Shown here: piece after piece, positions 1 through 64,000 of the stretch
Numbering within the stretch: the stretch's first letter is position 1
Layout of the letters: every line of letters starts with the position of its first letter
Assembly: GCA_022825065.1 (NCBI GenBank)
Contig: JAJDYR010000018.1
Coordinates: 33,606 to 97,605 of the forward strand
Origin: a bacterium
GTDB taxonomy: Bacteria > UBA8248
Length of the DNA stretch: 64,000 bases
Direction of reading: 5' to 3'
The notes under the pieces: generated by a model
The model's database searches: none
What the model was told of the DNA's origin: nothing
What the model saw: the letters and a program-made list of their open reading frames with translations, nothing else
Translations under genes and position numbers: made by a program

Positions 1-369
1 CGAAGATGGCGCCTTCGTTCACCACTTCGGAGAAGTAGCGCTCCATCTGCTCTTTGGAGGCGATTTGCCCCAGAAAGTCCACGACGGCGCTGTGCATGTT
101 GAACGTGAGGCCCGTGGAAGCGCAGCCTTTCGCAATCTTGGAGAGCACCGTGACGTAGGTGAGAGAATCCGCGCCGATGCCGCCGAATTCCCTGGGTACC
201 ATGAGCGAGAGAAGACCTGCGTCGGCCAGTTCCTGATAGTTCTCGGTCGGAAAGCGCGATTCCTCGTCGATCATCTTCGCGCGCGGCGCGAATTTCTCCT
301 GCGCCAGCGATTCGGCGAGGTCGACCCATTTTTTTGATTCGGCGCCAAGCGCGCCGGCGGAACTGTTCA
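1..369 (-). CDS. Acyl-CoA dehydrogenase, N-terminal part (runs off the window 5' edge; start codon at 369)
   Basis: Reverse-strand translation from ATG at 367-369 gives MNSSAGALGAESKKWVDLAESLAQEKFAPRAKMIDEESRFPTENYQELADAGLLSLMVPREFGGIGAD..., a typical ACAD N-terminal domain. Not in the ORF track because it is truncated by the window edge. Confidence 0.7.
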
Positions 370-413
370 TCAAAAATTTCCTTTTTCTGTTGCTATGACG
401 TTTTTTTCTCTCT

Positions 414-1529
414 TCAGTCGTATTCCGCGAGTGCGGGCAAGGGCTGCTCCAGGGTGATGGGCTCCGTATCTTCCAGCAGCGGCATGATCTCGCGTCCGAA
501 TATCTCCACCTCCTCGACGTGCGGCCAGCCGGAGAGGATGAACGTGTGAACACCCACGTCCACGTATTCCCTGAGCGCCTTGGCGATCATGTCGGGCGTG
601 CCCACCAGCGAAGCGCCCGCGCCCGCTCGGACGGTGTTCACGCCCATCCACAAGGTGTCGGTGATCCAGAGCGACTCGCCCTTCGCCAGTTCGTTGACGC
701 GCGTCTGCCCGGTGCTCTCCGTTTTGGTCTTCATGTCGGACCAGGCCTGCACGTTCGAAATGTCGCTTCCCTCGATGAGCGCTTGCGCGGCTTTTTTCGC
801 CTCCGCCCTGGTCTCCCGGCAAAGGATGTGCATCCGCACGCCGAATTGAATCTTATCCTCGCGGCCGAACTCCGCGGCTCGGCGCCTCATGTCGAGCACG
901 TCTTTGGCGATGGTCTCTACATCCACGGCGTACATCATGTGCACGTCGGAGAATTTCGCCCCCACTTGGCGGCCGGGCTCGGAACTCCCGCCGAGATAGA
1001 TGGGCGGCCAGGGTTTCGAGACGTGGATCGGGAAAAAGGCGGCTTCCCGTATGTCGAAATACTTCCCCTTGTAGGTGACGGGAGCGTCGGCGCTCCAGAT
1101 TCGTGTGACAATTTCGAGAAACTCATCCGTCCTGTCGTAGCGCTCATCGTGTACGAGATGGTCGCCGTAGCGCATCTGCTCCACGTGGCTCGATCCGGTG
1201 ACGACGTTGAGCGTCAGCCGCCCGCCGGTGAGCGCGTCGAGCGTGCTCGCCGTCTGGGCGGCGAATACGGGACTGGTGAGGCCGGGGCGGAACGCCACGC
1301 AGAATTTGATTCTCTCGGTGTGCTGGGCCACGCCCGCGGCCACGAGCCAGGCGTCCATGCAGTGGGTGCCGGTGGGAACCAGAAGGTTCACGAAACCGGC
1401 CCGCTCGGCGGCGCTCGCCACCTGGGAGAGGTACTCGATGGTGGGTTTTCGTTCAGGCACCCTCGTGTTGATCTTGTGGCCGTCACCCGCCCTGGCCGAC
1501 GGGAGAAACCAGGCGTATTCTGTACCCAT
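414..1529 (-). CDS. LLM-class (luciferase-like) flavin-dependent oxidoreductase, copy 1
   Basis: 371-aa ORF. TIM-barrel LLM family hallmarks (GTHCMDAW, LTLNVVTGSS, FILSGWPHVEEVEIFGREIMPLL). ~93% identical to the downstream copy. Confidence 0.85.
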   Translation of the reverse strand: MGTEYAWFLPSARAGDGHKINTRVPERKPTIEYLSQVASAAERAGFVNLLVPTGTHCMDAWLVAAGVAQHTERIKFCVAFRPGLTSPVFAAQTASTLDALTGGRLTLNVVTGSSHVEQMRYGDHLVHDERYDRTDEFLEIVTRIWSADAPVTYKGKYFDIREAAFFPIHVSKPWPPIYLGGSSEPGRQVGAKFSDVHMMYAVDVETIAKDVLDMRRRAAEFGREDKIQFGVRMHILCRETRAEAKKAAQALIEGSDISNVQAWSDMKTKTESTGQTRVNELAKGESLWITDTLWMGVNTVRAGAGASLVGTPDMIAKALREYVDVGVHTFILSGWPHVEEVEIFGREIMPLLEDTEPITLEQPLPALAEYD

Positions 1530-1659
1530 ATGCGAAACCTCTGAGGTGAAAGATGCGCTCAGTATAGCGCGAAATGAACACGCGTGTATTCACTTCGCCC
1601 GATTCTGAAAATACAAACAAGGCGGATGCGCGTCAATCTCAAGAAGAGAGCCGAGAGGT

Positions 1660-1812
1660 TCAGACGGGCATCTGCCTGTCCGGTTGGCGGTGCTGAACCG
1701 CCTCCGCCACGAGCTGGAGAGAGATGTCTTTTCCCCCGGCCAGATCGCTGACGGTCCTCGCTCCTTTCAGCACGCGATGATAGGCGCATGCCGACAGACC
1801 CGGTTTTTCCAC
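1660..1812 (-). pseudogene. Duplicated 3'-end fragment of the ComM/YifB-like ATPase gene (scar of the tandem duplication)
   Basis: DNA at 1660-1812 is near-identical to 3130-3290 (3' end of the intact comM-like gene), with an indel (tctttt-ccccc vs tctctttcccc). It is followed at 1813-1860 by a 48-bp copy of positions 179-228 from the ACAD gene. Confidence 0.5.
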
Positions 1813-1884
1813 CGCTACCGCCGAATTCCCCGGGCACCATGAGGGTGAGAAGACCGGCGTCGGCCTTTCCGTTGCGTCCTATTC

Positions 1885-3000
1885 TTAATCGTATTCCGCG
1901 AGGGCGGGCATGGGAGGCTCCAGGGTGATGGGCTCCGTATCCTCGAGCAGGGGCATGATCTCGCGTCCGAATATCTCCACCTCCTCGACGTGCGGCCAAC
2001 CTGAGAGGATGAACGTGTGAACGCCCACTTCCACGTATTCCTTGAGCGCCTTGGCGATCATGTCCGGCGTTCCCACCAGGCAGGCGCCCGGGCCCGCGCG
2101 AACGGTGTTCACGCCCATCCACAAGGTGTCGGTGATCCAGAGCGACTCGCCCTTCGCCAGTTCGTTGACGCGCGTCTGGCCTATGCTCTCCGATTTGGTC
2201 TTCAAGTCGGCCCAGACCTGCACGTTCGAGATGTCGCTCCCCTCGATGAGTGCTTGCGCGGCTTTTTTCGCCTCCTCTTTTGTCTCCCGGCAGAGGATGT
2301 GCATCCGGACGCCGAATTTTATCTGCTCTTCGCGGCCGACCTCCGCGGCGCGCCGCTTCATGTCGAGCGCGTCCTTGGCAATGGTCTCCACATCTACGGC
2401 GTACATCATGTGCACGTCGGAGAATTTCGCCCCCACCCGGCGGCCGGACTCCGAACTTCCGCCGAGATAGATGGGCGGCCAGGGTTTCGAGACGTGGATC
2501 GGGAAAAAGGCGGCTTCTTTGATGTCGAAATACTTTCCCTTGTAGGTGATGGGAGCGTCAGCGCTCCAGATGCGCGTGACGATCTCCAGAAACTCCTCCG
2601 TCCGGTCGTAGCGCTCATCGTGTGCGAGGTGGTCGCCGTAGCGCATCTGCTCCGCGTGGCTCGAGCCGGTGACGACGTTGAGCGTCAGGCGTCCGCCGGT
2701 GAGCGCGTCGAGCGTGTTCGCCGTCTGGGCGGCGAATACGGGGCTGGTGAGACCCGGTCGGAACGCCACGCAGAATTTGATTCTTTCGGTATGCTGCGCC
2801 ACGCCCGCGGCCACGAGCCAGGCGTCCAGGCAGTGGGTGCCGGTGGGCACCAGAAGGTTCACGAAACCGGCCCGCTCGGCGGCGCTCGCAACGCGCGAGA
2901 GGTACTCGATGGTGGGTTTTCGCTCAGGCACCCTGGTGTTGATCTTTTGGCCGTCACCCGCCCTGGCCGACGGGAGAAACCAGGCGTATTCTGTCCCCAT
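1885..3000 (-). CDS. LLM-class flavin-dependent oxidoreductase, copy 2 (tandem paralog)
   Basis: The ORF-track entry 1885..3087 has an N-terminal extension. The homologous start MGTEYAWF maps to ATG at 3000. Protein is ~93% identical to copy 1. Confidence 0.85.
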   Translation of the reverse strand: MGTEYAWFLPSARAGDGQKINTRVPERKPTIEYLSRVASAAERAGFVNLLVPTGTHCLDAWLVAAGVAQHTERIKFCVAFRPGLTSPVFAAQTANTLDALTGGRLTLNVVTGSSHAEQMRYGDHLAHDERYDRTEEFLEIVTRIWSADAPITYKGKYFDIKEAAFFPIHVSKPWPPIYLGGSSESGRRVGAKFSDVHMMYAVDVETIAKDALDMKRRAAEVGREEQIKFGVRMHILCRETKEEAKKAAQALIEGSDISNVQVWADLKTKSESIGQTRVNELAKGESLWITDTLWMGVNTVRAGPGACLVGTPDMIAKALKEYVEVGVHTFILSGWPHVEEVEIFGREIMPLLEDTEPITLEPPMPALAEYD

Positions 3001-3129
3001 ATCGAAAACCTCTGTGGTGAGAGATGCGCCCAGTATAGCCCAAAATGGAGGAGCATGTATCGGCTGCGCCTGTTTTTGAAAATACAAACAAGGCGAATGC
3101 CCGTCGACCTCAACACAGAGGCCGCGAAG

Positions 3130-4662
3130 TCAGACGGGCATCTGTCTGTCCAGTTGGCGGTACTGAACCGCCTCCGCCACATGCTGGGGGGAGATGTCTC
3201 TTTCCCCGGCCAGATCGCTGATGGTCCGCGCCACTTTCAGCACGCGGTGGTAAGCGCGCGCCGATAGACCCAGTTTCTCCACCGCCAGCTTGAGCAGGCG
3301 TCTTCCCTCGGCTTCGAGCTTGCAGTGCTCGTTGATGAGAGCGGGCCCCATGTGGGCGTTGGCGTAGGTGCCCGGGTGGTTCTGAAAGCGCTCTTTCTGG
3401 ATTTTCTGCGCTGAGAGAACGCGGTTTCTTATCGTCGCGGAACTCTCGCCCTCGGGGTCTTCGGCGAGTTCTTTCCACGGCACCCTGGGTACGCTGATGT
3501 GGATGTCGATGCGATCGAGGATCGGCCCCGAGATGCGCGAGCGGTACCGGGCCACCTGTTTGGGCGTGCAGGTGCATGCGCCGTCCGTTCGCAGGCCGCA
3601 TACGCACGGGTTCATCGCGGCGGTGAGCATGAACCGGGCCGGAAACGAGAGGCTCGCCTGCGCTCTGCTGATGGTGATCTTCCCGTCCTCGAGCGGACCA
3701 CGCAGGGATTCGAGCACGTTTTTCCGGAACTCGGGCAGTTCATCGAGGAACAACACGCCGTTGTGCGCGAGCGAGGCCTCGCCGGGCAGCGGGAGCGCGC
3801 CTCCGCCCACAAGGCCTGCGTCGCTGATGGTGTGGTGCGGGGCGCGGAAGGGTCGTTCCCGGATCAGGGAATCATGTTTCGTGAGTTTGCCGAGCACGCT
3901 CCACACCTGGCTGGTCTCGATGGCCTCATCGAGAGAGAGCGGAGGCAGTATGGTGGGGAATCTTTTCGCCAGCATGCTTTTTCCGCTGCCGGGAGGGCCT
4001 ATCATTAAAAGATTGTGCGAGCCCGCGGCCGCGACCTCGACGGCGCGTTTGGCCTGGTGCTGTCCCCGGATGTCCGAGAAATTGATTCTTTCGACCTTTT
4101 TTTTCTCTATGCCGTTTTTCTGGCAACACGCCGGGTGGATGTCGATTTCCTCCCGGATGAAACCCACCACCTGGGGAAGCGTGTGTACAGGATAGACCTC
4201 TAGCTTATCGACCACGGCGGCCTCGGGTGCGTTCTCCGCCGGAAGGACGAGGCCGCGCTTGCCCATCTTCTTGGCGAGAACGGCGATGTTGAGCGCTCCC
4301 CGGATGGGCCGCAAAGAACCATCCAGCGCCAGTTCACCCAGAAACAGGAGAGAATCCTCCATTTGAGAGCGTGAGTGAAATACGCCGTTCGCGCGCAGTA
4401 TCGAGAGCGCAATGGGCAAATCGAAGGCGCTGCCCTCCTTGCGGACGTCCGCCGGTGAGAGGCTGACGGTGATGCGCCCCATCGGGTAGATGAAGCCCGT
4501 GTTGAGGATGGCTGCACGAATCCTGTCCTTGCTCTCCTTAACGGCGGCGTCGGGCAAACCGACGGTGGCGTAATAGGGGAGACCCGGCGCGAGGTCGACC
4601 TCCACGTCGACGGGGTAGGCGTCTACGCCCAGTACGGCTGCTGCTTGGGTTTTGGCAAGCAT
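3130..4662 (-). CDS. comM: YifB/ComM-family Mg-chelatase-like AAA+ ATPase
   Basis: Walker A motif GPPGSGKS, Mg-chelatase ChlI-like core and C-terminal domain. Likely start is MLAKTQAA at 4662; the track ORF extends to 4695. Confidence 0.85.
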   Translation of the reverse strand: MLAKTQAAAVLGVDAYPVDVEVDLAPGLPYYATVGLPDAAVKESKDRIRAAILNTGFIYPMGRITVSLSPADVRKEGSAFDLPIALSILRANGVFHSRSQMEDSLLFLGELALDGSLRPIRGALNIAVLAKKMGKRGLVLPAENAPEAAVVDKLEVYPVHTLPQVVGFIREEIDIHPACCQKNGIEKKKVERINFSDIRGQHQAKRAVEVAAAGSHNLLMIGPPGSGKSMLAKRFPTILPPLSLDEAIETSQVWSVLGKLTKHDSLIRERPFRAPHHTISDAGLVGGGALPLPGEASLAHNGVLFLDELPEFRKNVLESLRGPLEDGKITISRAQASLSFPARFMLTAAMNPCVCGLRTDGACTCTPKQVARYRSRISGPILDRIDIHISVPRVPWKELAEDPEGESSATIRNRVLSAQKIQKERFQNHPGTYANAHMGPALINEHCKLEAEGRRLLKLAVEKLGLSARAYHRVLKVARTISDLAGERDISPQHVAEAVQYRQLDRQMPV

Positions 4663-4864
4663 GGCAATTCTCCGGGTTGTCTCGTGGAGTAGCAAAGATA
4701 AAGCGAAATATATAACGAAAATATAACGAAATCAACCCCGAATCGGCAATGTTTATGAAATTCTACTTTTAATTCCGGAATTCCGCCGGGAGTGTTTTCG
4801 ATAGGGAAGGGGGGAAGTGAGGGTTTTTAAGTTCGATAATTGCGTCGGCGATGACAGGCGCGGC

Positions 4865-6076
4865 TTATTTCCTGGAAACTTCGGAGCCTGCAGCCATAAC
4901 GACCTTCGATTCGATGAGTGCGTGAATTTGCTCATCCCCATAAAGAAGAAGATCACGGAGGATCGCCTCGGTGTCACCCCCGTGAAGGGGAGCTGGCTCG
5001 GGGTCGGGGTTTCCGCTTCCCGATCGGTTCAAAATGGGGTTGCCCACGATTTTTACCGTTCCGACTTCGGGGTATTCATATTCGCGGATGAGGCGCCTCG
5101 CCTCGACCTGCTCGTTGTCAAGCGCGCGATCGAGCGGGTTCACCGGTGCGGAGGGCACCCCCGCCGCCTCGAAGAGCTCAATCCACTCCTCGCCCGGGCG
5201 AGTCATCAGAATCTCTTCCATGATGGGGAGAAGGACGTCTCTGTTCTCGGAGCGCAGGTCGTTTGTCTTAAAGCGCGGGTCATCCGCCAGTTCATCCATT
5301 CCCATGACCTCGCACATTTTTTTCCAGAAGCGCTCCTCGCGGGGTGAGAGCACAATGTAGATCGTTGCCGTCGGGAATGCCTGGTAGGGCACCATGTACT
5401 CATGGGCGTTGCCGGGCGGCTCCGGTATGTCGCCGTTGTTGAGATACATGGTCGAGATATAGCCGAGCATGGCGAGTTGAACGTCGAACATCGGTACTTC
5501 AAGGTGCGCTCCGCTTCTTCCTTTCGCCTTGGCCAGCAGGCCCGCCATACAGGCGATGGCGGTATAGAGGGCGGTGGAGATATCCGCCGTGGGCGATCCG
5601 TTTCTGGCGGGCGGGCGGTTCGGCTCTCCTGTGATGGCCATGTGGCCGCTTACGGCCTGCTCCACCAGATCGAAGGCGGGTTTATCGCGCCAGGGGCCTT
5701 GTTCCCCGTATCCGCTCGAATCGATAAACACGATATCGGGGTTCCTCTGCTTCATGACGTCGTATCCAAGACCCAGCCGCTTCATCGTGCCGGGCCGGAA
5801 GTTCACCATTACGGCGTCTGATTTCTCCACCAGGTCCAAAAACACTTCCTTGCCCTCGGGTTTTTTCAGGTCGATGACGATGCCCTTCTTTCCCCGGTTG
5901 AAGGTGAGAAAGATGCTTGAAACGGGACCGATGCCCGCGATGGCGGGGTTGCGCCCGATATCGCCTTGTGGAGATTCGACCTTGATGACCTCGGCCCCCA
6001 TGTCGGCGAGGATCATGCTGCCGATGGTTCCGGCGATGACCTGTCCGAGATCGAGGATGCGGTAGCCTGCCAGCAT
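4865..6076 (-). CDS. CoA-transferase family III (CaiB/BaiF-like)
   Basis: MLAGYRILDLGQVIAGTIGSMILADMGAEVIKVE N-terminus is typical of family III CoA-transferases. Start chosen at ATG 6076. Confidence 0.85.
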   Translation of the reverse strand: MLAGYRILDLGQVIAGTIGSMILADMGAEVIKVESPQGDIGRNPAIAGIGPVSSIFLTFNRGKKGIVIDLKKPEGKEVFLDLVEKSDAVMVNFRPGTMKRLGLGYDVMKQRNPDIVFIDSSGYGEQGPWRDKPAFDLVEQAVSGHMAITGEPNRPPARNGSPTADISTALYTAIACMAGLLAKAKGRSGAHLEVPMFDVQLAMLGYISTMYLNNGDIPEPPGNAHEYMVPYQAFPTATIYIVLSPREERFWKKMCEVMGMDELADDPRFKTNDLRSENRDVLLPIMEEILMTRPGEEWIELFEAAGVPSAPVNPLDRALDNEQVEARRLIREYEYPEVGTVKIVGNPILNRSGSGNPDPEPAPLHGGDTEAILRDLLLYGDEQIHALIESKVVMAAGSEVSRK

Positions 6077-6092
6077 TGGAGAAGTCCTTACA

Positions 6093-6524
6093 TTAAGTTC
6101 GGGGAGCGGCCGTCGCCGTTGCCTTGATGAGCACGTCGCCCCGCTGGTTCGCAGCACTTGCTTCGATTTCCACGAGACGCTCGCCCGCTTCTTCGTATTG
6201 CCGCACGACCCTGGCCTTGCAGATCACCATGTCGCCCGGCCACGCCTGTGCGCTGAAGCGAATTTTCAGGTTCTTGAAAGAATCAGGCCCCAGCCATTCA
6301 CTGAGAAGGCGGGCGAGATACCCGCCCTGGAGCATCCCGTGCGCGAAGGGTTTGTCGAACCCCGCCCTGATGGCGTAAATCTCATCGTGGTGGTTGGGGT
6401 TGAAATCTCCGCTGGCGCCCGCGTAGCGTACGAGGTCCGTCCGGGTGATGGGGCCTACAGTCAACTCGTGCTCGGCGCCTTCGGTGAGTTCTTCCCATTT
6501 CGCGTATTCAGTAACAGTCGTCAT
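6093..6524 (-). CDS. MaoC-family hot-dog dehydratase/enoyl-CoA hydratase subunit
   Basis: 143 aa with the MaoC signature region DFNPNHHDEIYAIRAGFDKPFAHGMLQGGYL. Confidence 0.8.
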   Translation of the reverse strand: MTTVTEYAKWEELTEGAEHELTVGPITRTDLVRYAGASGDFNPNHHDEIYAIRAGFDKPFAHGMLQGGYLARLLSEWLGPDSFKNLKIRFSAQAWPGDMVICKARVVRQYEEAGERLVEIEASAANQRGDVLIKATATAAPRT

Positions 6525-6536
6525 ATGAAAGCTCCA

Positions 6537-7004
6537 TCAGGCCTCTTTGGGAGGGGCCGCGGTCTCGATGAGGGTGCGCCTCGCCACCTGAACCAGTTCG
6601 CCCGCCTCGTCCACGAACTTCGTTTCGATGACGACGAAGGTCATCATCCCGCCCCGACGCCCTTCTTTCTCACGGGTGGAGACGATGGCGTTTCTACCCT
6701 TTAGGTTCATGCCGGCGACCAGGGGCTTGTGGTATTCGAATTCCTGCTCCCCGTGGAGACGCCGTTTGGGGTCGTAACCCAGGTGCGGCATGGGGTCGTT
6801 CTCTGGATTTTCGTGCCAGAACTGGCGCACGAACGTAGGCGGCGCGAGCAGGTCGTCAAAGCCCGCAGCACGGGCAGCTTCTAAGTTTGTATGCACAGGG
6901 TCGGTAAGCCCCAGGGCGAGGGCGTATTCTTTGATTTTGCCTCGCTCGACCCGGAACTCGAACTCGGGGAATGTTCTCTCCAGTACACTTTTATCCAACG
7001 GCAT
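6537..7004 (-). CDS. MaoC-like/FAS1-like hot-dog dehydratase N-terminal-type subunit
   Basis: 155-aa hot-dog fold protein immediately upstream of the MaoC subunit. Together they look like a split two-subunit (R)-hydratase. Confidence 0.7.
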   Translation of the reverse strand: MPLDKSVLERTFPEFEFRVERGKIKEYALALGLTDPVHTNLEAARAAGFDDLLAPPTFVRQFWHENPENDPMPHLGYDPKRRLHGEQEFEYHKPLVAGMNLKGRNAIVSTREKEGRRGGMMTFVVIETKFVDEAGELVQVARRTLIETAAPPKEA

Positions 7005-7097
7005 GAAGTCGGTTCCTCATGAAAATCACTTTATCGTTCGGGTAGTCTTTAGTTTCGGCTCTTTAGGAGGAATCATCAAGTATTCTCGGCGAGATTC

Positions 7098-8240
7098 CTA
7101 CAGCCCCAGCGCCTTGGCGATGATGTTTCTTTGCACCTCGCTCGTGCCCGCGCCGATGGTGGCCAGCCGCGCGTCGCGGTAGTGGCGCTCCATGGCGTAT
7201 TCTCCGCTGTAGCCGTACCCGCCCATCACCTGCACCCCCAGGTCGGCCACCCGCTTGTAGGCTTCGCCTGCGTATAGTTTGAGCGTCGCCGCTTCGATTC
7301 GCCCCGCCTTTCCCTGTGATACCAGCCAGGCGAACCGGTAGACCTGCAGCCTCGCCGTATCGACGAGCATGTGCATCTCGGTGAGCATGTGGCTCACGGC
7401 CTGGAACTTGCCGATGGGGCGGCCGAACTGCTTTCTCTCCTTTGCGTGATTGAGAGCCAGTTCGAGCGCAGCCGCCGCAGCCCCTGTGCGCGCAGCGGAG
7501 AGGCACAGGCGCTCGGTGGTGATGTAGGCCATGAGGCCCTGCCAGCCGTCTCCCACTTCTCCCAGAACGTCGGCTTCGCTGGCCTCCACGGCGTCATAAT
7601 GCACAACGCAGGTGCCCATCGCGCGGTGTCCGAGCAAGTCGAGCTTCGACCAGGTGACGCCCTCGGCGTCGGCGGGGATGATGAAGTTCGTGATGCCCTC
7701 GTGTTTGGCGCCTGAATTGTCCGTTCGCGCGGCGACGAGGATGTGCGTGGCCGTCGGCATACCGGAGGTGAAGTTTTTGGTGCCCGTGAGGCGGAAGCGG
7801 TCTTCTTCCCGGTCCGCGCGGGCGATGATGGCCGCAGCGTCGGAACCGGCGTCCGGTTCGGTGAGACTGAACGCGAAATACTTCGTCCCCTGGATGGTGG
7901 CGGGAATAAAATCTTTTTTCTGAGCGTCCGTTCCGCTGGCGAGGAGGGCGTCCACACCGTAGCAGACGTTTCTGAAGATCATCGTGGCGAGGTCCAGGTA
8001 GTGCATGCCCGCGGTTTCGAGGACGAGGGCCAAATCCAGCGCGTCGCCCCCCATGCCGCCGTACTCTTCGGGCGTGGATACGCCTATCCATCCGTCATCC
8101 GCCAGGGCCTTGTACGCTTCCACGGGGGCTTCGCCCTTCTTGTCGCAATCCATCGCGTATTCAGGGGGGCAAACCCGCTCTAAAAGTTCATGCAGCGTGC
8201 GGCGCATGAGTTCCTGGCGCTCGTTGAAGGCGAAATCCAA
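7098..8240 (-). CDS. Acyl-CoA dehydrogenase
   Basis: 380 aa with ACAD N, middle and C domains (FAFSLTEPDAGSD, GGYGYSGEYAMERHYRDARLATIGAGTSEVQRNIIA). Confidence 0.9.
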   Translation of the reverse strand: MDFAFNERQELMRRTLHELLERVCPPEYAMDCDKKGEAPVEAYKALADDGWIGVSTPEEYGGMGGDALDLALVLETAGMHYLDLATMIFRNVCYGVDALLASGTDAQKKDFIPATIQGTKYFAFSLTEPDAGSDAAAIIARADREEDRFRLTGTKNFTSGMPTATHILVAARTDNSGAKHEGITNFIIPADAEGVTWSKLDLLGHRAMGTCVVHYDAVEASEADVLGEVGDGWQGLMAYITTERLCLSAARTGAAAAALELALNHAKERKQFGRPIGKFQAVSHMLTEMHMLVDTARLQVYRFAWLVSQGKAGRIEAATLKLYAGEAYKRVADLGVQVMGGYGYSGEYAMERHYRDARLATIGAGTSEVQRNIIAKALGL

Positions 8241-8346
8241 ACCGGTGAACCTCAGTCGTCAAGGGGGTTTCATGATTCCGGGAGGCGATTGAACACCGCC
8301 ACGCTCGAAAAATCAAGCCGTATGCGGAATCGGCTCGAGATAGCCC

Positions 8347-9315
8347 TCAGCCCAGGACTTCGGGGTTGTGGATGTTTATCGGCTGCCCGTCGGCGAATGC
8401 GTTGATTTGATCGAAAGCGATACCGAAATACCTCTCGAACGTGCCGCGCGTGACGTAGCCCAGATGCGGTGTGCAAACTGCGTTCTCCATATTTATGAGC
8501 GGGTGTTCGGCCCCTCGAACCGGCTCTTTTCCATACACGTCCACGGCGGCGAAGCCGGGCCTTCCCGCCTTGAGCGCCGCTTCGAGCGCGCCTTCTTCTA
8601 TCAGCCCGGCGCGGCTGGTGTTCACCAAAAGGGCGCTCGGCTTCATAAGGCTCAAATCCTTCGCCGTCACGATGCCCCTCGTCTGAGGGATCAGGCGGAT
8701 GTGGAGGCTCACGATGTCGGACTCCGCGAATAGCGCTTCTTTGCTGTCCGCCATCGGGATGCCGTCCGTACGAGCGCGCTCGGCGGAGCCCTCTCTCCCG
8801 TAGGCGATGACGTTCATGCCGAACGCTTTTCCCACGGCGGCCACCTGGCTGCCGATGTTTCCGTAGGAATACACGCCGAGCGTTTTGCCGTAGAGATCCT
8901 CGCCCAGTGTCGTTTGCCAGCCGCCTTCCGCCAGATTCTGGATCTCCCGGGGGATGGAGCGCATGGCGCAGTGGATGAGGCCCCAGGTGAGTTCACACGT
9001 GGAATGCGTACCGGTTCCCCCTGCGGCTACGGCCACCTTGTGGCGCGTGCAGGCTTCCAGGTCGACGTGCCCGCCGAAGCCGGCTCCCGTCTGACTCACG
9101 ATTTTGAGATTGGGGAGTCTTGCGAGCAGTGCTTCGGTGATATGAGTGCGTTCCCTGATCAGGACGACGGCTTCTGCGTCCCGGAACCGCTCTGCAAGCG
9201 CGTCGACCTCATCGAGCGTGTCGTTGTGGATGGTGACGTCGTGCCCCGCCATCTTGGAGAAACACTCGAGGTGTCGGATGCAGTCTTGATAATCGTCTGA
9301 AATCACGACTTTCAT
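8347..9315 (-). CDS. D-isomer-specific 2-hydroxyacid dehydrogenase (PGDH-like)
   Basis: 322 aa with NAD-binding GxGxIG (GVYSYGNIGSQVA) and the catalytic region of D-2-hydroxyacid dehydrogenases. Confidence 0.85.
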   Translation of the reverse strand: MKVVISDDYQDCIRHLECFSKMAGHDVTIHNDTLDEVDALAERFRDAEAVVLIRERTHITEALLARLPNLKIVSQTGAGFGGHVDLEACTRHKVAVAAGGTGTHSTCELTWGLIHCAMRSIPREIQNLAEGGWQTTLGEDLYGKTLGVYSYGNIGSQVAAVGKAFGMNVIAYGREGSAERARTDGIPMADSKEALFAESDIVSLHIRLIPQTRGIVTAKDLSLMKPSALLVNTSRAGLIEEGALEAALKAGRPGFAAVDVYGKEPVRGAEHPLINMENAVCTPHLGYVTRGTFERYFGIAFDQINAFADGQPINIHNPEVLG

Positions 9316-9447
9316 TCAGGAGTCCTTTCTGGCGCATTCATTGGAAACGGGGGAAAGACAACAGTTTTTTGTTAATCATCTGAAGATGTATTATTATCCC
9401 CCCGGACGGGAATTTTCCCAAGCCGCGTCCAGGTTTCAGGAGAGATA

Positions 9448-10545
9448 ATGGCAACGGCATCGGAGAGAAAAGTACAGCTTACCCGGATGGTCAAGGCGGG
9501 CGGGTGAGGCTCGAAACTGGGTCCGGAGGACCTGCGAGAGGCTTTGAGCCAGTTTGAGCCGTTTTCGGACCCGAACCTGCTCTACGGAACGAACGCCGGG
9601 GACGACACGGGCGTGTATCGGCTCAGGGAGGACCTGGCCATCGTTCAGACGGTGGATTTTTTCACGCCCATCGTGGACGACCCTTACGCCTATGGCCAGA
9701 TAGCCGCGGCCAACGCGCTGAGCGATTGCTTCACCATGGGCGCGCAGCCGATCACCGGGCTGAACCTGGTGGGTTTTCCCTGCCATATCGGACTGGATGT
9801 GCTGGGGAGAATCCTGGCCGGTGGGGCGGACAAGATGCGCGAGGCGGGCGGCGTCATCGTGGGTGGCCACAGTGTGGACGACGTGGAACCGAAATACGGC
9901 ATCGCCGTCACGGGAACGGTTGACCCCAGGGAGATGGTGACGAACCAGGGAGCGAAACCCGGCGATAGGCTCGTTTTGACGAAAAAAATCGGCACCGGCG
10001 TCGTCACCAACGTGATGAAACAGGTGAACCCGGTGCTTAAGGCCGCGCGCGGCATTTTCGGGAAAAACGGCAAACTCCGCGACGGCGTTTTCGAAGAGGC
10101 GGTGGCCTCGATGCAGGCTCTGAATAAAATGGCGAGCGAGTGCATGATGCGGGTGGGCGTGAACGCCTGTACCGACGTGACCGGGTTCGGCCTCCTGGGC
10201 CATTTGCACAACGTCATGGAGGCCAGCGCCGCGCGCGCGCGGGTCGTGTTCTCCGATGTGCCCAGGTTCGATGACCTGCTTCCCCACGCCGTTGCTGGCA
10301 CGGCGGGTGGGGGCGACCGCAACCGCCTGTGGACAAAACCGTTCGTCGAGCCGAAACCGGGTGTCGATGAGGAGATGCTCGCCCTGCTCAACGACGCGCA
10401 GACCTCCGGCGGACTCGTTATCGCGGTGGATGCGGACAAGGCGGGGATATTATTGGACGAACTGCACGGCGCGGGCGTGGCTCCCGCGGCCGTATTCGGC
10501 GAGGTGTTGGATGGCCCGCCAGGGAGTATTGAGCTAGAGCCGTAA
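9448..10545 (+). CDS. selD: Selenide, water dikinase (selenophosphate synthetase) with in-frame UGA selenocysteine codon at 9505-9507
   Basis: ATG at 9448 is preceded by AGGAGA. Translation MATASERKVQLTRMVKAGG-U-GSKLGPEDLREALSQFEP... runs through the TGA in the same frame as track ORF 9544..10545. The TGA sits at the conserved GG(C/U)GxK active-site position of SelD. The rest of the protein is a typical PurM-like SelD. Confidence 0.8.
9508..9550 (+). promoter_or_regulatory. Putative bacterial SECIS stem-loop immediately 3' of the selD UGA
   Basis: ggctcgaaa...tttgagcc forms an outer stem. GGTCC-GGA-GGACC forms an apical hairpin within ~20 nt downstream of the UGA. G-rich apical loop as in bacterial SECIS elements. 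Confidence 0.45.
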
Positions 10546-10568
10546 TTCTTGTCTCTCATCGAGGAGCG

Positions 10569-11039
10569 TTGTTTATGGAAAAGGCCATGTTCGGCGCAGG
10601 TTGTTTCTGGGGAGTGGAGGCGGCGTTCCGCAAGGTGGAAGGCGTGGCGTACACCGCTGTGGGGTACTCGGGCGGCGCGAAGGACGAGCCCACCTACCGG
10701 GAGGTGTGTACGGGCCGTACGGGGCATGCGGAGGTCGTCTATCTGGAATTCGAACCCGAAAAAGTCTCCTATCAGGAGCTTTTGGAGCTTTTCTGGCGGA
10801 TTCACGACCCGTGCACGCTGAACCGCCAGGGGCCCGACGTGGGCACCCAATACCGCTCGGCGGTTTATTTCTTCTCGCCCGAGCAGGAGGCCGCGGCGCA
10901 GGCGTCCAGGGAGGAGCAGGAGGCGTCAGGGCGTCATTGGGGGCCGATAGTGACCGAGATTACGCAGGCGTCACGATTCTGGATGGGTGAGGACTACCAC
11001 CAGCAGTATGCCGAGAAGAACGGGATTATCTGCCACTAG
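10569..11039 (+). CDS. msrA: Peptide-methionine (S)-S-oxide reductase
   Basis: GAGCFWGVEAAF catalytic motif with Cys, not Sec; typical MsrA length. Confidence 0.9.
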   Translation: MFMEKAMFGAGCFWGVEAAFRKVEGVAYTAVGYSGGAKDEPTYREVCTGRTGHAEVVYLEFEPEKVSYQELLELFWRIHDPCTLNRQGPDVGTQYRSAVYFFSPEQEAAAQASREEQEASGRHWGPIVTEITQASRFWMGEDYHQQYAEKNGIICH

Positions 11040-11099
11040 CCGAATCCGAACGCATCAGCCCCCGGTGGCTCGTAGCCTGCCGGGGGCTTTTTTCCTGTT

Positions 11100-11939
11100 T
11101 TAGCCGTATTGCGCCACGACGCCGGCCAACTCGTCGAGTTTCGGCAGGATGACGTCTTCCTCCGCCGAGGGCAGGTGGAAGAGACTCCTCCCGACGCCCA
11201 GGTCCTCGAATTCGCGCAACTGCTCCAGGTCGGGGGGTGCAAAGAAAATGGTGACCGGAACGGGCGCACGCCCGGCCTTGGCGGCCATATCCTGAAGCTC
11301 CCGGATTCGCGGCGAGAGGACCAGACCCCCGCGCGGCAGCGGCATCCACTCGTCTCCGTAGCGAATCACGCGATCGAGCGTCCTCGCCCCGTTGCCGCCC
11401 ACGAGAATGGGCGGGTGCGGCTTCTGGATCGGCTTGGGCCAGGACCAGATGCGCTCGAAATCCACGAAATCGCCGTGATAGCTCGCCTCATCCTCCGTCC
11501 AGATGGCTTTCATCGCCTCGATGCGCTCGCGAAGGACGATCCAGCGCTTCTCGTAGTTCGTCCCGTGGTTTTCCATCTCCTCGCGGTTCCAGCCGCCGCC
11601 GATCCCGAAAAGCACGCGGCCGTTCGAGATGTGATCGAGCGTGGCCACCTCGTTGGCGAGGGTGATGGGGTCGCGTTCGATGACGAGGCAGATGCCCGTG
11701 CCGAGCATGATTTTTTCCGTCGCGGCCGCCGCGGCCCCTAACGCCACGAAAAGGTCGAGCGAGTGGGAGTATTCCTTAGGCAACTCCGCGCCGCCGGGCC
11801 AGGGGGTTTTCCGGCTCGCCGGAATGTGGGTGTGCTCCGGGAAGAAGATGGACTCGAAGCCCCGGTCTTCCGCCTCCTTGGCGACCCGGTGCGGGGCGAT
11901 GGAGTAATCGGTCGGGAAAATCGCGACGCCGAATTTCAT
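11100..11939 (-). CDS. LLM-class F420-dependent oxidoreductase-like protein
   Basis: 279 aa with the luciferase-like TIM-barrel (MKFGVAIFPTDYSI, GRVLFGIGGGW), resembling the F420-dependent LLM subfamily. Confidence 0.75.
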   Translation of the reverse strand: MKFGVAIFPTDYSIAPHRVAKEAEDRGFESIFFPEHTHIPASRKTPWPGGAELPKEYSHSLDLFVALGAAAAATEKIMLGTGICLVIERDPITLANEVATLDHISNGRVLFGIGGGWNREEMENHGTNYEKRWIVLRERIEAMKAIWTEDEASYHGDFVDFERIWSWPKPIQKPHPPILVGGNGARTLDRVIRYGDEWMPLPRGGLVLSPRIRELQDMAAKAGRAPVPVTIFFAPPDLEQLREFEDLGVGRSLFHLPSAEEDVILPKLDELAGVVAQYG

Positions 11940-11985
11940 GGTCTGCTCTCCTGGTTCGTGGTGATGAATGATTCGCCGATAGTTT

Positions 11986-13320
11986 CTACCTCATGCCCAG
12001 GGGGTTCGGTTTCTGCCCCTCGGGGATGATGGGGTCGTAGGTGAAGCCTCTCGTCTTCTCTTCGAACTCCTCCCGCACCTGCTTCAATACGTTCTCATCG
12101 GTGATGAGTTCCAGCGCGGTAGTCGCCATGGTCTTGGCGGCGGTCATCATGCCTTTTTCTCCGATTTCCATGCCGTATTGCTGGGTGGCCATCCATGAAT
12201 GCCCCGGCGTCCCCGGCGCGTGGCAGGTCGTCATCAGGTTGCCCAGGGGCGTGAGCCAGCTCACGTTGCCGCGCTCGTTGCTCGGGCGGATGTCCGCCGG
12301 GTCGAGGGGCGAGACATCTTCCGAGAGCGGCGTCTCATAACCCAGTTTCCGGGCGAATTCCTTCGCCTCGTCCGAGTAGCTGTGCGCCCCCACGAATTCG
12401 AGGTTCCGCTGCACGCAGTGGGCCAGGGCGCTGTTGGGGAGATTCTCGTACACGGCGGTGAGGAGGGTTTCCTTCATCGTGGTGCCGGACGCCAGCGCGC
12501 CCGCCTTCGCGCAGTTTCGCACGCGCTCGCTCAGTTCGTTCACCATCGCCCGCTTGGGCGCGCGCACGTAGTACCACACGCGCGAGTAGGAGGGCACGAC
12601 GTTGGGCGCCACCCCGCCGTCGGTGATGACGTAGTGGATCTTGACCGGCTCGATGACGTGCTCGCGCATCATGTTCACGCCGTAGTTCATGATCTCCACG
12701 CCGTCGAGCGCGCTCCTGCCGTTCCAGGGGTCGCGGGCCGAGTGGGCGGTCTCGCCATAGAATTCGAAGACGATGGAATCCATCGCGTTCGTGCTGCCGC
12801 CCCGCGTGAAGCTCTTGTCCCCGGGGTGCCAGGTGACGGCGGCGTCGAGGCCGTCGAACGCGCCGTCGCGCGCCATGTACACCTTGCCCTCGAGAGTCTC
12901 CTCCGCCGGGCAGCCGAAGCAGACGACCCGGCCCTTCGTCCCCGATTCGCGCAAGGCGCGCGCCGCGGCGATGGCCGCGTAGGAACTCGCCGTGCCGAAG
13001 AGGTTGTGCCCGCAGCCGTGGCCCTGTTTCTCGTGGGAATCCCCGCAGTGGGGCAGCGCGTCGTATTCGCCCAGAATGCCGACGGCGGGGCCGCTGTCGC
13101 CCCACCTCGCGATGAAGGCGGTGGGGAGATCGCCCACCCCGCGCTGCACCTCGAATCCGTGTTGTTCGAGCACGTCCTCGAGCAGTTCCGCGGACTTGAA
13201 TTCCTCCAGGGCGATTTCCGCGAAGTTCCAGATTTCGCGGGCGATTTCGCGCGCCTCGCCCGCCTGGCCGTCGAGGTAATCGACGGCGTGTCGTTTGAGC
13301 TCGTCCATGTCTTCCTCCAC
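11986..13320 (-). CDS. M20-family amidohydrolase/peptidase (AbgB/amidohydrolase-like)
   Basis: 444 aa with metal-binding motifs of M20D amidohydrolases (HGCGHNLFG, GCPAEE). Confidence 0.8.
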   Translation of the reverse strand: MEEDMDELKRHAVDYLDGQAGEAREIAREIWNFAEIALEEFKSAELLEDVLEQHGFEVQRGVGDLPTAFIARWGDSGPAVGILGEYDALPHCGDSHEKQGHGCGHNLFGTASSYAAIAAARALRESGTKGRVVCFGCPAEETLEGKVYMARDGAFDGLDAAVTWHPGDKSFTRGGSTNAMDSIVFEFYGETAHSARDPWNGRSALDGVEIMNYGVNMMREHVIEPVKIHYVITDGGVAPNVVPSYSRVWYYVRAPKRAMVNELSERVRNCAKAGALASGTTMKETLLTAVYENLPNSALAHCVQRNLEFVGAHSYSDEAKEFARKLGYETPLSEDVSPLDPADIRPSNERGNVSWLTPLGNLMTTCHAPGTPGHSWMATQQYGMEIGEKGMMTAAKTMATTALELITDENVLKQVREEFEEKTRGFTYDPIIPEGQKPNPLGMR

Positions 13321-13539
13321 ATGGTGATGCGGATACGGTTGGATTGGATGGGGCGATTATAGCCCAGGCGGGGTGTTTCGTATACGGCGAGCGGTTGCGG
13401 TGGGGCGGGGCAGGGGGGCCGCCCGGCCCGTGGAAGCCGCGGGCGCAAATGCGGGCAAATGCGGGGAGATGCGCGGGAGGCGAAAAACTTTTTTTGGCCT
13501 GAATCTTAGTGCGGGGCGCTCAGGTTTTTATGATAACTA

Positions 13540-13640
13540 TTTATTTTACAATCGGTTACAAGTGAATAAATTTTCAGAAATTTATCGAAAAACACCGTGA
13601 ATTTATCGAATTTTACCGGAAATATCATTATTTTTATTAC
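13540..13640. repeat. AT-rich conserved ~90-bp module (caatcggtta...gaaatttatcgRaaaac..cgtgaatttatcg...), copy 1; flanked by AAATGCGGG iterons at 13443-13475 and 13905-13930
   Basis: Direct comparison with 61588-61680 shows shared caatcggtta, gaaatttatcg, cgtgaatttatcg and ttattttt blocks. ATGCGGG/TTGCGGG direct repeats lie nearby at both loci. Confidence 0.5.
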
Positions 13641-13967
13641 TGCCGTTATCCTGGAGTCCATGAGCGCGACTCCCCGGCGGGAAAAAGCCCCCCTGAGGAG
13701 GTCAAACGCGAGCGGGGAACGGGTGTCGAACGCGACTGGTGAAGGAGCGATCGAAGATTTTCCGGAAGGGTTCGCCGCCCTCACTCCCGCTCCATCGCCG
13801 CATCCCATGAGAAAGCCTCTTCTTCCTGCGCACCGGTCCGCCGGGGAAAACCCCTTCCCCGCGTCGCGCGCACGATACCGCAGTCCGCTGTTTCGGGAGT
13901 GACGGCAATTGCGGGGAAATGCGGGTTGATTTCGAGAGGGCGGGGTTGTTGAAAAATTTCATCAAAG

Positions 13968-14092
13968 GAGCAACCCCCCCTACCCCCCCTTGTCAGGGGG
14001 GTATAAAAAGGCAATGCGCCCCTGCCGGGCTGAGGGGGTTTTGATTTTTCTTGCCCCCCTGACAAGGGGGGGTAGGGGGGGTTGGTTTTCGA
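13968..14092. repeat. MITE-like inverted-repeat element, copy A
   Basis: Left arm AACCCCCCCTACCCCCCCTTGTCAGGGGGG and right arm CCCCCCTGACAAGGGGGGGTAGGGGGGGTT are reverse complements flanking a ~50-bp spacer (tataaaaaggc..gcgcc..gggctgagggggttttgatttttcttg). Confidence 0.8.
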
Positions 14093-14276
14093 GTCGAGTG
14101 GGGACGACCGTAGCGGACAGCCCCCGCGCCGCATGTGCAAGTTCGATTGCGCACCCCGCGGCGGGGAAGCTATGATGCAGCCGCCATCGCGCGCATCCGC
14201 ACACTCACTGTTTTCCGGAAGCGGTTCGGGGTTTTCCTGAAACAGCCCGCCGGATTGTTGAAATTCCACCTTCTAC

Positions 14277-15197
14277 ATGGAGAAAAAAATGGAAAAAAGA
14301 ACACTCGGACGCACGGGTCTCGAAGTCACTGTCATCGGCTTCGGCGCCATGACCATCGGCGGCGTCTTCGGCCCGGTGGACGACGGCGAGTCCAACCGCG
14401 CCCTGCACGCGGCCATCGATTCGGGCATGAACTTCATCGACACCTCAGACGCCTACGGCGCGGGCCACAGCGAGACCGTCATCGGCAAGTTCCTGAACGA
14501 ACGCGCCGACCGCGGCGACATCCTCATCTTCACCAAGGGCGGGAACGACATGTCGACGGGCGCGCGCAATTTCACGCCCGAGTACATCGCGGGCTGCCTG
14601 GAGGGGAGCCTGAAGCGCCTGGGGATGGACGTCATCGACTACTACCAGCTCCACAACCCCAACGTCGACAACATGGCGGCCGAGGACAGCTACGCGCTGC
14701 TGGAGAAAGCCAAGGACGACGGGAAGATCAAACACTGGGGCGTTTCGATCAACACGGTGGAGGAGTGCAACCTCGCCGCGGAGCAGAACAAGCCCTCCAC
14801 CATGCAGATGGAGTACAACGTCATCAGCCAGGAGGCGGCGCCCGCCTTCGCCCGCGCGAAAGCGGCGGACGTCGGCGTCATCTCCCGCGTGCCGCTCAAG
14901 CGGGGCTTTCTCTCCGGCCGCATCGACGAGGCGTTCGAGTTCGCCGAAGGCGACCGCAGAAAGGGCATCCTCTCGCCCGAGAACATCCGCAAGTTCCAGA
15001 CCCAGCTCGCCCGCACCCGCGAGGTGGCGGAGAATCTCGGAATTTCGGCGGCCCAGGCGGCCATCCGCTTCTGCGTCTCGAACGAGAACGTGAGCTGCGT
15101 GATTCCGGGCATCCGGACGCCCGAGCAATCCCGGCAGAACGCCGAATGCGGCGAATCCCTGCCCGCCGAGGCCGTGAGGAGGCTGCAGGAGGTATAG
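14277..15197 (+). CDS. Aldo/keto reductase
   Basis: 306 aa with AKR signatures (LGRTGLEVTVIGFGAM, IDTSDAYG, IPGIRTPEQ). Confidence 0.85.
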   Translation: MEKKMEKRTLGRTGLEVTVIGFGAMTIGGVFGPVDDGESNRALHAAIDSGMNFIDTSDAYGAGHSETVIGKFLNERADRGDILIFTKGGNDMSTGARNFTPEYIAGCLEGSLKRLGMDVIDYYQLHNPNVDNMAAEDSYALLEKAKDDGKIKHWGVSINTVEECNLAAEQNKPSTMQMEYNVISQEAAPAFARAKAADVGVISRVPLKRGFLSGRIDEAFEFAEGDRRKGILSPENIRKFQTQLARTREVAENLGISAAQAAIRFCVSNENVSCVIPGIRTPEQSRQNAECGESLPAEAVRRLQEV

Positions 15198-15250
15198 GTG
15201 GGGGGGGATGTTGGAAAAGACCGTATGGGGATTCTGCAGGTAGATGGTTT

Positions 15251-15278
15251 GTAGGGACAGGTCGCGACCTGTCCCTAC
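15251..15278. repeat. REP-like perfect 28-bp palindrome GTAGGGACAGGTCGCGACCTGTCCCTAC
   Basis: Self-complementary sequence with a GTAG head. Variants recur at 17154-17180, 19421-19448, 23147-23176 and 23989-24016. Confidence 0.7.
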
Positions 15279-15339
15279 GGGTGAAGGACAACCACGGGGG
15301 TTCGGAGGGAATCACGTTTCACTCGCTCTCCCTCGGCTT

Positions 15340-15532
15340 GAAAACCAACCCCCCCTACCCCCCCTTGACAGGGGGGTATAAAAAGGCGATGTGCCCTCGC
15401 TGGGTTGAGGGGGTTTTGCTTTTTCTCGCCCCCCCAGCACCACCATACTTGAATCATCGCGCCATTTTAGCTGAGGGGGGTTTGATTTTTCTTGCCCCCC
15501 TGTCAAGGGGGGGTAGGGGGGGTTGCCTTTAT
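15340..15532. repeat. MITE-like inverted-repeat element, copy B (with internal partial duplication)
   Basis: Same terminal inverted repeats as copy A, including the gaaaaccaacc left flank and ggttgcctttatc right flank. The spacer contains a duplicated gggttgagggggttttgc segment. Confidence 0.8.
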
Positions 15533-15587
15533 CTCCTGAGGAGGAGGAGTGAATTTCTTCTGCTGAGTCGCGGTTGAGCTTTGCCCT

Positions 15588-15724
15588 TGCTCGTCATTCC
15601 GGCGTATGCCGGAATCCAGGGACTTTGCTTTTGCATTTGTCTTTTCGCTTTATCGTTTTTCTTGGTTATCCTGCGATTCGGTGTTCCCGTCTGCCCTGGA
15701 TTCCGGCATACGCCGGAATGACGG
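15588..15724. repeat. Long inverted repeat (29-bp arms, ~80-nt loop) between the AKR and cupin genes
   Basis: Left arm gtcattccggcgtatgccggaatccaggg (15588-15616) is the exact reverse complement of ccctggattccggcatacgccggaatgac (15696-15724). Each arm is internally palindromic. Confidence 0.6.
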
Positions 15725-15801
15725 CGGTGGTCAATGCCGAGCGAGGAGGGGTTTTCAACAGCCCGTAAGGTGCGATTTTATCGTTCATAAAGGAGACGAA
15801 A

Positions 15802-16203
15802 ATGCCGGTGACGAATTGGGACGAACTGCCCGTGAAGGTGCCGTTCCCGGGGGTGGAAGTGGGCCTCGTGAGCGGGAAGCACTGCATGATCAGCTACATC
15901 CACGCGAAAGGCGGGAACTCCACCCGCAGGCACCACCACGAGGCGGAGCAGATTTTCTGCCTCATCAGCGGCTCCGCCCGCGTGCAGGCGGGCGACGACC
16001 CGGTGGCGGTGCTGAAGCCGGGCGACGTCTGGTACGTGCCGCCGCACACCGAGCACCAGGCGGACTACCTCGAAGACACGGTGGCCTTCGAGGCCGCAGG
16101 CCCCATCCGCCTGGACAATTTCGCGGGCTACCTGCACGAGGACACGCATTTCGTGGATCAAAGAGACCTCGCGGCGGACATGGAGCGGGAACAGGCCGGG
16201 TAG
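15802..16203 (+). CDS. Cupin-domain protein
   Basis: 133 aa with the cupin two-His motif region (HHHEAEQIFCLISG ... PGDVWYVPPHTEH). Last ~10 codons plus the stop (AADMEREQAG*) are shared with the Rieske gene's 3' end. Confidence 0.7.
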   Translation: MPVTNWDELPVKVPFPGVEVGLVSGKHCMISYIHAKGGNSTRRHHHEAEQIFCLISGSARVQAGDDPVAVLKPGDVWYVPPHTEHQADYLEDTVAFEAAGPIRLDNFAGYLHEDTHFVDQRDLAADMEREQAG

Positions 16204-16239
16204 GGGGTAAGTGCTAAACTGGCACGGGAAATAGGTTTT

Positions 16240-16412
16240 GTAGGGGTCAGACATATATGTCTGACTGCGTGTCCGCCCTTTGGGGTCACATATCTTGTCA
16301 TCTCGTAGTATGGCGGAGAGATAAAACCGGGCGGACACGCAGGTCCGCCCCTACGGTTTCGTTTCAATGTGCGCCTTTCTCGTAGGGACAGGCCCCTGTG
16401 CCTGTCCGGGGT
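16240..16412. repeat. Cluster of REP-like palindromic units with GTAGGG heads
   Basis: Units: gtaggggtcagacatatatgtctgac; gggcggacacgcaggtccgcccctac; gtagggacaggcccctgtgcctgtccgggg. Related units occur at 19293-19448, 23058-23176, 23901-24016, 34341-34373 and 40485-40658. Confidence 0.65.
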
Positions 16413-16569
16413 CTGCGACCCCGGACCGTTCTCATGAACGGTCTCTACGGATAACCGCAATTCCTTGTTCATCACTAACGTTTGACCACGCTTGACGAAG
16501 CGCGCGGCGCCTCGCTAGATTCAAGGCGAACGCCAGAGGACCCACTACACTTTGGTGGGAGAAAAACGA

Positions 16570-16992
16570 ATGACGGAATTCGAAACCGCAACCCTCGCAA
16601 TCCAGCAAGCCACCCTCGCGGCGCAGCAGGCCTCCGTTTGGGTCGCCGCTCTCGTCGGGGCCGCGCAGTGCTCCCTGATCGCGTATGGCCTCTACTTCAT
16701 GCGCCAGGCCGCGCGTCACCGGGATGCCCAGCACCGCGAAACCATGGAGGCGATGGATCGCAGTCACCGCGAATCCATGGAGGTGATGGATCGCCGGCAT
16801 CGCGAATCCATGGAGGTGATTGAAGGCCGGCACCGCGAACACATGGAGGGGATTGACAGCCGGCACCGCGAACACATGGCGGCGCTGGCCGTCCAGCGCG
16901 AGGCGGAAAAAGATCGGCACCGCGAATCCATGGCGGCGCTTGCAGACCAGAGCGAGGCGCTCAGGGAACTCATACGGCGCACCTCACAATAG
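16570..16992 (+). CDS. Membrane-anchored protein with tandem 11-residue repeats (HRESMEVMDRR-type), unknown function
   Basis: Hydrophobic segment VWVAALVGAAQCSLIAYGLYFMRQAAR, then at least 6 tandem 11-aa repeats (DAQHRETMEAM / DRSHRESMEVM / DRRHRESMEVI / EGRHREHMEGI / DSRHREHMAAL ...). A paralog with the same architecture sits at 63584-64000. Confidence 0.55.
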   Translation: MTEFETATLAIQQATLAAQQASVWVAALVGAAQCSLIAYGLYFMRQAARHRDAQHRETMEAMDRSHRESMEVMDRRHRESMEVIEGRHREHMEGIDSRHREHMAALAVQREAEKDRHRESMAALADQSEALRELIRRTSQ

Positions 16993-17194
16993 CATTCGCA
17001 CGAGAATCGGACGTTTCACGAGGTAGAGCGGCCATAGAGAGCCGCCCTGCTGCAGGTTCGTTTCGAAACGCGGGAGATGCGCAGCCGGACAGGGCAGGGG
17101 CCGCATTCATGAATCAATCGACGTTGACTCGCCGGTAAGTGAATTTGAATTTGGAGGGACAGATCGCGACCTGTCCCTACCCCTCTCTCGGCTT

Positions 17195-17330
17195 GAAAAC
17201 CAACCCCCCCTACCCCCCCTTGTCAGGGGGGCAAGAAAAAGCAAACCCCTCTCAGCATGGCGGGGACGCATCGCCTTTTTATACCCCCCTGTTAAGGGGG
17301 GGTAGGGGGGGTTGCCTTTATCCCCTGAGG
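17195..17330. repeat. MITE-like inverted-repeat element, copy C (spacer in opposite orientation)
   Basis: Same terminal inverted repeats. The spacer is the reverse complement of copy A's spacer. Confidence 0.8.
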
Positions 17331-17424
17331 ACTCGCTCTTGCCGGGGAGTTGTTCCGCCGGTAGGGTGGTGCGGACGTTCGGGGACGAACGAGGCGGCGA
17401 AGCCTCCCCGCGCGGAATGGAGGG

Positions 17425-19284
17425 ATGATGATGGAACGCAAGCCGGAATCCCGCCGCAAGTTGATAAAGGCGGGCGATTTCATTCGTGTCGGCGCACTGG
17501 ATGAGCTCAAGCGCGAGCGCATGAAAGTGGTGAGCGGCCGGCGCCATCCCATCCTCGTGGTGTATGAGGGGGGCCGCGTTCACGCGCTCGACAACCGCTG
17601 TCCCCATCTCGGCTTCCCGCTCCACCGGGGGTCGGTGGAGAACGGCATCCTCACCTGCCACTGGCATCACGCCCGCTTCGATCTCGAGAGCGGCTGCACC
17701 TTCGATCTGTGGGCCGACGACGTGCCGAGGGCCAGGGTCGAGGTGCGGGGCGATGCGGTCTGGGTCGCGGCCGATTGCAGTTATCCCGACGAGGGCGACT
17801 ACTGGCGCACGCGGCTCGGCGACGCCATGGCGCACGACCTGGACCTGGTGTCCGGGAAGGCGGTGCTCGGCCTGCTCGATCGATCCGTTGCAAGCGCCGA
17901 TATCCTCGCCGACGCCTTCCTGTTCGGCGCGCGGAACCGCGACGACTGGAGCGCCGGTTCCACGATTCTGGCCGCGCTGGCGAACGTGCTGCCGGCCCTC
18001 GATGAGGACGACCGCTATCTCGCGCTGTTCAAGGGCATCTCCGAGGTGGCCGGCGACTGCGCCGGCGAGATGCCGCGCCGCGACCGCAAGCCCCTGGCCG
18101 ATGCCGCGCCGTCGCGGGACACCATGCGGGGCTGGCTCCGGCACTGGTCCCTGGTGCGCCACCGCGACGGCGCGGAGCGCACCGTGCTCACCGCGATCGC
18201 CGCCGGCGCGACGCCCGCGGAACTCGCCGAACTCCTGGTCACCGCACAGACCGATCGCTACTACGCCGATCGCGGCCACAGCCTCGATTTCATCAACAAG
18301 GCGATGGAGTGCCTCGACGCCATCGGCTGGCGGCACGCCGGGGCCATCCTGCCCACGGTGGTCAAGACCATGGTGGCGGCGCGCGGCGAGGAGGAGGCGA
18401 ACGCCTGGCGCCACCCGCTCGATCTGGTGCCCCTCCTGGAGGCGGCCTTCGCCGAATTGCCTGAGCTTTTCAGGAAGGGGGGAGAGGCGAAGGGCGTCTG
18501 GCGGGATCACCGCGCGCTGGCCGGGGCCATCCTCGGCGAGGAGGCCGGGCCCATCATCGCCGCCTTGGGCGCCGCAGTCGCCGCCGGCGCCCGGCCGACG
18601 GACCTCTCCCGCGCGCTCGCCTATGCGGCGGCGATCCGCGTGGCGCGATTCGGCGCCTCGAACGAGTTTTCCGACTGGAACGCGGCGCTTCACGCCTTCA
18701 CCTACGCCAACGCGTTGCATCAGGCTCTGAAGCGCATCACCGCGGCGGGGGAGGCGCCGCCCGAGGCCCAGGCCAACGTGGTGCGCGGCGTGTTCCACGG
18801 CGCCATGGCGGTCTATACGAACCGCTTTCTCAACGTGCCCCCGGCCCGGCTGCCGGAGGAGGAGCCTGCGGCGCTGGCCCGGCTCCCCGGGGACGCGGCG
18901 GCGCTCCGCCAGGGCCTGCTCGATACGATGGACCGCCAGCAGCAGGTCCAGCCGGCGGCGCGGCTGGTCGCCCGGTATTTGGACCAGGGCCACGACCCCG
19001 CAGGCATCATCGCGACGCTCGGCCATGCGCTCCTGCGCGAGGACGCGAGCTTTCACATGTTCCAGATGTACGAGGCGGGCGTGCAGCAGTACCGCGAGTG
19101 GGCGGGTGAGCCCGAAGGCGGCCACATTCTGATCGCCGTGGCCCGCTTTCTCGCCGCGCATTCCCCGACCCAGCGCGCCCGCCACCAGACCGCGACCATC
19201 GCCCGCCGGCTGCATCGCGGGGAGAGCGTGCATGAGGGAGAGGGCGGGGACGCGGCGGACATGGAAAGAGAGCAGGCCGGGTAG
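17425..19284 (+). CDS. Rieske [2Fe-2S] domain protein with large C-terminal all-alpha domain of unknown function
   Basis: CPHLGFPLHRG...(17 aa)...CHWHHARF is the Rieske CxH-x17-CxxH motif. The gene is ~72% GC, clearly higher than its neighbours. The antisense ORF 17107..19380 (-) is judged spurious. Confidence 0.7.
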   Translation: MMMERKPESRRKLIKAGDFIRVGALDELKRERMKVVSGRRHPILVVYEGGRVHALDNRCPHLGFPLHRGSVENGILTCHWHHARFDLESGCTFDLWADDVPRARVEVRGDAVWVAADCSYPDEGDYWRTRLGDAMAHDLDLVSGKAVLGLLDRSVASADILADAFLFGARNRDDWSAGSTILAALANVLPALDEDDRYLALFKGISEVAGDCAGEMPRRDRKPLADAAPSRDTMRGWLRHWSLVRHRDGAERTVLTAIAAGATPAELAELLVTAQTDRYYADRGHSLDFINKAMECLDAIGWRHAGAILPTVVKTMVAARGEEEANAWRHPLDLVPLLEAAFAELPELFRKGGEAKGVWRDHRALAGAILGEEAGPIIAALGAAVAAGARPTDLSRALAYAAAIRVARFGASNEFSDWNAALHAFTYANALHQALKRITAAGEAPPEAQANVVRGVFHGAMAVYTNRFLNVPPARLPEEEPAALARLPGDAAALRQGLLDTMDRQQQVQPAARLVARYLDQGHDPAGIIATLGHALLREDASFHMFQMYEAGVQQYREWAGEPEGGHILIAVARFLAAHSPTQRARHQTATIARRLHRGESVHEGEGGDAADMEREQAG

Positions 19285-19292
19285 GGCAGACC

Positions 19293-19448
19293 GTAGGGAC
19301 AGGCCTCCGTGCCTGTCCGGGGCCGTGTATCCGTGTATTGAATCGATTGCAGAGGGGGACCCATAGGGCAGGGCGGCCACGGAGGGCCGCCCCTACGGGT
19401 TCGTTGTGATTTTGCGGTTTGTAGGGACAGGTCGCGACCTGTCCGGGG
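19293..19448. repeat. Composite REP-like cluster
   Basis: Units: gtagggacaggcctccgtgcctgtccgggg; agggcagggcggccacggagggccgcccctac; gtagggacaggtcgcgacctgtccgggg. Same composite architecture as the clusters flanking hicBA. Confidence 0.65.
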
Positions 19449-19464
19449 TTCGGCGTGTCCGCTG

Positions 19465-19600
19465 GATTGGTCGGAAAACCAACCCCCCCTACCCCCCCTT
19501 GTCAGGGGGGTATAAAAAGGCGATACGCCCCCGCAGGGTTGAGGGGGTTTTGCTTTTTCTTGCCCCCCTGTTAAGGGGGGGTAGGGGGGGTTGGTTTTCA
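19465..19600. repeat. MITE-like inverted-repeat element, copy D
   Basis: Terminal inverted repeats with GAAAACCAACCCCCCC / GGGGGGGTTGGTTTTC extensions. Confidence 0.8.
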
Positions 19601-19942
19601 AGGCGGGGAGGCGAGCGCGTCCGGTCAAGAAAAAAAGGGCCGACACCCCTCGAAGGGCTGCTTTCAGGGGTTGTTGAAAAACCCCCGAGTGTGGGAACTG
19701 CTGCGACACATTCCCCGAGGTGCAGGCCGAGTCGGGGTGTCGGCTGCTTTCATGAAACGCGAACAGGGGCTGCCCGTTGTTCCCGTTCCCGGCTCGAGGA
19801 CTCAAACTCACAGCAAGGAGCGGTACAGTTTGCTCTATCACGAGGGAAGCAACCAACGGGCAACCCCCTTTTCGCTCTTTCCTTCATCTCGCCTTGGACC
19901 CCGGGGCTAGAGCCCCGAGGCCGAAGGCATTCTGCTCTTCTT

Positions 19943-22498
19943 CTATTCCTTCATGTAGCGCGTGCCGAATGCGCCGGCTACTGCGCCATTAGAGAAATTC
20001 GAGTTGAACTCACCCACCAGAACTGGGGGCGGTGCTACACCAGTTCCAACAGCCTCACCATCACCGGAGAATGTCCCCGACCAAGTGGACGTATCAGATG
20101 CCATGCCCTTTGATGTTCCGGTAATGCTGGCAGAACTAAGAACACCAGATGCGGTCGCCATGGTTACTTCCCACTCGTTGGCCTCTCCGCCTGATAGTTC
20201 AAAGTCCGAAATTGTCCCATGCACGGAATTGTGTTTGTCTGCGGCCACGGAAGTCTCTGCCCCGAAATAAGCCGTAAGGGCTACGTCCGCCGTGAACGTT
20301 CCTGCAGACCTGGCATCAAGAGAATTATCTGGATTCACGGTGTTGTAAACGTATACTCCGTGAGCGCCACCTTCATATTTCGCGCTTCCAGCTACAACAC
20401 TTCCTATATTCGTATTAGCGTCAAGACTTGAACCAGCGAAAGTCTGAACGGCATCGTAGGTGGTTTTGCCATCCTTGACGGTTTTCATGAGCCAGAAGCC
20501 ATAGTGCAGGTAATCATCATCCGCTACGGATACCATGGCCCCTGCGTCTGGCTTGAACTGCCATTCGCCCGTAATAGTGGTTATTTTCCCGTCCGCGTCG
20601 GTGACTGCCGTACAAGCGGCATTCACACATTCGAATGTTCCAGCCGCACCATCAAAAGTTCCCCTAAACTCACCTTCATTTCTATTTTCGGTTGTAGTGT
20701 CATCAGCAGGCAAGTTTGTGGTAGTAGTAGGCGCACTTGATATTCTGCTGGAAGCTACCTTGCCCACATCCGCCGTTTCGTCCAATTCATATGTGGTGCG
20801 TTGGTCACCAGTCCTCTCTGGGTCAGCGTCTCCCACCGTAAGAGTATACACAGAACTAAACGGCTCTGATTCAGGCGCCTCAATATCTGTCATGACACTT
20901 ACTATTTCTGAAACTCCTTTTCCGTTATCACGGACATACTTACCGTCCATCATCACGAACTTGGGGTCATTTTTCAGTGGCAAGGCAGGGTCCGTAACTT
21001 CTACCGATACAGAACCACTTTTATGAGAAATCTTCAGGGTATATTGATCGGCGGCATCAGTATCATCGAATGCCGGCGAGGTGGCGTCAGGCGTGGCGGT
21101 TGATTCAGCCGTTATGGCATCCGCTTTAGTCTTGACCATTTCATTCATAGCCTTTTTCGCAGCCGCCGCTTCCTCCATTTCTTCTTCTTCACGCCTCTTT
21201 TCTTCAGCTACTCTATCGGCCTCTTCCTTGGCGGCTACAACCATTCCGGCGAAACGCTCAACCGCAGCTTTTGCGGTCTCGGCTTTAGCCTGGGCGGCTT
21301 CCGCGTCAGCCGATGTAGTGGCGGCCGCGGCTTCATCGTTCGCGGCTTTCGCGTCCGCGACGGCATCTTCCGCCCGCGCGTAAGAGGCTTCGTCAGCAGC
21401 TTTCTGCTCATCCGTGAGGGCCGCAAGCGCCGCCTTCGCGTCCATGTACGCCTGCATGGCGGCCCCCTGCGCGGTCGAGAGCGCGGTCGCTTCCATGTGC
21501 GCGACCGTCACCATGCTAGCGTATTTCCTGGCATCGGCCAGCGCGCTTTCGGCGGCCATCTGGGCGGCTTCCGCATCCGCCGCTGTTTCGGCATTTTCCG
21601 CCCTTACTTTCGCGGCAAGCGCGTCCTCGAGAGCTCTCATGGCTATGTTGTAAGAAACGGAGTCGGCATCGCCTTGGCCCGCGATTGCATCCAGTGCAGC
21701 CTGCGCGGCATTAGCGGCCACTTCCGCGGCACCACGAGCGACTCTTATAGCGGACATTTCGGCCGCCAGATTGTCGGCAGCCGTTTTCGCGTCCGCTACC
21801 ATGTCGGCGTATCTCTGGACATCTGCGAGCGCGGCTTCCACGTCCGCCTGGGCAGCCTTCGCGGCTTCCGATGTGGTTGCCGCGTTCGCCATTGCGAGTG
21901 CTTCTTGAGCGGCCTCGTTCGCGACCTTGGCTCTCACGTATGAGTCGATGTCATGGGCTTTATTCGCCTCTGCGTCCGCCAATAAACTGGCCGCCATATC
22001 GGCCGCAGTCTTTGCGGCTTGCTTGGCGGTATCGAGCGCCATGGCTTCTTGCTGCCGATCCATTTCTGCCTGATCGGCCGCGGTCTTCGCGTCCGCTACC
22101 ATGCCGGCATACTTTTCAGCATCCGCTTGGGCCGCTTCTGCTTTCGCCTGCTCCGCCTTCGCAGCTTCCGATGTGGTTGCGGCTGCGGCCGCGTCACTCG
22201 CGGCTTTCGCGGCCGTGAGAGCGATTCGGGCTGCAGCATATGAGTCTGGATCGACACTCGCATCCGCCATCACGCCATCGACCGCCGTCATGGCAGCCGT
22301 ATACGCCGCCTTGGCGGCATTCTGCGCGGCTTCGAGAGCGGCGGCCTCGGCCGCGATCTCCTCATCCGTCGGGCCGGTCATCGGCGGTTCTGCCGTTCCG
22401 CTACCTCCGCCGCCGCCGCAGCCCGCCAGCGTCAGCGCGAACACGGCCGCCAGCGCGAAAGCGTAGAACTTGTGAATATACTTGTGTTTGAACTTCAT
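19943..22498 (-). CDS. Surface lipoprotein with Ala-rich internally repeated coiled-coil region and TbpB-like C-terminal beta-barrel domain
   Basis: Lipobox LTLAGC after the signal peptide. ~4 internal repeats of ~100 aa (TTSEAAKA..EKYAGMVADAKTAAD), also visible as DNA repeats at ~21700-21850 and ~22020-22160. C-terminal 300 aa is Gly/Ser/Thr-rich and ends ...GEFNSNFSNGAVAGAFGTRYMKE, like TbpB/fHbp-type handle-barrel lipoprotein C-termini. The 3' third of the gene is ~50% GC against ~65% locally. Confidence 0.75.
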   Translation of the reverse strand: MKFKHKYIHKFYAFALAAVFALTLAGCGGGGGSGTAEPPMTGPTDEEIAAEAAALEAAQNAAKAAYTAAMTAVDGVMADASVDPDSYAAARIALTAAKAASDAAAAATTSEAAKAEQAKAEAAQADAEKYAGMVADAKTAADQAEMDRQQEAMALDTAKQAAKTAADMAASLLADAEANKAHDIDSYVRAKVANEAAQEALAMANAATTSEAAKAAQADVEAALADVQRYADMVADAKTAADNLAAEMSAIRVARGAAEVAANAAQAALDAIAGQGDADSVSYNIAMRALEDALAAKVRAENAETAADAEAAQMAAESALADARKYASMVTVAHMEATALSTAQGAAMQAYMDAKAALAALTDEQKAADEASYARAEDAVADAKAANDEAAAATTSADAEAAQAKAETAKAAVERFAGMVVAAKEEADRVAEEKRREEEEMEEAAAAKKAMNEMVKTKADAITAESTATPDATSPAFDDTDAADQYTLKISHKSGSVSVEVTDPALPLKNDPKFVMMDGKYVRDNGKGVSEIVSVMTDIEAPESEPFSSVYTLTVGDADPERTGDQRTTYELDETADVGKVASSRISSAPTTTTNLPADDTTTENRNEGEFRGTFDGAAGTFECVNAACTAVTDADGKITTITGEWQFKPDAGAMVSVADDDYLHYGFWLMKTVKDGKTTYDAVQTFAGSSLDANTNIGSVVAGSAKYEGGAHGVYVYNTVNPDNSLDARSAGTFTADVALTAYFGAETSVAADKHNSVHGTISDFELSGGEANEWEVTMATASGVLSSASITGTSKGMASDTSTWSGTFSGDGEAVGTGVAPPPVLVGEFNSNFSNGAVAGAFGTRYMKE

Positions 22499-23040
22499 TT
22501 AGTGAGTCCTCCTGAATACATAGAAAAAGGGATTTTCAGTGAATTTCCGGCTTTCTCCGATTAACCTCCTTTCCTTCTCGATATACGGGCCTTCACAAAC
22601 TGGTCATTCGTATTTCGGGCCGCCCGGAGGACGGCGGACTTGCGGCCTCATCGTCCGGGCTGGTATGAACTCTTTCCGCGACACACGAATTCCTGAGGTA
22701 TGCGCGCACCTTTCTTTGGTCTCCTAAGGCGAGCGGTCTGCCCGCCGCTAATTGTCGTTACGGGACGCCGGAAGCCCCGTTCTCCGCCGGGAGAGCCGTT
22801 CCGGGGCGCGCGCGGGCCGCGAATGAGCGAAAAAAGACGGAAAACGGCGCCCGAAAACTCCTCCCGGGACCCCGGAATTGCGCTTGACATGGTTTTGAGA
22901 GGTGTTATATTGTCTGATAACGACAATTATCGGATATCAAGAAGCCATTTCGGTCATAACCGGCCGCCGCCGTCATGCCTGCGTCGGACATAGATGCGGA
23001 TGACGGCCCTTCATGTATCGCTGAACCCCGGCATGACGAT

Positions 23041-23200
23041 TGAAAGCCGCAGCCGCCGTAGGGGCCGTTCGTGAACGGCCCTTGTCGGAGAAGCGGGCGG
23101 TTCGCGAACCGCCCCTACGGGTTCGTTGCGATTTGCGTGGTTGTTGTAGGGACAGGCCTCCGTGCCTGTCCGGGGTCGCGACCTGTCCGAGGCCCCCGCG
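23041..23200. repeat. Composite REP-like cluster (left direct repeat flanking hicBA)
   Basis: gtaggggccgttcgtgaacggcccttgtcggagaagcgggcggttcgcgaaccgcccctacgggttcgttgcgatttgcgtggttgttgtagggacaggcctccgtgcctgtccgggg. Near-identical composite recurs at 23885-24030 in the same orientation. Confidence 0.7.
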
Positions 23201-23389
23201 CCTGTTCTTGCGATTCCGCAACCGCAGATGGCCGTCATTGTGATACACTCTGCCGCAGACGTGGATCGGCGGCTCCTGAATGATCGTCGTGTAGAGCCGC
23301 CGTATAAGTTCGGACGAACGCTTGAGGGCCGGGCCCTGGAGGTGAAGATTGCTGAATTTGCCCGATGTCGAGCGTAGGGAGGGGAACCC

Positions 23390-23593
23390 GTGAAACTCAA
23401 GGTAGTCGTTCACGAGGCGGAAGAAGGTGGATATTGGGCCGAGGTCCCGGCTGTTCCAGGGTGTGCGACGCAGGGAGATACGTTCGAGGAGTTGTTGAGC
23501 AATCTCTACGAGGCGGTCGAAGGGTGCCTCTCCGTGGACGTCCAGGAGGTGGACGTTTCGGGCGCGGGCAGGGTCGTCGAGATCGCCGTGTGA
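23390..23593 (+). CDS. hicB: Type II toxin-antitoxin system HicB-family antitoxin (UPF0150-like)
   Basis: MKLKVVVHEAEEGGYWAEVPAVPGCATQGDTFEELLSNLYEAVEGCL matches the HicB N-terminal RNase H-like domain pattern (V.EPEEGGY.V..P.LPGC.TQGDT.EEAL.N..EAIE). Confidence 0.8.
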   Translation: MKLKVVVHEAEEGGYWAEVPAVPGCATQGDTFEELLSNLYEAVEGCLSVDVQEVDVSGAGRVVEIAV

Positions 23594-23796
23594 AAATCGT
23601 CAGTGGAAAGCGCTTTTGCCGCATACTGGAAGCGAAGGGCTGGAAACTGGCGCGCACCCGCGGCAGTCACCGCATTTACGCGAAACGGGGTTCGGACATC
23701 CGCATCTCGGTGCCGGTGCATGGCGAAGCGTCGCTCAAACGCGGCTTGCAGAGGCATCTCATGAAGCTGGCGGATATCAAGGATTCCGAACTGTAG
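23590..23796 (+). CDS. hicA: Type II toxin-antitoxin system HicA-family mRNA interferase toxin
   Basis: GTG start overlaps the hicB stop (GTGA). VKIVSGKRFCRILEAKGWKLARTRGSHRIYAKRGSDIRISVPVHGEASLKRGLQRHLMKLADI matches the HicA/YcfA consensus (G.E..K.L...GW.L.R..GSH....). It is the C-terminal part of track ORF 23365..23796. Confidence 0.8.
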   Translation: MKIVSGKRFCRILEAKGWKLARTRGSHRIYAKRGSDIRISVPVHGEASLKRGLQRHLMKLADIKDSEL

Positions 23797-23884
23797 GCCA
23801 GGAGCAAGGACGACGCAATATATCCACCCTTATCGGCCCTGGCCAACCTGTTGGTTGTCACCGACATTCACCGGAATGACGAAC

Positions 23885-24030
23885 AAACGTCGCAGCCACC
23901 GTAGGGGCGGTTCGCGAACCGCCCTTGCCGGAGAAACGGGCGCTTCACGAAGCGCCCCTACGGGTTCGTTGCGATTTGCGTGGTTTCTGTAGGGACAGGT
24001 CGCGACCTGTCCAGGGTCTCTGCGCCTGTC
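23885..24030. repeat. Composite REP-like cluster (right direct repeat flanking hicBA)
   Basis: gtaggggcggttcgcgaaccgcccttgccggagaaacgggcgcttcacgaagcgcccctacgggttcgttgcgatttgcgtggtttctgtagggacaggtcgcgacctgtccaggg. Confidence 0.7.
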
Positions 24031-24044
24031 GAAGGGGACGCCCG

Positions 24045-24215
24045 AAAACCAACCCCCCCTACCCCCCCTTGTCAGGGGGGTATGAAAAAGCGACACCCCA
24101 GCGAAGGGAAAAAGCGACACCCCGGCGAAGGGGGAAAAGAAAAGAAGGTCCCCCCGACAGGGGGGAGCAAAAAAAGACCCCCCTGACAAGGGGGGGTAGG
24201 GGGGGTTGCCTTTAT
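24045..24215. repeat. MITE-like inverted-repeat element, copy E (1.5-copy variant)
   Basis: Left arm, then a spacer with an extra half-arm (ccccccgacaggggggagcaaaaaaagacccccctgacaagggggggtagggggggttgcctttatc). Confidence 0.8.
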
Positions 24216-24247
24216 CCCTTGTTAAGGGCGGCCACGGAGGGCCGCCC

Positions 24248-25501
24248 CTACGCCTCCGGCGCGGTCGCCGCCTCCACTTCGGCCGGATGAATCTCGGCGA
24301 AGGAATGATCCCTGGTCCGCCCGTCCGCTTCGAAATCGATGATCTCGGTCTCGCCGATGACCCTGTCGATCATCTCCCGGACGGGCAGGCGCGATTCCAG
24401 CCCGCGCAGGTGGCCCGCGTGGGAGCGGATGGCGGGGTGCTTGGGGACGAACAGCGAGCAGCAGTCCTGGTCGGGCTCGATGGAAATCTCGAACGTGCCG
24501 AGCGCTTTCGCCCCCTCGATAATCTCGTCCTTGTCCATGCCGATCAGGGGCCTCAGGATCGGCATCCGCACCGCGTCCTCGATGGTGGCCAGGTTCTGGA
24601 GCGTCTGGCTCGCGACCTGTCCCAGGCTCTCGCCGGTGACGAGGGCGCGGGCGTTCTCGAACCCGGCGATTCGCTCCCCGATGCGCGTCATGAACCGGCG
24701 GTAGAGGACGACGCGGTACTCGGGCTGCGTGGCGAGGACGATCTCTTTCTGCAGGTTGCCGAACGGCACCATGTAGAGCCTGCTCCCCAGCTGGTAGCCG
24801 TTCAGAACGCCGGCCAGGTCCTTCGCCTTCTCGGCGGACGCGCGGCTGAGATAAGGCGCGCCGTGAAAGTGGATGAACACCACCTCGCAGCCGCGCTTCA
24901 TGACCCGCCAGGCGGCCAGGGGGGAGTCGATGCCGCCGGAGAGAAGCGCCGCCGCCTTTCCGAGCGAGCCTGTGGGCAGGCCGCCGGGGCCGGGGATTTT
25001 CTCGGCGTACACCCAGGCCTCTTTGGGGATCACTTCCACGTGCACCGTGAGCCCCGGGCGATCCAGGTCGACGGGCAGGTGTCTTCTGGCCTGGATCGCG
25101 GCGCCGATGGCCCTGTCCCACTCCCGCGTGCTGACGGGCGTGGCCGGGAAGGATTTCCGGGTCCGGACGCGGAAGCTTTTGGTTTTAAGAGGAGCGATCA
25201 TTTCGAGCGCCGTTTGCGCCGCCGATTCGATATCGAGCGGAACGCTTCGCGCCCGGGCGAAATAGGCGACCCCGAATACTTTCCCGAGGGCCTCGATGAG
25301 AGCGCCGGGATTTTTCAGGCCGCTCGCTTCCAGAATCAGCCTTCCCGTGCGTTTCCTGACTTTGGCTTCACAGAATAAAGAGGCCGCGCGCTCGATCCGC
25401 TTCGAAAGGCGCTCGATGAAGAGCGGACGGTTCTTCCCCTTGAGGCCGATCTCGTCGTAATGGATGAGGATCGAGACGTCTTTCGGCTCACCGGAATTCA
25501 C
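24248..25501 (-). CDS. thiI: tRNA 4-thiouridine(8) synthase
   Basis: THUMP domain plus PP-loop ATPase (SGGIDSPLAAW); typical ThiI length. Confidence 0.9.
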   Translation of the reverse strand: MNSGEPKDVSILIHYDEIGLKGKNRPLFIERLSKRIERAASLFCEAKVRKRTGRLILEASGLKNPGALIEALGKVFGVAYFARARSVPLDIESAAQTALEMIAPLKTKSFRVRTRKSFPATPVSTREWDRAIGAAIQARRHLPVDLDRPGLTVHVEVIPKEAWVYAEKIPGPGGLPTGSLGKAAALLSGGIDSPLAAWRVMKRGCEVVFIHFHGAPYLSRASAEKAKDLAGVLNGYQLGSRLYMVPFGNLQKEIVLATQPEYRVVLYRRFMTRIGERIAGFENARALVTGESLGQVASQTLQNLATIEDAVRMPILRPLIGMDKDEIIEGAKALGTFEISIEPDQDCCSLFVPKHPAIRSHAGHLRGLESRLPVREMIDRVIGETEIIDFEADGRTRDHSFAEIHPAEVEAATAPEA

Positions 25502-25875
25502 GATGTCCTCTCCAGGCGAACCTCCTCCCCCGAGCGGACGCTCAGGAAATCTTTCGGGTCGCCGCTCACTTTCCCCAGCGGGTTCACGGGGCTGGCCGCG
25601 CGGGGCGCCTCGTCCACGCTCGCAGGGGTGCGGCCGAAAAAGATGCAGAACGCGCTGCCGGGCGGCCAGTAGGCGATCTCGCCGACTTCCATCTCCTCAC
25701 GGGCGGAATCCTCAAGCTCCGCGTCCACGGGGACCTGGAAATAGATTTCCTCGCCCCAGACGTTCGCGGAGCCGGTGATCGGCAAGGCCTCCCAGAAGGC
25801 GTCCGCGGTTTCGCTCTGCGCGAGTTCCGCCTCCATGCTTACGTTGCCTGTGGTGATTCGAATTTTTCTGCTCAA
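25498..25875 (-). CDS. Cyclophilin-like fold protein (DUF3830-like)
   Basis: 125 aa. MSRKIRITTGNVSMEAEL...EIAYWPPGSAFCIFFGRTP pattern matches small cyclophilin-like DUF3830 proteins (KI.IT.G....A.L......GDI.YW.PG..L.IF.G). Confidence 0.6.
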   Translation of the reverse strand: MSRKIRITTGNVSMEAELAQSETADAFWEALPITGSANVWGEEIYFQVPVDAELEDSAREEMEVGEIAYWPPGSAFCIFFGRTPASVDEAPRAASPVNPLGKVSGDPKDFLSVRSGEEVRLERTS

Positions 25876-26080
25876 ATCAAGAACTCTCCGGGTGGTTGGA
25901 CAATCGCCCTGTTTCTGGCAACATAGCCGAGCTTCGTCTTGAGGAAAAGGGGCGATTCATCGTCCCGGCGTCCATGGGCCTCCTCGATGGATGGAGTTGC
26001 TTTCGTGCGCGGCTATCGGGGACAATGTTCGAAAGAACGAAAACCCGGCGGCAGCGTATCTCTCGCAAGTCGGAGATGGG

Positions 26081-27058
26081 ATGAAATTTTCTGAGATTGC
26101 GGATTCAATCGCTTCCGAGATGAAGGAAGTGGAAGAGGCGATTCACGCGAATTTCCATTCGGACGTCGTTCTGATACCCGATGTGAGTGATTACCTCATC
26201 GGCTCCGGCGGCAAGAGGATCCGGCCGATGCTCCTGGTGCTCGTCGCCAAGGCGTGCGGCTACCGGGGCTCCCGCGCCACGACGCTGGGCTGCGTGGTGG
26301 AGTACATCCACACGGCCACGCTCCTGCACGACGACGTGGTGGACGACGCGCAGATGAGGCGGGGCAACCCCTCCGCCAACGCGAAGTGGAACAACGAGAC
26401 GAGCGTGCTGGTGGGCGATTTCCTGTTCGCCAAGAGTTTCTCGCTCATGTCCGCGGACGCCGATATGCGGATCATCGAGACCATGAGCGAGGCCTGCACC
26501 CTGCTCTCCGAAGGCGAGGTGCTCCAGCTGGTCAACATGTACAACCTCAAGCTCACCGAAGAGGAATACCTCGACGTCATCTACCGCAAGACGGCGGCCC
26601 TCATCGCCGCGAGCTGCCGCGTCGGCGCCCTGATCCCCGACAGCCCGCCCACGATCACGAACGCGCTCCACCAGTTCGGCGTCCAGATCGGCTACGCTTT
26701 CCAGCTGGTCGATGACGCCCTCGATTACATGGGTGATGCGCAAAGGATCGGAAAATCCGTGGGCGAGGACCTGCGCGAGGGGAACGTGACGCTGCCTTTG
26801 CTCCGGGTCTGCGCCCAGGCAACGGAGGCGGAATTCGAGCGGTTGAACCACCTGGTGGTTCACGCGGACGAGATCCGGGCGGAGGACCTGGACGACGTTC
26901 TCGAGTTGATGAACAAGTACGGCGCGGTGGACTACACCCTCGACAGGGCGCGGGGATACGTGGAGGCGGGCAAGGCGGCGCTCTCCATTCTGCCGGATTC
27001 CTTCCATGTCGACGTATTGCGCGACGTCGCCGACTACATTGTCGATCGCGACAATTAG
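26081..27058 (+). CDS. ispB: Polyprenyl diphosphate synthase (octaprenyl/heptaprenyl-diphosphate synthase-like)
   Basis: Both aspartate-rich motifs are present (LLHDDVVDD and FQLVDDALDYMGD). Start chosen at ATG 26081 with a GGAGA RBS; the track ORF has a 30-aa upstream extension. Confidence 0.85.
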   Translation: MKFSEIADSIASEMKEVEEAIHANFHSDVVLIPDVSDYLIGSGGKRIRPMLLVLVAKACGYRGSRATTLGCVVEYIHTATLLHDDVVDDAQMRRGNPSANAKWNNETSVLVGDFLFAKSFSLMSADADMRIIETMSEACTLLSEGEVLQLVNMYNLKLTEEEYLDVIYRKTAALIAASCRVGALIPDSPPTITNALHQFGVQIGYAFQLVDDALDYMGDAQRIGKSVGEDLREGNVTLPLLRVCAQATEAEFERLNHLVVHADEIRAEDLDDVLELMNKYGAVDYTLDRARGYVEAGKAALSILPDSFHVDVLRDVADYIVDRDN

Positions 27059-27077
27059 CCTTCCGCAGGTCCGGTTC

Positions 27078-27683
27078 TTGCGACAGCTTCGGCATTTCAT
27101 TCTGGCTTCGGGCTCCCCGCGCAGAAAACGGCTGCTGGAAGGTGCAGGCCTTGTTTTCGACGTCGTCATAGCGCCCCCCGACGTGGAGGAGGAGGTCGCG
27201 CCGGGGCTCGGGGCGGAAGAGGAGGCCATGCGCCGCGCACAGGCGAAGGCGGGTTGCGTGGCGGATATGAATCCGGGCGCGCTCGTTCTCGGCGCCGATA
27301 CGGTGGTCGTCCTGGATGGGGAAATTTTGGGAAAGCCGTCGGGCCTGGACGACGCCGCGCGCATGCTGGGGTTGCTTTCGGGGCGGACGCACGAGGTGAT
27401 CACCGCGTTCACCCTCCTGGGAGCGGATTCCCGCCACGAGGAGGCGGTATCGACGAAGGTGTCCTTCAGGGAGCTTGACGAGGAGGCCATCGCGCGCTAC
27501 GCCGAGAGCGGCGAACCCATGGACAAGGCGGGTGCGTACGCGATTCAGGGGATGGGCGGGAGCCTCGTGGACAGGGTGGAGGGAAGCTACACCAACGTCG
27601 TGGGCCTGCCCGTCCCGGAAGTGTTGGATATGCTCATGAGGTGCGGCGTCGTGACGGACGCGCCTCTTCACTCGGCGATTTGA
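27078..27683 (+). CDS. maf: Maf-like nucleoside triphosphate pyrophosphatase
   Basis: ILASGSPRRKRLL ... GKP ... AGAYAIQG Maf signatures. TTG start at 27078 avoids overlap with ispB. Confidence 0.8.
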   Translation: MRQLRHFILASGSPRRKRLLEGAGLVFDVVIAPPDVEEEVAPGLGAEEEAMRRAQAKAGCVADMNPGALVLGADTVVVLDGEILGKPSGLDDAARMLGLLSGRTHEVITAFTLLGADSRHEEAVSTKVSFRELDEEAIARYAESGEPMDKAGAYAIQGMGGSLVDRVEGSYTNVVGLPVPEVLDMLMRCGVVTDAPLHSAI

Positions 27684-27697
27684 AGAAACGGAGATGA

Positions 27698-28864
27698 ATG
27701 ATGCGTCTGGCTGATCGGATGAACCTGCTCAAAACGGAAAGCGCGTTCGTGGTCCTCGCCAAGGCGAGCGAGATGGAGCGCCAGGGCCGGGACATCATCC
27801 ACCTGGAGATTGGCGATACCGATTTCGACACGCCATCGAGCATCGTCGAGGAGGCGTATGCGCAGTTAAAGGCGGGCAAGACGCACTATTGCCCCTCCGC
27901 CGGCGTGCTGGAGCTTAGGGAGGCCGCTTGCGAGTGGCTCGGGCGCGACGGGCGCGGGGAGTATTCGCCGGACGAGATCGTCGTCGGCCCGGGCGGCAAG
28001 CCGTTTCTCTACTACACCATCATGGCGACGGCGGGGCCGGGCGATGAGGTGATCTACCCGGACCCGGGCTTTCCGGTGTATGAGTCCGTGGCGCTCTATG
28101 CGGGCGCCAAGCCCGTGCCGCTGCCGATACTCGAAGAAAACAACTTCCGCTTCACGCCGGACGATCTGCGCGCGCGCGTCACCGGGAAGACCCGCCTCCT
28201 CATCCTGAACTACCCGCACAACCCCACCGGCGGGACGCTGACGAGGAACGAACTCGAAGCCATCGCGGAGATCGCGGTGGAGAACGACATCATCGTGTTG
28301 TCGGATGAAGTCTACGCCCACATGCTTTTCGAGGGCGAACACGTGTCGCTCGCCACGCTGCCGGGGATGCGCGAGCGCACCATCATGCTCGAGACGTTCT
28401 CCAAGACTTACGCCATGACCGGCTGGCGCCTGGGCTTCATCGCAGCACCTACGACGCTTGCCGACCCGCTCGCCCAGCTCATCACCAACTCGGTGAGCTG
28501 CGTGCCGCCTTTTATCCAGTTGGCGGGTGCGAAGGGGCTCCTGGAGGATCAGACGGAAAGCCGCGCCATGATGGATGACTTCAGGCGCAGGCGCGACATC
28601 TTCATCTCGGGCCTGAACGAGGTGGAAGGCATGTCCTGTCAATACCCCGACGGCGCTTTCTACGCCTTTCCCAACGTGAGCCAAATCCCCATGAGCGCCG
28701 ATGATTTCGCCGACTATCTCCTCGACGAGGTGGGCGTGGCGACGCTGCCGGGATCGGCCTTCGGTGTTCATGCGGACAATCACCTCAGGATGTGCTTCGC
28801 CAACAGCGTGGAGAATCTGGAGCGGGCCGTCGACCGCATCGCGGACGCCGTGAAGCGGCTGTGA
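27698..28864 (+). CDS. Class I/II pyridoxal-phosphate aminotransferase (aspartate aminotransferase family)
   Basis: 388 aa with NYPHNPTG and the SFSKTYAMTGWRLG PLP-lysine region. Confidence 0.85.
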   Translation: MMRLADRMNLLKTESAFVVLAKASEMERQGRDIIHLEIGDTDFDTPSSIVEEAYAQLKAGKTHYCPSAGVLELREAACEWLGRDGRGEYSPDEIVVGPGGKPFLYYTIMATAGPGDEVIYPDPGFPVYESVALYAGAKPVPLPILEENNFRFTPDDLRARVTGKTRLLILNYPHNPTGGTLTRNELEAIAEIAVENDIIVLSDEVYAHMLFEGEHVSLATLPGMRERTIMLETFSKTYAMTGWRLGFIAAPTTLADPLAQLITNSVSCVPPFIQLAGAKGLLEDQTESRAMMDDFRRRRDIFISGLNEVEGMSCQYPDGAFYAFPNVSQIPMSADDFADYLLDEVGVATLPGSAFGVHADNHLRMCFANSVENLERAVDRIADAVKRL

Positions 28865-28866
28865 AG

Positions 28867-29865
28867 ATGAACGGCAAGGAGCTCCCGCGCGTATTCCTCT
28901 CCCGAAGATTCCCGCCGCATCATTTCGAAGAGTTGAAGCAATCCACCGAATTCATCATGCACGGGAGAGACGTGAAGCCGACTCCGGCCGGCTACAGGCG
29001 CGCCGTGCGCCGCGCGGACGTTCTCATCTCGATGGTGGGAGACGAGATAGACGCCGGTTTCCTGGACGCCGCGCCCCGCCTCAAGCTGGTCGCCAACTGC
29101 GGGGTCGGCTTCAACAATCTCGATTTGGAAGAGATCACGGGGCGGGGAATCCTGGCCACGAACACGCCCGGCGTCGTCACGGAGCCGACGGCGGAATGCG
29201 CCATGGCGCTTCTGCTCGCGGTATGCAGGCGGGTGGCGGAGGCGGATTCGTACATCAGAACGGGGCGATGGAAGGGCTGGACGCCCACGCTGCTGGAGGG
29301 CCGGGGCCTGAACGGCCGGGTTCTCGGGATCGTCGGCCTGGGGCGCATCGGCTGCGCCGTCGCGCGCATGGCGAACGCGTTCGGCATGAGGGTCCGTTAC
29401 TGGAGCCGGAACAGGAAAAGCCGCGAAATGGAGAAAGAAACGGGCGTCTCCTACCGCGCATTCGGCAGGCTGCTGCGCGAGTCCGATTTCCTGAGCGTGC
29501 ATTTGGCCCTGAACGAAGAGACGCGCCATCTTTTGGGTGCTGCGGAGTTCGCCCGCATGAAGGAGGGGGCCGTGGTCATCAACACCGCCCGTGGCCCGAT
29601 TCTGGACGAGAAGGCCCTGGTCGCGGCGCTCCGCTCGGGCCGCCTGGGCGGAGCCGGGCTGGACGTGTTCGAGGATGAACCCAGGCCGCACCCGGGGCTT
29701 CTCAGGATGAAGAACGTCGTCATGATGCCGCACCTGGGCACGAACACCGACCTGGGCCGGGACGCGGTGTCGGATCGCGTGGAGAGAAACGTGAAGGCCT
29801 ATCTAATGGGCAGGCGTCCTCCCGATTTGCTGAACCCCGAAGCTTGGCCCCACAGGAGGCGCTGA
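28867..29865 (+). CDS. D-2-hydroxyacid dehydrogenase (glyoxylate/hydroxypyruvate reductase-like)
   Basis: NAD-binding GIVGLGRIG and the catalytic His region. Start at MNGKELPRVFL (28867), directly after the aminotransferase stop. Confidence 0.85.
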   Translation: MNGKELPRVFLSRRFPPHHFEELKQSTEFIMHGRDVKPTPAGYRRAVRRADVLISMVGDEIDAGFLDAAPRLKLVANCGVGFNNLDLEEITGRGILATNTPGVVTEPTAECAMALLLAVCRRVAEADSYIRTGRWKGWTPTLLEGRGLNGRVLGIVGLGRIGCAVARMANAFGMRVRYWSRNRKSREMEKETGVSYRAFGRLLRESDFLSVHLALNEETRHLLGAAEFARMKEGAVVINTARGPILDEKALVAALRSGRLGGAGLDVFEDEPRPHPGLLRMKNVVMMPHLGTNTDLGRDAVSDRVERNVKAYLMGRRPPDLLNPEAWPHRRR

Positions 29866-31880
29866 TGCCGGGACGCGCGAGAAAGACGCTTCGGATCGGC
29901 GTCGACACCGGCGGTACCTTCACGGATTTCATCTCGTTCGACGGCGCTGCGGTGAGAGTCCACAAGGTGCCCTCCACGCCCGATGCGCCCGAGCGCGCCA
30001 TCCTGCAGGGGCTGGAGGAGATACTGGAGGGCCGCGGCCTCGCGCTGGACATCACCCACGGCTCCACCGTGGCGACGAACGCCCTCCTCACCCGCCGGGG
30101 CGCCAGGACCGCCCTCGTCACGACGGCCGGTTTCGAGGACCTGATCGAGATCGGCCGCCAGAACCGGAAAGAACTCTACAACCTCGCGTACCGCAAGCCG
30201 CCAGCGCTCGTGCCGAGAGAGCTCAGGATGGGCGTGGCGGAGCGCCTCGATGAAAAAGGCGGCGAACTCCTCCGCCTCAAGCCTTCGGACGTGAGGGCGC
30301 TGAGAGGAAAACTTAAAGAAGCGGGCGTCGAGTCCGTCGCCATCTGCCTGCTCCATTCTTACGCGAACCCCGCGCATGAACAGAAGGTGGCCGATGCGGT
30401 CCGCCGGAGCGGCATCCACGTGTCGATGTCCAGCCAGGTGCTGCCCGAGTTCCGGGAATACGAGCGGATGAGCACGACGTGCGTGAACGCCTACGTGTCG
30501 CCCATGATGAACAGGTATCTCAAGGATTTGGAATCGCGTCTCGATTCGGGCCGCTTGCGGGTCATGCAGAGCAACGGCGGCGTCATCTCGAGCACGATGG
30601 CGGGCGAGGAGGCCATACGGACGATTCTTTCAGGCCCCGCCGGCGGCGTCGTGGGCGCCTATGAGGTGGCGAAACGGGCGGGGTTCGAGAGCGCCATCGC
30701 GTTCGACATGGGGGGGACGAGTACGGACGTCTCCCTGCTGCACGGCGGGGTCGGCTTCACGGCGGAGACCGAGGTGGCCGGCTGCCCGATCCGCGTTCCC
30801 CTCATCGACATCCACACGGTGGGCGCGGGCGGCGGCTCCATCGCCCGTGTCGATCCGGGGGGCGCGCTGGCCGTCGGGCCTGAGAGCGCGGGCGCAGACC
30901 CCGGTCCGATATGCTACGGCAAGGGGGATCAGGTGACCGTCACGGACGCGAACCTCTTTCTCGGTCGCCTCGACCCCGAACAGTTCCTGGGCGGCAGGAT
31001 GGCGCTCGACATGGAGCCGGTGAAGGCCGGGGTCGCGCGTCTGGCCAAAACCCTGCGGCTCGACGACCGGCAGGCGGCCGAGGGCGTGGTCCGCGTCGCC
31101 AACCAGCACATGGCGGGCGCGATCCGCCTCATCAGCGTGGAGCGGGGCCACGACCCGCGCCAGTTCGCCCTCATCTCCTTCGGCGGCGCGGGGGCGATGC
31201 ACGCCTGCTCGCTGGCGGAGATTCTGGGGATTCCGGGCGTCGTCGTACCCAATGATCCGGGAATTCTCTCCGCACGTGGCATGCTGACGGCCGACGTGGT
31301 GAAAGACTACGCCCGGACGGTCCTGCTGCCGCTTGCGGGCTTGAACAAGAAAACGCTCGCGAGCCACTTTGCCCCCTTGCTCCAAAAAGGCCGGGAAGAT
31401 CTCAAGTTCGAGGGATTCGCAAAGCCCGCCTTTTCGCTCTTCATCGACATGCGCTATCTCGGGCAATCGTATGAACTGACGCTCCCCTATCAACCCGAGA
31501 CGGGCGTGGACTTGCGCGAGAGCCTCCGGGCGGCATTCGATGCGTTGCACGATGAGCGCTTCGGCACCGCAAGCCCCGAGAGCGCGGTGGAGGTCGTGAC
31601 GCTGAGGGTGCGGGGCGTGGGGGAGGTGGAGCGCCCGCCCGCGAGGCGGCTTCCCAAGGCCCGAAAGAGCGTTTCCCGTGCGCTCATGGGAAGCCGGAAA
31701 ATGGTTTTTTGGGGAAAACAAATCGAGGGCTCGGTTTACATGCGAGAAAAATTTTCCCGCGGGAATCGCTTCAAGGGCCCGGCGCTGGTGTGTGAGTTCA
31801 GCGCGACGACGGTCGTCCCGCCGGGCTGGGAATGCCGGGTGGACGAGTGGGGCAATCTCGTGTTGAAGAACCTGGGCTGA
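29865..31880 (+). CDS. Hydantoinase/oxoprolinase family protein, A subunit (HyuA-like)
   Basis: N-terminal IGVDTGGTFTDFI and the hydantoinase A core. ATG at 29865 overlaps the upstream stop (ATGA). Confidence 0.85.
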   Translation: MPGRARKTLRIGVDTGGTFTDFISFDGAAVRVHKVPSTPDAPERAILQGLEEILEGRGLALDITHGSTVATNALLTRRGARTALVTTAGFEDLIEIGRQNRKELYNLAYRKPPALVPRELRMGVAERLDEKGGELLRLKPSDVRALRGKLKEAGVESVAICLLHSYANPAHEQKVADAVRRSGIHVSMSSQVLPEFREYERMSTTCVNAYVSPMMNRYLKDLESRLDSGRLRVMQSNGGVISSTMAGEEAIRTILSGPAGGVVGAYEVAKRAGFESAIAFDMGGTSTDVSLLHGGVGFTAETEVAGCPIRVPLIDIHTVGAGGGSIARVDPGGALAVGPESAGADPGPICYGKGDQVTVTDANLFLGRLDPEQFLGGRMALDMEPVKAGVARLAKTLRLDDRQAAEGVVRVANQHMAGAIRLISVERGHDPRQFALISFGGAGAMHACSLAEILGIPGVVVPNDPGILSARGMLTADVVKDYARTVLLPLAGLNKKTLASHFAPLLQKGREDLKFEGFAKPAFSLFIDMRYLGQSYELTLPYQPETGVDLRESLRAAFDALHDERFGTASPESAVEVVTLRVRGVGEVERPPARRLPKARKSVSRALMGSRKMVFWGKQIEGSVYMREKFSRGNRFKGPALVCEFSATTVVPPGWECRVDEWGNLVLKNLG

Positions 31881-31889
31881 GAGGACGCG

Positions 31890-33482
31890 ATGGCGAATAC
31901 TTACGATCCGATACTCCTGGAAGTTTTCCGCAACCTGTTGTTCGCGGCCTCGGAAGAGATGGGCGTGGCGCTGTGCCGCTCCTCGTTCTCCCCCAACATC
32001 AAGGAGCGGAAGGATTATTCGTGCGCCGTCTTCGACGCAGAGGGCCGGATGGCGGCGCAGGCGGCGCATCTGCCCGCCCATCTGGGCTCCATGCCGATGT
32101 CGGTGGAATACGTTATCGAGCGGATGACGCTCGATCCGGGCGACGTGGTCGTGCTGAACGACCCCTTCCACGGGGGGAACCATCTGCCGGACATCACCAT
32201 GATCTCGCCCGTGTACGGGGAGGAGCGGGGAAAAGAACGGCTTATCTATTACGTCGCCAACCGGGCGCACCATGCCGACGTGGGCGGCATCGCGCCGGGT
32301 TCGATGAGCATCACGACGGAGATATTCCAGGACGGCGTGGTGATTCCGCCGGTGAGGCTCGTGCGCGCGGAGGAGATGCAGGAAGACGTCTTCGCGCTCA
32401 TCCTCGCGAACGTGCGCACGGCCGAGGAGCGCAGGGGAGACATCGCCGCGCAGGTCGCGGCGAACCGCGTGGGCGAGCGGCGGATACTGGAGATCATCGA
32501 GCGCCACGGCCTGGCCGAGACGCTGCGCTACACGGCCGAGCTGCAAAGATACTCCGAGCGGCTCACCAAGGCCGTGATTCAGGACATACCCGACGGGCGG
32601 TATGGTTTCGAGGACTACATGGACGATGACGGCTTCGGCAGCGGCCCTGTGCCGATACGGGTGGAGATCACGGTGCGCGGTTCGAAGATGCGCGTGGATT
32701 ACACCGGCTCCGCGCCGCAGACCCAGGGCAGCGTGAACGCGGTGGAGTCCATCGCCCGCACGGCGGCCTACTACGCCCTGCGCTGTCTGGTGCCCTACGA
32801 CATCCCGAACAATTCGGGCTGCATGGACCCCATCGAGGTGGTGGCGCCGTCCGGAACCGTGGTGAACGCCGAGTTTCCCGCCGCCGTCGCGGGCGGAAAC
32901 GTGGAGACGAGCCAGAGAATGGTGGACGTGATATTAGGCGCGCTCGCGAAAGCCTGTCCCGGCAAGATACCCGCCGCCTCGTGCGGCACGATGAACAACC
33001 TGACGGTGGGGGGTCTGGATCACCGCGCGGGCCCCCGGCAGGGCCGCCCCTACGCCTATTATGAGACCACGGGCGGCGGCATGGGCGGCGGCCCCTGGGG
33101 CGACGGGGAAGACGCCATCCACACCCATCTGACCAACACCCTGAACACGCCCATAGAAGCGCTTGAACACGCCTATCCGTTCCGCGTGAGCCGCTACACC
33201 GTCCGCCGGGGCAGCGGCGGCGGGGGGAAGCACCGCGGCGGCGACGGCATCATCCGCGAGATCGAACTCCTGGGCGACGCCACCGTCTCGTTCATGACGG
33301 AGCGGCGCGAGAGGCCTCCCTGGCCTCTGAACGGCGGGGAACCCGGCACGAAGGGCAGGAACCTCCTCATCAGCGGGGGTGAGGAAACGCAATTCTCCGG
33401 CAAGGCCCGCCTCTCGGCGAAGCGCGGAGACAGGATACGCCTGGAGACGCCCGGCGGCGGCGGTTGGGGAAAGAAGGATTGA
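31890..33482 (+). CDS. Hydantoinase/oxoprolinase family protein, B subunit (HyuB-like)
   Basis: 530 aa with hydantoinase B family signatures (DPFHGGNHLPDIT, GGGGWGKKD C-terminus). Confidence 0.85.
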   Translation: MANTYDPILLEVFRNLLFAASEEMGVALCRSSFSPNIKERKDYSCAVFDAEGRMAAQAAHLPAHLGSMPMSVEYVIERMTLDPGDVVVLNDPFHGGNHLPDITMISPVYGEERGKERLIYYVANRAHHADVGGIAPGSMSITTEIFQDGVVIPPVRLVRAEEMQEDVFALILANVRTAEERRGDIAAQVAANRVGERRILEIIERHGLAETLRYTAELQRYSERLTKAVIQDIPDGRYGFEDYMDDDGFGSGPVPIRVEITVRGSKMRVDYTGSAPQTQGSVNAVESIARTAAYYALRCLVPYDIPNNSGCMDPIEVVAPSGTVVNAEFPAAVAGGNVETSQRMVDVILGALAKACPGKIPAASCGTMNNLTVGGLDHRAGPRQGRPYAYYETTGGGMGGGPWGDGEDAIHTHLTNTLNTPIEALEHAYPFRVSRYTVRRGSGGGGKHRGGDGIIREIELLGDATVSFMTERRERPPWPLNGGEPGTKGRNLLISGGEETQFSGKARLSAKRGDRIRLETPGGGGWGKKD

Positions 33483-33527
33483 GCGGGTTTCTCCCCTTCG
33501 GGGTTGTTGGAAAAGTCTCCCTTGTCT

Positions 33528-33680
33528 GGGGATAAAGGCAACCCCCCCTACCCCCCCTTGTCAGGGGGGTCTTTTTTTGTTCCCCCCTGTCGGGGGGACT
33601 TTTTTTCTTTTACCCCCTTCGTCGGGGTGTTGCTTTTTTATACCCCCCTGACAAGGGGGGTAGGGGGGGTTGGTTTTCAA
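33528..33680. repeat. MITE-like inverted-repeat element, copy F (variant spacer shared with copy I)
   Basis: gataaaggcaaccccccctacccccccttgtcagggggg ... cccccctgacaagggggggtagggggggttggttttc. Confidence 0.8.
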
Positions 33681-33736
33681 GGCGAGAGGGCATCCTTCGA
33701 TACGGCGCTTGCGCGCCTACTCAGGATGAGGTGGAT

Positions 33737-33781
33737 AGGGTTTTTTCAACAACCCCCTTGCCGGGGGGCTGTTGAAAAACC
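33737..33781. repeat. Small palindrome tttttcaacaaccccc-ttgcc-gggggctgttgaaaaa
   Basis: Inverted repeat read directly. Partial copies of the gttgttgaaaaa motif occur at 13945, 19668 and 40253. Confidence 0.4.
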
Positions 33782-33999
33782 CTACTCCGACCCTCACGAA
33801 CTGAACGAGATCGCTCTGTAGGGGCCGCATATTATGCGGCCCTGCCTTTTACCGACAAAACACGGGACCGTCCCCTGCAATTCAGGTGGCACCCCGCCGG
33901 CATGACGACAGTGGGTCATCTCGAGAAGTTGAAAAATAGTAACGTATAAGTTACCTTTATCGAATGATCGAGATACCGCATACACGAGGAGAACTAACC

Positions 34000-34317
34000 A
34001 TGCCACTCACGCGGGATTTCAGGGAAACGATTCAGGCAAGGGTTCAGCGCGACCCGGCCTTCCGGGAGGAGTTGTTGAAAGAAGGAGTCGAATCCCTCCT
34101 CTCGGGCGAGATGGAAGTCGGCAAGGCGGCCCTGCGCGATTTCATCAACGCGACGGTGGGCTTCGAGACCCTGGGTTCTCTCACAGGGAAATCACCCAAG
34201 AGCCTCATGCGCATGTTCGGGCCCGATGGCAATCCACAGGCCAGGAACCTCTTCGACGTCATCGCCCGGCTCCAGGAAAGCGAGGGGCTCAGGCTCGAAG
34301 TGCGCGCGGTTCGTTAG
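34000..34317 (+). CDS. Putative addiction-module antidote protein (HTH antitoxin of the RelE/ParE-like killer family), apparently orphan
   Basis: MPLTRDFRETIQARVQRDPAFREELLKEGVESLLSGEMEVGKAALRDFINATVGFETLGSLTGKSPKSLMRMF...VRAVR follows the conserved pattern of this antidote family. No toxin-sized ORF lies upstream; only REP units at 33822-33848 do. Confidence 0.6.
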   Translation: MPLTRDFRETIQARVQRDPAFREELLKEGVESLLSGEMEVGKAALRDFINATVGFETLGSLTGKSPKSLMRMFGPDGNPQARNLFDVIARLQESEGLRLEVRAVR

Positions 34318-34387
34318 ATTTTATGGGCGACCACAGGGGTGGCGGACATATATGTCTGACCGTGTATCCGCCCGCTCTTGCTGGAAA

Positions 34388-34540
34388 GGCAACCCCCCTC
34401 TTGTCTGAGGATAAAGGCAACCCCCCCTACCCCCCCTTAACAGGGGGGCAAAAAATGCAAAGCCCCCTCAGCCCGGCGAAGGCGCATCGCCTTTTTATAC
34501 CCCCCTGACAAGGGGGGGTAGGGGGGGTTGCCTTTCAAGA
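34388..34540. repeat. MITE-like inverted-repeat element, copy G
   Basis: Left-arm partial duplication (ggaaaggcaacccccctcttgtctgaggataaaggcaaccccccctaccccccc) and the canonical right arm. Confidence 0.8.
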
Positions 34541-34690
34541 CAGGCCGCGAAATTCCCCGAAGCGATTTTGCTCTCCGGCCTTTTCTTTTATAAGATGCCC
34601 CTATGTAGGATGAAATTTCATTTTACACGCGGCTGTGCCCCTCGATCCGGGCCGGCCTTTCTTTGTTGATGCGCATGGGAGGAGCGTCCG

Positions 34691-35608
34691 ATGCCGGGTG
34701 AGCGATTCGTCTATCTCAACGGTGAGATCATGGAGGAGAGCAGCGCCAGGATATCGCCCTTCGATCGCGGCTTCCTCTGGGGCGACGGGGTGTATGAGGT
34801 CACGCCCTGTTTCGATGGAAAGCTCTACCGGCTCGACGATCATCTCGACCGCATCTATCGCTCGCTCAAGTATGTGCGTATCGACGTAGGATTAAGCCAG
34901 GAGGAAATGAAGCAGGCGACGCTGGCCACCCTGGAGTCGAACCTGTGCCGTCTGGAAGAAGGCGCCATGTACCGCGTCGGCCACTGGGTGACGCGCGGTG
35001 CTGATGACCCCTCCATGACGGCGGGCGCGGCGGGGCCCGCTTCGGTCTTTATCTTCTGGCGGCCCGTGAACGTCGCGTCATTCGCGGAGCGGTACCTGAA
35101 CGGCGTGCGCCTGGCGATTACGCCCACGAGGCGCAACCCGCCCGAGTGCATCGAGACCAGAGCGAAGGTGACGAGCAAGATGAACCAGATCCTGGCGGAG
35201 CTGGACGCCGCCGCATCCGGTTCCCTATCCCTGATGCTCGACATTCGGGGGAACGTGGCGGAGAACTCGTCCGCCAATTTCTTCATGGTGAAAGACGGCG
35301 CGCTCTGGACGCCGCATGAGCGGAACATTTTGCAGGGGGTGACCCGCATCGCGGTTTTCGAACTGGCCGCGCGCCTGGGGATCGCCGTCGAGGAAAGGGA
35401 CATAACGACGTACGACCTGGCGCAGGCGGAGGAGTACTTCATCACCTCGAGCGCGATCTGCGCCATGCCGGTGAGCGAGATCGACAGCTTCCAGCCGAGC
35501 GCGCCGGTTCCGGGACCGGTCACGAAGCGCCTCATCGAGGCGTTCGTGGAGGATACCGGGTATGATTTTCGTGAACATGTGAAGGAACAAATAGCTGAAG
35601 GCGCCTGA
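34691..35608 (+). CDS. Class IV aminotransferase (branched-chain/D-amino-acid aminotransferase family)
   Basis: 305 aa with fold-type IV PLP enzyme features (FDRGFLWGDGVYEV, ETRAKVTSKMNQILA). Confidence 0.8.
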   Translation: MPGERFVYLNGEIMEESSARISPFDRGFLWGDGVYEVTPCFDGKLYRLDDHLDRIYRSLKYVRIDVGLSQEEMKQATLATLESNLCRLEEGAMYRVGHWVTRGADDPSMTAGAAGPASVFIFWRPVNVASFAERYLNGVRLAITPTRRNPPECIETRAKVTSKMNQILAELDAAASGSLSLMLDIRGNVAENSSANFFMVKDGALWTPHERNILQGVTRIAVFELAARLGIAVEERDITTYDLAQAEEYFITSSAICAMPVSEIDSFQPSAPVPGPVTKRLIEAFVEDTGYDFREHVKEQIAEGA

Positions 35609-35648
35609 GGCGCGTTTTTCGATTATTTCAACGCCGGATGAGGAAGAA

Positions 35649-36128
35649 ATGCCGTATTACATCACCAAAGCGAGCCTCGAGGGGCTGCGACAGAAGGTCG
35701 AACAGATTCAGTACCGCCTGAAACATGAGGTGTCGAAAGAGATCGGCAGGGCGGCGAGCCTGGGCGATCTGAGCGAGAACGCCGAGTGGGAGGCGGCCAT
35801 CGAGCTGCAGGGCAACCTCAAGAACGAGGTGAGCCGGATCATGGACAAGATACGCGAGGCGAGCGTCATCGAGGAACTCCCCATCGCCGGCGACAGGGTC
35901 ACCATCGGCACGAAAGTCACGCTCTTCGACCTGGACAAGAACGAAGAGCTGACCTACGAGATACTGGGCGAGGAGGAAAGTGACCTCCCCAACGGGGTCA
36001 TCTCCTTCAGCGCGCCGCTCTCGCGCGGGCTCATGCAGAAAGAACCGGGCGATGAGGTGGCGGTTCAGTTGCCCGGCGGCGTGAGAAATTTCGAGATCGT
36101 GGACGTCGTAAAAATCGAATTTCCCTGA
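35649..36128 (+). CDS. greA: Transcription elongation factor GreA
   Basis: N-terminal coiled-coil (SLGDLSENAEWEAAIE) and C-terminal FKBP-like domain; 159 aa. Confidence 0.85.
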   Translation: MPYYITKASLEGLRQKVEQIQYRLKHEVSKEIGRAASLGDLSENAEWEAAIELQGNLKNEVSRIMDKIREASVIEELPIAGDRVTIGTKVTLFDLDKNEELTYEILGEEESDLPNGVISFSAPLSRGLMQKEPGDEVAVQLPGGVRNFEIVDVVKIEFP

Positions 36129-36133
36129 TTCTC

Positions 36134-36907
36134 ATGAGACGGCTCGATATCGGCGACAGGCTGCTTGCGTATCTCCTCTTCGCGGCGGCGGTCGTTCTGG
36201 TCACCTTCTTCGCGTTCCAGCACGAATTACCGCGGGAATGGCATCTGCCGGGTTCCCCGACGCTGTATCTGCTCGGCGTCGCGGGGACGCTCCTCCTGTG
36301 CGTGTCTCTGGTGTTCGTGGTCACGAAGCGGACGGGCGTCGGCGGCTCTCCCCTCGGCTGGTTCTCCGCCCATGTCGTGACGGCCACCCTGGGCGGCGTG
36401 CTGGTGACGATCCACTCGGGCGGCTTTCTCCGCTATGCGCCGGCGCTTTTGCTCGCAGCGCTTTTGCTTCTGGTGATCCTGGGCGTGTGGGCGCGCGTCC
36501 GCCTCTCCAGGCAGATGTCGGCCACGTTCGCCTCGAGGGAGCAATCCTTCTCCCCGCCCGGTTCCGAAGACCGGGAGCGCCTGGCTCATCTCATTCAAGA
36601 AAAAGAATCTTTGTTGGCGAGGCTCGATCCTGGAGCGGACGAGGGCACCTTTTCCCCCAGGCCCAAGCACTGGTTCTCAAGGCCCGCGCTCACGTTCGCC
36701 TACGCCCGGTTGATCGGCCGGGAAAACAGGTTGCTGGGCACCCGCGCAGGCGTTTCTGCCGCGCAGGCGTACTGGCGGATGGTCCACATCGTTTTGGCGT
36801 TCGCCTTCGTTCTCGGTATTGTGGGGCACGTCGTCACCGTCACGTTTTTCGCCGGTTATGTCTCGGGCGGTGGAGAGGTATACTGGTGGCACCTGACGAA
36901 ATGGTAG
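36134..36907 (+). CDS. Hypothetical integral membrane protein
   Basis: 257 aa with at least 5 predicted hydrophobic helices; no recognisable family. Confidence 0.55.
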   Translation: MRRLDIGDRLLAYLLFAAAVVLVTFFAFQHELPREWHLPGSPTLYLLGVAGTLLLCVSLVFVVTKRTGVGGSPLGWFSAHVVTATLGGVLVTIHSGGFLRYAPALLLAALLLLVILGVWARVRLSRQMSATFASREQSFSPPGSEDRERLAHLIQEKESLLARLDPGADEGTFSPRPKHWFSRPALTFAYARLIGRENRLLGTRAGVSAAQAYWRMVHIVLAFAFVLGIVGHVVTVTFFAGYVSGGGEVYWWHLTKW

Positions 36908-36998
36908 CCCGCGTGGTCGGGTTGTTGGGAAAATCTGCCTGCGGAGGGGGCGGGGAGGTTGGTTTTGTAGGGGCGGCGAAAGAGGACGCTTCTCTCGA

Positions 36999-37200
36999 CC
37001 GGAAAGGCAACCCCCCCTACCCCCCTTAACAGGGGGGTAAAAAAAGACGATGCGCCCCGCCGGGCTGAGGGGGCTTTGCTTTTTCTTTCCCTCCTGACGA
37101 AGGGGGTAAAAAGACGACGCCCGCTGACGGAGGGGTTTTTGGTTCTTCATACCCCCCTGACAAGGGGGGGTAAGGGGGGGTTGCCTTTATCCCCTGACTA
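36999..37200. repeat. MITE-like inverted-repeat element, copy H (1.5-copy variant), ending 40 bp upstream of the molybdoenzyme start codon
   Basis: ggaaaggcaaccccccctacccccttaacagggggg ... atacccccctgacaagggggggtaagggggggttgcctttatcccctgactaagggggg. Confidence 0.8.
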
Positions 37201-37239
37201 AGGGGGGCCTTTTCGACACCCCTCTTCAAGGAGTGATTC

Positions 37240-40191
37240 TTGAGCAAGCTGGCCTTGATGATCGATCTGGAGCGGTGCTTCGGCTGCAAGAGCTGTGAGG
37301 CGGCCTGCAAGCAGGAGCACAGGCTGGGCCCCGGCGAATACCGGAACAAGGTCGTCTGGCTGGGGGACGCTTCCACGGGGACGCCTGATTTCCTCACGCT
37401 GACGTGCCAGCATTGCGAGCGCCCCGCTTGTCTCAGGGCCTGTCCCGTTCATCCCAAGGCGATTACCAAAGACCCCGATACCGGCGTGGTGGAGGTTCAC
37501 GAGGCGCTTTGCACGGGTTGCGGGGAATGCGTCATGGCGTGTCCCTACAGCGCGATGGGCTATGACGCGCAGGGGCATCATTCGGTGAAGTGCGACCTCT
37601 GCCCCGACAGACGGGAGAAGAATCTGGAGCCCGCCTGCGCCGAGATTTGCCCGGGCTACGCCATCTCGTTCGGCGAGAGGGAGAACCTCCTCGAAAAGGC
37701 CCATCAGGAGGGTCGGAGCCTTCGGGATCACGATCATTTTCTCCTGAAGCCGCAGACGATTTATCTGGAGAAAATCGCGAGAGAAAACGGCCGCGTAAAC
37801 GGCGCGGAAAATTCAAGTTCGTCTGAAAGCCCGAATCGGCCCAAGTTCGTGGAATCCCCCGAAGCGAACGGCGTTTTCCGGGAGAAAGGCCCCGATTTCC
37901 CCTACCTGCACGACAAGAACGCGCTCAAGGCGGACCGGGTGGAGCCGGGGGGATGTAATTTCTGCTTCAACTGCTGCACCGCCAAGTTCCATTTCCAGGG
38001 CGATAAGCTCATCAACGTGACGGGGAACGATGAAGACCCCGTCCTGGACGGAAAAATCTGCCCCAAGGCGCAGTTCACGCTGCAGCTCCACCACAACGAA
38101 CACCGCCTGCAATATCCCTTGAAGCGCGTCGGCCGCCGGGGCGAAAATGCGTTCGAGCGCATCACCTGGGAGCAGGCGCTCGATGAGATCGCCGCGAAAC
38201 TGGGGGTCCTGAAGGAAAAATGGGGCACGGAGGCGCTGGCGATGTTCGTCGGGACCCGAACGGGCCTGATTACCCAGAAAGGCTATGCGCGGCTGTTCAG
38301 CCAGATGTGGGGAACGCCGAACCTCCAGGGGACGGACCCGTTCTGCGCGGCGGGCAAAGTGGTCGCCTACGAGGTGACGCACGGGATCAACGGCAACGGG
38401 AACAGCTACACGTCCGAGGATATCGGCAGCGCCGGGATGTATCTCTACGTCGGGGACAACCAGGCGGAGACGCGGCCAGTCTACTTCGGCAAGGTGAACG
38501 ACTGGCGCATCAGGAACAAGACCCCGATGGTCGTGGTGGATCCCAGGTACACCGCCACGGCGAGCAAGGCGGACAAATGGCTCGCCATCCGCCCCGGCAC
38601 CGACATGGCGCTCGGCCTCGCCATGGCGCACCATATTCTCTCTGAAAATCTGCACGATGCGCGTTTCTGCGACGAATGGGTGCTGGGCTGGGAGCGCTGG
38701 CGCGATTTCATATTCTCGAAGGGCTATTCCCCCGATTGGGCGGAAGCCATCACCGGCATAGCAGCGGATGAGATTCGCGCGCTCGCCGGGGACGTGGCCA
38801 AAGCGGACGGCTGCGTCATCTTCGGGAGCCGGGGACTCAACCAGCACACCAACTCGGTGCAGACCAACCGGACGTTCATGTTCGTCGCCGCGATAACGGG
38901 GAACTGGGGCCGAAAGGGCGGCGCCTACGTGAACATGACGGCGGGGCCGCCCATCGCCGCCAACGCGCCGGAGAACAGACGGGCAGAGATTCAGAAGCCC
39001 ATGGTGCGCAGGAGCCCGGCCGGCTGGCTGAGCGCCATGCGGGAGGGCAAGCCGTACCCGATTAAAGGCCTCATCACGTGCAACAACCCGCTCGCGCAGT
39101 GGCCGGGCCAGGACGAGGCGCGCGCGGCCTTCAAAGCGCTCGACCTCATCGTCCACATCGAGTTGTTCGCGAACGAGACCTCGGCCTATGCGGATTACGT
39201 GCTGCCCGCGGCGGGCGGGATCGAGAAAGGCGAGCTGGGCCGCACGAACGACGACAGGAGAGTCGTCTGGATCGACAAGATGATCGACCCGCCGGGAGAG
39301 GCGAAGCCCGACGGGTGGATATGGACGGAACTCGGGCGGCGCCTGGGGTTCGGCGACGTCATGAAAGAGGAATACAAGGACCCGGGCAAGTTCTGGGACG
39401 AGATGTGCATCGACAACGATTTCCTGCGGGGCGTGACGCAGAAACGGCTCCACTCGGTCCCCTACCGGTGGGTGCGGTTCCCCGTCGCGAGCGAGGACGC
39501 CCCCGAGCAGGAGACGCTTTATCTCGAAGGAACGACCGCCACGGGGCAGCCCGAGGGCAAGCGCTTCCCCACGCCGAGCGGGCGGCTCGAGTTCTGGACG
39601 GAAGCGTTGGAGGAAAAATTCAAGAAAGTAGGACTCTCGGCGCTGCCGGAATTTTACAGCGAGAAGGAGAATCTCCTGGGGTTGCCGTATCTCGAATATG
39701 AACACGAAGATGATGATCTGGAAGTCATCTCCCCCTTCTCCAAGGCGCCGACGGGTTCCCGCGCCGCCAGAATCGTCCAGCCGGATGGGGAAAACCCAAG
39801 TGATGCGCTTCGCGCGCAAGGCTTCGGGACGACGCTGATAACGGGCCGCCCGCCCGCGCCGCATTTCCACAGCTGGACGCATTATTTCTGGCAGGCGCAG
39901 GAGATGTGGCCCGACCTCTATTGCCAGATACATCCCGAAAAAGCGGGGGAACTGGGAATCGAAGACGGGGAGAAAGTCCGGGTGGAGACGGCGCACGGCG
40001 CCATCGAGGCGATGGCCTGGGTGAATGCAGGGATAAGGGAAGACGCGGTGTACGTCCCCATCGGCTGGGGGGAGCGCCAGCCCTACCATCCCTGGCGGTC
40101 GGTGAATTTCCTGACGGACATCGCGCAGCGCGACCCGTGCTCGGACCAGACGAATCTGAAGAGCTTGCTGTGTAGAATCTCAAGGGCGTGA
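37240..40191 (+). CDS. Molybdopterin (bis-MGD) oxidoreductase catalytic subunit with N-terminally fused four-cluster [4Fe-4S] ferredoxin domain; no Tat signal
   Basis: Residues 1-~160 carry four Cys clusters (CFGCKSCEAAC; CQHCERPACLRACP; CTGCGECVMACP; CDLCPDRREKNLEPACAEICP) like FdnH/PsrB-type beta subunits. From ~residue 230 the GGCNFCFNCCTAKFHF cluster and the molybdopterin oxidoreductase / MGD-binding domains follow in one continuous 983-aa ORF. No twin-arginine leader and no in-frame TGA. Confidence 0.8.
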   Translation: MSKLALMIDLERCFGCKSCEAACKQEHRLGPGEYRNKVVWLGDASTGTPDFLTLTCQHCERPACLRACPVHPKAITKDPDTGVVEVHEALCTGCGECVMACPYSAMGYDAQGHHSVKCDLCPDRREKNLEPACAEICPGYAISFGERENLLEKAHQEGRSLRDHDHFLLKPQTIYLEKIARENGRVNGAENSSSSESPNRPKFVESPEANGVFREKGPDFPYLHDKNALKADRVEPGGCNFCFNCCTAKFHFQGDKLINVTGNDEDPVLDGKICPKAQFTLQLHHNEHRLQYPLKRVGRRGENAFERITWEQALDEIAAKLGVLKEKWGTEALAMFVGTRTGLITQKGYARLFSQMWGTPNLQGTDPFCAAGKVVAYEVTHGINGNGNSYTSEDIGSAGMYLYVGDNQAETRPVYFGKVNDWRIRNKTPMVVVDPRYTATASKADKWLAIRPGTDMALGLAMAHHILSENLHDARFCDEWVLGWERWRDFIFSKGYSPDWAEAITGIAADEIRALAGDVAKADGCVIFGSRGLNQHTNSVQTNRTFMFVAAITGNWGRKGGAYVNMTAGPPIAANAPENRRAEIQKPMVRRSPAGWLSAMREGKPYPIKGLITCNNPLAQWPGQDEARAAFKALDLIVHIELFANETSAYADYVLPAAGGIEKGELGRTNDDRRVVWIDKMIDPPGEAKPDGWIWTELGRRLGFGDVMKEEYKDPGKFWDEMCIDNDFLRGVTQKRLHSVPYRWVRFPVASEDAPEQETLYLEGTTATGQPEGKRFPTPSGRLEFWTEALEEKFKKVGLSALPEFYSEKENLLGLPYLEYEHEDDDLEVISPFSKAPTGSRAARIVQPDGENPSDALRAQGFGTTLITGRPPAPHFHSWTHYFWQAQEMWPDLYCQIHPEKAGELGIEDGEKVRVETAHGAIEAMAWVNAGIREDAVYVPIGWGERQPYHPWRSVNFLTDIAQRDPCSDQTNLKSLLCRISRA

Positions 40192-40279
40192 CCTGTCCGA
40201 GGTCGCGATTTGTCCTATCGGTCGGATTTGAAATTCACTCCCCCCTTGAGTGGACTGTTGAAAAAGCATTTATCAAAAG

Positions 40280-40425
40280 AATAACCCCCCCTACCCCCCC
40301 TTAACAGGGGGGTCTTTTTGTTGCTCCCCCCTGTCGGGGGGACCTTTTTTTCTTTTACCCCCTTCGTCGGGGTGTTGCTTTTTTATACCCCCCTGATAAG
40401 GGGGGGTAGGGGGGGTTGCTTTTCC
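40280..40425. repeat. MITE-like inverted-repeat element, copy I
   Basis: Same arms. The spacer variant matches copy F (ggggggtctttttgttgctcccccctgtcggggggacc...). Confidence 0.8.
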
Positions 40426-40484
40426 AGTCGAGGATGATCACCACCGTCATCCGGCGGCGGGATTCCGTCTTGCCGCGCATTGGT

Positions 40485-40658
40485 GTAGGGGCCGCATATA
40501 TGCGGCCCATTGTGGGAATGGGGAAAAAGCAGGGTCGCATGTATGTGACCCCTACACGCGGGCGGGCGGCCATGGAGGGCCGCCCCTACGGCGATACGCG
40601 CGATTTCCGTAGGGACAACCCCCGTGGTTGTCCCCCAAGCCCCCGCGCCTGTCCGAGG
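40485..40658. repeat. Cluster of REP-like palindromic units
   Basis: Units: gtaggggccgcatatatgcggccc; gggtcgcatgtatgtgacccctac; gggcggccatggagggccgcccctac; gtagggacaacccccgtggttgtccc. Confidence 0.65.
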
Positions 40659-41120
40659 CTATTCAATCGGGTCGGGCTGAACGGGCACGCAGATTTCGGT
40701 CCTGGTGTCGGCCTCCGTCGTTTCGCGGGGGTCGGTGACGTAGCGGTACACCACCGGACCTCCTCTTCTCTTGAATCCGCTGTGCGGCAGCCATTGTTCG
40801 AGCATCTCCCCCAGTGTAAGCCCGAGCGTATCGTATCCCCCGATGTGCGTCCCCACCGCGTGCCATCCGCCCGGAAAGTCTGTCTCATGGAGCCCTTCAG
40901 GTCTTGGCAGGTCTGTAAGCGCTCCCCGGCAGGCTTCGTATCCCTTCTCTCCATGGTCGAGACCGCAAGCGGGGCCGATGCGGGGGAGGTTCCCGCAGAT
41001 CCTGAGCAGGCGCGCCTGTGTGAGGCCGATGGTCTCAGGCGTCGCGGGCGCGTCCGTGCGAAGCGCCCAGAGCTTCAAGGCGTTCAGTTCCAGGACTTTG
41101 ACGGCTTGTGAAGTCCTCAT
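40659..41120 (-). CDS. GyrI-like small-molecule-binding domain protein
   Basis: C-terminal ~150 aa of track ORF 40659..41252 has the GyrI/SbmC-like fold pattern (GLHETDFPGGWHAVGTHIGGYDTLGLTLGEMLEQWLPHSGFKRRGGPVVYRYVTDP). Start set at ATG 41120, just after the nifU-like stop; the start is uncertain. Confidence 0.5.
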   Translation of the reverse strand: MRTSQAVKVLELNALKLWALRTDAPATPETIGLTQARLLRICGNLPRIGPACGLDHGEKGYEACRGALTDLPRPEGLHETDFPGGWHAVGTHIGGYDTLGLTLGEMLEQWLPHSGFKRRGGPVVYRYVTDPRETTEADTRTEICVPVQPDPIE

Positions 41121-41127
41121 CGAGGTG

Positions 41128-41511
41128 TCAGCTTGCGCTTCTCGATTTGAGCGCGTTTTGGAGCACCCGCCGGGCGAGGGTGGCGCAGTGGCGTTTGTGG
41201 GTGGGGAGGCCGCCGACGCTTTCGGCGATCTCCTCCGCGGTAATTTCTCCAAGCTCCTCCGCGGTCTTTCCGCGCACCATGTCCGTCAGGGAACTCATGG
41301 CGGCGGTGATCGCCCCGCAGCCGAGAATCCGGATTTTGGCGTCGGTGACCGCCTCGCCCTCGAATTTGAGGTAAAGCGTCACCTCATCGCCGCAGGCGGG
41401 GTTCGTCCCGCTCCCCTCGGCGTCCGCGTCTTCGATGACGCCGATGTTGCGCGGGTCGGCGATGTGGCGGAGCACCGTCTCGTTATAGTGGTAGTCGTCT
41501 CGTGGGGCCAA
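41128..41511 (-). CDS. nifU: Fe-S cluster assembly scaffold, NifU/IscU N-terminal-type
   Basis: Three conserved Cys (NPACGDE, ILGCGAI, HKRHCATLA) in 127 aa. Confidence 0.85.
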   Translation of the reverse strand: MAPRDDYHYNETVLRHIADPRNIGVIEDADAEGSGTNPACGDEVTLYLKFEGEAVTDAKIRILGCGAITAAMSSLTDMVRGKTAEELGEITAEEIAESVGGLPTHKRHCATLARRVLQNALKSRSAS

Positions 41512-41520
41512 GGTTTCTTC

Positions 41521-42690
41521 TCACGTTTTCGTTGATTTGAGGCGGGGCGCCATCTCGCGCACCTTGCTCACGGCCTCGGGCAGCACTTCGAGCAGCCTGT
41601 CGATGTCCGCATCCGAGTTGCCGTAGCCGAGGCTGAACCTGAGCGAGCCCTGCACGGTTTCCTGGGGCAAATCCATCGCCAGCAGAACGTGGCTGGGCTC
41701 GGGAGAACCCGAACTGCAGGCCGCGCCCGTGCTCACGGCGATGCCCTCGAGATCCAGGCGGATCAGGAGCGTCTCCCCTTCCGCGCCGATGAAGCCCAGG
41801 TTCGACGTGCCGGGAAGGCGGTGGTCCGTATCGCCGTTGATCAAGACATCGGGAACGTGCTCGCAGATTTCGTTTTCGAGCCGGTCCCTGAGGGCGGCGA
41901 CGTTCCTTGCGGATTGCGGGCCTTCTTCTTTCGCGATGCGGCAGGCTTCTCCCAGCGCCACGATGCCGGCCACGTTCTCCGTGCCCGAGCGCAGCTTCTG
42001 CTCCTGCCCGCCGCCGGTCATGAAGGGGTCGAGTTTGGTTCCTTTTTTCACGTACAAAAACCCCGCGCCCTTGGCGGCGTTGATCTTGTGCCCGGTGGCG
42101 GAGAGCAGGGACACGCCGGCGCGCTCCACGTCGACCTCCACCTTGCCCAGCGCCTGCACGGCGTCGGTGTGGAACAGGATGCCGTGTTCCCGGCAAATCG
42201 CGCCGATCTCATGGATCGGCTGAACCGTGCCGACCTCGTTGTTGCCCCACATGACGGACACGATGCGCGTATCCGGCCGGATCGCCGCCGCCACGTCTTC
42301 CGCCGAGACGCGCCCTTTGCGGTCCGGTTTCACATAGGTGACTTCCGCCCCCTCCGCTTCCAGCGCCTGGCACGTCGCGAGCACGGCCTCGTGCTCGATG
42401 GCTGTGGTGACGATGCGGCTTTTTCCACTCGCTGCGGAGATGACGCCCCGGAGCGCCCAGTTGTCGCTCTCCGTCCCGCCTGAGGTGAAGAATATCTCGT
42501 CGCTCTCCGCGGCGCCGATGAGGGCCGCCGCATGATCGCGTGCGTTTTCAATCGCGATTCTGGTTTCGCGGCCGTACCGGTGGATGCTGTTCGGGTTTCC
42601 GAATTTCTCGCCGAGATAGGGATGCATCGCGGCCAGAACCTCGGGCCGCATCGGGGTGGTCGCGTTGTGGTCCATGTAGATGGTGTTCAT
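41521..42690 (-). CDS. nifS: Cysteine desulfurase (NifS/IscS class V aminotransferase)
   Basis: PLP-Lys region [18 protein letters not shown] and the active-site Cys loop STGAACSSG. Confidence 0.9.
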
Positions 42691-43394
42691 GGGGCCTCTT
42701 GTTTTTCCCCTGTCGGTTCTCGCGCCTGGGCCAGTTCTTTCTCGAGGGCCGCGATGCGCTGGTTCAAAGCCTGGATGGCCGCCTCCACCGGGTCGGGCAA
42801 CTCGTGGTGCTCGAAAGAGACGGGGAGCAGATCGTCCGTTTTGCCTTGCCCCTCCCGGTAGACGATGCGCGCGGGCACGCCGACGACCGTGCAGCCGGGC
42901 GGCACGTCCGAGATGACGACCGAACTGGCGCCGATGCGGCTGCCTGCGCCGATGACGTGCGGACCCAGCACCCGGGCGCCGACGCCGACGACGACGTTCT
43001 CCTCCAGGGAGGGGTGTCTTTTTTCTTTCTTGAGGCTCACGCCGCCGAGCGTCACCCCCTGGTAGATGGTGCAGTTTTTCCCGATATGCGTCGTTTCACC
43101 GATCACGACGCCCATCCCGTGGTCGATGAAAAGCCCTTCGCCGATCCGGGCGCCGGGGTGAATTTCGATGCCCGTGATGAACCGGTTCCAGTGGCTCAGC
43201 CAGCGCGCGAGGAGCAGGAATCCCCGCTTCCAGAAGTAGTGGGCCATCCGGTGCAGGCAGACGGCGTGGAATCCCGGATAGCAGAGGATCACCTCCAGCT
43301 TCGATCTGCAGGCGGGGTCGCGCTCCATGACGGCGGCGATGTCCTTTCGCATCGATTCGAATCCGCGCCCGAAACTTCCGAGGAGTCCACTCAT
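42687..43394 (-). CDS. cysE: Serine O-acetyltransferase
   Basis: N-terminal SAT helical domain plus left-handed beta-helix hexapeptide repeats ([25 protein letters not shown]). Confidence 0.85.
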
Positions 43395-43507
43395 GTCTCG
43401 TAAACCTTAAGTCAAAGAAAAATCGGGGAAACAGGCGTGTTCCCCCGCATCATTCGTCCATGATAGCACAGTGTGTTTCGATGCGCCTTTCGCCCAAGTG
43501 ATTCATG

Positions 43508-43924
43508 CTAATACTTCCTTGAAAAATAATCGCTTAGAATGTCCGCGTGATCAAATGCGATTTCAGGGGGCAGGGAGTTTTCGCTAAAAACGCCTGCGCG
43601 CCTCGCGTCGTCGTGCGCTTCGAGCGCGCCGCCAAGCGGCCTTGCGATGAACACGACGGTGACGTTGTGTTGCCTCTCATCGCGCCCGGGGTCGCTGTAG
43701 GCGTGAAACTGGCGGATCAGTTCCACCTCGAGCGAGGTTTCCTCTTTGGCTTCCCGAACGGCGGCCGCCTCGAGCGATTCCCCGTAGTCGACGAATCCAC
43801 CCGGAAGCGCCCAGCCGTAGGGCGGGTTTTTCCGCTCAATCATCACGACCCCTTGCTCGCCGTTCTCATCCTCGATTTCGATGATGATGTCCACCGTAAG
43901 ATAAGGATTTCTGGGGGTTTCCAT
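43508..43924 (-). CDS. NUDIX hydrolase
   Basis: Nudix box [26 protein letters not shown]. Confidence 0.8.
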
Positions 43925-44115
43925 CTATCCGCTCACTTTTGAATGAAATGCAGTCCATGAATCAGACGGATTTTCGCATATGGAGCCATGCCCTTGCGAC
44001 TACGTTTCATCGGCCCATATAATGCGGCGAGTCCAAAAGAAAGTTCCGCCGACAACGGCTTCATTTCGAATCGAGGCATCGTCAATTTTCGCTTCCACAA
44101 TGCAGGGGTGATGAA

Positions 44116-45087
44116 ATGGTAAAGTTCAATATGGCGCCTACCGCCAGACGAATCGTAGAGCAGGTTCTTGACGTGAAAGAGGGCGAACTGGTGCTTCTCG
44201 TGACGGATTCGGATCGCCCCGCTTCGGTCACCGAGGCGCTGGCGCATGCCTTGAGCGCCGCGGGCGCGAGGCTCTCCGTCATGCACATGCCCCCCCATAT
44301 GAACGGGGGAATCGACCCGCTGCCTCACGTGGGGGCGGCGATGGCGGCTTCCGACGTGGTGATACTCCAGACCAGCTTCGCCACGATCCATACCGAGACG
44401 GCGAGGAACGCGCTCAAGCAGGGCGCGCGTGTTCTGGACATGTGGGGATGGCGCGAGGACATGATGGTCGCGGGCGGCGCCCTGGCCGATTACGACGAGG
44501 TCGCCCGGGTCACCCGGACGATTTCTGACATCTACACCGAAGCCAAAACGGGCCGGTTCACGACGCCGGATGGATGCGACATGGAGTTTTCGCTGGAGGG
44601 CAGGACGTGCTTCCCCCTCATCGGCGTGGCGAGAAAATCCGGAGAGTTCGCGGCGTGTCCCGATGGAGAAGCGGCCATGAGTCCCCTGGAGGGCACGTCG
44701 AACGGCGTGATGGTGAATCCTTTTTCCATCGAGCGAAAGGATTTGGGCTTCGTCACCGAACCCATGCGCATCGAGATCAAGGACGGCCAGGTGGCGTCCA
44801 TCACCGGAAGCGCCGCCGCGGACAGGTTCTGGAAACTGCTGGATGAAACCGGGGACCTGGCGAAGAACGTGGCGGAGTTCGCCATCGGCACGAACCCGGC
44901 ATGCCGCCCCCGGGAGACGATGCGCGAGGCGAAAAAGACGTGGGGCACCTGCCACATGGCGGTGGGCGACAGCGGCAGCATCGGGGGCGTGGTCGAAGCC
45001 CCGCTCCACATCGACATGATTTTCGACAACCCCACCGTCTGGGCGGATGAGCAGATGATCATCCAGGACGGAAAGATTCTGGTATAG
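44116..45087 (+). CDS. M29-family aminopeptidase-like protein (AmpS/NicX-like fold)
   Basis: 323 aa. The overall pattern (VLLVTDSD..., ...HIDMIFDNPTVWADEQ) resembles the thermophilic metalloprotease M29 / 2,5-dihydroxypyridine dioxygenase superfamily. Assignment is tentative. Confidence 0.5.
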   Translation: MVKFNMAPTARRIVEQVLDVKEGELVLLVTDSDRPASVTEALAHALSAAGARLSVMHMPPHMNGGIDPLPHVGAAMAASDVVILQTSFATIHTETARNALKQGARVLDMWGWREDMMVAGGALADYDEVARVTRTISDIYTEAKTGRFTTPDGCDMEFSLEGRTCFPLIGVARKSGEFAACPDGEAAMSPLEGTSNGVMVNPFSIERKDLGFVTEPMRIEIKDGQVASITGSAAADRFWKLLDETGDLAKNVAEFAIGTNPACRPRETMREAKKTWGTCHMAVGDSGSIGGVVEAPLHIDMIFDNPTVWADEQMIIQDGKILV

Positions 45088-45133
45088 TCGCCAGATGCAA
45101 TAAGTCCGCCGCCGGCGCGCCCGATGATGAAGG

Positions 45134-46012
45134 ATGAAGATGTCAAAAGCCCTGCTTCTTGAAGGCAAACCTGTGGCGGAAAAGGTGATGGAGGAACTCA
45201 AAGCCTCCATTGATGCTCTACTCCCCCGGATGGGCAGGCCTCCGGGGCTCGCCGTCGTTCTCGTGGGCGAGGACCCGGCCTCTCAGGTGTATGTCCGCAT
45301 CAAAGGGCGTTCCGCCAAAAAACTCGGCATCCGGACTTTCGATCACCATTTGCCCGAGGATACGAGCCAGGATGATATCGTCTCCCTCATCGAAGCGTTG
45401 AACCGCGATGAAGAGGTGGACGGGATGCTGGTGCAGTTGCCGCTTCCAGGAGACTTGAACGAAGAAGAAGTGCTGCGCAGGGTATCCCCCCGAAAAGACG
45501 CCGACGTCTTTCACCCGGAAAATTTCGGAAAGCTCGCGCTCAAGCAGGGTACGCTCAAGCCCTGCACGCCCGCCGGTGTGCTCGAGATTCTGAAGTTCTA
45601 CGATATCGGCCTGGAAGGGAAGAAAACCGCCATCATCGGGCGCAGCAAGATCGTGGGGCTTCCCCTGGCCATTCTGATGATGCACGAGAATGCGACGATC
45701 ACGGTGTGCCACTCCCGGACGCGCGATATCCCCGCGATCACGAGAGAAGCCGATATCGTCGTGGCCGCCATGGGACGGCCGAAATTCCTGACGGCGGATA
45801 TGGTCCGGGAAGGGGCGGTGGTGGTCGACGTCGGCATCAACCGGGTGGATGGGGAACTGGTCGGGGATTGTGATTTCGAACCGTTGCTCGAAAAGGTTTC
45901 CGCCATTACCCCGGTGCCGGGCGGTGTGGGGCCCATGACGGTCGCCATGTTGATGATGAACACGACCCAGGCGTATTCTCTCAAGTCGCAGGAAGCGGGG
46001 GCATCGAGCTGA
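45134..46012 (+). CDS. folD: Bifunctional methylenetetrahydrofolate dehydrogenase/methenyltetrahydrofolate cyclohydrolase
   Basis: Canonical FolD motifs (VLVGEDPASQVYV, GRSKIVGLPLA, PVPGGVGPMTVAML). Confidence 0.9.
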   Translation: MKMSKALLLEGKPVAEKVMEELKASIDALLPRMGRPPGLAVVLVGEDPASQVYVRIKGRSAKKLGIRTFDHHLPEDTSQDDIVSLIEALNRDEEVDGMLVQLPLPGDLNEEEVLRRVSPRKDADVFHPENFGKLALKQGTLKPCTPAGVLEILKFYDIGLEGKKTAIIGRSKIVGLPLAILMMHENATITVCHSRTRDIPAITREADIVVAAMGRPKFLTADMVREGAVVVDVGINRVDGELVGDCDFEPLLEKVSAITPVPGGVGPMTVAMLMMNTTQAYSLKSQEAGASS

Positions 46013-46025
46013 TAAAGGCTTTCGG

Positions 46026-47426
46026 ATGAATGTAGACCTTCTGGGTGACAATACGCCTCGCGCAACACCTGCGGTGCTCACCGTCTCACAACTCAACGCG
46101 CGCGTTAAAGAATTGCTGGAAGATGAATTCGGCGAGGTTCTGGTCGAGGGGGAAATCTCCTCCTGGCGCACCTATCCATCCGGGCATTCCTATTTCGACC
46201 TGAAAGATGCCGCATCCAGGGTGAGTGCGGTGATGTTTTCGGGCCGCAGGCGCTTTCTGCGTTTCGAGCCGGAAGTGGGCATGCGCGTGATGCTCCGTTG
46301 CCGGGTGACGCTTTACGAGAAGGACGGGCGCTTCCAGGTGTCTGCGCTTTCCATGGAGCCCCTGGGCGAAGGCGCGCTGGAAGTCGCTTTTCGCCAATTG
46401 CACGAACGACTGGAAAAGGAAGGTTTGTTCGATCCTGCGCGTAAAAAGGAGATTCCCGATCGCCCCCACCGCGTAGGGTTGGTGACGAGCCGGGAAGGCG
46501 CCGCCCTCCGGGATATGCTGCGGGTTTTCAAGGAGCGCGCTCCGATTGTCGAACTCGTGGTACTCCACACCCAGGTGCAGGGAGAGGGCGCCGCATCTTC
46601 CATCGCTTCGGCGATTCAAAGGGCGGATGAGGGTCTCGCAAGCATGGGGCATCCGCTGGACCTCATCATCACGGGCCGCGGCGGAGGGAGCCGGGAGGAT
46701 TTGTGGGCGTTCAACGAAGAAGAGGTGGTTCGGGCTATCGCCGGATGCGGGACGCCCCTCATTTCGGCGGTGGGTCATGAGGTCGATACCTCGCTCAGTG
46801 ATCTGGCCGCCGATGAATCGGCGCTTACGCCTACGGCGGCGGCGGAGCGCGTGGCCAGAGGCTGGCTGGATGTCGCCCGGGACGTTGCCGGCTTGATCCA
46901 TGATGCGCGACGGGCAGTCGAAACTATCCTGGCCTCTCTGGATGACAAGTTGTCTCGTTTTCTCAGGGAACCTGTATTCAGAAGGCCCGAGGCGCCGCTC
47001 GAATCGTTGGCGCAGCGGCTGGATGCGCTCTATGAACGCATGAGCAGAGAAGCCAGGCACCAACAGCAGATGAAAAGGACGCATTTGGCCGGAATGGTCC
47101 CGAAACTGCGCGTCCTCTCGCCCCAAAAGAAAATTCTTGTATCCGTATCGAAACTTGACGATAATCTGAAACGCTTGCGTATGGCGAACGGGTCGTTTCT
47201 GCAGAACAGGGCGGACGCGCTCGAAACCGCCGCCGGACGCCTTGAGTTGGTATCGCCGCTGGCCGTTTTGGCGCGGGGGTATAGCCTGGCCTATAAGGAG
47301 CCCGCCGGCGCATTGGTGAAAAAGGCCGAAGATGTGAGGGCAGGTGAATCCGTGCGGCTTCGTTTATCGCAAGGCGGCTTGATCTGCAGGGTAGAAGAAG
47401 TCTTTCCCGAGGGAGAGGGCCCATGA
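46026..47426 (+). CDS. xseA: Exodeoxyribonuclease VII large subunit
   Basis: OB-fold N-terminus (LTVSQLNARVKELLEDEFGEVLVEGEIS) and XseA catalytic region; 466 aa. Confidence 0.9.
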   Translation: MNVDLLGDNTPRATPAVLTVSQLNARVKELLEDEFGEVLVEGEISSWRTYPSGHSYFDLKDAASRVSAVMFSGRRRFLRFEPEVGMRVMLRCRVTLYEKDGRFQVSALSMEPLGEGALEVAFRQLHERLEKEGLFDPARKKEIPDRPHRVGLVTSREGAALRDMLRVFKERAPIVELVVLHTQVQGEGAASSIASAIQRADEGLASMGHPLDLIITGRGGGSREDLWAFNEEEVVRAIAGCGTPLISAVGHEVDTSLSDLAADESALTPTAAAERVARGWLDVARDVAGLIHDARRAVETILASLDDKLSRFLREPVFRRPEAPLESLAQRLDALYERMSREARHQQQMKRTHLAGMVPKLRVLSPQKKILVSVSKLDDNLKRLRMANGSFLQNRADALETAAGRLELVSPLAVLARGYSLAYKEPAGALVKKAEDVRAGESVRLRLSQGGLICRVEEVFPEGEGP

Positions 47427-47692
47427 GTACTGTGGATGAATCCGCGAATCCCGATGCGGAACCGAAAAGTTTCGAGGCTGCGCTGGAGCGTTTGGAAGCC
47501 ATCGTGGAAGAACTCGAAGAGGGCGAGCCTTCCCTGGAAAAGGCCGTTTTGCTGTATGAAGAGGGTGTGAAGCTCTTCCGCTACAGTCGGGAGCAGTTGA
47601 ACGCGGCGCAAAAGAAGGTGGAAGAACTCGCCGGGGAATCGGAGGAAACATTATCGTTGCAGCCGTTCGAAGATGGTGATGATGATGAATGA
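47423..47692 (+). CDS. xseB: Exodeoxyribonuclease VII small subunit
   Basis: SFEAALERLEAIVEELEEGEPSLEKAVLLYEEGVKL signature. Start overlaps the xseA stop. Confidence 0.85.
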   Translation: MSTVDESANPDAEPKSFEAALERLEAIVEELEEGEPSLEKAVLLYEEGVKLFRYSREQLNAAQKKVEELAGESEETLSLQPFEDGDDDE

Positions 47693-48599
47693 AGGCGAAC
47701 TCCCCGTCGTCATCGACGCAGCGGCTTACCTGAGCGGCTGGGCGAAACGTGTGGAAGAAGAACTCGACCGCCTCGTGCCGGAATCCTCGGAACCGCCCGA
47801 AATCTTCGAGATCATGCGCTACAGCCTTTTCGCGGGTGGAAAGCGCCTGCGCCCCGTGCTTTGTGTGGCCGGGTGTGAAGCCGTAGGCGGCGACCCTGAA
47901 TGTATCCTGCCTGCCGCATGCGCCCTCGAATGCATTCATTCCTATTCCTTGATCCATGATGATTTGCCCGCCATGGACGATGACGACTTAAGACGCGGGA
48001 TGCCGACGAACCACAAGGTGTATGGGGAGGCGGCGGCGATTCTCGCGGGTGACGGGTTGCAGGCCCTGGCCTTCGAGTTGATGGCGAATCAACGAATGGG
48101 TGCGAAAGTTTCGCCGGAGCGTCATGTGAAAGCGATTCGCATGGTCGCCGATGCGGCGGGCGCGACGGGTATGGTGGGGGGACAGCTTTTGGACATCCGG
48201 GCCAATGGCCGTGTGAGCGATATGGCGCATTTGGAGGAAATCCACAGAAGAAAGACGGGCGCGCTTTTGAGGGTTTCCGTTTGCCTGGGAGGCCTCCTCG
48301 GCGGGGGTGATGAAGCGCAGATGGAAGCGCTGCGTGTTTACGGCGAGAAAATCGGGCTGGCGTTTCAAATCGTGGACGACATTTTGGACGTGGAAGGCGA
48401 TGAGGCCCTCATGGGAAAACCCATAGGCTCGGATGAGGGATTGAACAAGGCTACCTATCCCGCCTTGTACGGTATGGAAGAATCGAAAAAACTCGCGCGT
48501 TCCACTTGCGAGGAGGCCTTGGAAGCGCTCGAAATTTTCCCGAATAAAGCGCCTGAATTGGAATCTTTGGCGCATTTTATTATCTTGCGTCGGTTTTGA
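47673..48599 (+). CDS. ispA: (2E,6E)-farnesyl diphosphate synthase / geranyltranstransferase
   Basis: Aspartate-rich motifs LIHDDLPAMDDDDLRRG and FQIVDDILD. Conserved xseB-ispA-dxs order. Confidence 0.85.
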   Translation: MVMMMNEGELPVVIDAAAYLSGWAKRVEEELDRLVPESSEPPEIFEIMRYSLFAGGKRLRPVLCVAGCEAVGGDPECILPAACALECIHSYSLIHDDLPAMDDDDLRRGMPTNHKVYGEAAAILAGDGLQALAFELMANQRMGAKVSPERHVKAIRMVADAAGATGMVGGQLLDIRANGRVSDMAHLEEIHRRKTGALLRVSVCLGGLLGGGDEAQMEALRVYGEKIGLAFQIVDDILDVEGDEALMGKPIGSDEGLNKATYPALYGMEESKKLARSTCEEALEALEIFPNKAPELESLAHFIILRRF

Positions 48600-48714
48600 C
48601 GATTGATTATCATTTTGTAGTTAATCTTTGGGTGAGGGTGGGATGCCGGTTTCCGAGACATCCCCTTGATGAAATCAGATTCGATTTGCGATGAGTTCCC
48701 GTGGGGGAGATGAT

Positions 48715-50649
48715 ATGGGCGAATTGCTTGAACGTATTGATAGCCCGGCGGATTTGAGACAACTGACGGAAGAGGAGTTACCTCAAGTCGTGGATGAACT
48801 CCGCGACATGGTCATTCAGGTAACCTCCAATACGGGTGGGCATCTTGGCGCATCTTTGGGAGCCGCTGAGCTCATTGTAGCGCTTCACTATCTCTATGAT
48901 ACGCCGAAGGACAAGTTGATTTGGGATGTGGGCCATCAGGCCTACACGCACAAGATCCTCACGGGACGCCGGGACCAGTTCCATACGCTGAGGCAGTGGG
49001 AGGGGGTTGCCGGCTTTCCGGACAGGCGTGAGAGTGAATACGACCATCTGAATGTGGCGCATGGCGGCACGTCCATTTCCGCTGCCCTGGGTATGGCCAC
49101 GGCGCGAGACCTCTCGGGTGAGGATTTTCAGGTCGTCGCCATCATCGGAGACGGCAGCCTGACCGCCGGCATGGCGATGGAAGGGCTCAACAACGCCGGC
49201 GATTCGAAGCGAAACCTCACCGTTATTCTCAATGACAATAAAATGGGAATTTCGCATAACGTGGGCGCCATGTGCTCCTATCTGGCGCGAATCATGACGG
49301 GTGAATGGTCGAACCGGGCCCGCAAGGTGCGTACGGAAGTCCAGAAAATAATCAGCCACCTTCCCGTGGTGGGGAGTCATGCCGTCACGCTGATGGACAG
49401 GGTGGAGGAGTCTCTGAAAAATATCATCGTGCCGGGAATTTTGTTCGAGGAACTGGGTTTTCGCTACATCGGCCCGGTGGATGGACACCGGCTCGATTTG
49501 CTGATTCCCACTCTCAGAAACGTGAAAAATCTGGATGGTCCCAACCTGGTGCACGTCGTCACCCGCAAAGGCTATGGGTATCCCTATAGCGAGGCGGAAC
49601 CCATCACATATCACGGCGTGACGAAATTCGATCCCGAATCCGGTGAATTCCACAAGAAAGCGCCCGGCCCTCCCGGCTACTCCAAAGTTTTTACCGATAC
49701 CATGGTTAAACTCAGCCAAAAGGATGAAAAGATTGTCGCCATCTCGGCGGCCATGCTGGAGGGCACGGCGCTCGTGAACTACCAGAAAGTCTTGCCGGAT
49801 CGCTGCTTCGACGTGGGGATGTGCGAACAGCATGCGGTGACTTTCGCCGCGGGTCTGGCGCTCGAGGGAATGAAGCCGGTCGCCGCCATATACAGCACGT
49901 TTTTGCAGCGGGCTTATGATCAGATAATCCACGACGTCTGCCTCACGAACGTGCCCGTTACCTTTGCGCTGGACCGGGCCGGTCTCGTGGGTGATGACGG
50001 GCCTACCCACCAGGGGGCCTATGACCTGGCCTATCTCCGGTGTCTGCCGAACATGGCCATCATGTCGCCCAAAGACGAAAATGAACTTCAAAAAATGGTC
50101 TTGACCGCGATTGAACATCCCGGTCCGGCGGCAGTGCGCTTCGCGCGCGGCTCCGGCGAAGGGGTGCCGATGGATGAGGAAATCGGAACGATTCCCATCG
50201 GAGAGGCGGAATCGCTTCGCGACGGCGATGACGTCGCTCTCATCGCCCTGGGCCCCATGGTGGGCCTCGCGATGGAGTCCGCCGGGCAACTGGAGGAACT
50301 CGGCATACAGGCGTCGGTTTTGAACCTCCGCTTTGTGAAGCCGATGGATGAGGAGAAAGTCTTGGAACTCGCGAGGCGCTGCAAACGCGTCGTCACGGTC
50401 GAGGAGGGAACGCGCATCGGTGGAATGGGCGCCGGCGTTCTGGAGCTATTGGCGGCGCATGGCATCCGGGACGTTTCCGCCACGGTTTTGGGTATTCCCG
50501 ACCGGTTTATCGAGCACGGAGCGCCTCAACTCCAGCGCGAAGATTGCGGGCTTACACCGGGCGATATCACCCAGGCGGCTCGCGATCTGATGGAAGGCAA
50601 GGCTGATTCTGCCGATCTGGCGGCGCATGGTAAAGAAACAGAGGCTTGA
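48715..50649 (+). CDS. dxs: 1-deoxy-D-xylulose-5-phosphate synthase
   Basis: TPP-binding GDG...N region, transketolase-like domains; ~645 aa. Start taken at MGELLERIDSPADLRQL. Confidence 0.9.
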   Translation: MGELLERIDSPADLRQLTEEELPQVVDELRDMVIQVTSNTGGHLGASLGAAELIVALHYLYDTPKDKLIWDVGHQAYTHKILTGRRDQFHTLRQWEGVAGFPDRRESEYDHLNVAHGGTSISAALGMATARDLSGEDFQVVAIIGDGSLTAGMAMEGLNNAGDSKRNLTVILNDNKMGISHNVGAMCSYLARIMTGEWSNRARKVRTEVQKIISHLPVVGSHAVTLMDRVEESLKNIIVPGILFEELGFRYIGPVDGHRLDLLIPTLRNVKNLDGPNLVHVVTRKGYGYPYSEAEPITYHGVTKFDPESGEFHKKAPGPPGYSKVFTDTMVKLSQKDEKIVAISAAMLEGTALVNYQKVLPDRCFDVGMCEQHAVTFAAGLALEGMKPVAAIYSTFLQRAYDQIIHDVCLTNVPVTFALDRAGLVGDDGPTHQGAYDLAYLRCLPNMAIMSPKDENELQKMVLTAIEHPGPAAVRFARGSGEGVPMDEEIGTIPIGEAESLRDGDDVALIALGPMVGLAMESAGQLEELGIQASVLNLRFVKPMDEEKVLELARRCKRVVTVEEGTRIGGMGAGVLELLAAHGIRDVSATVLGIPDRFIEHGAPQLQREDCGLTPGDITQAARDLMEGKADSADLAAHGKETEA

Positions 50650-51439
50650 TAAGTTACTCGTCGAACGTGCGCTGGCCCCGAGCCGGGAGCGTGCGCGCAG
50701 CCTGATTCTGGCAGGTCTTGTGAGTGTCGACGGCGAACCCGCCACAAAGGCGGGTTCTTCGTTTCCGGAAGACGCATCCATCACCCTCAAGGAAAACCCT
50801 TGTCCCTATGTCAGCCGGGGAGGCCTGAAGCTCGCAGGCGCGCTGGATTTTTTTGGGGTTGATCCACTGGATAAATACTGCATGGACGTCGGCGCGTCGA
50901 CGGGTGGATTCACCGACGTGCTGCTCACCCGCGGCGCCCGCCGCGTTGCGGCGGTGGACGTGGGCAAGGGTCTGATTGACTGGAAGTTGCGGAATGACCC
51001 CAGAGTCACTCTTTTAGAGGGTGTGAACGCCAGGCATCTGACGCCGGAAATCTTCCTGTCGTTGGCCGGAGAAGAACGGCCGGGTTTATGCGCCGTGGAT
51101 GTTTCGTTCATCTCCGTCATGAAGGTGCTCGAACCGGTTCATGAGTTGCTCGACGATGATGGAGAGATGCTTGTTCTCGTCAAACCGCAGTTCGAAGTGG
51201 GGAGGGGACGTGTGGGAAAGGGTGGAATTGTTCGCGACCCCGAGCTTCACCGTGAGGTACTCCTCCGCGTCTGGGATGAAACGCTTCGGGCGGGAATGGC
51301 TCCCCAGGGCATCGCAACGAGCGCGATTGCGGGCGCGAAGGGAAACCGGGAATTCTTTCTGCACCTGAAACCCGGGGCGAGTTCTCCGGGGCCGCAAGAG
51401 ATGGTTGAGAACGTCTTGGCGAAGGAGCTTGAAACTTAA
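50627..51439 (+). CDS. tlyA: TlyA-family rRNA (cytidine-2'-O)-methyltransferase
   Basis: N-terminal S4 domain (RLDKLLVERALAPSRERARSLI) plus FtsJ-like methyltransferase domain (DVGASTGGFTDVLL). Confidence 0.85.
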   Translation: MVKKQRLDKLLVERALAPSRERARSLILAGLVSVDGEPATKAGSSFPEDASITLKENPCPYVSRGGLKLAGALDFFGVDPLDKYCMDVGASTGGFTDVLLTRGARRVAAVDVGKGLIDWKLRNDPRVTLLEGVNARHLTPEIFLSLAGEERPGLCAVDVSFISVMKVLEPVHELLDDDGEMLVLVKPQFEVGRGRVGKGGIVRDPELHREVLLRVWDETLRAGMAPQGIATSAIAGAKGNREFFLHLKPGASSPGPQEMVENVLAKELET

Positions 51440-52227
51440 GAAATCTTTATTATCCCGGCATCCAGTTTGGGAACGACCCTCGTGATGTCCTTCTGCGCGC
51501 AGAAGGATATGTCCTCGTCAAGTCCGAGAGACGACAAGTGTCTGCCCCACCAACTCTGGAAAAGCATCTTTTCTAGGTTTTTTTCAGCTCCGTTCGCAAC
51601 ATGCAGGACTGCCCGGGCGGTGTCGGAGAATGCCGGTTTCTCCAAATGTCCGGACAAGATACGCAGGAGCATTCCCGCCGCTGCGGTGTCTTCTTCACAA
51701 TAAGCTCCTTCGCGGCCCGAGCAGGCGATCAGGAGGGATTGCTTGGGGTTTTCCTGGAGAATGGACGCTACCCGTTCGGCGGTTGCGGTCATGTTCACGA
51801 AAGCGGCGGTGAAAATTTCTCCGCAACGCTGCACGGCGGAGAGCGTTTTGGTTCCGTTGCTCGTTGAGAGTATCAGGGTTTTCCCGCTGATTCTCCGGCG
51901 CGTGTATTCGAGCGGAGAGTTTCCCCCGTCGAATCCTTCGATAGGCTTGCCGTCCTGCTCTCCGCCCAGGATGATTTTTTCGGAACCATGCCGAAGCCGC
52001 AGCTTTTGGGCCAGTTCAAACGCGATTTCAGGAGAAGCGCACGGATATATTGCGGAGCAGCCGTTCTCCAGGATGGCGGCGATGTTCGTCGTGGCTCTTA
52101 ATACGTCTATGACGACGCAGACGATGTTTCTTTCATTTTCTCCGCACGCCCGTTGCGCGTCTTTGAGCCTGACGGGGATTTCCGGGTGGGAAAAGGCGAC
52201 GTCACACCAGGTGTTCTTGCTCACGAG
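51436..52227 (-). CDS. comB: 2-phosphosulfolactate phosphatase-family protein
   Basis: VVIDVLRATTNIA motif typical of ComB. A GTG start near 52227 is proposed to limit overlap with the upstream gene; the track ORF extends to 52263. Confidence 0.65.
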   Translation of the reverse strand, partial: LVSKNTWCDVAFSHPEIPVRLKDAQRACGENERNIVCVVIDVLRATTNIAAILENGCSAIYPCASPEIAFELAQKLRLRHGSEKIILGGEQDGKPIEGFDGGNSPLEYTRRRISGKTLILSTSNGTKTLSAVQRCGEIFTAAFVNMTATAERVASILQENPKQSLLIACSGREGAYCEEDTAAAGMLLRILSGHLEKPAFSDTARAVLHVANGAEKNLEKMLFQSWWGRHLSSLGLDEDISFCAQKDITRVVPKLDAGIIKIS

Positions 52228-53296
52228 GCGATTCCCAGATGACGTCCAGATAGAAAAAATCACTGCTCAGCGCGGACAGGAGAATCTCCGCCCGTCTTTG
52301 TTGATCGCCGTTTTGTTTCGGCGCACGCACCCTCAACAGCGTATCCGGGTCTCTCATGTCGTCAACCGCCCGGAACCAGTCGTCCGCCGTGGTCCCGTCC
52401 CCGGCGGAATAGGAAAGCGTTTTCATGGTTCGCGCATTGATGGGCTTTCGCTCGAGTCGAACCAGGGAGCCCCGTTCATCCATTTCTCCCAAAACGATAG
52501 AGCGTTCCCCCAGATTGTGATCGCTGAAGCGCAACCCTTCAGGAGAGCCGCTGTAGCATGCGCCGCCCCCGCTCCACCGGGCGACGTCCACAGGCTTGTG
52601 GTAATGGCCGATGGCCACGTACCCGAAGGGCAGGCGCTTCAAATCATCGGCCTGGAAGGGATGCTCCTTGAACGCCGGGTGCTCCGAGGCGAGGGCCGCT
52701 TCCGAGCCGTGCAACAGCAGGATGGATCTGTCGTTCAGATGGAGTTCCCGCGTGAGGATTTCCTGCAAGGGGGGTTTGAAGGCGTCTTCGGTATCCCAGG
52801 GGATTCCGGCGATCGTAAGGTTTAGTTCTGCGATGTTTTCCTGCGCCGGCCCGGCGGCGGGGTCGCCATGGAAAAGATGGATGTTGTTCAGTATTTCGGG
52901 CCGGTTCCACACGGATTCTGAGTGCGCCGGGTCATGATTTCCGGGAATGGCGAAACAACGCACCCCTTTTTTGGATAAATGCGCGAGGTTCTTCGAGACG
53001 ATTTCGACGTCGCGCTCACTTGGGTGGGGGGTGTCGAACAGATCCCCGGAAACAAGAAAGGCCTGCGCGCCCCATTTGAGTGTTTCGCGAACGGAGCGGA
53101 AAAAAGCCACCCGGAGATCGGCTTGCCGCGCCGCGGCTTTGCGGGGCGGGAGGTAGCCGAAGTCATAGCCGAGATGGAAATCACCGCAATGGGCGAATCG
53201 AAAGGTCACATTGTCTCCCAAGGCCGAAATATCGGCGATTGTGGCATGTATGCGTTGCGGTTGGCAAAAGCGGGAGAGAAAAAGGCGCTTTTCCAC
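52202..53296 (-). CDS. Calcineurin-like metallophosphoesterase (SbcD/Mre11-like DNA repair exonuclease family)
   Basis: Phosphoesterase motifs I-IV (HCGDFHLG, GDLFD, GNHD, GHYH). The true start is probably downstream of the track start (near VTFRFAHCGD). Confidence 0.7.
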   Translation of the reverse strand: MEKRLFLSRFCQPQRIHATIADISALGDNVTFRFAHCGDFHLGYDFGYLPPRKAAARQADLRVAFFRSVRETLKWGAQAFLVSGDLFDTPHPSERDVEIVSKNLAHLSKKGVRCFAIPGNHDPAHSESVWNRPEILNNIHLFHGDPAAGPAQENIAELNLTIAGIPWDTEDAFKPPLQEILTRELHLNDRSILLLHGSEAALASEHPAFKEHPFQADDLKRLPFGYVAIGHYHKPVDVARWSGGGACYSGSPEGLRFSDHNLGERSIVLGEMDERGSLVRLERKPINARTMKTLSYSAGDGTTADDWFRAVDDMRDPDTLLRVRAPKQNGDQQRRAEILLSALSSDFFYLDVIWESPREQEHLV

Positions 53297-53367
53297 ATCG
53301 TCTTGACAGTACGCGCTGCACGCGATGATGATGCAGGTCCTGAGACATATATTTAGGAGAAACGGTT

Positions 53368-55077
53368 TTGGCGAAGAAAACGAGGAGGAAAGCCTCGAAA
53401 AAAACTTTTCCGAAAGAAGATTTGAACCGGGCCGCCGCCGTAGCGGCAGGACTTGAAGCGTCGTTTACCGTGCCGGCTCCGCCGGGCGCCATGGCGCCGG
53501 CGCCTCTTTTGGATGAAATCAGGGAAATGGGGGAGGTCGGGCTCGCCGGTATATTGAACCATCTGTCCTCCACTACTTCAGAGGGTCGTATTCCCACACT
53601 CCTCGCCCTGCGCGAATTGAACAATCCATCCATCGCGGGAAAGCTTGTTTCCCTGATTCGGACGATGCGTTGGTCGATACCGGGACTCGCCACGCTCTAC
53701 GAGACGCTTCAGTCACTGGATGCGGAAGTAGAATTGCCGGTGGGTTTCGATAGCGAAAACTTGAGCCGGGCCCGGGATGTTTCCGAACAACTCGGCGGGA
53801 ATGCCATTCTCACGCTTGATTCCGCAAAGTCCATCGTATCGTCGTTGAAAGACCTGCCTCCTTTTCTGCAGGAAGTGACATTGCGCGACGGCCTTGTGAA
53901 TTCGGATGGCGTTTCGGCGGATTGTGCGCTTGTTCTGGCTGAAGCGATGGCTCAAACAGAAATATTGCCGCCTGAGTATTTCATTCAGATTCTGGCGGAT
54001 ATGGCTACGCAGGAGGCCGCGATTGCGCTTCAAAAGCTCTCGGAATCGAGCAAGGACAAAGATACGCTGTCTCGAATTCGCAAAGCGTTGTTCCGGTTGA
54101 AGAACAAGGGGGTAGAAGTTGAAAAATTACCCGATACGGGTGTTCGCACTGCGCAGCGAGCCAATTACCCTGACTATGTTCATGCCGTAGTCAGCGCCGT
54201 AGACGGACGTGGGCAGATGCTTTTGTGGCTTGCGCGATCGAGGGTTCCGCGCGGAAGGTATCTCGTGCAGGCGCGATTGCACCGGGGACGGGGCATCGTT
54301 GAGTTCACCGATGCGGAAATGAGTGGGAAAGAGTTGCGTGATGTTTTCCGCCGAATATCAGAAATGCCCACTCTGGCCTCACAGGAAGTGCCTGCCGGAT
54401 ATGCGATCTGGCTTCTGGAGCGCGGCCAGCGCGAAAACGAAATGGGAGAAACGCCACTGCCGCGCGGCTTTACGCATGCGAAGCTCATGCTCGATCCGTT
54501 GTCGGAGGCCGAGGCGTATCCCGTGGAGGGGCCGCATCCTGTCCGCGCGATGGTGAATCCTCTTGCGGAAGGCGAGAAACGGATGGAAGTGCGCACGATG
54601 TTCGCCCACCGGCCTTTTTGGAGTTGGGTGATGGATGAAGAGCTCGTGGCGCCGTATTTTCAGGAATTTCTGGAGTCGATGGAAAGTCAGGTGGCGCTGG
54701 ATGACAGACAGAAAAAAGAGCGTCTTCAGCAGATTGTGGAAAACTGCGCGAAAGATAGTTTTGAGGACAGGGCGTTGCGGGAGCGCATATCGGGCCAGTT
54801 GGAAGACAACGGGTACGTTTTCCATCAGGCGGGTGACGAGGCGATGGCCCGTGAATGCGTGACGCTGGCGGACGAAGTACGGGTGGATGCGAATGAACCC
54901 GCGCCGCTATTCGTCGAAATGTTCCAGTATTCGATCAACGTGATGCTCGAGCGGGTTATCCGCCAGGTTCGGGAGTCTCAGGGCGGGGAAGGGGAAATGC
55001 AGGAAGAGAATGTCGAGGATGGTGGTGTTTCGGAAACTGCGGATTCGGAAGATTCACCGATCATTATCACGCCGTAA
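53368..55077 (+). CDS. Hypothetical protein (569 aa), basic N-terminus and acidic C-terminal tail
   Basis: Long uninterrupted ORF with an AAGAAA-type RBS context. No family recognisable from sequence. Confidence 0.55.
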   Translation: MAKKTRRKASKKTFPKEDLNRAAAVAAGLEASFTVPAPPGAMAPAPLLDEIREMGEVGLAGILNHLSSTTSEGRIPTLLALRELNNPSIAGKLVSLIRTMRWSIPGLATLYETLQSLDAEVELPVGFDSENLSRARDVSEQLGGNAILTLDSAKSIVSSLKDLPPFLQEVTLRDGLVNSDGVSADCALVLAEAMAQTEILPPEYFIQILADMATQEAAIALQKLSESSKDKDTLSRIRKALFRLKNKGVEVEKLPDTGVRTAQRANYPDYVHAVVSAVDGRGQMLLWLARSRVPRGRYLVQARLHRGRGIVEFTDAEMSGKELRDVFRRISEMPTLASQEVPAGYAIWLLERGQRENEMGETPLPRGFTHAKLMLDPLSEAEAYPVEGPHPVRAMVNPLAEGEKRMEVRTMFAHRPFWSWVMDEELVAPYFQEFLESMESQVALDDRQKKERLQQIVENCAKDSFEDRALRERISGQLEDNGYVFHQAGDEAMARECVTLADEVRVDANEPAPLFVEMFQYSINVMLERVIRQVRESQGGEGEMQEENVEDGGVSETADSEDSPIIITP

Positions 55078-55097
55078 TCTCATTTTTGAGGGTTTCG

Positions 55098-55496
55098 ATG
55101 GAATTTGGTTTTGATCATATTCACTACGTTTGCACAGACGTGAAGGCGTTTGCCGAGTATTTCGAAAACGTGTTCGACGCTGAAATGATACGCTACGACG
55201 AAGACTTCAAGGGCTCGCCCAACGCGGCGGTGAAAGTCGGCCGCCTGGTGATATTCGCGCGCGGCATCAGACCCGGGGAGACGCCGGATTCCGTGGGGCC
55301 GGAACTGGTTCAGGGCCTGGATCATTTCGGGTTCGGCGTTCCGGATGTGGAAGCCGCCGTCGAGTGGCTGAGGGGCAAAGGGGCGGAAATTATGGTGGAG
55401 CCCGTGCGCCGCGGGGTTGGCGGGCGCATGATCGCCTATGTCAGAGGACCCGGCAATATCCGCATCGAGTTGTGCGAGAACCCCGAGGCTCTTTAA
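55098..55496 (+). CDS. VOC-family protein (glyoxalase/methylmalonyl-CoA epimerase-like)
   Basis: FDHIHYVCTDV...GLDHFGFGVPDVEAAVEWL paired beta-alpha-beta-beta-beta modules. Confidence 0.7.
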   Translation: MEFGFDHIHYVCTDVKAFAEYFENVFDAEMIRYDEDFKGSPNAAVKVGRLVIFARGIRPGETPDSVGPELVQGLDHFGFGVPDVEAAVEWLRGKGAEIMVEPVRRGVGGRMIAYVRGPGNIRIELCENPEAL

Positions 55497-55607
55497 TATA
55501 CGCTCGCATCCTGAAAACCGGAGAAGCGGAGGCGCAACAGCGGGCTTTCTTGACATGATGATTCGCGACTGAATCGCCAGGACAATTACCCTTGGAGGAT
55601 AAAACCG

Positions 55608-56855
55608 ATGGTCGATTTCCAGCTCACCCCCCGGCAGATGGAACTCAGGGATACTGCGAAAAGGTTCGCCACCGAAGTCATGATTCCCGCAGCGGAGGTC
55701 GCGGACCGCATCGAAGATCCTGAAGCATCCTTCAACTGGGAAGTCATTCGAGAAGGTTCGAGACGAGGCCTCAGAACGCTCACCGTCCCGAAAGAGTTTG
55801 GAGGTGAAGGCGCCGACGTGCTTTCCTGCGCCATCGTGGGTGAAACGCTGGCCTATGGGGATCTGGGACTCGCCGTCGCCTTTGATCAGACATGGAAGAT
55901 CATGACGTCGATCGCCAACATGGCGGATGAGGAACAGCGAAAACGCTGGCTCCCCAGAATCATGGATGACGACGAGTGTATTCTGGCGACGGCCTGGACG
56001 GAACCTATGGCGGGAAGCGACAACGTATGGCCCAACCAGAATCCCGGGGCGGGAATTCAGTCGTATGCGGAAAAAAAGGGAGACCGCTGGGTGTTGAACG
56101 GCACAAAACGTTATATCTCGAACGGGGGGCTCGCCAAGGTCTACCAGATCGCCGCCCGCACGGATAAAGACAACCCCATGATGAACAGTCTCACGGCCTT
56201 CCTGGTGCCCTCTGACGCCAAGGGTTTTGAAGTCACGGAAGTGTGGGACAAACTCGGCCAAAGGTGTGTCCAGAACGGAACGCTGGAGTTTCACGATGTG
56301 GAAATTCCGGCGGAAGACCAGATCGGAGAAGTGGGCCAGGCTCTGCCGGCGCTGGCCAATTTGTTCATCAGGCACGGGAGCAACATCCAGGCGGGCGCAA
56401 CCGTCCTGGGTGTCGCGCAACGCGCGTATGACCTCTCTTTGCAGTATGGGCATGCCAGAATCCAGGGCAGCGTGCCTCTGCTCGATCACCAGCTTCAGCA
56501 AATCAGGCTCGCGCGCATGGCGATGAAAATAGAGGCCTCTCGCTCTTATCTGTGGCGCACGGCGTGGTCCACGCAGCTTGAGGAGATGGACCGGAAGAAT
56601 GCGATGCTGAGCAAGGTATTCGCATCCGAATCCGCCGTACAGGTCTGCCAGGAGGCGATGGAGTTTTGGGGCGCGGCGGGGTATATGCGGAAAAACCCCA
56701 TCGAGAAACTCATGCGCGACGCCTTGAGTTTTCTGCATTCAGACGGGACGAACGACGTGCTGACGCTGAAAGCGGCGGGCTTTCTCGAAGATCCGCCGCA
56801 GGTGGATGACCTCATTTATTCCCCTCGTGTGGCCGAGGCGGCGGCGGGCAGGTAG
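55608..56855 (+). CDS. Acyl-CoA dehydrogenase
   Basis: 415 aa with ACAD N/M/C domains (WTEPMAGSD, QEAMEFWGAAGYMRKNPIEKLMRDA). Confidence 0.85.
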   Translation: MVDFQLTPRQMELRDTAKRFATEVMIPAAEVADRIEDPEASFNWEVIREGSRRGLRTLTVPKEFGGEGADVLSCAIVGETLAYGDLGLAVAFDQTWKIMTSIANMADEEQRKRWLPRIMDDDECILATAWTEPMAGSDNVWPNQNPGAGIQSYAEKKGDRWVLNGTKRYISNGGLAKVYQIAARTDKDNPMMNSLTAFLVPSDAKGFEVTEVWDKLGQRCVQNGTLEFHDVEIPAEDQIGEVGQALPALANLFIRHGSNIQAGATVLGVAQRAYDLSLQYGHARIQGSVPLLDHQLQQIRLARMAMKIEASRSYLWRTAWSTQLEEMDRKNAMLSKVFASESAVQVCQEAMEFWGAAGYMRKNPIEKLMRDALSFLHSDGTNDVLTLKAAGFLEDPPQVDDLIYSPRVAEAAAGR

Positions 56856-56924
56856 GGCTTTTCGCTGGACGCTGGAGATTCGGGTTCGAGGGGGTAGTTT
56901 GGCGTGTAGTTTTTCTCCTCGGAG

Positions 56925-57821
56925 TCAGTTCCTGAAAGCGGTGATCAGAACTCCGCCTGTGACGACGCAAACGGTGGCCAGAACCGTTTTGCGGTTGATT
57001 GTTTCGAGTTTGCCCAGGAAAAAATAGCTCAGGATCAGCACCCAAATCGGTGCGATCCGGCTCAGGGGCAGAGCGGTGGACACGCTCGCCATCGTAAAGG
57101 CCGTCCAGAGCATAAACGAGCTGCAAATGCCAATGGCGCCTGCGCCTCCCACCCATATAAGACCTCTTTTCTTGCCGCGAATATCACTTTGGCCGGGCAG
57201 GATCGGTTTCGTAAGCAGAAGTAAACCGTTGGCTGTGGCGAAGGAGACGGCCATGCCGACGCTGGGCGTCATCTGGTGTGTATATGCGAGTTTGGCGAAG
57301 ATGGGCGCTATCGCATAGGCGAGTGATGCAACGAGCGGAAATATGAGCGCTCCCCGGAACCAGCTTTTGAACGATTGAGATTTGTCGTCTTGTATCCCGA
57401 GAATGGATACCCCGATGACGATGCCCAGGGTGCCGAGTACGACCATGGTTGTCGGCGTTTCTCCCAGAATCAGAATGGCGAAAAAAGTTCCCCAGATCGG
57501 GGCCGCTGAGGATATGGGCACAGAGCGGCTGAGCCCGATACGGGAGACGCCCACCAGGTAGCAATATCTGCCTATGGTGGGACCCGCTGCGCCCACGGCG
57601 GCGTACCAGAAGATGGCTTCTGCTTTCGAGGCAAAAAGCGTGCCGTTCAGGAGTGACATGACGAGGCCGCCCAGGCTTACGATTCCATTGACTATCAAGG
57701 CGGCGGCCAGTGGCGATACGCTTCTCATTCCCTGTCTGAGGAAAGTTTGCGCTACCGAGAATGTGATGGAAGAGGCGATGGCGAGCAGCTCGCCCGGGCC
57801 GATCAGCTGGATCCAGTTCAT
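56925..57821 (-). CDS. DMT-superfamily (EamA-like) transporter
   Basis: Ten predicted hydrophobic helices in two EamA repeats. Confidence 0.75.
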   Translation of the reverse strand: MNWIQLIGPGELLAIASSITFSVAQTFLRQGMRSVSPLAAALIVNGIVSLGGLVMSLLNGTLFASKAEAIFWYAAVGAAGPTIGRYCYLVGVSRIGLSRSVPISSAAPIWGTFFAILILGETPTTMVVLGTLGIVIGVSILGIQDDKSQSFKSWFRGALIFPLVASLAYAIAPIFAKLAYTHQMTPSVGMAVSFATANGLLLLTKPILPGQSDIRGKKRGLIWVGGAGAIGICSSFMLWTAFTMASVSTALPLSRIAPIWVLILSYFFLGKLETINRKTVLATVCVVTGGVLITAFRN

Positions 57822-58558
57822 GGGCTGGTTTGCTTTTGCGAAAGGTGCATTTCTCCGCCTTTGGATTTTCCCGGAATCTTGTCTTTATAGTAGGGGCACA
57901 TTCGCCTCATATCGCAGTCGGCGCACTTGGGATTGCGGGCGGTGCAGATGGTGCGGCCAAAACGCAGCATGTTCATGTGTAATTCGTGAGCACGGCCTTT
58001 CGGGATGAGTGGCGCGAGGACTGCGTGAGATTTTTCAGGCGTCGTTTTCTCAGGAATGATGCCCAGGCGAATCATGATCCGGTGAATGTGAACGTCAATG
58101 GGGAACAAGTCCCGGTTTGAAGCCAACAACAAGGTGACATAAGCGGTTTTTACGCCGATGCCTTTGTGCCGGGTGAGATACTGCACGGCGAAGTCATCTG
58201 ATTCATGGTGCAGGAATTCCAGGCAGAGTTGCCCCCGGTCCTCACGGAGCCACCTCAGGAAATCCCGGATTCTCCCCGCTTTCTGATTCCCCAAACCGGC
58301 CGAACGGATTGCCTGGGCAAGAGACTTTTGAGAGGCGTCGGCGATCTCATCCCAACTGGCGAAAGTCTTTTTCAGGGAATCAAACGCCATGTCGCGGTTA
58401 TGATCGGTCGTGCTCTGTGAGAGCAGGGTTTCGACCAGGGAGTCCAGCAGGTTGCTTCGCTTTGTGCGTTTTGGCCTCCCGAAGCGGGACAATAGTCTGT
58501 CTGTGAGTTTCAGGATTTTTCGTTTTCGGGTGCCTGGTGAGGCGACTCTGGTCGGCAT
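57818..58558 (-). CDS. Endonuclease III-like HhH-GPD base-excision DNA glycosylase with [4Fe-4S] cluster loop
   Basis: HhH-GPD region (LTRHKGIGVKTAYVTLL) and C-terminal CTARNPKCADCDMRRMCPY (Cx6Cx2Cx5C). Confidence 0.8.
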   Translation of the reverse strand: MPTRVASPGTRKRKILKLTDRLLSRFGRPKRTKRSNLLDSLVETLLSQSTTDHNRDMAFDSLKKTFASWDEIADASQKSLAQAIRSAGLGNQKAGRIRDFLRWLREDRGQLCLEFLHHESDDFAVQYLTRHKGIGVKTAYVTLLLASNRDLFPIDVHIHRIMIRLGIIPEKTTPEKSHAVLAPLIPKGRAHELHMNMLRFGRTICTARNPKCADCDMRRMCPYYKDKIPGKSKGGEMHLSQKQTSP

Positions 58559-58765
58559 TCTAAGTCCTGGTGCGATGCGCTTTTAAACAAACGGGCCGGG
58601 TGGTTTCTTTGGATTATAAAATATAGAACTCAAGTCTGGTTTGGCAATAAGATTTCAGAATGACGCATCATTTCCATAAGCTGCAAGAAACACCGGCGTT
58701 GCTGAACTGGAACGAATCTTTCGGGTGCAAGCCCGGGGTACGGCCATTTTCCAGGAATTGTCCTG

Positions 58766-59500
58766 TCAGTTTTTTCCCTGAGTTTCAGGCAATTGACGGA
58801 GCAAGGCGGAAAGTCGGGAGGAATCATTGAAGACTTTCTCCGTTCTTTTGAGGCGCTCATACACTTCTATGATCCTCAGGATATATCGGCGTGTCTCCTG
58901 GAAAGGAGGAATCCCGTTATACCGCCGGATGTTGGCGGGCCCCGCATTATAAGAGGCCAGCGCCATATGCAAATTCCAACCGTATCGTTCGAGTAAATAT
59001 CGTAGATACCGCACCCCGCCCTCGATGTTGTCACCGATGTCGAAAATATCGTTCAGGCCCAGATGTCTGGCGGTAATCGGGTTGATTTGCATCAGGCCTT
59101 TAGCGCCATTTTGAGAAACGGCTGTTGGGTCGAAGTTGCTCTCCACCTCGATGACGGCTCGCACCAGCAGGGGATCGACTCCATAGAGCTTGGCGTAATG
59201 ATCTATGTGCCAGAAGATTCCACGATTCCCGGTACCGAAGCTTCCACCCGCCGATGAAGCTCTATCGTCGTCAGCATGAAGTTTCGAGGCGGGGAATGGA
59301 ATCGCTTTTCGTTCTATCAACTCGGTAAGAGTCATCAGAGGTTGTTTGAAAAGAATGAAGGCGCCGGCCAGGACAATTCCGGCCAGCGGCAGTATCCGAA
59401 TTCCCAATCCGGATTTCCGTCGACCACGGGATAAGCTCGCTAGCTCGAACATTGACAGCAGAAGGTAAATGGCAATCAGGGTGAAAATAACGAGATTCAT
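58766..59500 (-). CDS. Lytic transglycosylase (SLT-domain), membrane-anchored
   Basis: N-terminal TM helix; SLT catalytic motif VIEVESNFDPTAVSQNGAKGLMQI and AYNAGP. Confidence 0.8.
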   Translation of the reverse strand: MNLVIFTLIAIYLLLSMFELASLSRGRRKSGLGIRILPLAGIVLAGAFILFKQPLMTLTELIERKAIPFPASKLHADDDRASSAGGSFGTGNRGIFWHIDHYAKLYGVDPLLVRAVIEVESNFDPTAVSQNGAKGLMQINPITARHLGLNDIFDIGDNIEGGVRYLRYLLERYGWNLHMALASYNAGPANIRRYNGIPPFQETRRYILRIIEVYERLKRTEKVFNDSSRLSALLRQLPETQGKN

Positions 59501-59714
59501 ATCAACTGCCCCAGGGATTGCATCTGAATGAGCATCAGTTGAAGGCTTCTCTTTTAGATTCCATCAGGCGACGACACGTAAGCGCAAGATCAATACCCTG
59601 CGCGAAGTGGAAATAATTCGGCGGGCTTGGATTGGTGCAATGCTGCGCTGCTGTTTCCTGACCAAAATAAAGGATAGAAAACCATCGGCAAGTGCGCAAG
59701 CGGCGGTTGGCGCA

Positions 59715-60350
59715 TTATATCAGATCCAGAATATCCTCTAATTTTTCCAGATATTTATCCGGGTTTAATTTTCGTATCTCACTGTGCTGGGAGTATTTTC
59801 CCTTGATGATCCATGCCGGGATAGATGCGTTTCTGGCGGCTTGCAAGTCCGTCGTCGTGTCCCCGACCATGACGACCTCATCTGGTTTCACTTCCAGCGA
59901 TTCGATGGCGGCGAACAGCATTTCAGGGTCCGGTTTCGGCGCATAGCCCTGACGGTGCCCGAATACCGTTTGAATGTAGGGCAAAAGCCCGACATGCTCT
60001 AACTGCTCCTTGCAGAAAAACCATGCCTTGTTCGAAACGCAAGCCATCCGAATGCCCCGGTGGGCGAGGGTTTCGAGTGTTTTTTTCACCCCGGGGATGA
60101 TATGGGTGCCTGCAGCGTTATGAACCTTGTAATGGGAGCGGTAGATGCGCACCGCCTCTTCGGCCGTGTCCCCGCCCCATAGTTCGGTGAATCTGTCCTC
60201 GAGCGTGGGGCCGATGGATGCAAGGATTTCCGCTTCGCTCATTTCGGGCACGCCCAGGTCGCGGCACATGAGGCGCATGCATTTGGCGATGCCCTCGTAG
60301 CTGTCGACAAGCGTGCCGTCGTGGTCCAGAAGGAGCGCGCGTATAGCCAT
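59715..60350 (-). CDS. HAD-family hydrolase (phosphoglycolate phosphatase-like)
   Basis: LLDHDGTLVDS motif I, motif II S/T, and MVGDTTTDLQAA motif IV. Confidence 0.8.
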   Translation of the reverse strand: MAIRALLLDHDGTLVDSYEGIAKCMRLMCRDLGVPEMSEAEILASIGPTLEDRFTELWGGDTAEEAVRIYRSHYKVHNAAGTHIIPGVKKTLETLAHRGIRMACVSNKAWFFCKEQLEHVGLLPYIQTVFGHRQGYAPKPDPEMLFAAIESLEVKPDEVVMVGDTTTDLQAARNASIPAWIIKGKYSQHSEIRKLNPDKYLEKLEDILDLI

Positions 60351-60425
60351 ATGGTACTCTCCATCCAGGCGTGCATAACCATGTTATGATTCAAACCGGA
60401 AGCGAAATCGGCAAACCATAACACC

Positions 60426-61580
60426 ATGAGCCCATCTATGAAACAGGACGTGAAATCAAAAATCGCAACACATCAGGCGGGTCTGCGGCCTGCCACCCGG
60501 CCTGTCGAGCTCGTCGGCATGGATGAGGAGGAACTCGTCTCCTTATGCGGGCAGATGGGAGAACCCCCCTACAGGGGCCGGCAGATATTCTCGTGGCTAT
60601 ATGCTCACGGTGTGAGCGAGTTCTCTCAAATGACCAACATTCCCAAGGGTTTTCGGGCAAAGCTTGGGGAAGCGGCCCGCCTGGAGGCTCTCGAACTCGA
60701 CCGGGAGAGCAAAAGTGCGGACGGCACGGAAAAATATGTGTGGCGGCTTCGTGACGGCGCGCGGGTCGAGAGCGTCCGGATACCGATGAGAAACGTGAAC
60801 GGCGTCATGCGGTGGTCTCTTTGTATATCTACGCAGGTCGGATGCGCGATGGGATGCGCGTTTTGCCTGACGGCGAAGATGGGTTTCATCAGGCAGTTGA
60901 CGGCCGGTGAGATCGTCGGCCAGTTTCTCGCCGCAAGAAGGCTGCTCGCCCGGGGGGAGCGTTTTCACAACGTCGTGTTCATGGGAATGGGGGAGCCGCT
61001 CGATAATTTCGGCGCCACCGTAAAGGCGGTGAGAATCCTGACGCACCCGCGCGCGAACGGCGTCAGCGCAAAAAGGCTGACGGTATCGACGGTGGGGATT
61101 GTCTCGAGGCTTCGGGATTTCGTCTCCGCTGTTCCGGGCGTGGGACTGGCGGTATCGCTTCATGCGGCGGATGATGAAACCAGGGGAAAACTCGTACCGG
61201 TGAACCGCAAGTGGAATCTGAGGGCGCTGATTGATGAATGCCGGGAGTTGCCGGTCGGCGAACGGCGCCGCATCACTTTTGAATACGTGATGCTCCGGGG
61301 CGTGAATGACTCGAAACGAGACGCGAAGGAGCTCTCAAAACTCCTGGAGGGGCTCAAGTGCAAGGTAAACCTGATGCCCTGGAATCCGTTTCCGGGAACG
61401 CCGTTCGAGCGGCCCGGCGATGAGCGCGTCGAGGAATTCCGCCGCATCCTCCTGGCCGCCGGCCTGGTGGCCACCACGCGCACGGCCAAGGGAGTCGATA
61501 TCCTCGCGGCGTGCGGGCAGCTGGCCGATAGCAGCCGCCTGGACGGCCCGGGCGGCCTGAAACAGCTTAACCCCTTATAG
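60426..61580 (+). CDS. rlmN: 23S rRNA (adenine2503-C2)-methyltransferase, radical SAM
   Basis: CISTQVGCAMGCAFC radical-SAM cluster and RlmN/Cfr family core. The true start may be internal (near residue 25-30). Confidence 0.85.
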   Translation: MSPSMKQDVKSKIATHQAGLRPATRPVELVGMDEEELVSLCGQMGEPPYRGRQIFSWLYAHGVSEFSQMTNIPKGFRAKLGEAARLEALELDRESKSADGTEKYVWRLRDGARVESVRIPMRNVNGVMRWSLCISTQVGCAMGCAFCLTAKMGFIRQLTAGEIVGQFLAARRLLARGERFHNVVFMGMGEPLDNFGATVKAVRILTHPRANGVSAKRLTVSTVGIVSRLRDFVSAVPGVGLAVSLHAADDETRGKLVPVNRKWNLRALIDECRELPVGERRRITFEYVMLRGVNDSKRDAKELSKLLEGLKCKVNLMPWNPFPGTPFERPGDERVEEFRRILLAAGLVATTRTAKGVDILAACGQLADSSRLDGPGGLKQLNPL

Positions 61581-61587
61581 ATCAATC

Positions 61588-61680
61588 GGTTAATTTCCGT
61601 GAAATTTATCGGAAAACCTCGTGAATTTATCGGTATTTATCTTATTTTTCGGAATTGTCCGGTTGAAACCAAAGATGCGG
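61588..61680. repeat. AT-rich conserved ~90-bp module, copy 2; ATGCGGG/TTGCGGG motifs follow at 61672-61755
   Basis: caatcggttaatttccgtgaaatttatcggaaaacctcgtgaatttatcggtatttatcttattttt aligns block-wise with 13548-13640. Confidence 0.5.
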
Positions 61681-61762
61681 GAAGCGCCCCTTGCCCGCGC
61701 GCCCGGTATGTTGGTATACCTCTCCCCTGGGGAGACACGGGCGCGGCAATTGCGGGTTCATG

Positions 61763-62560
61763 CGCGACACAATGCAGCACGATGGATGCACCGACATGGC
61801 GGATGAAAATCCGGAAACGGCAGACCTCATCAAAGAGCTTTCCAGCGGCATTTCTTCGGTTCTCAAGAGCCATCAGGAACTCTCGGAAAAGTTCGATGCG
61901 CTCGAAGCGCGCGTGCGCCACATCGAAGAAGCAGGCTCCGCCGGCGCTCCCCGGGCGGAAGGGGGAGACGATGAGGAGTACGATTACCGCGTGCTGCTCC
62001 ACGCCCGCACCTACACGATAGAAGACGTCGATGGCCGCACCGCGCGCATGGAGAGCGTGCGGCGCTGCCTGGCCCAGCGGGAGTTGTCCCGCGTGAAGAC
62101 GCGCTACCACACGGGCAGCGGCGACAGGGAGGTGGCCTATTCCTGCCGTCTCCTGGAAGATGAGGAAGCCGACCCCCCCTGGACGCTCCTGGAATACCGG
62201 ATCGAGAAGCAGGCGGGCGCCGATTATTCCGCCAGTCTCGCTCTGCCCGAGCCGATTCGGGCGGGCGCGCTCTTCGAACTTCGCCACGAACTCCTCCTGC
62301 GCGATTCGTTCACGTCGCGGAACGAGTGGGTCACCCTGGTCGTCGAATATCCCACCGACGAATTCCGGCTCGAAGTGCTCATCCCCCCCGGCCGCAAGCT
62401 GGTGGGCGCGCGCCGCGAGGAATCCCAGGGCGCGTCGAACAGCTTCAACAAGCGCCGCGTCTACCCCCGCCTTCTGAACGAAACCGGCCAGACCCGCCTG
62501 GAGTGGCGCGAAGCCGGCCCCGTCACCGGCAGGGCCTATACGCTGTTCTGGGATTGGTAG
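61763..62560 (+). CDS. Hypothetical protein
   Basis: Long ORF (track 61691..62560). Start shifted to the first ATG beyond the intergenic repeat module; no clear RBS, so the start is uncertain. No recognisable domain. Confidence 0.45.
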   Translation, partial: RDTMQHDGCTDMADENPETADLIKELSSGISSVLKSHQELSEKFDALEARVRHIEEAGSAGAPRAEGGDDEEYDYRVLLHARTYTIEDVDGRTARMESVRRCLAQRELSRVKTRYHTGSGDREVAYSCRLLEDEEADPPWTLLEYRIEKQAGADYSASLALPEPIRAGALFELRHELLLRDSFTSRNEWVTLVVEYPTDEFRLEVLIPPGRKLVGARREESQGASNSFNKRRVYPRLLNETGQTRLEWREAGPVTGRAYTLFWDW

Positions 62561-62691
62561 GGGGGGTATTTCGGGGCAATCCATTTTGTCTGTAGATGAG
62601 CCTGTTGCAAGAATTCAATTTTTGCAGGTAATCTCATAGACAAGGCGTTGTTTGTTTTCGAAAAAGACCTGTCTTATGGAGGGTCTCGGTC

Positions 62692-62931
62692 ATGCAAGTG
62701 TTGGACAGGCAGATCGCGTATTTTCAGCAGCACCAGACGCAACTCGCCGAGGAGCATCACGGCGAATTCGTGTTAATCCACGCCGAGTCGGTAGAGGGTT
62801 TCTACGAATCGGAACTGGATGCTTACACCGCCGCCAAGCGCCGCTACGACGCCGGCGCGTTTCTCATCCGGCAATGCCTTAGACCCGAAGAAGAAACGAC
62901 CCAAATGTTTCATTCCCGGATAGCGATATAA
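62692..62931 (+). CDS. Small hypothetical protein, DUF5678-like (tentative)
   Basis: 79 aa. HGEFVLIHAESVEGFYESELDAYTAAKRRYDAGAFLIRQC resembles the pattern recalled for small DUF5678-type proteins (G.YVAI.d.kV.g..d...A...A...G....LI..V). Candidate sigma70 promoter ttgcaa-N18-taatct lies upstream at ~62607-62636. Confidence 0.45.
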   Translation: MQVLDRQIAYFQQHQTQLAEEHHGEFVLIHAESVEGFYESELDAYTAAKRRYDAGAFLIRQCLRPEEETTQMFHSRIAI

Positions 62932-63058
62932 CGGGTTTTTCCATCGGGCGAACCCCCACCCCCTTTCTCACCCCGTCCCCTTTCTGCTAGACTCCGCGCT
63001 TTCGCAGGCCCCGAAAGGGGTGTTTCGTTCATCACGTTTCAAGGGAGAATGCGCCATC

Positions 63059-63373
63059 ATGCTGGAGCCTGAAATTTTTGTGGTCGACCTCACGGAGAAT
63101 TTCGGCGGGGAAATCCTCGCGGACGGACGGGTGAAGACGACGCGGGAGCAACTCGAGGGCTGCGCCGCCAAGTTCGGCGCGAGCGTCTCGGTGAGCCATG
63201 CCAAAAACTTCGAACTCGGCGTCCACGTGCCGACCATCACGGTGCGTCGCCTCGAGAAAAAGGGCAGGAAGACCGAGACCGAACTCCTGTTCTTCTCCTA
63301 CGAGGGCGAGGGCGGCGACATCCTCACCGACCCCGCCGAATGGGGCCGCGTGCCGACGCAGATATTCGGCTAG
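63059..63373 (+). CDS. Hypothetical protein
   Basis: 105-aa ORF from MLEPEIFVVDL (internal start of track ORF 63020..63373). No family recognised. Confidence 0.4.
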   Translation: MLEPEIFVVDLTENFGGEILADGRVKTTREQLEGCAAKFGASVSVSHAKNFELGVHVPTITVRRLEKKGRKTETELLFFSYEGEGGDILTDPAEWGRVPTQIFG

Positions 63374-63583
63374 TCGGTATTTCGGGAGCATCGTTCCCGC
63401 TGCATCACGGAAATGGCCGCCGGGCATACGATGGTGGGGACAGGGCCGTAGCCTTGTTTGAAAGTTCATCTGGTTGTGTGGTTTCATAATGAGGAAGCCG
63501 GGCGTTTGCGCTCCTCACACATTTTCTTTCTAATGTTCACGAGATAACCTGAATGAGGACCCGGAAAGAGAGGATGCGGAAAG

Positions 63584-64000
63584 ATGATCGATTTGCAGCC
63601 GATCAACACGGGAGACCTCATAGGCATCGCGCAATTCGCCGTGGGCGTTACGCAAAGCGCCTTGATCTGGTACGGCCTTTACACCATGCGGGAAGCAACG
63701 AGACAAAGGGAGAAGGCACTCGACGAGATAATCGCACAGGGTAATGAAGGCAGAGAAGCGTTGCGAAAAACAATGGAAAGTTTGGATAAAACGCTCGAAC
63801 GTTTGGATAAATCGGACGAACGTCTGGAAAAATCAACCGCAGCACTGGGAAAATTACTAGAAGGTTCCGAAAAATCAAACGAAACTTTGGAGAAATTACT
63901 AGAAGGTACGCAGAGATCGAACGACTCTTTGGGAAAATTACTGGAAAGTTCACAAAGTTCGAACGAAGCCTTGCGGAAATCAAACGAATCCCTGGGGAAA
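63584..64000 (+). CDS. Membrane-anchored tandem 11-residue-repeat protein (paralog of 16570-16992), 3'-truncated by the window edge
   Basis: ATG at 63584 opens a frame running to the window end: MIDLQPINTGDLIGIAQFAVGVTQSALIWYGLYTMREATRQREKALDEI... followed by 11-aa repeats (LDKTLERLDKS / DERLEKSTAAL / GKLLEGSEKSN / ETLEKLLEGTQ ...). It shares the SxLIxYGLYxMRxAxRxR anchor motif with the 16570 protein. Absent from the ORF track; track ORF 63553..63744 is in another frame. Confidence 0.55.
   Translation, partial: MIDLQPINTGDLIGIAQFAVGVTQSALIWYGLYTMREATRQREKALDEIIAQGNEGREALRKTMESLDKTLERLDKSDERLEKSTAALGKLLEGSEKSNETLEKLLEGTQRSNDSLGKLLESSQSSNEALRKSNESLGK

Follow-up and report, generated by a model that had tools for sequence, protein, structure and literature searches.

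Does the in-frame UGA near the 5' end of selD in this bacterium end a short reading frame, or is it read as selenocysteine (Sec)? The question arises on a stretch of 64,000 nt, the whole of which was analyzed and is called the window here. A sequence-only reading had proposed that selD starts at an ATG preceded by AGGAGA, that it carries an in-frame TGA at 9505-9507, and that it is split in the ORF track. This was confirmed, the ORF list giving only 9544..10545. Our analysis makes it very probable that selD encodes a Sec-containing selenophosphate synthetase. In this reading, translation would start at ATG 9448, and Sec would be inserted in place of termination at the UGA, which occupies the catalytic site within the glycine-rich loop at the N-terminus (the equivalent of E. 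coli Cys17). The gene would be co-transcribed with a Cys-type msrA. The features of the locus are collected in Table 1.

Table 1. Features of the selD locus, in window coordinates
Feature	Position	Strand	Description
Sigma-70-like promoter candidate, TTGTTA-17-TATTAT	9369..9397	+	Consensus scan, 9/12 matches, weak; putative role
Shine-Dalgarno (SD) sequence, AGGAGA	9438..9443	+	4 nt 5' of ATG 9448-9450; read from sequence
selD CDS, selenide, water dikinase	9448..10545	+	365 codons including the predicted Sec codon; TAA 10543-10545
In-frame UGA, predicted to be read as selenocysteine	9505..9507	+	Residue 20, motif GG-U-GSK
Possible lower SECIS helix	9508..9550	+	9508-9513 with 9545-9550; in MFE fold of 9505-9552
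Predicted bSECIS apical stem-loop, CUGGGUCCGGAGGACCUG	9517..9534	+	Stem G9519-U9533 to C9524-G9528; loop GGA 9525-9527
Public-call selD fragment	9544..10545	+	TTG start, 333 aa, MSQFEP...; start lies after the SECIS
msrA, peptide-methionine (S)-S-oxide reductase, Cys form	10575..11039	+	TIGR00401, 204 bits, cutoff 108
Intrinsic-terminator-like hairpin and T-run	11057..11098	+	12 bp, 9 G-C; hairpin 11057-11088; consensus scan

The selD frame and its product

The frame opened by ATG 9448 runs MATASERKVQLTRMVKAGG-TGA-GSKLGPEDLREAL... and continues without a shift through to the TAA, with this TGA as the only one in frame. With the TGA set to Cys, the full product scored 338.3 bits against the profile HMM TIGR00476 (selD; cutoff 125). 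The match spans residues 11-331 of 365 and profile positions 2-310 of 311, and it begins upstream of the TGA. Among solved SelD structures, 2YYE/2ZOD (E 5e-62) and 3U0O (E 8e-56) matched the product, and profile and structures alike align from residues 5-11 onward, across the TGA. In the alignment to 3U0O, U20 of the product corresponds to Cys17 and K23 to Lys20 of E. coli SelD, the two residues known to be catalytic in that enzyme. The earlier claim that the TGA sits at the catalytic Cys/Sec site of SelD is borne out by this correspondence and by the Actinobacterial homologs described below. In precomputed Pfam annotation, the AIRS N- and C-terminal domains (PF00586 and PF02769) are assigned to the public call, an identical protein of 333 aa, and to every close homolog. 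Judged by family, loop residues and domains, the product is a full-length SelD, and selenophosphate synthesis is its predicted function.

Among bacterial selenoprotein families, SelD is the second most widespread (PMC13188914, PMC1794560), with its Sec located in an N-terminal loop (PMC13188914). The bacterial Sec-containing SelD proteins, such as the Aquifex aeolicus enzyme (PDB 2YYE/2ZOD) and that of Acetomicrobium mobile (BSepDB), share TIGR00476 and the G-U-x-x-K loop with the window product, and their genes, like selD of the window, carry a coding-region SECIS directly after the UGA. Only the lineage, the loop base (GGA here versus GGC) and the conserved downstream msrA set the window gene apart from them. 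Cys-type SelD proteins (E. coli, 3U0O; Actinobacterial loci L049-L077) have the same fold and catalytic loop, but their genes carry TGC or TGT in place of the TGA and need no SECIS.

A scan of a genome collection for selD returned 77 loci. The relatives compared here (n = 30) are MAGs labelled Nitrospinota, Tectomicrobia or 'bacterium', with selD nucleotide identities of 73-93%. Together with the window they make up an alignment of 31 sequences, 28 of which (the window and 27 relatives) are full-length. The Sec codon is TGA in 30/30 relatives, the sequences are collinear across it, and the upstream peptide is conserved as well. A stop at this codon was also found in loci from SAR202/Dehalococcoidia, Acidobacteriota, Acidimicrobiia, Clostridia and Aquificales.

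The hairpin downstream of the UGA

The sequence-only reading had described a two-tier candidate SECIS behind the UGA, with an apical hairpin on an outer stem. In the apical hairpin, GGUCC (9520-9524) pairs with GGACC (9528-9532) around the GGA loop (9525-9527). The upper stem comprises 6 bp (9519-9524/9528-9533), or 7 bp counting U9518-G9534, and the spacing from UGA to loop is 17 nt (9508-9524). We used the bSECIS consensus (bSECISearch, Zhang and Gladyshev 2005, summarised in PMC13188914 Fig. 2) as the reference model. It describes a loop of 3-9 nt with G in either of its first two positions, an upper stem of 4-16 bp, a distance of 16-37 nt from the UGA and an MFE of −7.5 kcal/mol or lower (PMC13188914). 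The hairpin lies within all of these limits, with a loop of the minimum size allowed (3 nt).

The outcome of folding depended on the segment chosen. The MFE of 9505-9552 is −19.7 kcal/mol, and its fold consists of the apical hairpin and the outer pairing; the 18-nt minihelix 9517-9534 alone reaches −8.2 kcal/mol. Over 9500-9560, the segment suggested for folding by the earlier reading, the MFE structure differs and is without the apical hairpin. The folding z scores, −1.7 for 9505-9552 and −2.3 for 9500-9560, are not significant alone and are decisive neither way. Because folding energy alone is not significant, the case for the hairpin rests on comparative evidence.

Positions 9517-9533 (CUGGGUCCGGAGGACCU) are invariant in 31/31 sequences. 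Next to the hairpin, the codons for Gly, Ser, Lys, Arg, Glu, Ala and Leu show free variation at their synonymous sites across the same 31 sequences. Codons 24-28 are degenerate yet fully invariant, five in a row, when selD as a whole has only 12 such codons out of 353, and the hairpin codons are the lowest synonymous-entropy window of selD. Synonymous divergence estimated after Nei-Gojobori (pS) is 0.026 for codons 24-29, compared with 0.588 for the flanking codons and 0.448 gene-wide. Within the close clade, no covariation was found in the apical hairpin, whose stem never varies. In the Acidobacteriota SelD genes (L032 and L033), the hairpin reads GGGUCU-GGA-AGACCU at the same offset, with a compensatory change from C-G to U-A at the loop-closing pair. 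These comparisons support the apical tier as a putative bSECIS, under RNA-level constraint beyond the protein code and presumably bound by SelB.

The outer tier of the earlier proposal did not hold up in the same way. The stem ggcucg (9508-9513)/ugagcc (9545-9550) starts at the first nucleotide after the UGA and is 89% paired across relatives; two of its pairs are broken in 6-7 of the 28 sequences, and no compensatory changes were found among these. A competing partner for the outer stem, at 9556-9560, is equally conserved, with its bases fixed by amino-acid conservation. The lower helix may form, and the comparison lends it no support. In the standard model, the lower SECIS helix is unwound as the ribosome approaches (PMC13188914).

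Searching Rfam with the whole window gave no match at the gathering score, and the segment 9400-9650, searched at E up to 10, gave a chance miRNA match only. Bacterial SECIS elements are described as being without conserved sequence features (PMC13326102), so the missing match does not weigh against a SECIS.

The Sec-SelD genes of SAR202/Dehalococcoidia (L034-L055) have the UGA at the same codon and a G-initiated apical loop downstream, but their hairpin differs: it reads CUCGCCCA-GGUUU-UGGGCGGG and lies about 24-45 nt after the UGA, with its loop at a distance of 32 nt. Across phyla, then, SelD genes do not share one uniform SECIS, and not all of these elements are homologous. The loops of this group vary (GGUUU, GGUAU and GGUGU), and L043 has a stem change.

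A further site in selD, 9637-9655, ranks second in the gene for synonymous constraint (codons 64-69; CAG ACG GTG invariant). It holds a hairpin, CCAUCGU-UCAG-ACGGUGG, which is followed by U6 in the window, was flagged by a terminator scan and occurs in nearly all 31 sequences. We considered the hairpin at 9638-9655 as a conserved Sec-coupled attenuator or terminator and rejected it, the U-run being broken in 24/31 sequences (UUUCUUC) with no compensatory change. From the alignment, a conserved attenuator at 9637-9655 appears unlikely.

How the UGA is read

Genes for Sec decoding were sought around selD. ARAGORN found no tRNA in the 64-kb window, tRNA-Sec included, and no tRNA-Sec in 53 related loci, where only a tRNA-Arg and a tRNA-Pro were detected, both in L070. 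NCBIfam scans found neither selA nor selB among 20 of the larger window ORFs, and neither was found in the flanks of the related loci. Four scans of the window revealed no second UGA-interrupted gene, selD standing alone. A TGA read-through listing was too noisy at 61% GC, and a CxxU/UxxC motif scan gave out-of-frame noise only; a codon-usage scan returned selD and four ordinary adjacent same-frame gene pairs, and a relaxed scan combined with a bSECIS filter returned selD only.

Several other ORFs of the window are of note. On the plus strand, 37240-40191 is an uninterrupted ORF of 983 aa with no in-frame UGA. Its N-terminus (residues ~3-190) resembles ferredoxin-type 4Fe-4S subunits such as DmsB, FdhB or HybA, and is fused to a molybdopterin oxidoreductase domain whose best partial matches are formate dehydrogenase alpha and PhsA, all below cutoffs. 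On the minus strand, 41128-42690 encodes a cysteine desulfurase of the NifS type, which scores 522 bits with TIGR03402 (narrowly below the cutoff of 531) and also matches SclA (selenocysteine lyase) weakly. A NifU/IscU-like ORF follows in the same frame after its TGA, an ordinary adjacent pair ~31 kb from selD. NifS-type cysteine desulfurases have been proposed as selenium donors for SelD. For the long ORFs (425-851 aa) in 14135-15577, 17107-22498, 26105-27490, 43933-45210 and 53368-56738, no NCBIfam match was obtained at the thresholds used; with a GC content of 61%, some of these may not be real genes or may have been read from the wrong strand. At another site, a coding-potential scan favoured a minus-strand gene at 1885-3129 over the plus-strand ORF 2017-3267.

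BSepDB places three GTDB-UBA8248 MAGs among the ten bacteria richest in selenoprotein genes. FO_M_Nitrospinota_01, the source of relative L017 and classed as GTDB UBA8248, has 54 selenoprotein genes, and sponge bin107 has 48 (BSepDB). By COG counts, the sponge MAG bin107 has SelA = 2, SelB = 1 and SelD = 1, and Nitrospina gracilis has none (PMC5649159 Table S4). Similarity of selD and synteny suggest that the window shares its lineage with the UBA8248 MAGs, and we infer that selA, selB and selC lie elsewhere in the source genome.

The UGA might instead be decoded without Sec machinery, through suppression by a near-cognate tRNA (Trp or Cys) or because the whole lineage has reassigned the codon, and the fact that no Sec machinery was found within the 64-kb window would agree with this. 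However, half of the window's family-supported genes (7 of 14) terminate in UGA, which is thus an ordinary stop, not a reassigned codon. The UGA of selD lies exactly at the Cys site of its homologs and is directly followed by a hairpin of canonical bSECIS geometry under strong nucleotide-level constraint, and related MAGs carry SelA, SelB and ~50 selenoprotein genes. We consider decoding of this kind very improbable.

Mechanical ORF finding and public gene calls both give exactly a 333-aa ORF, and the real protein could be this N-terminally truncated form, starting at TTG 9544 or at another downstream start, with the TGA as the stop of a short ORF or within non-coding sequence. The closest database proteins (P0001-P0007; L078 and L079) are 333-aa fragments without the catalytic Sec loop, and P0008, named SelD by NCBI, starts MGPEDL and is also without it. 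The exact window protein was called as 333 aa on the metagenome contigs SRR16351696_6453 and KELL22-1_SAMN22237330_METAG-scaffold_862 (ERZ23491399). Sec-SelD proteins are frequently misannotated (BSepDB).

What speaks against truncation is the state of the upstream codons. In the 28 full-length sequences, dN/dS is 0.149 for codons 2-19 versus 0.139 for codons 21-365, and ATG, GTG or TTG stands at the start position, with a purine-rich SD upstream, in 28/28. The upstream 18 codons are under purifying selection like the gene body and have a start codon in place; the upstream part should therefore be translated. The doubt voiced beforehand, that the upstream codons might be unconserved and a downstream start better supported, was in this way settled in favour of the upstream start. 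A truncated SelD would also be without the catalytic Cys/Sec-Lys loop, and the SelD profile and structures align across the TGA, as described above. That the 333-aa form is the real protein is hardly credible.

The TGA could also have arisen in a Cys-type selD as a pseudogene lesion, or through faulty sequencing or assembly, since a single base change (TGC or TGT to TGA) would suffice. The comparative data effectively refute this: the TGA is present in the 30 independent assemblies and is also seen in exact copies carried by other metagenome contigs, in a gene without other lesions and under strong purifying selection on both sides of the codon.

Taken together, the conservation of the TGA, the dN/dS values, the conserved start and SD and the use of UGA as an ordinary stop rule out a start further downstream, a pseudogene, a misassembly and a genome-wide reassignment. 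Sec insertion is the predicted fate of the selD UGA. As the selenium donor needed for the Sec residue of SelD is itself made by SelD, the enzyme would depend on its own product for its synthesis.

The selD-msrA unit and its significance

Downstream of selD, msrA follows on the same strand after a gap of 29 nt from the selD stop, with GAGGAG preceding its ATG; its motif GCFWG is that of the Cys form. The strongest terminator-like hairpin of the region falls after the msrA stop and not between the two genes, and the next gene (11100-11939) lies on the opposite strand. In 22/30 relatives, msrA is directly downstream of selD. The two genes look like a conserved two-gene operon, in agreement with the operon with a Cys-type MsrA that the earlier reading had proposed.

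Among the more distant marine relatives, L018, L020, L021 and L023 keep the Sec codon and an identical SECIS. No msrA was found downstream of selD in these four loci, and convergent genes follow selD in L018 and L021, the two with ORFs listed. The selD-msrA operon is specific to the closer clade and one Tectomicrobia-labelled MAG, L022.

The minihelix GGGUCC-GGN-GGACCU coincides with the codons of the conserved peptide K-L-G-P-x-D-L and is found at the 17-nt offset in the window lineage, in Acidobacteriota (with the compensatory U-A) and in Synergistota. The A. mobile SelD SECIS (UUGGGUCCGGCGGACCUC, an example in the BSepDB paper) has the same stem and 17-nt offset as CUGGGUCCGGAGGACCUG in the window. 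We wondered whether the minihelix may be an ancient SelD-specific SECIS that predates the phyla, is co-constrained by peptide and RNA and is not convergent, and whether it gates msrA expression in the clade; this is conceivable, and we regard it as rather doubtful. If true, SECIS gating would tie the antioxidant repair enzyme MsrA to selenium supply.

A Sec-SelD with a SECIS is already known, and the lineage is already catalogued as selenoprotein-rich. The practical value of the finding lies in annotation, as pipelines unaware of UGA recoding misjudge the presence and function of SelD, and the selenoprotein counts, in these genomes. The gene probably marks its source organism as Sec-decoding, and other apparently split ORFs in the genome therefore merit re-examination.

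What the first reader, a model, noticed from the sequence alone, without database searches (positions are those of the whole stretch)
13373..13960. Long non-coding region with AAATGCGGG iterons and an AT-rich module that recurs at 61588-61760
The ~590-bp gap between the M20 amidohydrolase and MITE A has no credible ORF. It contains three tandem (A/G)ATGCG(G)GG iterons (13443-13475), two more at 13905-13930, and a ~90-bp AT-rich block (13548-13640) whose sub-blocks (caatcggtta, gaaatttatcg, cgtgaatttatcg, ttattttt) reappear in the same order at 61588-61680. The second locus also has ATGCGGG and TTGCGGGTT motifs nearby. The paired modules suggest a shared regulator-binding or origin/partition-like element, or a small RNA.
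Basis: seen in the sequence. Interest (0 to 1): 0.5.

Follow-up and report, generated by a model that had tools for sequence, protein, structure and literature searches.

The report
Conserved interspersed AT-rich repeat element
The non-coding gap is one copy of a previously undescribed repeat found at 65 or more intergenic sites in a clade of sponge-associated Nitrospinota bacteria, and its strongly conserved AT-rich core looks like a docking site for a DNA-architectural protein rather than an RNA gene or a replication origin.

Summary
The 32-nt core GAAATTTATCGrAAAACnnCGTGAATTTATCG occurs at 13577-13608 and 61601-61632, with 0 matches expected by chance. The 10-bp "iterons" belong to the same unit.

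It is not a locus-specific regulator site. An exact-pattern scan found more than 113 copies, all in about 14 sponge-type Nitrospinota MAG species. They fall at 65 or more distinct intergenic loci, one copy per locus, often at orthologous positions.

Between orthologues the core stays about 90-100% identical. Sequence 31 nt or more away is at random-level identity, so the core is under purifying selection.

Anatomy:
- The core is a helically phased array (offsets 0, 21, 31, 41) of AATTTATCGA. This is the exact reverse complement of the E. coli H-NS high-affinity motif tCGATAAATT.
- The flanking modules consist of two GC-rich 10-bp direct repeats, exactly 29 nt, and a TAnnnT hexamer. Essentially all of them point inward toward a core.

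No ORF, Rfam family, stable RNA fold, plasmid match or phage match supports coding, sRNA or origin readings.

Best reading: a composite interspersed element acting at the DNA level as a bent docking site for a nucleoid-protein-like factor, bracketed by promoter-like modules. The nearest known kinds are BIME-1/RIP and Correia elements. The mechanism is inferred, not shown.

The parts
13446..13477 (+). Left cluster of three 10-bp GC-rich iterons (CAAATGCGGG, CAAATGCGGG, GAGATGCGCGGG), part of the 'class A' left arm
   Evidence: The same three-unit cluster lies at -132 to -112 from the core in 35 of 115 family copies.
13482..13496 (+). A5-C-T7 tract GAAAAACTTTTTTTG, a near-invariant block of the class A left arm
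   Evidence: Found at -98 from the core in class A copies, with very low column entropy.
13503..13525 (+). Imperfect palindrome ATCTTAG-N9-CTCAGGT (family consensus ATCTGAG..CTCAGAT)
   Evidence: The substitutions seen among copies are not compensatory, so it is read as a DNA-level motif and not as an RNA stem.
13529..13559 (+). AT-rich left-arm blocks: TATGATAAC (a -10-like TATGAT at 13529-13534) and ACAATCGGTTAC
   Evidence: These are conserved blocks at fixed distances (-50 and -37) from the core, with no indels in 25 aligned copies.
13579..13609 (+). Core: two perfect AATTTATCGA units (13579-13588 and 13600-13609) 21 bp apart, separated by AAAACACCGTG. Each unit is the exact reverse complement of the H-NS motif tCGATAAATT.
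   Evidence: motif confirmed in PMC2094087.
13610..13641 (+). Degenerate further units and the 'D1' block (ATTTTACCGG, AAATATCATTATTTTTATTAC; -10-like TATCAT at 13623-13628)
13657..13668 (+). Conserved block TCCATGAGCGCG, about 48 nt after the core
   Evidence: ORFs starting at this ATG are not conserved.
13669..13842 (.). Variable GC-rich spacer. It includes a small hairpin with a family-conserved loop (TCGAACGC-gactggtgaagga-GCGATCGA, 13726-13754) and the block CCATGAGAAAGCC (13805-13817).
   Evidence: The spacer is 80-550 nt long among copies and shows random-level identity between orthologues.
13843..13860 (.). GC hairpin GGGGAA-aacccc-TTCCCC next to the hexamer
   Evidence: Hairpins of differing sequence occupy this position in the different subfamilies, and support for them is modest.
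13872..13877 (-). -10-like hexamer TATCGT on the minus strand, pointing toward the core
   Evidence: It lies exactly 29 nt from the iteron pair.
13907..13926 (+). Right pair of 10-bp iterons (AATTGCGGGG, AAATGCGGGT), which form the outer boundary of the element
   Evidence: Sequence beyond the pair is unrelated among copies.
61584..61593 (+). Locus 2: remnant of the left arm (CAATCGGTTA), 4 nt after the rlmN stop codon (61578-61580)
61603..61653 (+). Locus 2 core and further units: AATTTATCGG at 61603-61612 and 61624-61633, then TATTTATCTT and ATTTTTCGGA
   Evidence: Orthologous copies exist in L029, L051 and L076.
61713..61756 (-). Locus 2 degenerate flanking module: hexamer TATACC (minus strand, 61713-61718), a 29-nt spacer, then the single iteron AATTGCGGG (61748-61756)
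   Evidence: L029 shows the same arrangement with two iterons.

Best explanation
The region 13446-13926 is one complete copy, and 61584-61756 a shorter copy, of a clade-specific composite interspersed element of sponge-associated Nitrospinota.

**Anatomy (shown).**
- The AT-rich core is a helically phased array of 10-bp AATTTATCGA units at offsets 0, 21, 31 and 41.
- A variable spacer follows the core.
- On one or both sides sits a flanking module made of two 10-bp GC-rich direct repeats, exactly 29 nt, and a TAnnnT hexamer that always faces the core.

**Mechanism (inferred).** The element works as DNA, not as protein or structured RNA.
- The core is an intrinsically bent, high-affinity docking or nucleation site for a DNA-architectural protein that recognises an H-NS-type motif.
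- The flanking modules are activator-dependent or weak promoters, or binding sites of a partner protein. They face inward, so the whole forms a self-contained nucleoprotein unit in intergenic DNA.
- This is functionally analogous to a binding site for a nucleoid-associated protein bracketed by inverted repeats, as in BIME-1/RIP or Correia elements.
- The copies arose by ancient dispersal. They are now inherited vertically and kept by selection.

**Sub-confidences.**
- Member of a dispersed, conserved repeat family: about 0.95.
- The conserved parts act at the DNA level: about 0.7.
- H-NS-like or nucleoid-protein docking specifically: about 0.35.
- The flanking hexamers are real promoters: about 0.4.
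For: **Family and distribution.**
All were in about 14 related MAG species.
- Viral contigs, plasmids and phages gave no match.
- The 115 copies form 65 syntenic groups, each with one copy per genome and up to 4 species per group.
- The orthologue of window locus 1 is L039, where the flanking genes are 82-86% identical. The orthologues of locus 2 are L029, L051 and L076.

**Selection.** In orthologous pairs the unconstrained 8 nt inside the core are 90% identical. Sequence from +31 to +350 is 52-55% identical, against 50% for random pairs.

**Phasing.**
- Units sit at offsets 0 and 21 in 103 of 103 copies, at 31 in 59 of 103, and at 40-41 in 27 of 103.
- A/T periodicity peaks at 10-10.5 bp, about 7 times the shuffled value.

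**Motif identity.** AATTTATCGA is the reverse complement of tCGATAAATT, the 10-bp H-NS high-affinity motif (PMC2094087). The window has two exact copies, both inside core 1.

**Flanking modules.**
- TAnnnT occurs at an offset of exactly 29 nt in 40 of 143 iteron pairs, against 0-7 at any other offset.
- 66 of 71 modules point to an exact-pattern core. Three of the other five point to diverged cores found by nhmmer.
- The hexamer matches TATAAT better when read inward (4.11 vs 3.20 matches, 65 of 71 modules, p=7e-14).

**Not coding.** ORF lengths are inconsistent among copies, and variability shows no codon periodicity (0.80/0.88/0.80).

**Not a known or stable RNA.**
Against: - No binding protein has been identified. 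A tblastn search with H-NS, Lsr2 and MvaT found nothing in the 0.87 Mb held, but that is a small, scattered sample and says little.
- H-NS homologues are not known to me in Nitrospinota.
- The spacer between the two units (AAAACCCCGTG) is also conserved. That fits a sequence-specific 21-bp iteron binder better than a generic minor-groove reader.
- The 10/10 motif match could be convergence on any AT-rich site with a TpA step.
- The flanking hexamers lack a -35 element at 17 nt. A canonical TTGACG-N17-TAGAAT promoter does exist in this clade.
- The nearest TTGCCG lies 25 nt away from the hexamer.
- No transcription data were available.
- Core conservation is partly an ascertainment effect, because the search pattern fixed 22 of the 30 positions.
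Confidence: 0.45

Rival explanations
1. A non-autonomous mobile element (MITE-like). The inverted pairs of 10-bp iterons are transposase-binding terminal repeats, the inward promoter-like hexamers are relics of a transposase promoter mirrored in both ends, and the family is selfish DNA with no host function.
For: - The family is multi-copy, strictly intergenic and mosaic in build.
- 14 copies are bounded by inverted 20-nt iteron pairs, giving units of 250-415 nt, and sequence similarity ends exactly at the outer iteron.
- Host intergenic regions are inflated, with a median of 881 nt against 148 nt.
- Other repeat families and mobile genes lie nearby.
Against: - No target-site duplication is visible.
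- Class A copies, including window locus 1, carry the left iterons in direct orientation, not inverted.
- The two arms of one element share only the iterons and the 29-nt spacing, not their sequence.
- No transposase-bearing copy was found among 69 modules.
- Copies sit at orthologous sites in up to 4 species, with no within-genome duplicates of a locus.
- Conservation is sharply block-wise, with neutral-level decay in between. This indicates selection on specific blocks and not recent copying.
Confidence: 0.2
2. A self-contained transcription unit. The inward-facing modules are real promoters that produce short convergent, largely unstructured sense and antisense RNAs across the core or spacer, and the RNAs or the act of convergent transcription are the function.
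For: - A -10-like hexamer lies at a fixed 29 nt from upstream phased direct repeats, in the position expected of an activator or UP-element site (-43 to -62).
- The hexamer has an inward strand preference.
- A GC-rich 'discriminator' follows the hexamer, and the downstream hairpins fold slightly better than shuffled sequence (-14.8 vs -13.1 kcal/mol, p=5e-5).
- The elements occur even between convergent genes, which implies autonomy from the flanking genes.
Against: - There is no -35 element at 17 nt.
- No terminator was found in either direction.
- Fold energy is not beyond that of shuffles.
- No consensus base pairs emerged.
- The RNA body is variable in length and unalignable.
- No expression data are available.
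Confidence: 0.15
3. An operator or promoter cassette through which one regulator controls the flanking genes. This is the reader's 'shared regulator-binding' reading: a regulon of genes next to the element.
For: - The conserved sites are phased and look like protein-binding sites.
- In locus 2 the element fills the whole 215-nt gap upstream of the ORF at 61796.
- The left iterons of locus 1 lie about 85 nt upstream of the conserved TATAAT of the M20 gene.
Against: - Orientation shows no bias toward downstream genes (43 gene starts vs 40 gene ends).
- 14 of 65 host regions lie between convergent gene ends.
- The distance to the next gene start is usually 250-1500 nt.
- The flanking modules point at the core, not at genes.
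Confidence: 0.1
4. A small protein gene on the reverse strand (for example a type I toxin-like peptide, MKIIIFPVKFDKFTGFFDKFLK...) read through the AT-rich core.
For: One reverse frame is open through the core and the class A left arm in many copies, often with an ATG in the D1 block.
Against: - Variation shows no third-position excess (0.80/0.88/0.80 upstream of the core; 0.85/0.86/1.04 in D1).
- The variants seen in the core spacer change first and second codon positions.
- ORF length and start are inconsistent, and no ATG-initiated ORF covers the core in 56 of 115 copies.
Confidence: 0.03
5. An iteron-type replication origin or partition site, or attL/attR-like direct repeats bounding a 48-kb island between the two window copies.
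For: It has superficial origin-like anatomy: iterons plus an AT-rich block. The two window copies are in direct orientation, 48 kb apart.
Against: - There are 65 or more loci.
- No rep, par or int genes flank either copy.
- There is no plasmid or phage similarity.
- There is no strand polarity.
- Each window copy has its own orthologues, with conserved synteny running across the supposed island boundaries.
Confidence: 0.02

Closest known systems
BIME-1 / RIB-RIP elements of E. coli: two inverted REP units flanking an IHF-binding site (from my own knowledge of the literature, not tested here)
   Same: - Extragenic and present at tens to hundreds of loci.
- Mosaic, built from a small set of modules.
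- A binding site for a DNA-bending nucleoid protein in the centre, with GC-rich repeats in inverted orientation on both sides.
- Found after gene ends and between convergent genes.
   Different: - The flanking repeats here are tandem 10-bp direct iterons, not 35-40-bp palindromic REP hairpins.
- The central site matches the H-NS motif, not the IHF consensus.
- There is a strictly spaced -10-like hexamer facing inward.
- The elements are 250-500 nt long.
- There is no sequence similarity to BIMEs, and no RAYT-type transposase was seen.
Correia repeat-enclosed elements (CREE/NEMIS) of Neisseria (own knowledge)
   Same: - Interspersed intergenic elements with inverted ends.
- A central site for an architectural protein (IHF).
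- Promoter-like boxes in the ends.
   Different: - Correia ends are 26-bp simple inverted repeats with a TA duplication, and their promoters read outward.
- Here no duplication is seen and the promoter-like hexamers read inward.
- The clade and the sequence are both different.
H-NS high-affinity nucleation sites, e.g. proU/proV in E. coli; 10-bp motif tCGATAAATT (Lang et al. 2007, PMC2094087, read)
   Same: - Exact 10/10 identity of the repeat unit to the motif (9/10 in locus 2).
- AT-rich context with further weaker copies interspersed.
- A central TpA step.
- Clustering of sites.
   Different: - The E. coli motif is a degenerate logo scattered in AT-rich genes.
- Here two perfect copies are kept at fixed 21-bp phasing, with a conserved spacer, at dozens of loci in a 61% GC genome of another phylum.
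- No H-NS-family protein is known in that phylum.
Iteron-type plasmid origins and the R1 parC centromere (own knowledge)
   Same: Tandem short direct repeats in helical phase, flanking or adjoining an AT-rich region or a promoter.
   Different: - There are dozens of chromosomal copies.
- There is no adjacent rep or par gene.
- There is no similarity to any plasmid record.
MITEs (miniature inverted-repeat transposable elements)
   Same: Small, non-coding, multi-copy and intergenic, with some copies bounded by inverted repeats.
   Different: - No target-site duplication and no identified parent transposon.
- Positions are stable across species.
- Conservation is block-wise, with the interior decayed to random.

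Membership tests
REP/BIME (bacterial interspersed mosaic elements) | Extragenic, multi-copy, mosaic combination of a few sequence modules | tested here: met
   Of 115 copies, crude ORF calls place only 4 inside a gene. There are at least 3 kinds of left arm, 3 kinds of block downstream of the core, and at least 5 flanking-module subfamilies.
REP/BIME (bacterial interspersed mosaic elements) | The basic unit is a 35-40-bp imperfect palindrome (REP/PU), usually in inverted pairs | tested here: not met
   The repeated units are 10-bp direct iterons and 10/21-bp AT-rich direct units. There is no conserved REP-type palindrome.
REP/BIME (bacterial interspersed mosaic elements) | Associated RAYT (REP-associated tyrosine transposase) in the genome | not testable with these tools
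   Only 8-kb pieces of the genomes are held.
MITE | Terminal inverted repeats at both ends | tested here: inconclusive
   14 copies have inverted 20-nt iteron pairs at both ends. The 35 class A copies, including window locus 1, have left iterons in direct orientation.
MITE | Target-site duplication flanking the element | tested here: not met
   The flanks of the 14 two-ended copies share no duplicated k-mer.
MITE | Presence/absence polymorphism, or a parent element with a transposase | tested here: inconclusive
   No transposase-bearing copy was found among 69 modules, and all sampled orthologous loci are occupied. The sampling was by presence of the core, so empty sites could not be seen.
H-NS-type nucleation site | Match to the 10-bp high-affinity motif tCGATAAATT with a central TpA step, in AT-rich DNA with additional weaker sites | tested here: met
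   There are two 10/10 matches at 13579-13588 and 13600-13609, and two 9/10 matches in locus 2. These are the only exact matches in the 64 kb. The motif was checked in PMC2094087, and further units lie at +31 and +41.
H-NS-type nucleation site | The host encodes an H-NS-family or analogous silencer (Lsr2, MvaT, Rok) that binds the site | not testable with these tools
Sigma-70-type promoter (flanking module) | -10 hexamer with conserved A2 and T6 | tested here: met
   TAnnnT lies at an offset of exactly 29 nt in 40 of 143 iteron pairs, and nAnnnT in 71. The mean match to TATAAT is 4.1 of 6 when read inward.
Sigma-70-type promoter (flanking module) | -35 hexamer 16-18 nt upstream of the -10 | tested here: not met
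   The expected position shows no conservation. The nearest TTGCCG is 25 nt away. A canonical TTGACG-N17-TAGAAT promoter does exist upstream of tRNA-Phe in this clade.
Sigma-70-type promoter (flanking module) | Transcripts start 6-8 nt downstream of the hexamer | not testable with these tools
   No RNA data are available.
Iteron plasmid origin / partition site | One or a few per replicon, next to a rep or par gene | tested here: not met
   There are 65 or more loci. The flanks are an M20 peptidase, AKR, RlmN and an unknown protein, and there is no plasmid match.
Known or structured small RNA | Match to a curated RNA family, or a conserved and stable secondary structure | tested here: not met
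   Rfam gave no match above gathering thresholds in the window or in 15 loci, and none with meaningful E-values. Fold z-scores are -0.95 and -0.56. RNAalifold found no consensus pairs.

The most novel reading that the evidence does not exclude
These bacteria maintain, by selection, a chromosome-wide set of roughly 50-150 'architectural islands'. Each is a bent array of perfect H-NS-type nucleation motifs bracketed by inward-facing, activator-dependent promoters. Together they would act as a new kind of built-in chromosomal organiser or insulator, through docking of a nucleoid-associated protein plus convergent RNA polymerase loading. This would be in a phylum where no H-NS-like system is known, implying an undiscovered silencer or architectural protein with H-NS-like specificity.
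Probability: 0.15. Interest if true: 0.8.

Novelty: new variant of a known kind. Interest (0 to 1): 0.55.

Why it matters
If the reading holds, this would be an interspersed repeat family in an uncultured symbiont clade whose conserved parts are demonstrably under selection. That is rare. For most REP, BIME or MITE-type repeats it is unclear whether they are functional or merely tolerated.

The exact, doubly repeated H-NS-type motif gives a concrete, testable handle:
- It predicts a DNA-architectural protein with H-NS-like specificity in Nitrospinota.
- It offers a defined 70-bp probe to fish that protein out.

The strict 'two iterons, 29 nt, -10 hexamer, always facing the core' rule is an unusual regulatory geometry that could be tested with reporter fusions.

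There is also a practical point. These elements, together with the other repeats around them, inflate intergenic regions about sixfold, which should be accounted for when annotating these MAGs.

Tried and rejected
- **Source contig look-ups.** Exact-protein look-ups for RlmN and the aldo/keto reductase found nothing on record.
- **tRNA/tmRNA and Rfam.** No tRNA or tmRNA gene in the window. Rfam gave nothing at gathering thresholds for the window and 15 loci, and nothing useful at permissive E-values for 13350-14300. The only hits were microRNA-model noise on the neighbouring MITE.
- **Forward-strand coding.** ORFs from the conserved ATG at 13661 are 2-101 aa among copies where a stop lies within the 700 nt read.
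- **Reverse-strand coding.** The open frame MKIIIFPVKFDKFTGFFDKF... shows no codon-position periodicity of variation.
- **Structured RNA.** Both strands of the window element fold no better than shuffles. RNAalifold on 15 flanking modules found no pairs. The imperfect palindrome at 13503-13525 varies in a non-compensatory way.
- **H-NS, Lsr2 or MvaT homologues in held DNA.** The only hit was a spurious match inside a molybdopterin dehydrogenase.
- **Sigma-54, IHF, DnaA-box and parS consensus.** I compared these by eye against the core and iterons. None fits, so I am not claiming any of them.
- **Plasmid, phage and viral-contig similarity.** None found.
- **Replication-strand polarity.** 57 vs 41, p=0.16.
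- **Orientation relative to genes.** No bias downstream, and all intergenic types are hosts.
- **Target-site duplications.** None seen.
- **Island bounded by the two window copies.** Rejected by synteny.
- **Literature.** Nothing on such repeats in sponge Nitrospinota.
- **Not used.** The metagenome scan and the large protein searches. I judged that they would not discriminate between the remaining hypotheses.
Full report
**1. Checking the observation**

The region is as described. It matches nowhere else in the window, and no match is expected by chance. The shorter blocks (caatcggtta, ttattttt) follow in the same order at both loci.

The GC-rich 10-bp units lie at 13447, 13457 and 13467 (the third is degenerate) and at 13907 and 13917, spaced 10 bp apart.

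One correction is needed. ATGCGGG and AWWTGCGGG are not over-represented in the window as a whole. Their significance comes from position and from conservation across the family described below.

The flanking genes are an M20 peptidase (minus strand, start at 13320), an aldo/keto reductase (14277), RlmN (stop at 61580) and an unknown 254-aa ORF (61796).

**2. It is a repeat family, not a two-copy curiosity**

I scanned one genome per prokaryotic species for AATTTATCG-N7-9-CGTGAATTTATCG. All lie in about 14 MAG species labelled Nitrospinota, or in unlabelled MAGs that are syntenic with those at 80-86% identity. Most are from sponge metagenome bins.

The same pattern is absent from 2.9 million viral contigs. 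The whole element has no blastn match in the plasmid or phage collections.

With the window included, the 115 copies fall into 65 syntenic groups. Each group holds a single copy per genome and up to four species. Window locus 1 has an orthologue in L039, between the same M20 and aldo/keto reductase genes. Locus 2 has orthologues after rlmN in L029, L051 and L076.

A profile search of the 0.87 Mb held found about five extra copies with one or two mismatches to the pattern, and few decayed ones. The exact pattern therefore under-counts the family.

**3. Anatomy**

*Core.* AATTTATCGA occurs at offsets 0 and 21 in every copy. Further units lie at +31 in 59 of 103 copies and at +40/41 in 27 of 103. 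A/T content shows a periodicity peak at 10-10.5 bp, seven-fold above shuffles. The core is thus an array of A/T tracts on one face of the helix, which is the classical signature of bent DNA and of cooperative protein binding.

*Right side.* After a spacer of 80-550 nt comes a module present in most copies. It consists of a hexamer, exactly 29 nt, and then two iterons (ACGGC-AAATGCGGGG-AAATGCGGGG). Similarity between copies stops beyond the second iteron.

*Left side.* There are three alternatives:
- Class A (35 copies, including window locus 1): three iterons in direct orientation, an A5CT7 tract, an imperfect palindrome and AT-rich blocks, all at fixed distances with no indels.
- Class B: a mirror image of the right module.
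- Class C: inverted iterons abutting the core.

Locus 2 is a shorter copy whose left arm is cut off by the end of rlmN.

**4. The flanking module**

Reading from the iterons inward, TAnnnT occurs at an offset of exactly 29 nt in 40 of 143 iteron pairs. Every other offset has 0-7 occurrences.

Of the 71 modules with nAnnnT at that position, 66 point toward an exact-pattern core within 700 nt. Of the other five, three point to the diverged cores found. One is an artefact inside a core, and one is a weak match with no core nearby.

The hexamer matches TATAAT better on the inward strand (4.11 vs 3.20 matches, 65 of 71, p=7e-14). It is followed by a GC-rich stretch and by hairpins. The hairpins differ in sequence between subfamilies and fold only slightly better than shuffles. 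RNAalifold found no consensus pairs.

There is no -35 element at 17 nt. The iterons would occupy about -43 to -62. A canonical TTGACG-N17-TAGAAT promoter upstream of tRNA-Phe shows that ordinary sigma-70 promoters exist in this clade.

So the modules are either activator-dependent or weak promoters, or binding sites of some other factor with a rigid geometry. Some cores carry such modules on both sides, giving a convergent arrangement. That arrangement also looks like 20-nt terminal inverted repeats, but no target duplication is present.

**5. Evidence for selection**

In orthologous pairs the 8 positions inside the core that my search pattern left free are 90% identical. The 30 nt on either side are 65-71% identical. 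Everything from +31 to +350 is 52-55% identical, indistinguishable from random pairs at 50%.

The alignment of the window with L039 shows the same block-wise pattern. The iterons, the A5CT7 tract, the core, TCCATGAGCGCG, the hexamer and the right iterons are kept, while the spacer is rearranged.

Neutral sequence between these species is saturated, so the conserved blocks are under purifying selection or are being continually homogenised.

**6. What it is not**

- *Not coding.* Forward ORFs are inconsistent among copies. The reverse frame that is open through the AT-rich part shows no third-position excess of variation.
- *Not a known or stably structured RNA*.
- *Not a gene-proximal operator in general.* Orientation is unbiased with respect to the downstream gene, and hosts include 14 convergent, 9 divergent and 42 tandem intergenic regions.
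- *Not an origin, partition site or island boundary.* This follows from copy number, the neighbouring genes, synteny and the lack of strand polarity.

**7. The H-NS lead**

I recalled that AATTTATCGA is the reverse complement of the E. coli H-NS high-affinity motif, and I checked this in the primary paper. Lang et al. 2007 derive "the 10 bp motif tCGATAAATT" with a central T-A step. They propose nucleation at such sites followed by spreading along AT-rich DNA (PMC2094087).

The window has two exact matches, both in core 1. Locus 2 has two 9/10 matches that differ only at the weakly specified first base.

This is a resemblance in how the site looks, not proof of what binds it:
- No H-NS, Lsr2 or MvaT homologue was found in the limited DNA held.
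- The spacer between the two units is itself conserved. That fits a specific binder of a 21-bp iteron at least as well as a generic minor-groove reader.

**8. Best explanation and its standing**

*Shown:*
- A clade-restricted family at 65 or more loci.
- Vertical inheritance at orthologous positions.
- Selection on defined blocks.
- A helically phased core.
- A strict geometry of the flanking modules, which face inward.

*Inferred:*
- The core is a bent docking or nucleation site for an architectural DNA-binding protein with H-NS-like specificity.
- The flanking modules are promoter-like or partner-protein sites.
- The whole is a self-contained nucleoprotein unit, functionally closest to BIME-1/RIP and Correia elements.

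*Rivals, in order of weight:*
- An old MITE-like selfish element.
- A convergent transcription unit.
- A regulon operator.
- A tiny peptide gene.
- An origin or att site.

**9. Novelty and score**

I found no description of this family in Rfam, in the plasmid, phage or viral collections, or in the searchable literature on sponge Nitrospinota.

It belongs to a known kind, the bacterial interspersed mosaic repeats. It has unusual features: exact H-NS-type motifs in fixed phase, iteron-built ends, a 29-nt spacing rule, and promoter-like hexamers facing inward. I therefore rate it a new variant of a known kind, with moderate interest at 0.55.

Noticed in passing
window 13960-14095, also about 15330-15540; L003, L007, L010, L044, L048, L089, L104, L108, L112: The neighbouring 'MITE A' (inverted arms C7TAC7..TTGTCAGGGGGG) is a separate repeat family. 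It has a second copy in the window and copies at 80-93% identity in many related genomes.
   Followed up: partly
window 13726-13754; L019, L088, L009, L039, L080 (sequences): This is a small hairpin family with variable, complementary stems and a conserved 13-nt loop GAC(C/T)G(A/G)nGAGGG(A). Examples are TCGAACGC-gactggtgaagga-GCGATCGA and GAGGTCGCTC-acgaccggggaga-GAGCGACCTC. It occurs inside the variable spacer or just outside the right iterons. The stem covariation suggests a structured single-stranded motif, and Rfam gave no match.
   Followed up: no
L006, L027, L048, L095, L065, L093, immediately after core unit 2: In these copies a different ~130-nt AT-rich block (…ccagaatatgaaaattaaattattgttttcaagccagttataaattcc…) replaces the usual sequence right after the core. 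Mobile-element genes lie nearby: a tyrosine recombinase in L048 (L006 carries the same downstream sequence but the contig ends before that point), an IS66-like transposase in L027, and a group II intron reverse transcriptase in L093. The core may serve as an integration site.
   Followed up: partly
window about 16200-24280, compared with L039 3746-3810: About 8 kb of the window is absent from the otherwise syntenic locus of a related species, which indicates an insertion or deletion.
   Followed up: no
L076 about 3411-5660, compared with window 61633-61678: In one species the orthologue of locus 2 carries about 2.4 kb of extra DNA between the core and the downstream gene.
   Followed up: no
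window 46000-64000: This stretch has lower GC (0.52-0.59, against 0.60-0.68 elsewhere) and lower third-codon-position GC in its ORFs. It may be an acquired region.
   Followed up: no
window 13340-13375 (minus strand); L039 750-790: The M20 gene has a conserved canonical -10 box (GGGCTATAATCG in the window, TATACT in L039), about 85 nt from the left iteron cluster.
   Followed up: partly
all loci held: Intergenic regions that host the element have a median length of 881 nt, against 148 nt for other intergenic regions in the same loci. Repeats strongly inflate the non-coding DNA of these genomes.
   Followed up: yes

Follow-up and report, generated by a model that had tools for sequence, protein, structure and literature searches.

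Recombination and horizontal transfer concentrate at chromosomal hotspots between core genes, of which the 'minimal mobile elements' of Neisseria are an example, and small repeats (in Neisseria, the Correia elements) are common at these sites. Chromosomal hotspots between core genes were also reportedly treated by Oliveira et al. in 2017. Here we describe a segment of ~11 kb between an M20 amidohydrolase gene and thiI in an uncultured sponge symbiont, the records of whose close relatives carry the label Nitrospinota. Within the 64-kb stretch of DNA that we analysed (the window), this segment is a strain-variable hotspot, a familiar kind of genome feature, and its variable DNA lies in discrete intergenic slots, mainly from the cupin gene to thiI, rather than in one island.

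We examined the synteny of the interval from the M20 gene to thiI, and of its flanks, at ~30 related loci, mostly from metagenome-assembled genomes of different species, with genes and RNAs annotated through Pfam, NCBIfam, PADLOC and Rfam (Table 1). The flanks proved conserved, with the M20 gene syntenic in relatives at 92-98% amino acid identity, ThiI 76-95% identical across L001-L019, the genes beyond thiI colinear, and the right flank (window 25.5-36 kb, 10 kb past thiI) colinear in L001-L018. The aldo/keto reductase (AKR) gene adjoins thiI/cupin in every relative, L020-L022 included, an identical 133-aa cupin protein is found on 21 contigs, and both genes occur even in the Tectomicrobia-labelled outgroup L020; by this comparison AKR and cupin are core genes, not accessory ones. 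The sequence-only reading was right that a cupin and a TM-repeat protein are present, but placed the cupin in an accessory-island-like segment. Its gene list lacks the AKR gene.

Table 1. Coordinates of genes, repeats and variable slots in and around the segment.
Feature	Position	Strand	Annotation
M20-family amidohydrolase	11986..13320	-	left flank, core; Pfam Peptidase_M20 and M20_dimer, NCBIfam TIGR01891
Variable slot 1	13321..14276		divergent M20/AKR intergenic region, with MITE copy 1 (~13965-14090)
Aldo/keto reductase (AKR)	14277..15197	+	core; Pfam Aldo_ket_red E = 1e-59
AKR-cupin spacer	15198..15801		palindromic REP (15251-15278) and MITE copy 2 (15340-15533)
Cupin	15802..16203	+	core; Pfam Cupin_2
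REP cluster	16240..16413		left edge of main variable slot; homologous to clusters 19293-19397 and 23109-23178
TM-repeat protein	16552..16992	+	accessory cassette; 146 aa, single TM; six 33-nt tandem repeats (11-residue, HRESMEVMDRR-like)
REP and MITE copy 3	17157..17322		REP 17157-17180; MITE 17195-17322
Rieske protein	17425..19284	+	accessory cassette; 619 aa; Pfam Rieske
REP cluster and MITE copy 4	19293..19599		REPs 19293-19444; MITE 19474-19599
Surface lipoprotein	19943..22498	-	accessory, hypervariable; 851 aa; lipobox (LTLAGC)
Conserved non-coding, ~0.5 kb	22499..23027		upstream of lipoprotein gene; accompanies every lipoprotein allele
REP cluster, left of hicBA	23028..23178		direct-repeat copy 1
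hicB	23390-23593	+	GTG start; UPF0150 30.3 bits, HicB_lk_antitox 29.4 bits
hicA	23590-23796	+	GTG start; Pfam HicA_toxin 55.9 bits
REP cluster, right of hicBA	23871..24012		direct-repeat copy 2
MITE copy 5 and REP	24044..24251		MITE 24044-24216 (subfamily B); REP 24226-24251
thiI	24248..25501	-	right flank, core, convergent with cupin; Pfam ThiI, ThiI_fer, THUMP
MITEs inside region (5/9)	~13965-14090, 15340-15533, 17195-17322, 19474-19599, 24044-24216
MITEs outside region	~33533-33678, 34412-34536, 37001-37187, 40276-40423
REP clusters in region	15251; 16240-16407; 17157; 19293-19444; 23058-23171; 23901-24012; 24226

The interval from thiI to the M20 gene ranges from 1.6 kb in L013 and L016, which carry only thiI, cupin, AKR and M20, to more than 10 kb (10.9 kb in the window), and compact relatives leave ~20 bp between cupin and thiI. 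Depending on the locus, the cargo comprises the Rieske and TM-repeat genes, alleles of the lipoprotein gene, hicB with or without hicA, an operon for methylmalonyl-CoA mutase (MCM), IS elements of three types, and additional lipoproteins accompanied by a collagen-repeat protein; genomes sharing the identical cupin hold at least 10 different slot contents or orders. Slot 1 is occupied by a 4.7-kb insert with an IS1595 transposase in L004 and by a 5.5-kb block encoding three ~490-aa lipoproteins, a collagen-repeat protein and one further gene in L081 and L086, while the AKR-cupin spacer, 66-81 bp long in compact relatives, houses an IS256-type transposase in L085; L083 and L090 have a 135-aa ORF there. 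Gene content and order across thiI and M20 are therefore not common to the relatives, and of the earlier proposal of an island-like hotspot we retain the strain-variable site of insertion and recombination, though not the single island, since the variability sits in separate slots.

The borders of the cassettes match REP clusters and MITEs. Homology blocks shared with relatives stop at MITE/REP spacers (17324, 19259, 19563 and 23189/23190), and cassette junctions lie in REP clusters or microhomology. The TM-repeat gene, whose product matched nothing in Pfam, NCBIfam or PADLOC and measures 154-169 aa in other loci, precedes the Rieske gene in the window and L087 and follows it in L002, L081 and L083, with the homologous REP clusters 16329-16413 and 19293-19397 at the junctions of the swapped cassettes. 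The Rieske protein joins an N-terminal Rieske [2Fe-2S] domain to an uncharacterised C-terminal region of ~500 aa; it has over 7,700 homologues, and the named ones outside the lineage that match best (~61-63% identity) are proteobacterial; its gene is missing from L004, L005, L013-L018 and L084. In relatives its homology block begins at 17324, directly after MITE copy 3, and homology blocks break within the 19293-19599 spacer. The last 33 nt of cupin (16171-16203, encoding AADMEREQAG*) recur as the last 11 codons of the Rieske gene (19252-19284) and are followed by a REP, so that this cassette is joined to a duplicate of the cupin 3' end with its REP; in other strains the tail differs (...DAADPDALSDSAAK) and is probably the original one. 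This gene had been read as compositionally odd at ~72% GC. It is indeed GC-rich (70.9%, and 73.1% in the 18-19 kb window), but it has no foreign-codon signature, its GC3 of 0.89 falling among those of M20, AKR, cupin and thiI (0.86-0.91), indicating that the high GC comes from amino-acid composition and that accessory status follows from patchy presence, not composition.

Only the lipoprotein head is compositionally foreign among the genes of the region. An Ala-rich stalk with four ~100-aa repeats leads to a low-GC C-terminal head, the last 412 codons having 50.8% GC, in agreement with the ~50% first noted for the 3' end of this gene, and the head a GC3 of 0.47 against a background of 0.78 +/- 0.10. 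The head is a handle plus 8-stranded barrel of the TbpB/fHbp/hemophilin type, and the lipoprotein as a whole is TbpB-like and fast-diverging; Pfam TbpB_B_D gave no match to it at E <= 0.1. Alleles are domain-mosaic, with a head GC3 of 0.45-0.50 in some and 0.71-0.74 in others at one locus, and the centre of the gene diverges in the same relatives (L001, L002, L003, L005 and L082-L085) that keep the upstream DNA (window 22357/22404 to 22943-23189) at 76-93% identity. A promoter-like site with 11/12 matches lies at 22884-22911 on the + strand. The gene is probably itself an allele-replacement locus, in which signal peptide, upstream region and 3' end are conserved while stalk and head are mosaic, part having been imported from a lower-GC source. 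Lipoproteins and hemophores that depend on Slam and the type XI secretion system (T11SS; TbpB, LbpB, fHbp, NHBA, HpuA and hemophilin) are described as proteobacterial (PMC5449769, PMC8406197 and the bioRxiv preprint 10.1101/2024.09.26.615229). The window lipoprotein differs from them in its long Ala-rich repeat stalk and extra beta domain, in a host labelled Nitrospinota, and in the lack of a Slam gene from the 64 kb and the fetched loci.

At the thiI end the hicBA module, present as first read, forms a type II toxin-antitoxin pair whose genes overlap by 4 nt and both pass Pfam thresholds. It adjoins thiI in L010, L011 and L018, and the direct repeats that bracket it (23028-23156 and 23871-23999) are 87% identical; L083, without hicBA, has one hybrid REP cluster whose left part corresponds to copy 1 and right part to copy 2, marking one gain or loss flanked by a duplicated REP cluster. 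This difference could be a deletion in L083 instead of an insertion in the window. More generally, an ancestor might have carried the whole array and the shorter relatives deleted parts of it, which would make the segment a zone of decay and not a hotspot for insertion: the hicBA indel looks exactly like deletion between direct REP clusters, the site between cupin and Rieske holds hicB without hicA in L003 and L085, and a cupin fragment is left in L011. We nevertheless consider differential loss unlikely as the general explanation, given that the compact loci are those of the most distant relatives and outgroups (L013-L017, L020 and L021/L022), that cargo differs in kind and not just in amount (MCM operon, IS elements, unrelated lipoprotein alleles, collagen-repeat block), that lipoprotein head GC3 differs at one locus, and that the Rieske gene bears an insertion scar from the cupin tail. 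Some compact loci could still be secondarily reduced, and for individual events we infer the direction of gain or loss.

The repeat counts first given for the segment, five of nine MITE copies and at least six REP clusters, were confirmed: nine complete MITEs were located in the window, all with both ends (C7TAC6-7 ... G6-7TAG7), five of them inside, together with 16 REPs (GTAGGG, then a G+C-rich hairpin) in seven clusters. MITE copy 3 is inverted relative to copies 1 and 4. Outside the region REPs occur only at 33818 and ~40063-40633, with none in 1-15 kb and 41-64 kb. The sequence-only reading set the segment against compact, repeat-free housekeeping sequence at 41-61 kb; we found neither MITE nor REP in 41-57 kb, whose products include a class-V aminotransferase of the cysteine-desulfurase type, a hexapeptide/serine acetyltransferase, exonuclease VII, a polyprenyl synthase and DXP synthase, among other functions of this kind. 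The claim of that reading on repeat density holds by length (binomial p = 0.01 for 5/9 MITEs and 3e-4 for 7/10 REP clusters) but not by non-coding bases, where enrichment is not significant (p = 0.29 and 0.06). What makes the region distinctive is a non-coding share of 40%, compared with 12% for the remainder of the window, so that repeats follow non-coding space and do not mark the region specifically; both kinds of repeat may just build up in any place that tolerates non-coding DNA. With the enrichment vanishing per non-coding base, a causal role for repeats in recombination is backed by only 2-3 junctions. Close relatives concentrate repeats on the hotspot side (17 REPs in L002, versus 1 on the conserved side), and the more distant, compact relatives are free of both elements across 21 kb (L012-L014, L016 and L017) or carry one MITE end and three REPs only (L015). 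MITE copy 7 is filled in the window and empty in L001, with matching flanks, indicating recent mobility of the element. L001 has the same MITE as copy 5 after thiI (94% identity), and the stop codon of thiI is supplied by the GTAG of the adjacent REP.

The palindromic repeats might also be read as part of an integron-like cassette array, with MITE/REP hairpins serving as attC-type sites for a site-specific recombinase encoded elsewhere, given that an imperfect palindromic element follows each single-gene cassette and cassette order is strain-dependent. We think this very unlikely, because the element ends (GAAAACCAAC..., ...GTTGGTTTTC), judged by eye, misfit the attC R''/R' consensus (RYYYAAC / GTTRRRY), cassettes lie in both orientations with core genes interspersed, the same MITEs stand between core genes at 33-40 kb, and no integrase was seen among the scanned genes of the region or those called in L081-L090. 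More doubtful still is a genomic island of the classical integrative type, intact or as a remnant, gained as one block: the heterogeneous composition, the toxin-antitoxin pair and the variable presence among strains would fit, but two core genes lie inside, parts vary independently between genomes, one gene only is foreign in composition, and we found no bounding direct repeats, no tRNA or Rfam match in the window, and no integrase or recombinase domain or PADLOC match among the region genes scanned. The least credible alternative is a chimeric join of unrelated contigs in assembly or binning, for although nine near-identical MITEs plus numerous REPs are a hazard for short-read assembly and the L087 and L088 contigs stop at the lipoprotein gene, these two independent assemblies match window 10000-19524 colinearly at 96.1%, which argues that the arrangement is no artefact, and at least one independent assembly, several being Mb-scale chromosomes, spans every window junction (L087/L088, 10.0-19.5 kb; L083, 19.56-21.7 and 22.36-23.19 kb; L010 and L011, 23.09/23.19-23.9 kb; L001, 24.05 kb into thiI).

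Taken together, the segment is probably a chromosomal recombination hotspot that operates without an integrase, and not a self-mobile island. Under this model, M20, AKR, cupin and thiI would delimit a handful of permissive slots between genes. The chief slot would be the junction of the convergent cupin and thiI 3' ends, which presumably tolerates insertions because no promoter is disrupted there; a second would lie in the promoter region between the divergent M20 and AKR genes. In the repeat-rich lineage that includes the window, these slots would have gained, lost, replaced and rearranged single-gene or single-operon cassettes (here the TM-repeat protein, the Rieske protein, the TbpB-fold surface lipoprotein and hicBA). 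The homology for exchange would come from the conserved flanks and from the scattered REP/MITE copies, with microhomology joins and an occasional IS insertion adding to homologous recombination; the MITE ends, which resemble bidirectional terminators, may insulate cassettes. The 64 kb yielded no REP-associated transposase, no parent transposase for the MITEs and no uptake or transfer machinery.

The window hicBA resembles HicAB type II modules in its HicA and HicB domains above the Pfam thresholds, its short, overlapping genes and its accessory, mobile surroundings; it differs from them in having hicB before hicA and in being bracketed by duplicated REP clusters, with no plasmid or prophage carrier. 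The window REPs resemble proteobacterial REP/BIME/REPIN sequences in their 5' GTAG(GG) head and the G+C-rich imperfect palindrome of 20-26 nt behind it, in being strictly extragenic and in often forming inverted doublets 37-53 nt apart (23058/23095, 23901/23938, 40485/40532); they depart from them in the Nitrospinota label of close relatives and in several stem variants under one GTAGGG head, and no RAYT transposase was seen in the available sequence. Like Correia elements, the MITEs are non-coding, 125-190 bp long and bounded by near-perfect terminal inverted repeats that extend over at least 35 nt; they fall into two subfamilies, occur in either orientation, show a filled-versus-empty site polymorphism and have terminator-like ends, but these ends consist of C7TAC7 / G7TAG7 runs with a C6-N6-G6 hairpin. 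Neither a clean target-site duplication nor a parent transposase was found for them, and the one IS seen beside a MITE end interrupts the MITE, its own ends being different. As a whole, the locus shares with hotspots between core genes a fixed conserved flanking pair, unrelated cargo in each strain, the lack of self-mobility genes and an exchange attributed to homologous recombination in the flanks; its distinguishing features are several slots separated by core genes and the permutation of cassettes within a slot.

We compared the open reading frames of the window with 23 thiI-anchored loci and its DNA with 29 loci, and also drew on the gene tables of ten contigs encoding an identical 133-aa cupin; in an exact-sequence look-up the cupin protein was matched, and the ThiI and Rieske proteins of the window had no match. 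The close relatives by ThiI (76-95% identity) are exclusively metagenome-assembled genomes (MAGs), several of them labelled Nitrospinota/Nitrospinaceae with bin names of sponge-metagenome type and others unlabelled megabase-scale chromosomes. Sponge Nitrospinota MAGs are mentioned in PMC10839748. We found that thiI and the M20 amidohydrolase gene, together with the genes beyond each, are colinear in relatives L001-L018 and L081-L090, and that the sequence beyond thiI (25.5-36 kb) is colinear in all relatives compared. Between these flanks lie seven genes.

Genes of the region between the M20 amidohydrolase gene and thiI, with both flanks (window coordinates)
Feature	Position	Strand	Remark
M20 amidohydrolase	11986-13320	minus	left flank
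Aldo-keto reductase (AKR)	14277-15197	plus	
Cupin	15802-16203	plus	
Single-TM protein, 146 aa, six 33-nt tandem repeats	16552-16992	plus	
Rieske-domain protein, 619 aa	17425-19284	plus	
Lipoprotein, 851 aa	19943-22498	minus	
hicB	23390-23593	plus	
hicA	23590-23796	plus	
thiI	24248-25501	minus	right flank

In the compact, more distant loci L013 and L016 the order is thiI, cupin, AKR, M20, with cupin and thiI some 20 bp apart and an interval of 1.6 kb in all, and gene order in the Tectomicrobia-labelled outgroup L020 is the same, which identifies AKR and cupin as core genes. Around them we observed at least ten configurations, also among contigs sharing the identical cupin protein, with the Rieske gene (present or absent), a methylmalonyl-CoA mutase operon, IS elements, hicBA and lipoprotein alleles varying between relatives. 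The spacer between M20 and AKR forms a second slot, holding an IS1595 element in L004 and three tandem lipoprotein genes with a collagen-repeat protein gene in L081 and L086. The description of the region as one accessory segment was therefore right about strain variability but not about unity, as the variable DNA sits in several slots split by the core genes AKR and cupin. The arrangement in the window itself is real, since two independent assemblies (L087 and L088) each contain one block matching positions 10000-19524 at 96.1%.

Gene configurations around the cupin gene in the window and in relatives
Loci	Order
Window, L087/L088	cupin, TM-repeat, Rieske, lipoprotein; followed in the window by hicBA (the L087/L088 contigs stop at the lipoprotein gene)
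L002, L083	cupin, Rieske, TM-repeat, lipoprotein
L003/L085	IS256-type, cupin, hicB, Rieske, lipoprotein, IS4/5-type
L010	cupin, Rieske, TM-repeat, hicBA
L018	cupin, hicB(A)
L004	cupin, TM-repeat
L005/L084	cupin, divergent lipoprotein
L008, L081, L086	cupin, Rieske, ..., B12-binding protein, AMP-binding ligase, MeaB, methylmalonyl-CoA mutase
L019	cupin, Rieske

With syntenic core flanks, non-homologous cargo and no bounding self-mobility gene, the locus is best read as a recombination hotspot, and the synteny across thiI and M20 supports the sequence-only reading on this point. No integrase or other self-mobility gene was found among the region genes scanned with Pfam, NCBIfam and PADLOC. An integrative genomic island could account for the variable cargo and one gene of atypical composition, but its hallmarks (an integrase, a tRNA or att site, bounding direct repeats) were not found in the region, tRNA and Rfam scans of the whole window returned no matches, and atypical GC3 is confined to the lipoprotein gene; we therefore consider it very unlikely. 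An integron cassette array, in which the small repeats would serve as recombination sites, is likewise very unlikely: there is no integrase in the region or among the called genes of L081-L090, cassette orientations are mixed, core genes are interspersed, and the repeat ends, judged by eye, do not fit the attC R''/R' consensus. A defence-island reading is unsupported, as NCBIfam and PADLOC gave no family for the lipoprotein, the TM-repeat protein, hicB or hicA.

Gene composition had been described as mixed across the region, and this holds for one gene. The lipoprotein gene has a GC3 of 0.57, falling to 0.47 over its last 412 codons (the head), against a background of 0.78 +/- 0.10, and is the sole compositionally foreign gene of the region; hicBA (0.74), the TM-repeat gene (0.755) and the Rieske gene (0.89) all lie inside the background. 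At 70.9% GC in a window of about 61%, the Rieske gene might be taken for foreign DNA, but its GC3 equals that of its neighbours (M20 0.89, AKR 0.91, cupin 0.90, thiI 0.86), which rules out this argument; its GC surplus lies in codon positions 1 and 2 and so reflects amino-acid composition. What makes it accessory in our reading is its patchy occurrence; composition plays no part. Its product is a member of a very large, uncharacterised protein family (about 600 aa, more than 7,700 matches), and the best matches outside its own lineage are about 63% identical, the named ones being proteobacterial.

Among the smaller cargo, hicB and hicA are adjacent small genes overlapping by 4 nt, in which both domains were detected (HicA_toxin 55.9 bits, UPF0150 30.3 bits, HicB_lk_antitox 29.4 bits), and are thus a predicted HicAB toxin-antitoxin pair. 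The 33-nt tandem repeats of the TM-repeat gene (16732-16950) apparently vary in copy number between strains, the product being 146 aa in the window and 154, 162 and 169 aa in L081, L083 and L087.

The true oddity of the region is the amount of non-coding space, which the repeats track: spacers are all long (348-956 bp), and 40% of the region is non-coding versus 12% of the remaining window. Two repeat families occupy this space. The first comprises nine complete MITE-like elements, non-coding and 125-190 bp long with near-perfect terminal inverted repeats of at least 35 nt (type GAAAACCAA-C7TAC7-TTGTCA-G6), which fall into two subfamilies, lie in either orientation and have five of their nine copies in the region. 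The second consists of about 22 repeats with a GTAGGG head followed by a G+C-rich hairpin; with their 5' GTAG head, imperfect palindrome, multi-copy occurrence, several inverted doublets and extragenic location (except for a few bases overlapping gene ends, such as the thiI stop codon), these are REPs. Sixteen of them form seven clusters in the region and about six others lie at 33.8 kb and 40.1-40.6 kb, with none found in 1-15 kb or 41-64 kb; the counts of five MITEs and at least six REP clusters put forward from the sequence are thus confirmed. So is the ordinary character of the stretch at 41-57 kb, which encodes housekeeping functions (among them class-V aminotransferase, serine acetyltransferase, exonuclease VII, polyprenyl synthase and DXP synthase). 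The claim that the region is dense in repeats stands per unit length (MITEs, p = 0.01; REP clusters, p = 3e-4) but not once scaled to non-coding bases, where enrichment is not significant (MITEs, p = 0.29; REP clusters, p = 0.06). In close relatives the repeats are gathered at the hotspot side (17 REPs there versus 1 on the conserved side in L002). Among the more distant, compact loci, MITEs and REPs are absent from 21 kb in five (L012-L014, L016 and L017), while L015 is limited to a single MITE end and three REPs. No gene for a cognate RAYT (Y1 transposase) was noticed in the 64 kb of the window.

The window has MITE copy 7 (34412-34536) at a site that is empty in L001 between matching flanks, and this filled versus empty site shows recent mobility of the element; no clean target-site duplication was seen at this single empty site. 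Copy 7 lies in a second, smaller variable spacer (33483-34690) on the otherwise conserved side, which also contains a small ORF (33964-34317) matched in L001, partly in L005 and in no other locus, and which in L005 has an additional low-GC insert of about 1 kb. An IS4/5-type transposase element in L003 (11360-12960) was considered as the MITE parent and rejected, as it interrupts a MITE, whose end is truncated at CCCCCCCTACCCC, and its own ends differ; these inverted ends (…CCCCTTGAAGGGCCTGTTGAAAAACCCC) represent another small-repeat family scattered in related loci.

Several MITE ends (for example 15483-15533, 17204-17240, 19554-19599 and 24149-24197) resemble intrinsic-terminator hairpins on either strand, the region as a whole having 29 terminator-like sites versus 12.0 +/- 3.5 in shuffles, and MITEs may insulate cassettes transcriptionally. 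G7TAG7 within the MITE ends fits a G-quadruplex motif. At gene ends, the conserved GTAG of the REP at 24226-24251 provides the thiI stop codon in the window, and a REP GTAG provides the Rieske stop codon in L002, L083 and L087, where the gene is four codons longer (ending in QGRP and stop).

DNA homology blocks between the window and its relatives stop at repeat spacers: at 17324, right after MITE 3; at 19259, right before a REP cluster; at 19563; and at 23189/23190. The TM-repeat and Rieske genes, whose order is reversed between the window and L083, have mutually homologous REP clusters (16329-16413 and 19293-19397) at their swap junctions. Furthermore, hicBA is flanked by direct REP-cluster copies (23028-23156 and 23871-23999, 87% identical), and L083, which has no hicBA, carries a single cluster whose left part corresponds to copy 1 and whose right part corresponds to copy 2. 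Recombination between the two copies would be expected to yield such a hybrid cluster, which could equally be what the reverse event started from.

The Rieske gene records a further junction. Its last 33 nt (19252-19284, encoding AADMEREQAG and stop) duplicate the 3' end of cupin (16171-16203); the two tails differ at 4 positions, all synonymous, and encode the same 10 residues and stop. The REP after the Rieske tail is a copy of the REP that follows cupin in L083. In six relatives (L003, L008, L010, L011, L081 and L085) the Rieske protein instead ends in ...DAADPDALSDSAAK, presumably the original tail; the two versions switch at the common AAD codons (GCGGCGGAC). The duplicated tail, in L083 together with the following REP, thus brackets the cassette, the trace that a single-crossover or microhomology-mediated insertion leaves behind. 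Two junctions preserve the molecular scar of the event, and a causal role for the repeats at the joints is suggested by only two or three junctions.

At 174-4695, a tandem duplication (period about 1.47 kb) comprises two or three paralogous genes (399-698 and 1870-2169 are 90% identical, 1660-1815 and 3130-3285 87%); relatives have, according to their gene tables, a CoA-transferase family III gene left of this block, and the genes of the block may be its paralogues. An AT-rich direct-repeat motif (GAAATTTATCG ... TGAATTTATCG, 21-nt spacing) is common to 13577-13636, upstream of M20, and 61601-61639, upstream of the gene at 61691, and may be a shared operator; as an 11-mer, GAAATTTATCG is no more frequent than chance.

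The most interesting cargo element is the hypervariable lipoprotein, of TbpB/fHbp/hemophilin fold in a lineage labelled non-proteobacterial. It has an N-terminal lipoprotein signal (MKFKHKYIHKFYAFALAAVFALTLAGCGGGGG) whose lipobox cysteine is nearly invariant (at least 90% across 38 aligned homologues), an Ala-rich stalk, and a C-terminus with the handle and 8-stranded beta-barrel of a TbpB-like fold. Pfam TbpB_B_D (PF01298) had no match at E <= 0.1 in the window allele or in five other alleles and homologues, and the family profile, searched against PDB sequences, aligned to signal peptides alone. Identity between alleles at the thiI locus is 29-78%, versus 89-95% for the flanking ThiI, and the alleles are mosaics: relative to the window, the L083 allele is 85-92% identical in the head and 55-64% in the stalk, and the L002 allele 95% in the signal peptide and 42-51% in the head. 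Both ends of the gene are conserved across alleles, the 5' end along with about 0.5 kb of upstream sequence, as would be expected if alleles are replaced by recombination. Moreover, head GC3 at this locus is 0.45-0.50 in some alleles of relatives and 0.71-0.74 in others, and 0.88 in a homologue from a Gammaproteobacteria-labelled MAG, a spread that fits import from different sources. The upstream stretch (22499-23027), conserved across otherwise divergent alleles, contains a near-consensus sigma-70-type site (22884-22911, plus strand; TTGACA, 16 nt, TG, TATATT) pointing away from the lipoprotein gene; the 169 nt downstream of it fold only marginally above shuffles (z = -1.8).

Homologues of the C-terminal 412 residues, at most 60% identical and all with a lipobox, occur in MAGs labelled Nitrospinae, Nitrospira, Caldilineaceae, Rhodospirillales, Deltaproteobacteria and Gammaproteobacteria, an apparent cross-phylum spread whose reading is limited by short-contig MAG binning; several of these MAGs bear bin or locus-tag labels of sponge-metagenome projects. 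One homologue (P0106, from a Gammaproteobacteria-labelled MAG) has a SlipAM gene about 5 kb away. A Slam protein used as tblastn query had no match in the window or the 92 loci fetched, and the public collection is rich in DUF560 proteins, also in sponge-type-labelled MAGs, with none tied to the host lineage. Two head homologues have mobile-looking neighbourhoods: L091 (Gammaproteobacteria-labelled MAG), near SlipAM/DUF560 and HicA, YhaV and PIN toxin genes, and L093 (Deltaproteobacteria-labelled MAG), adjoining a phage-type integrase and a DDE transposase. The tandem genes of the M20-AKR slot (L081 1761-8004; L086 64-6379) encode paralogous lipoproteins of about 490 aa with sub-threshold TbpB_B_D scores in L081 (21-25 bits, cut-off 26), beside the collagen triple-helix repeat protein and a weak PRTase-like protein. 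Both slots thus carry TbpB-like lipoproteins as recurring cargo; those of L081 form a family separate from that of the lipoprotein at thiI, since a profile comparison aligned nothing but the lipobox.

A surface molecule exposed to diversifying pressure would be expected to show such mosaic alleles at a fixed locus. If the lipoprotein is such a molecule, the thiI-cupin interval would be a tractable marker locus for strain typing and the lipoprotein a candidate symbiosis or phage-receptor factor. A broader and rather unlikely proposal is that sponge symbionts living together but belonging to different phyla exchange cassettes at this locus and in this way share and diversify TbpB-fold lipoproteins, which would be Slam/T11SS-type cargo outside Proteobacteria and act as host-interaction or phage-evasion determinants, with REP clusters and MITEs as portable recombination joints and terminators that render cassettes interchangeable. 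The recombination hotspot provides a well-bounded example of accessory-gene variation in an uncultured sponge symbiont that proceeds without phage or integrase, making use of dispersed repeats and a small number of permissive intergenic slots, and as such it adds one new case to a well-known kind of feature.
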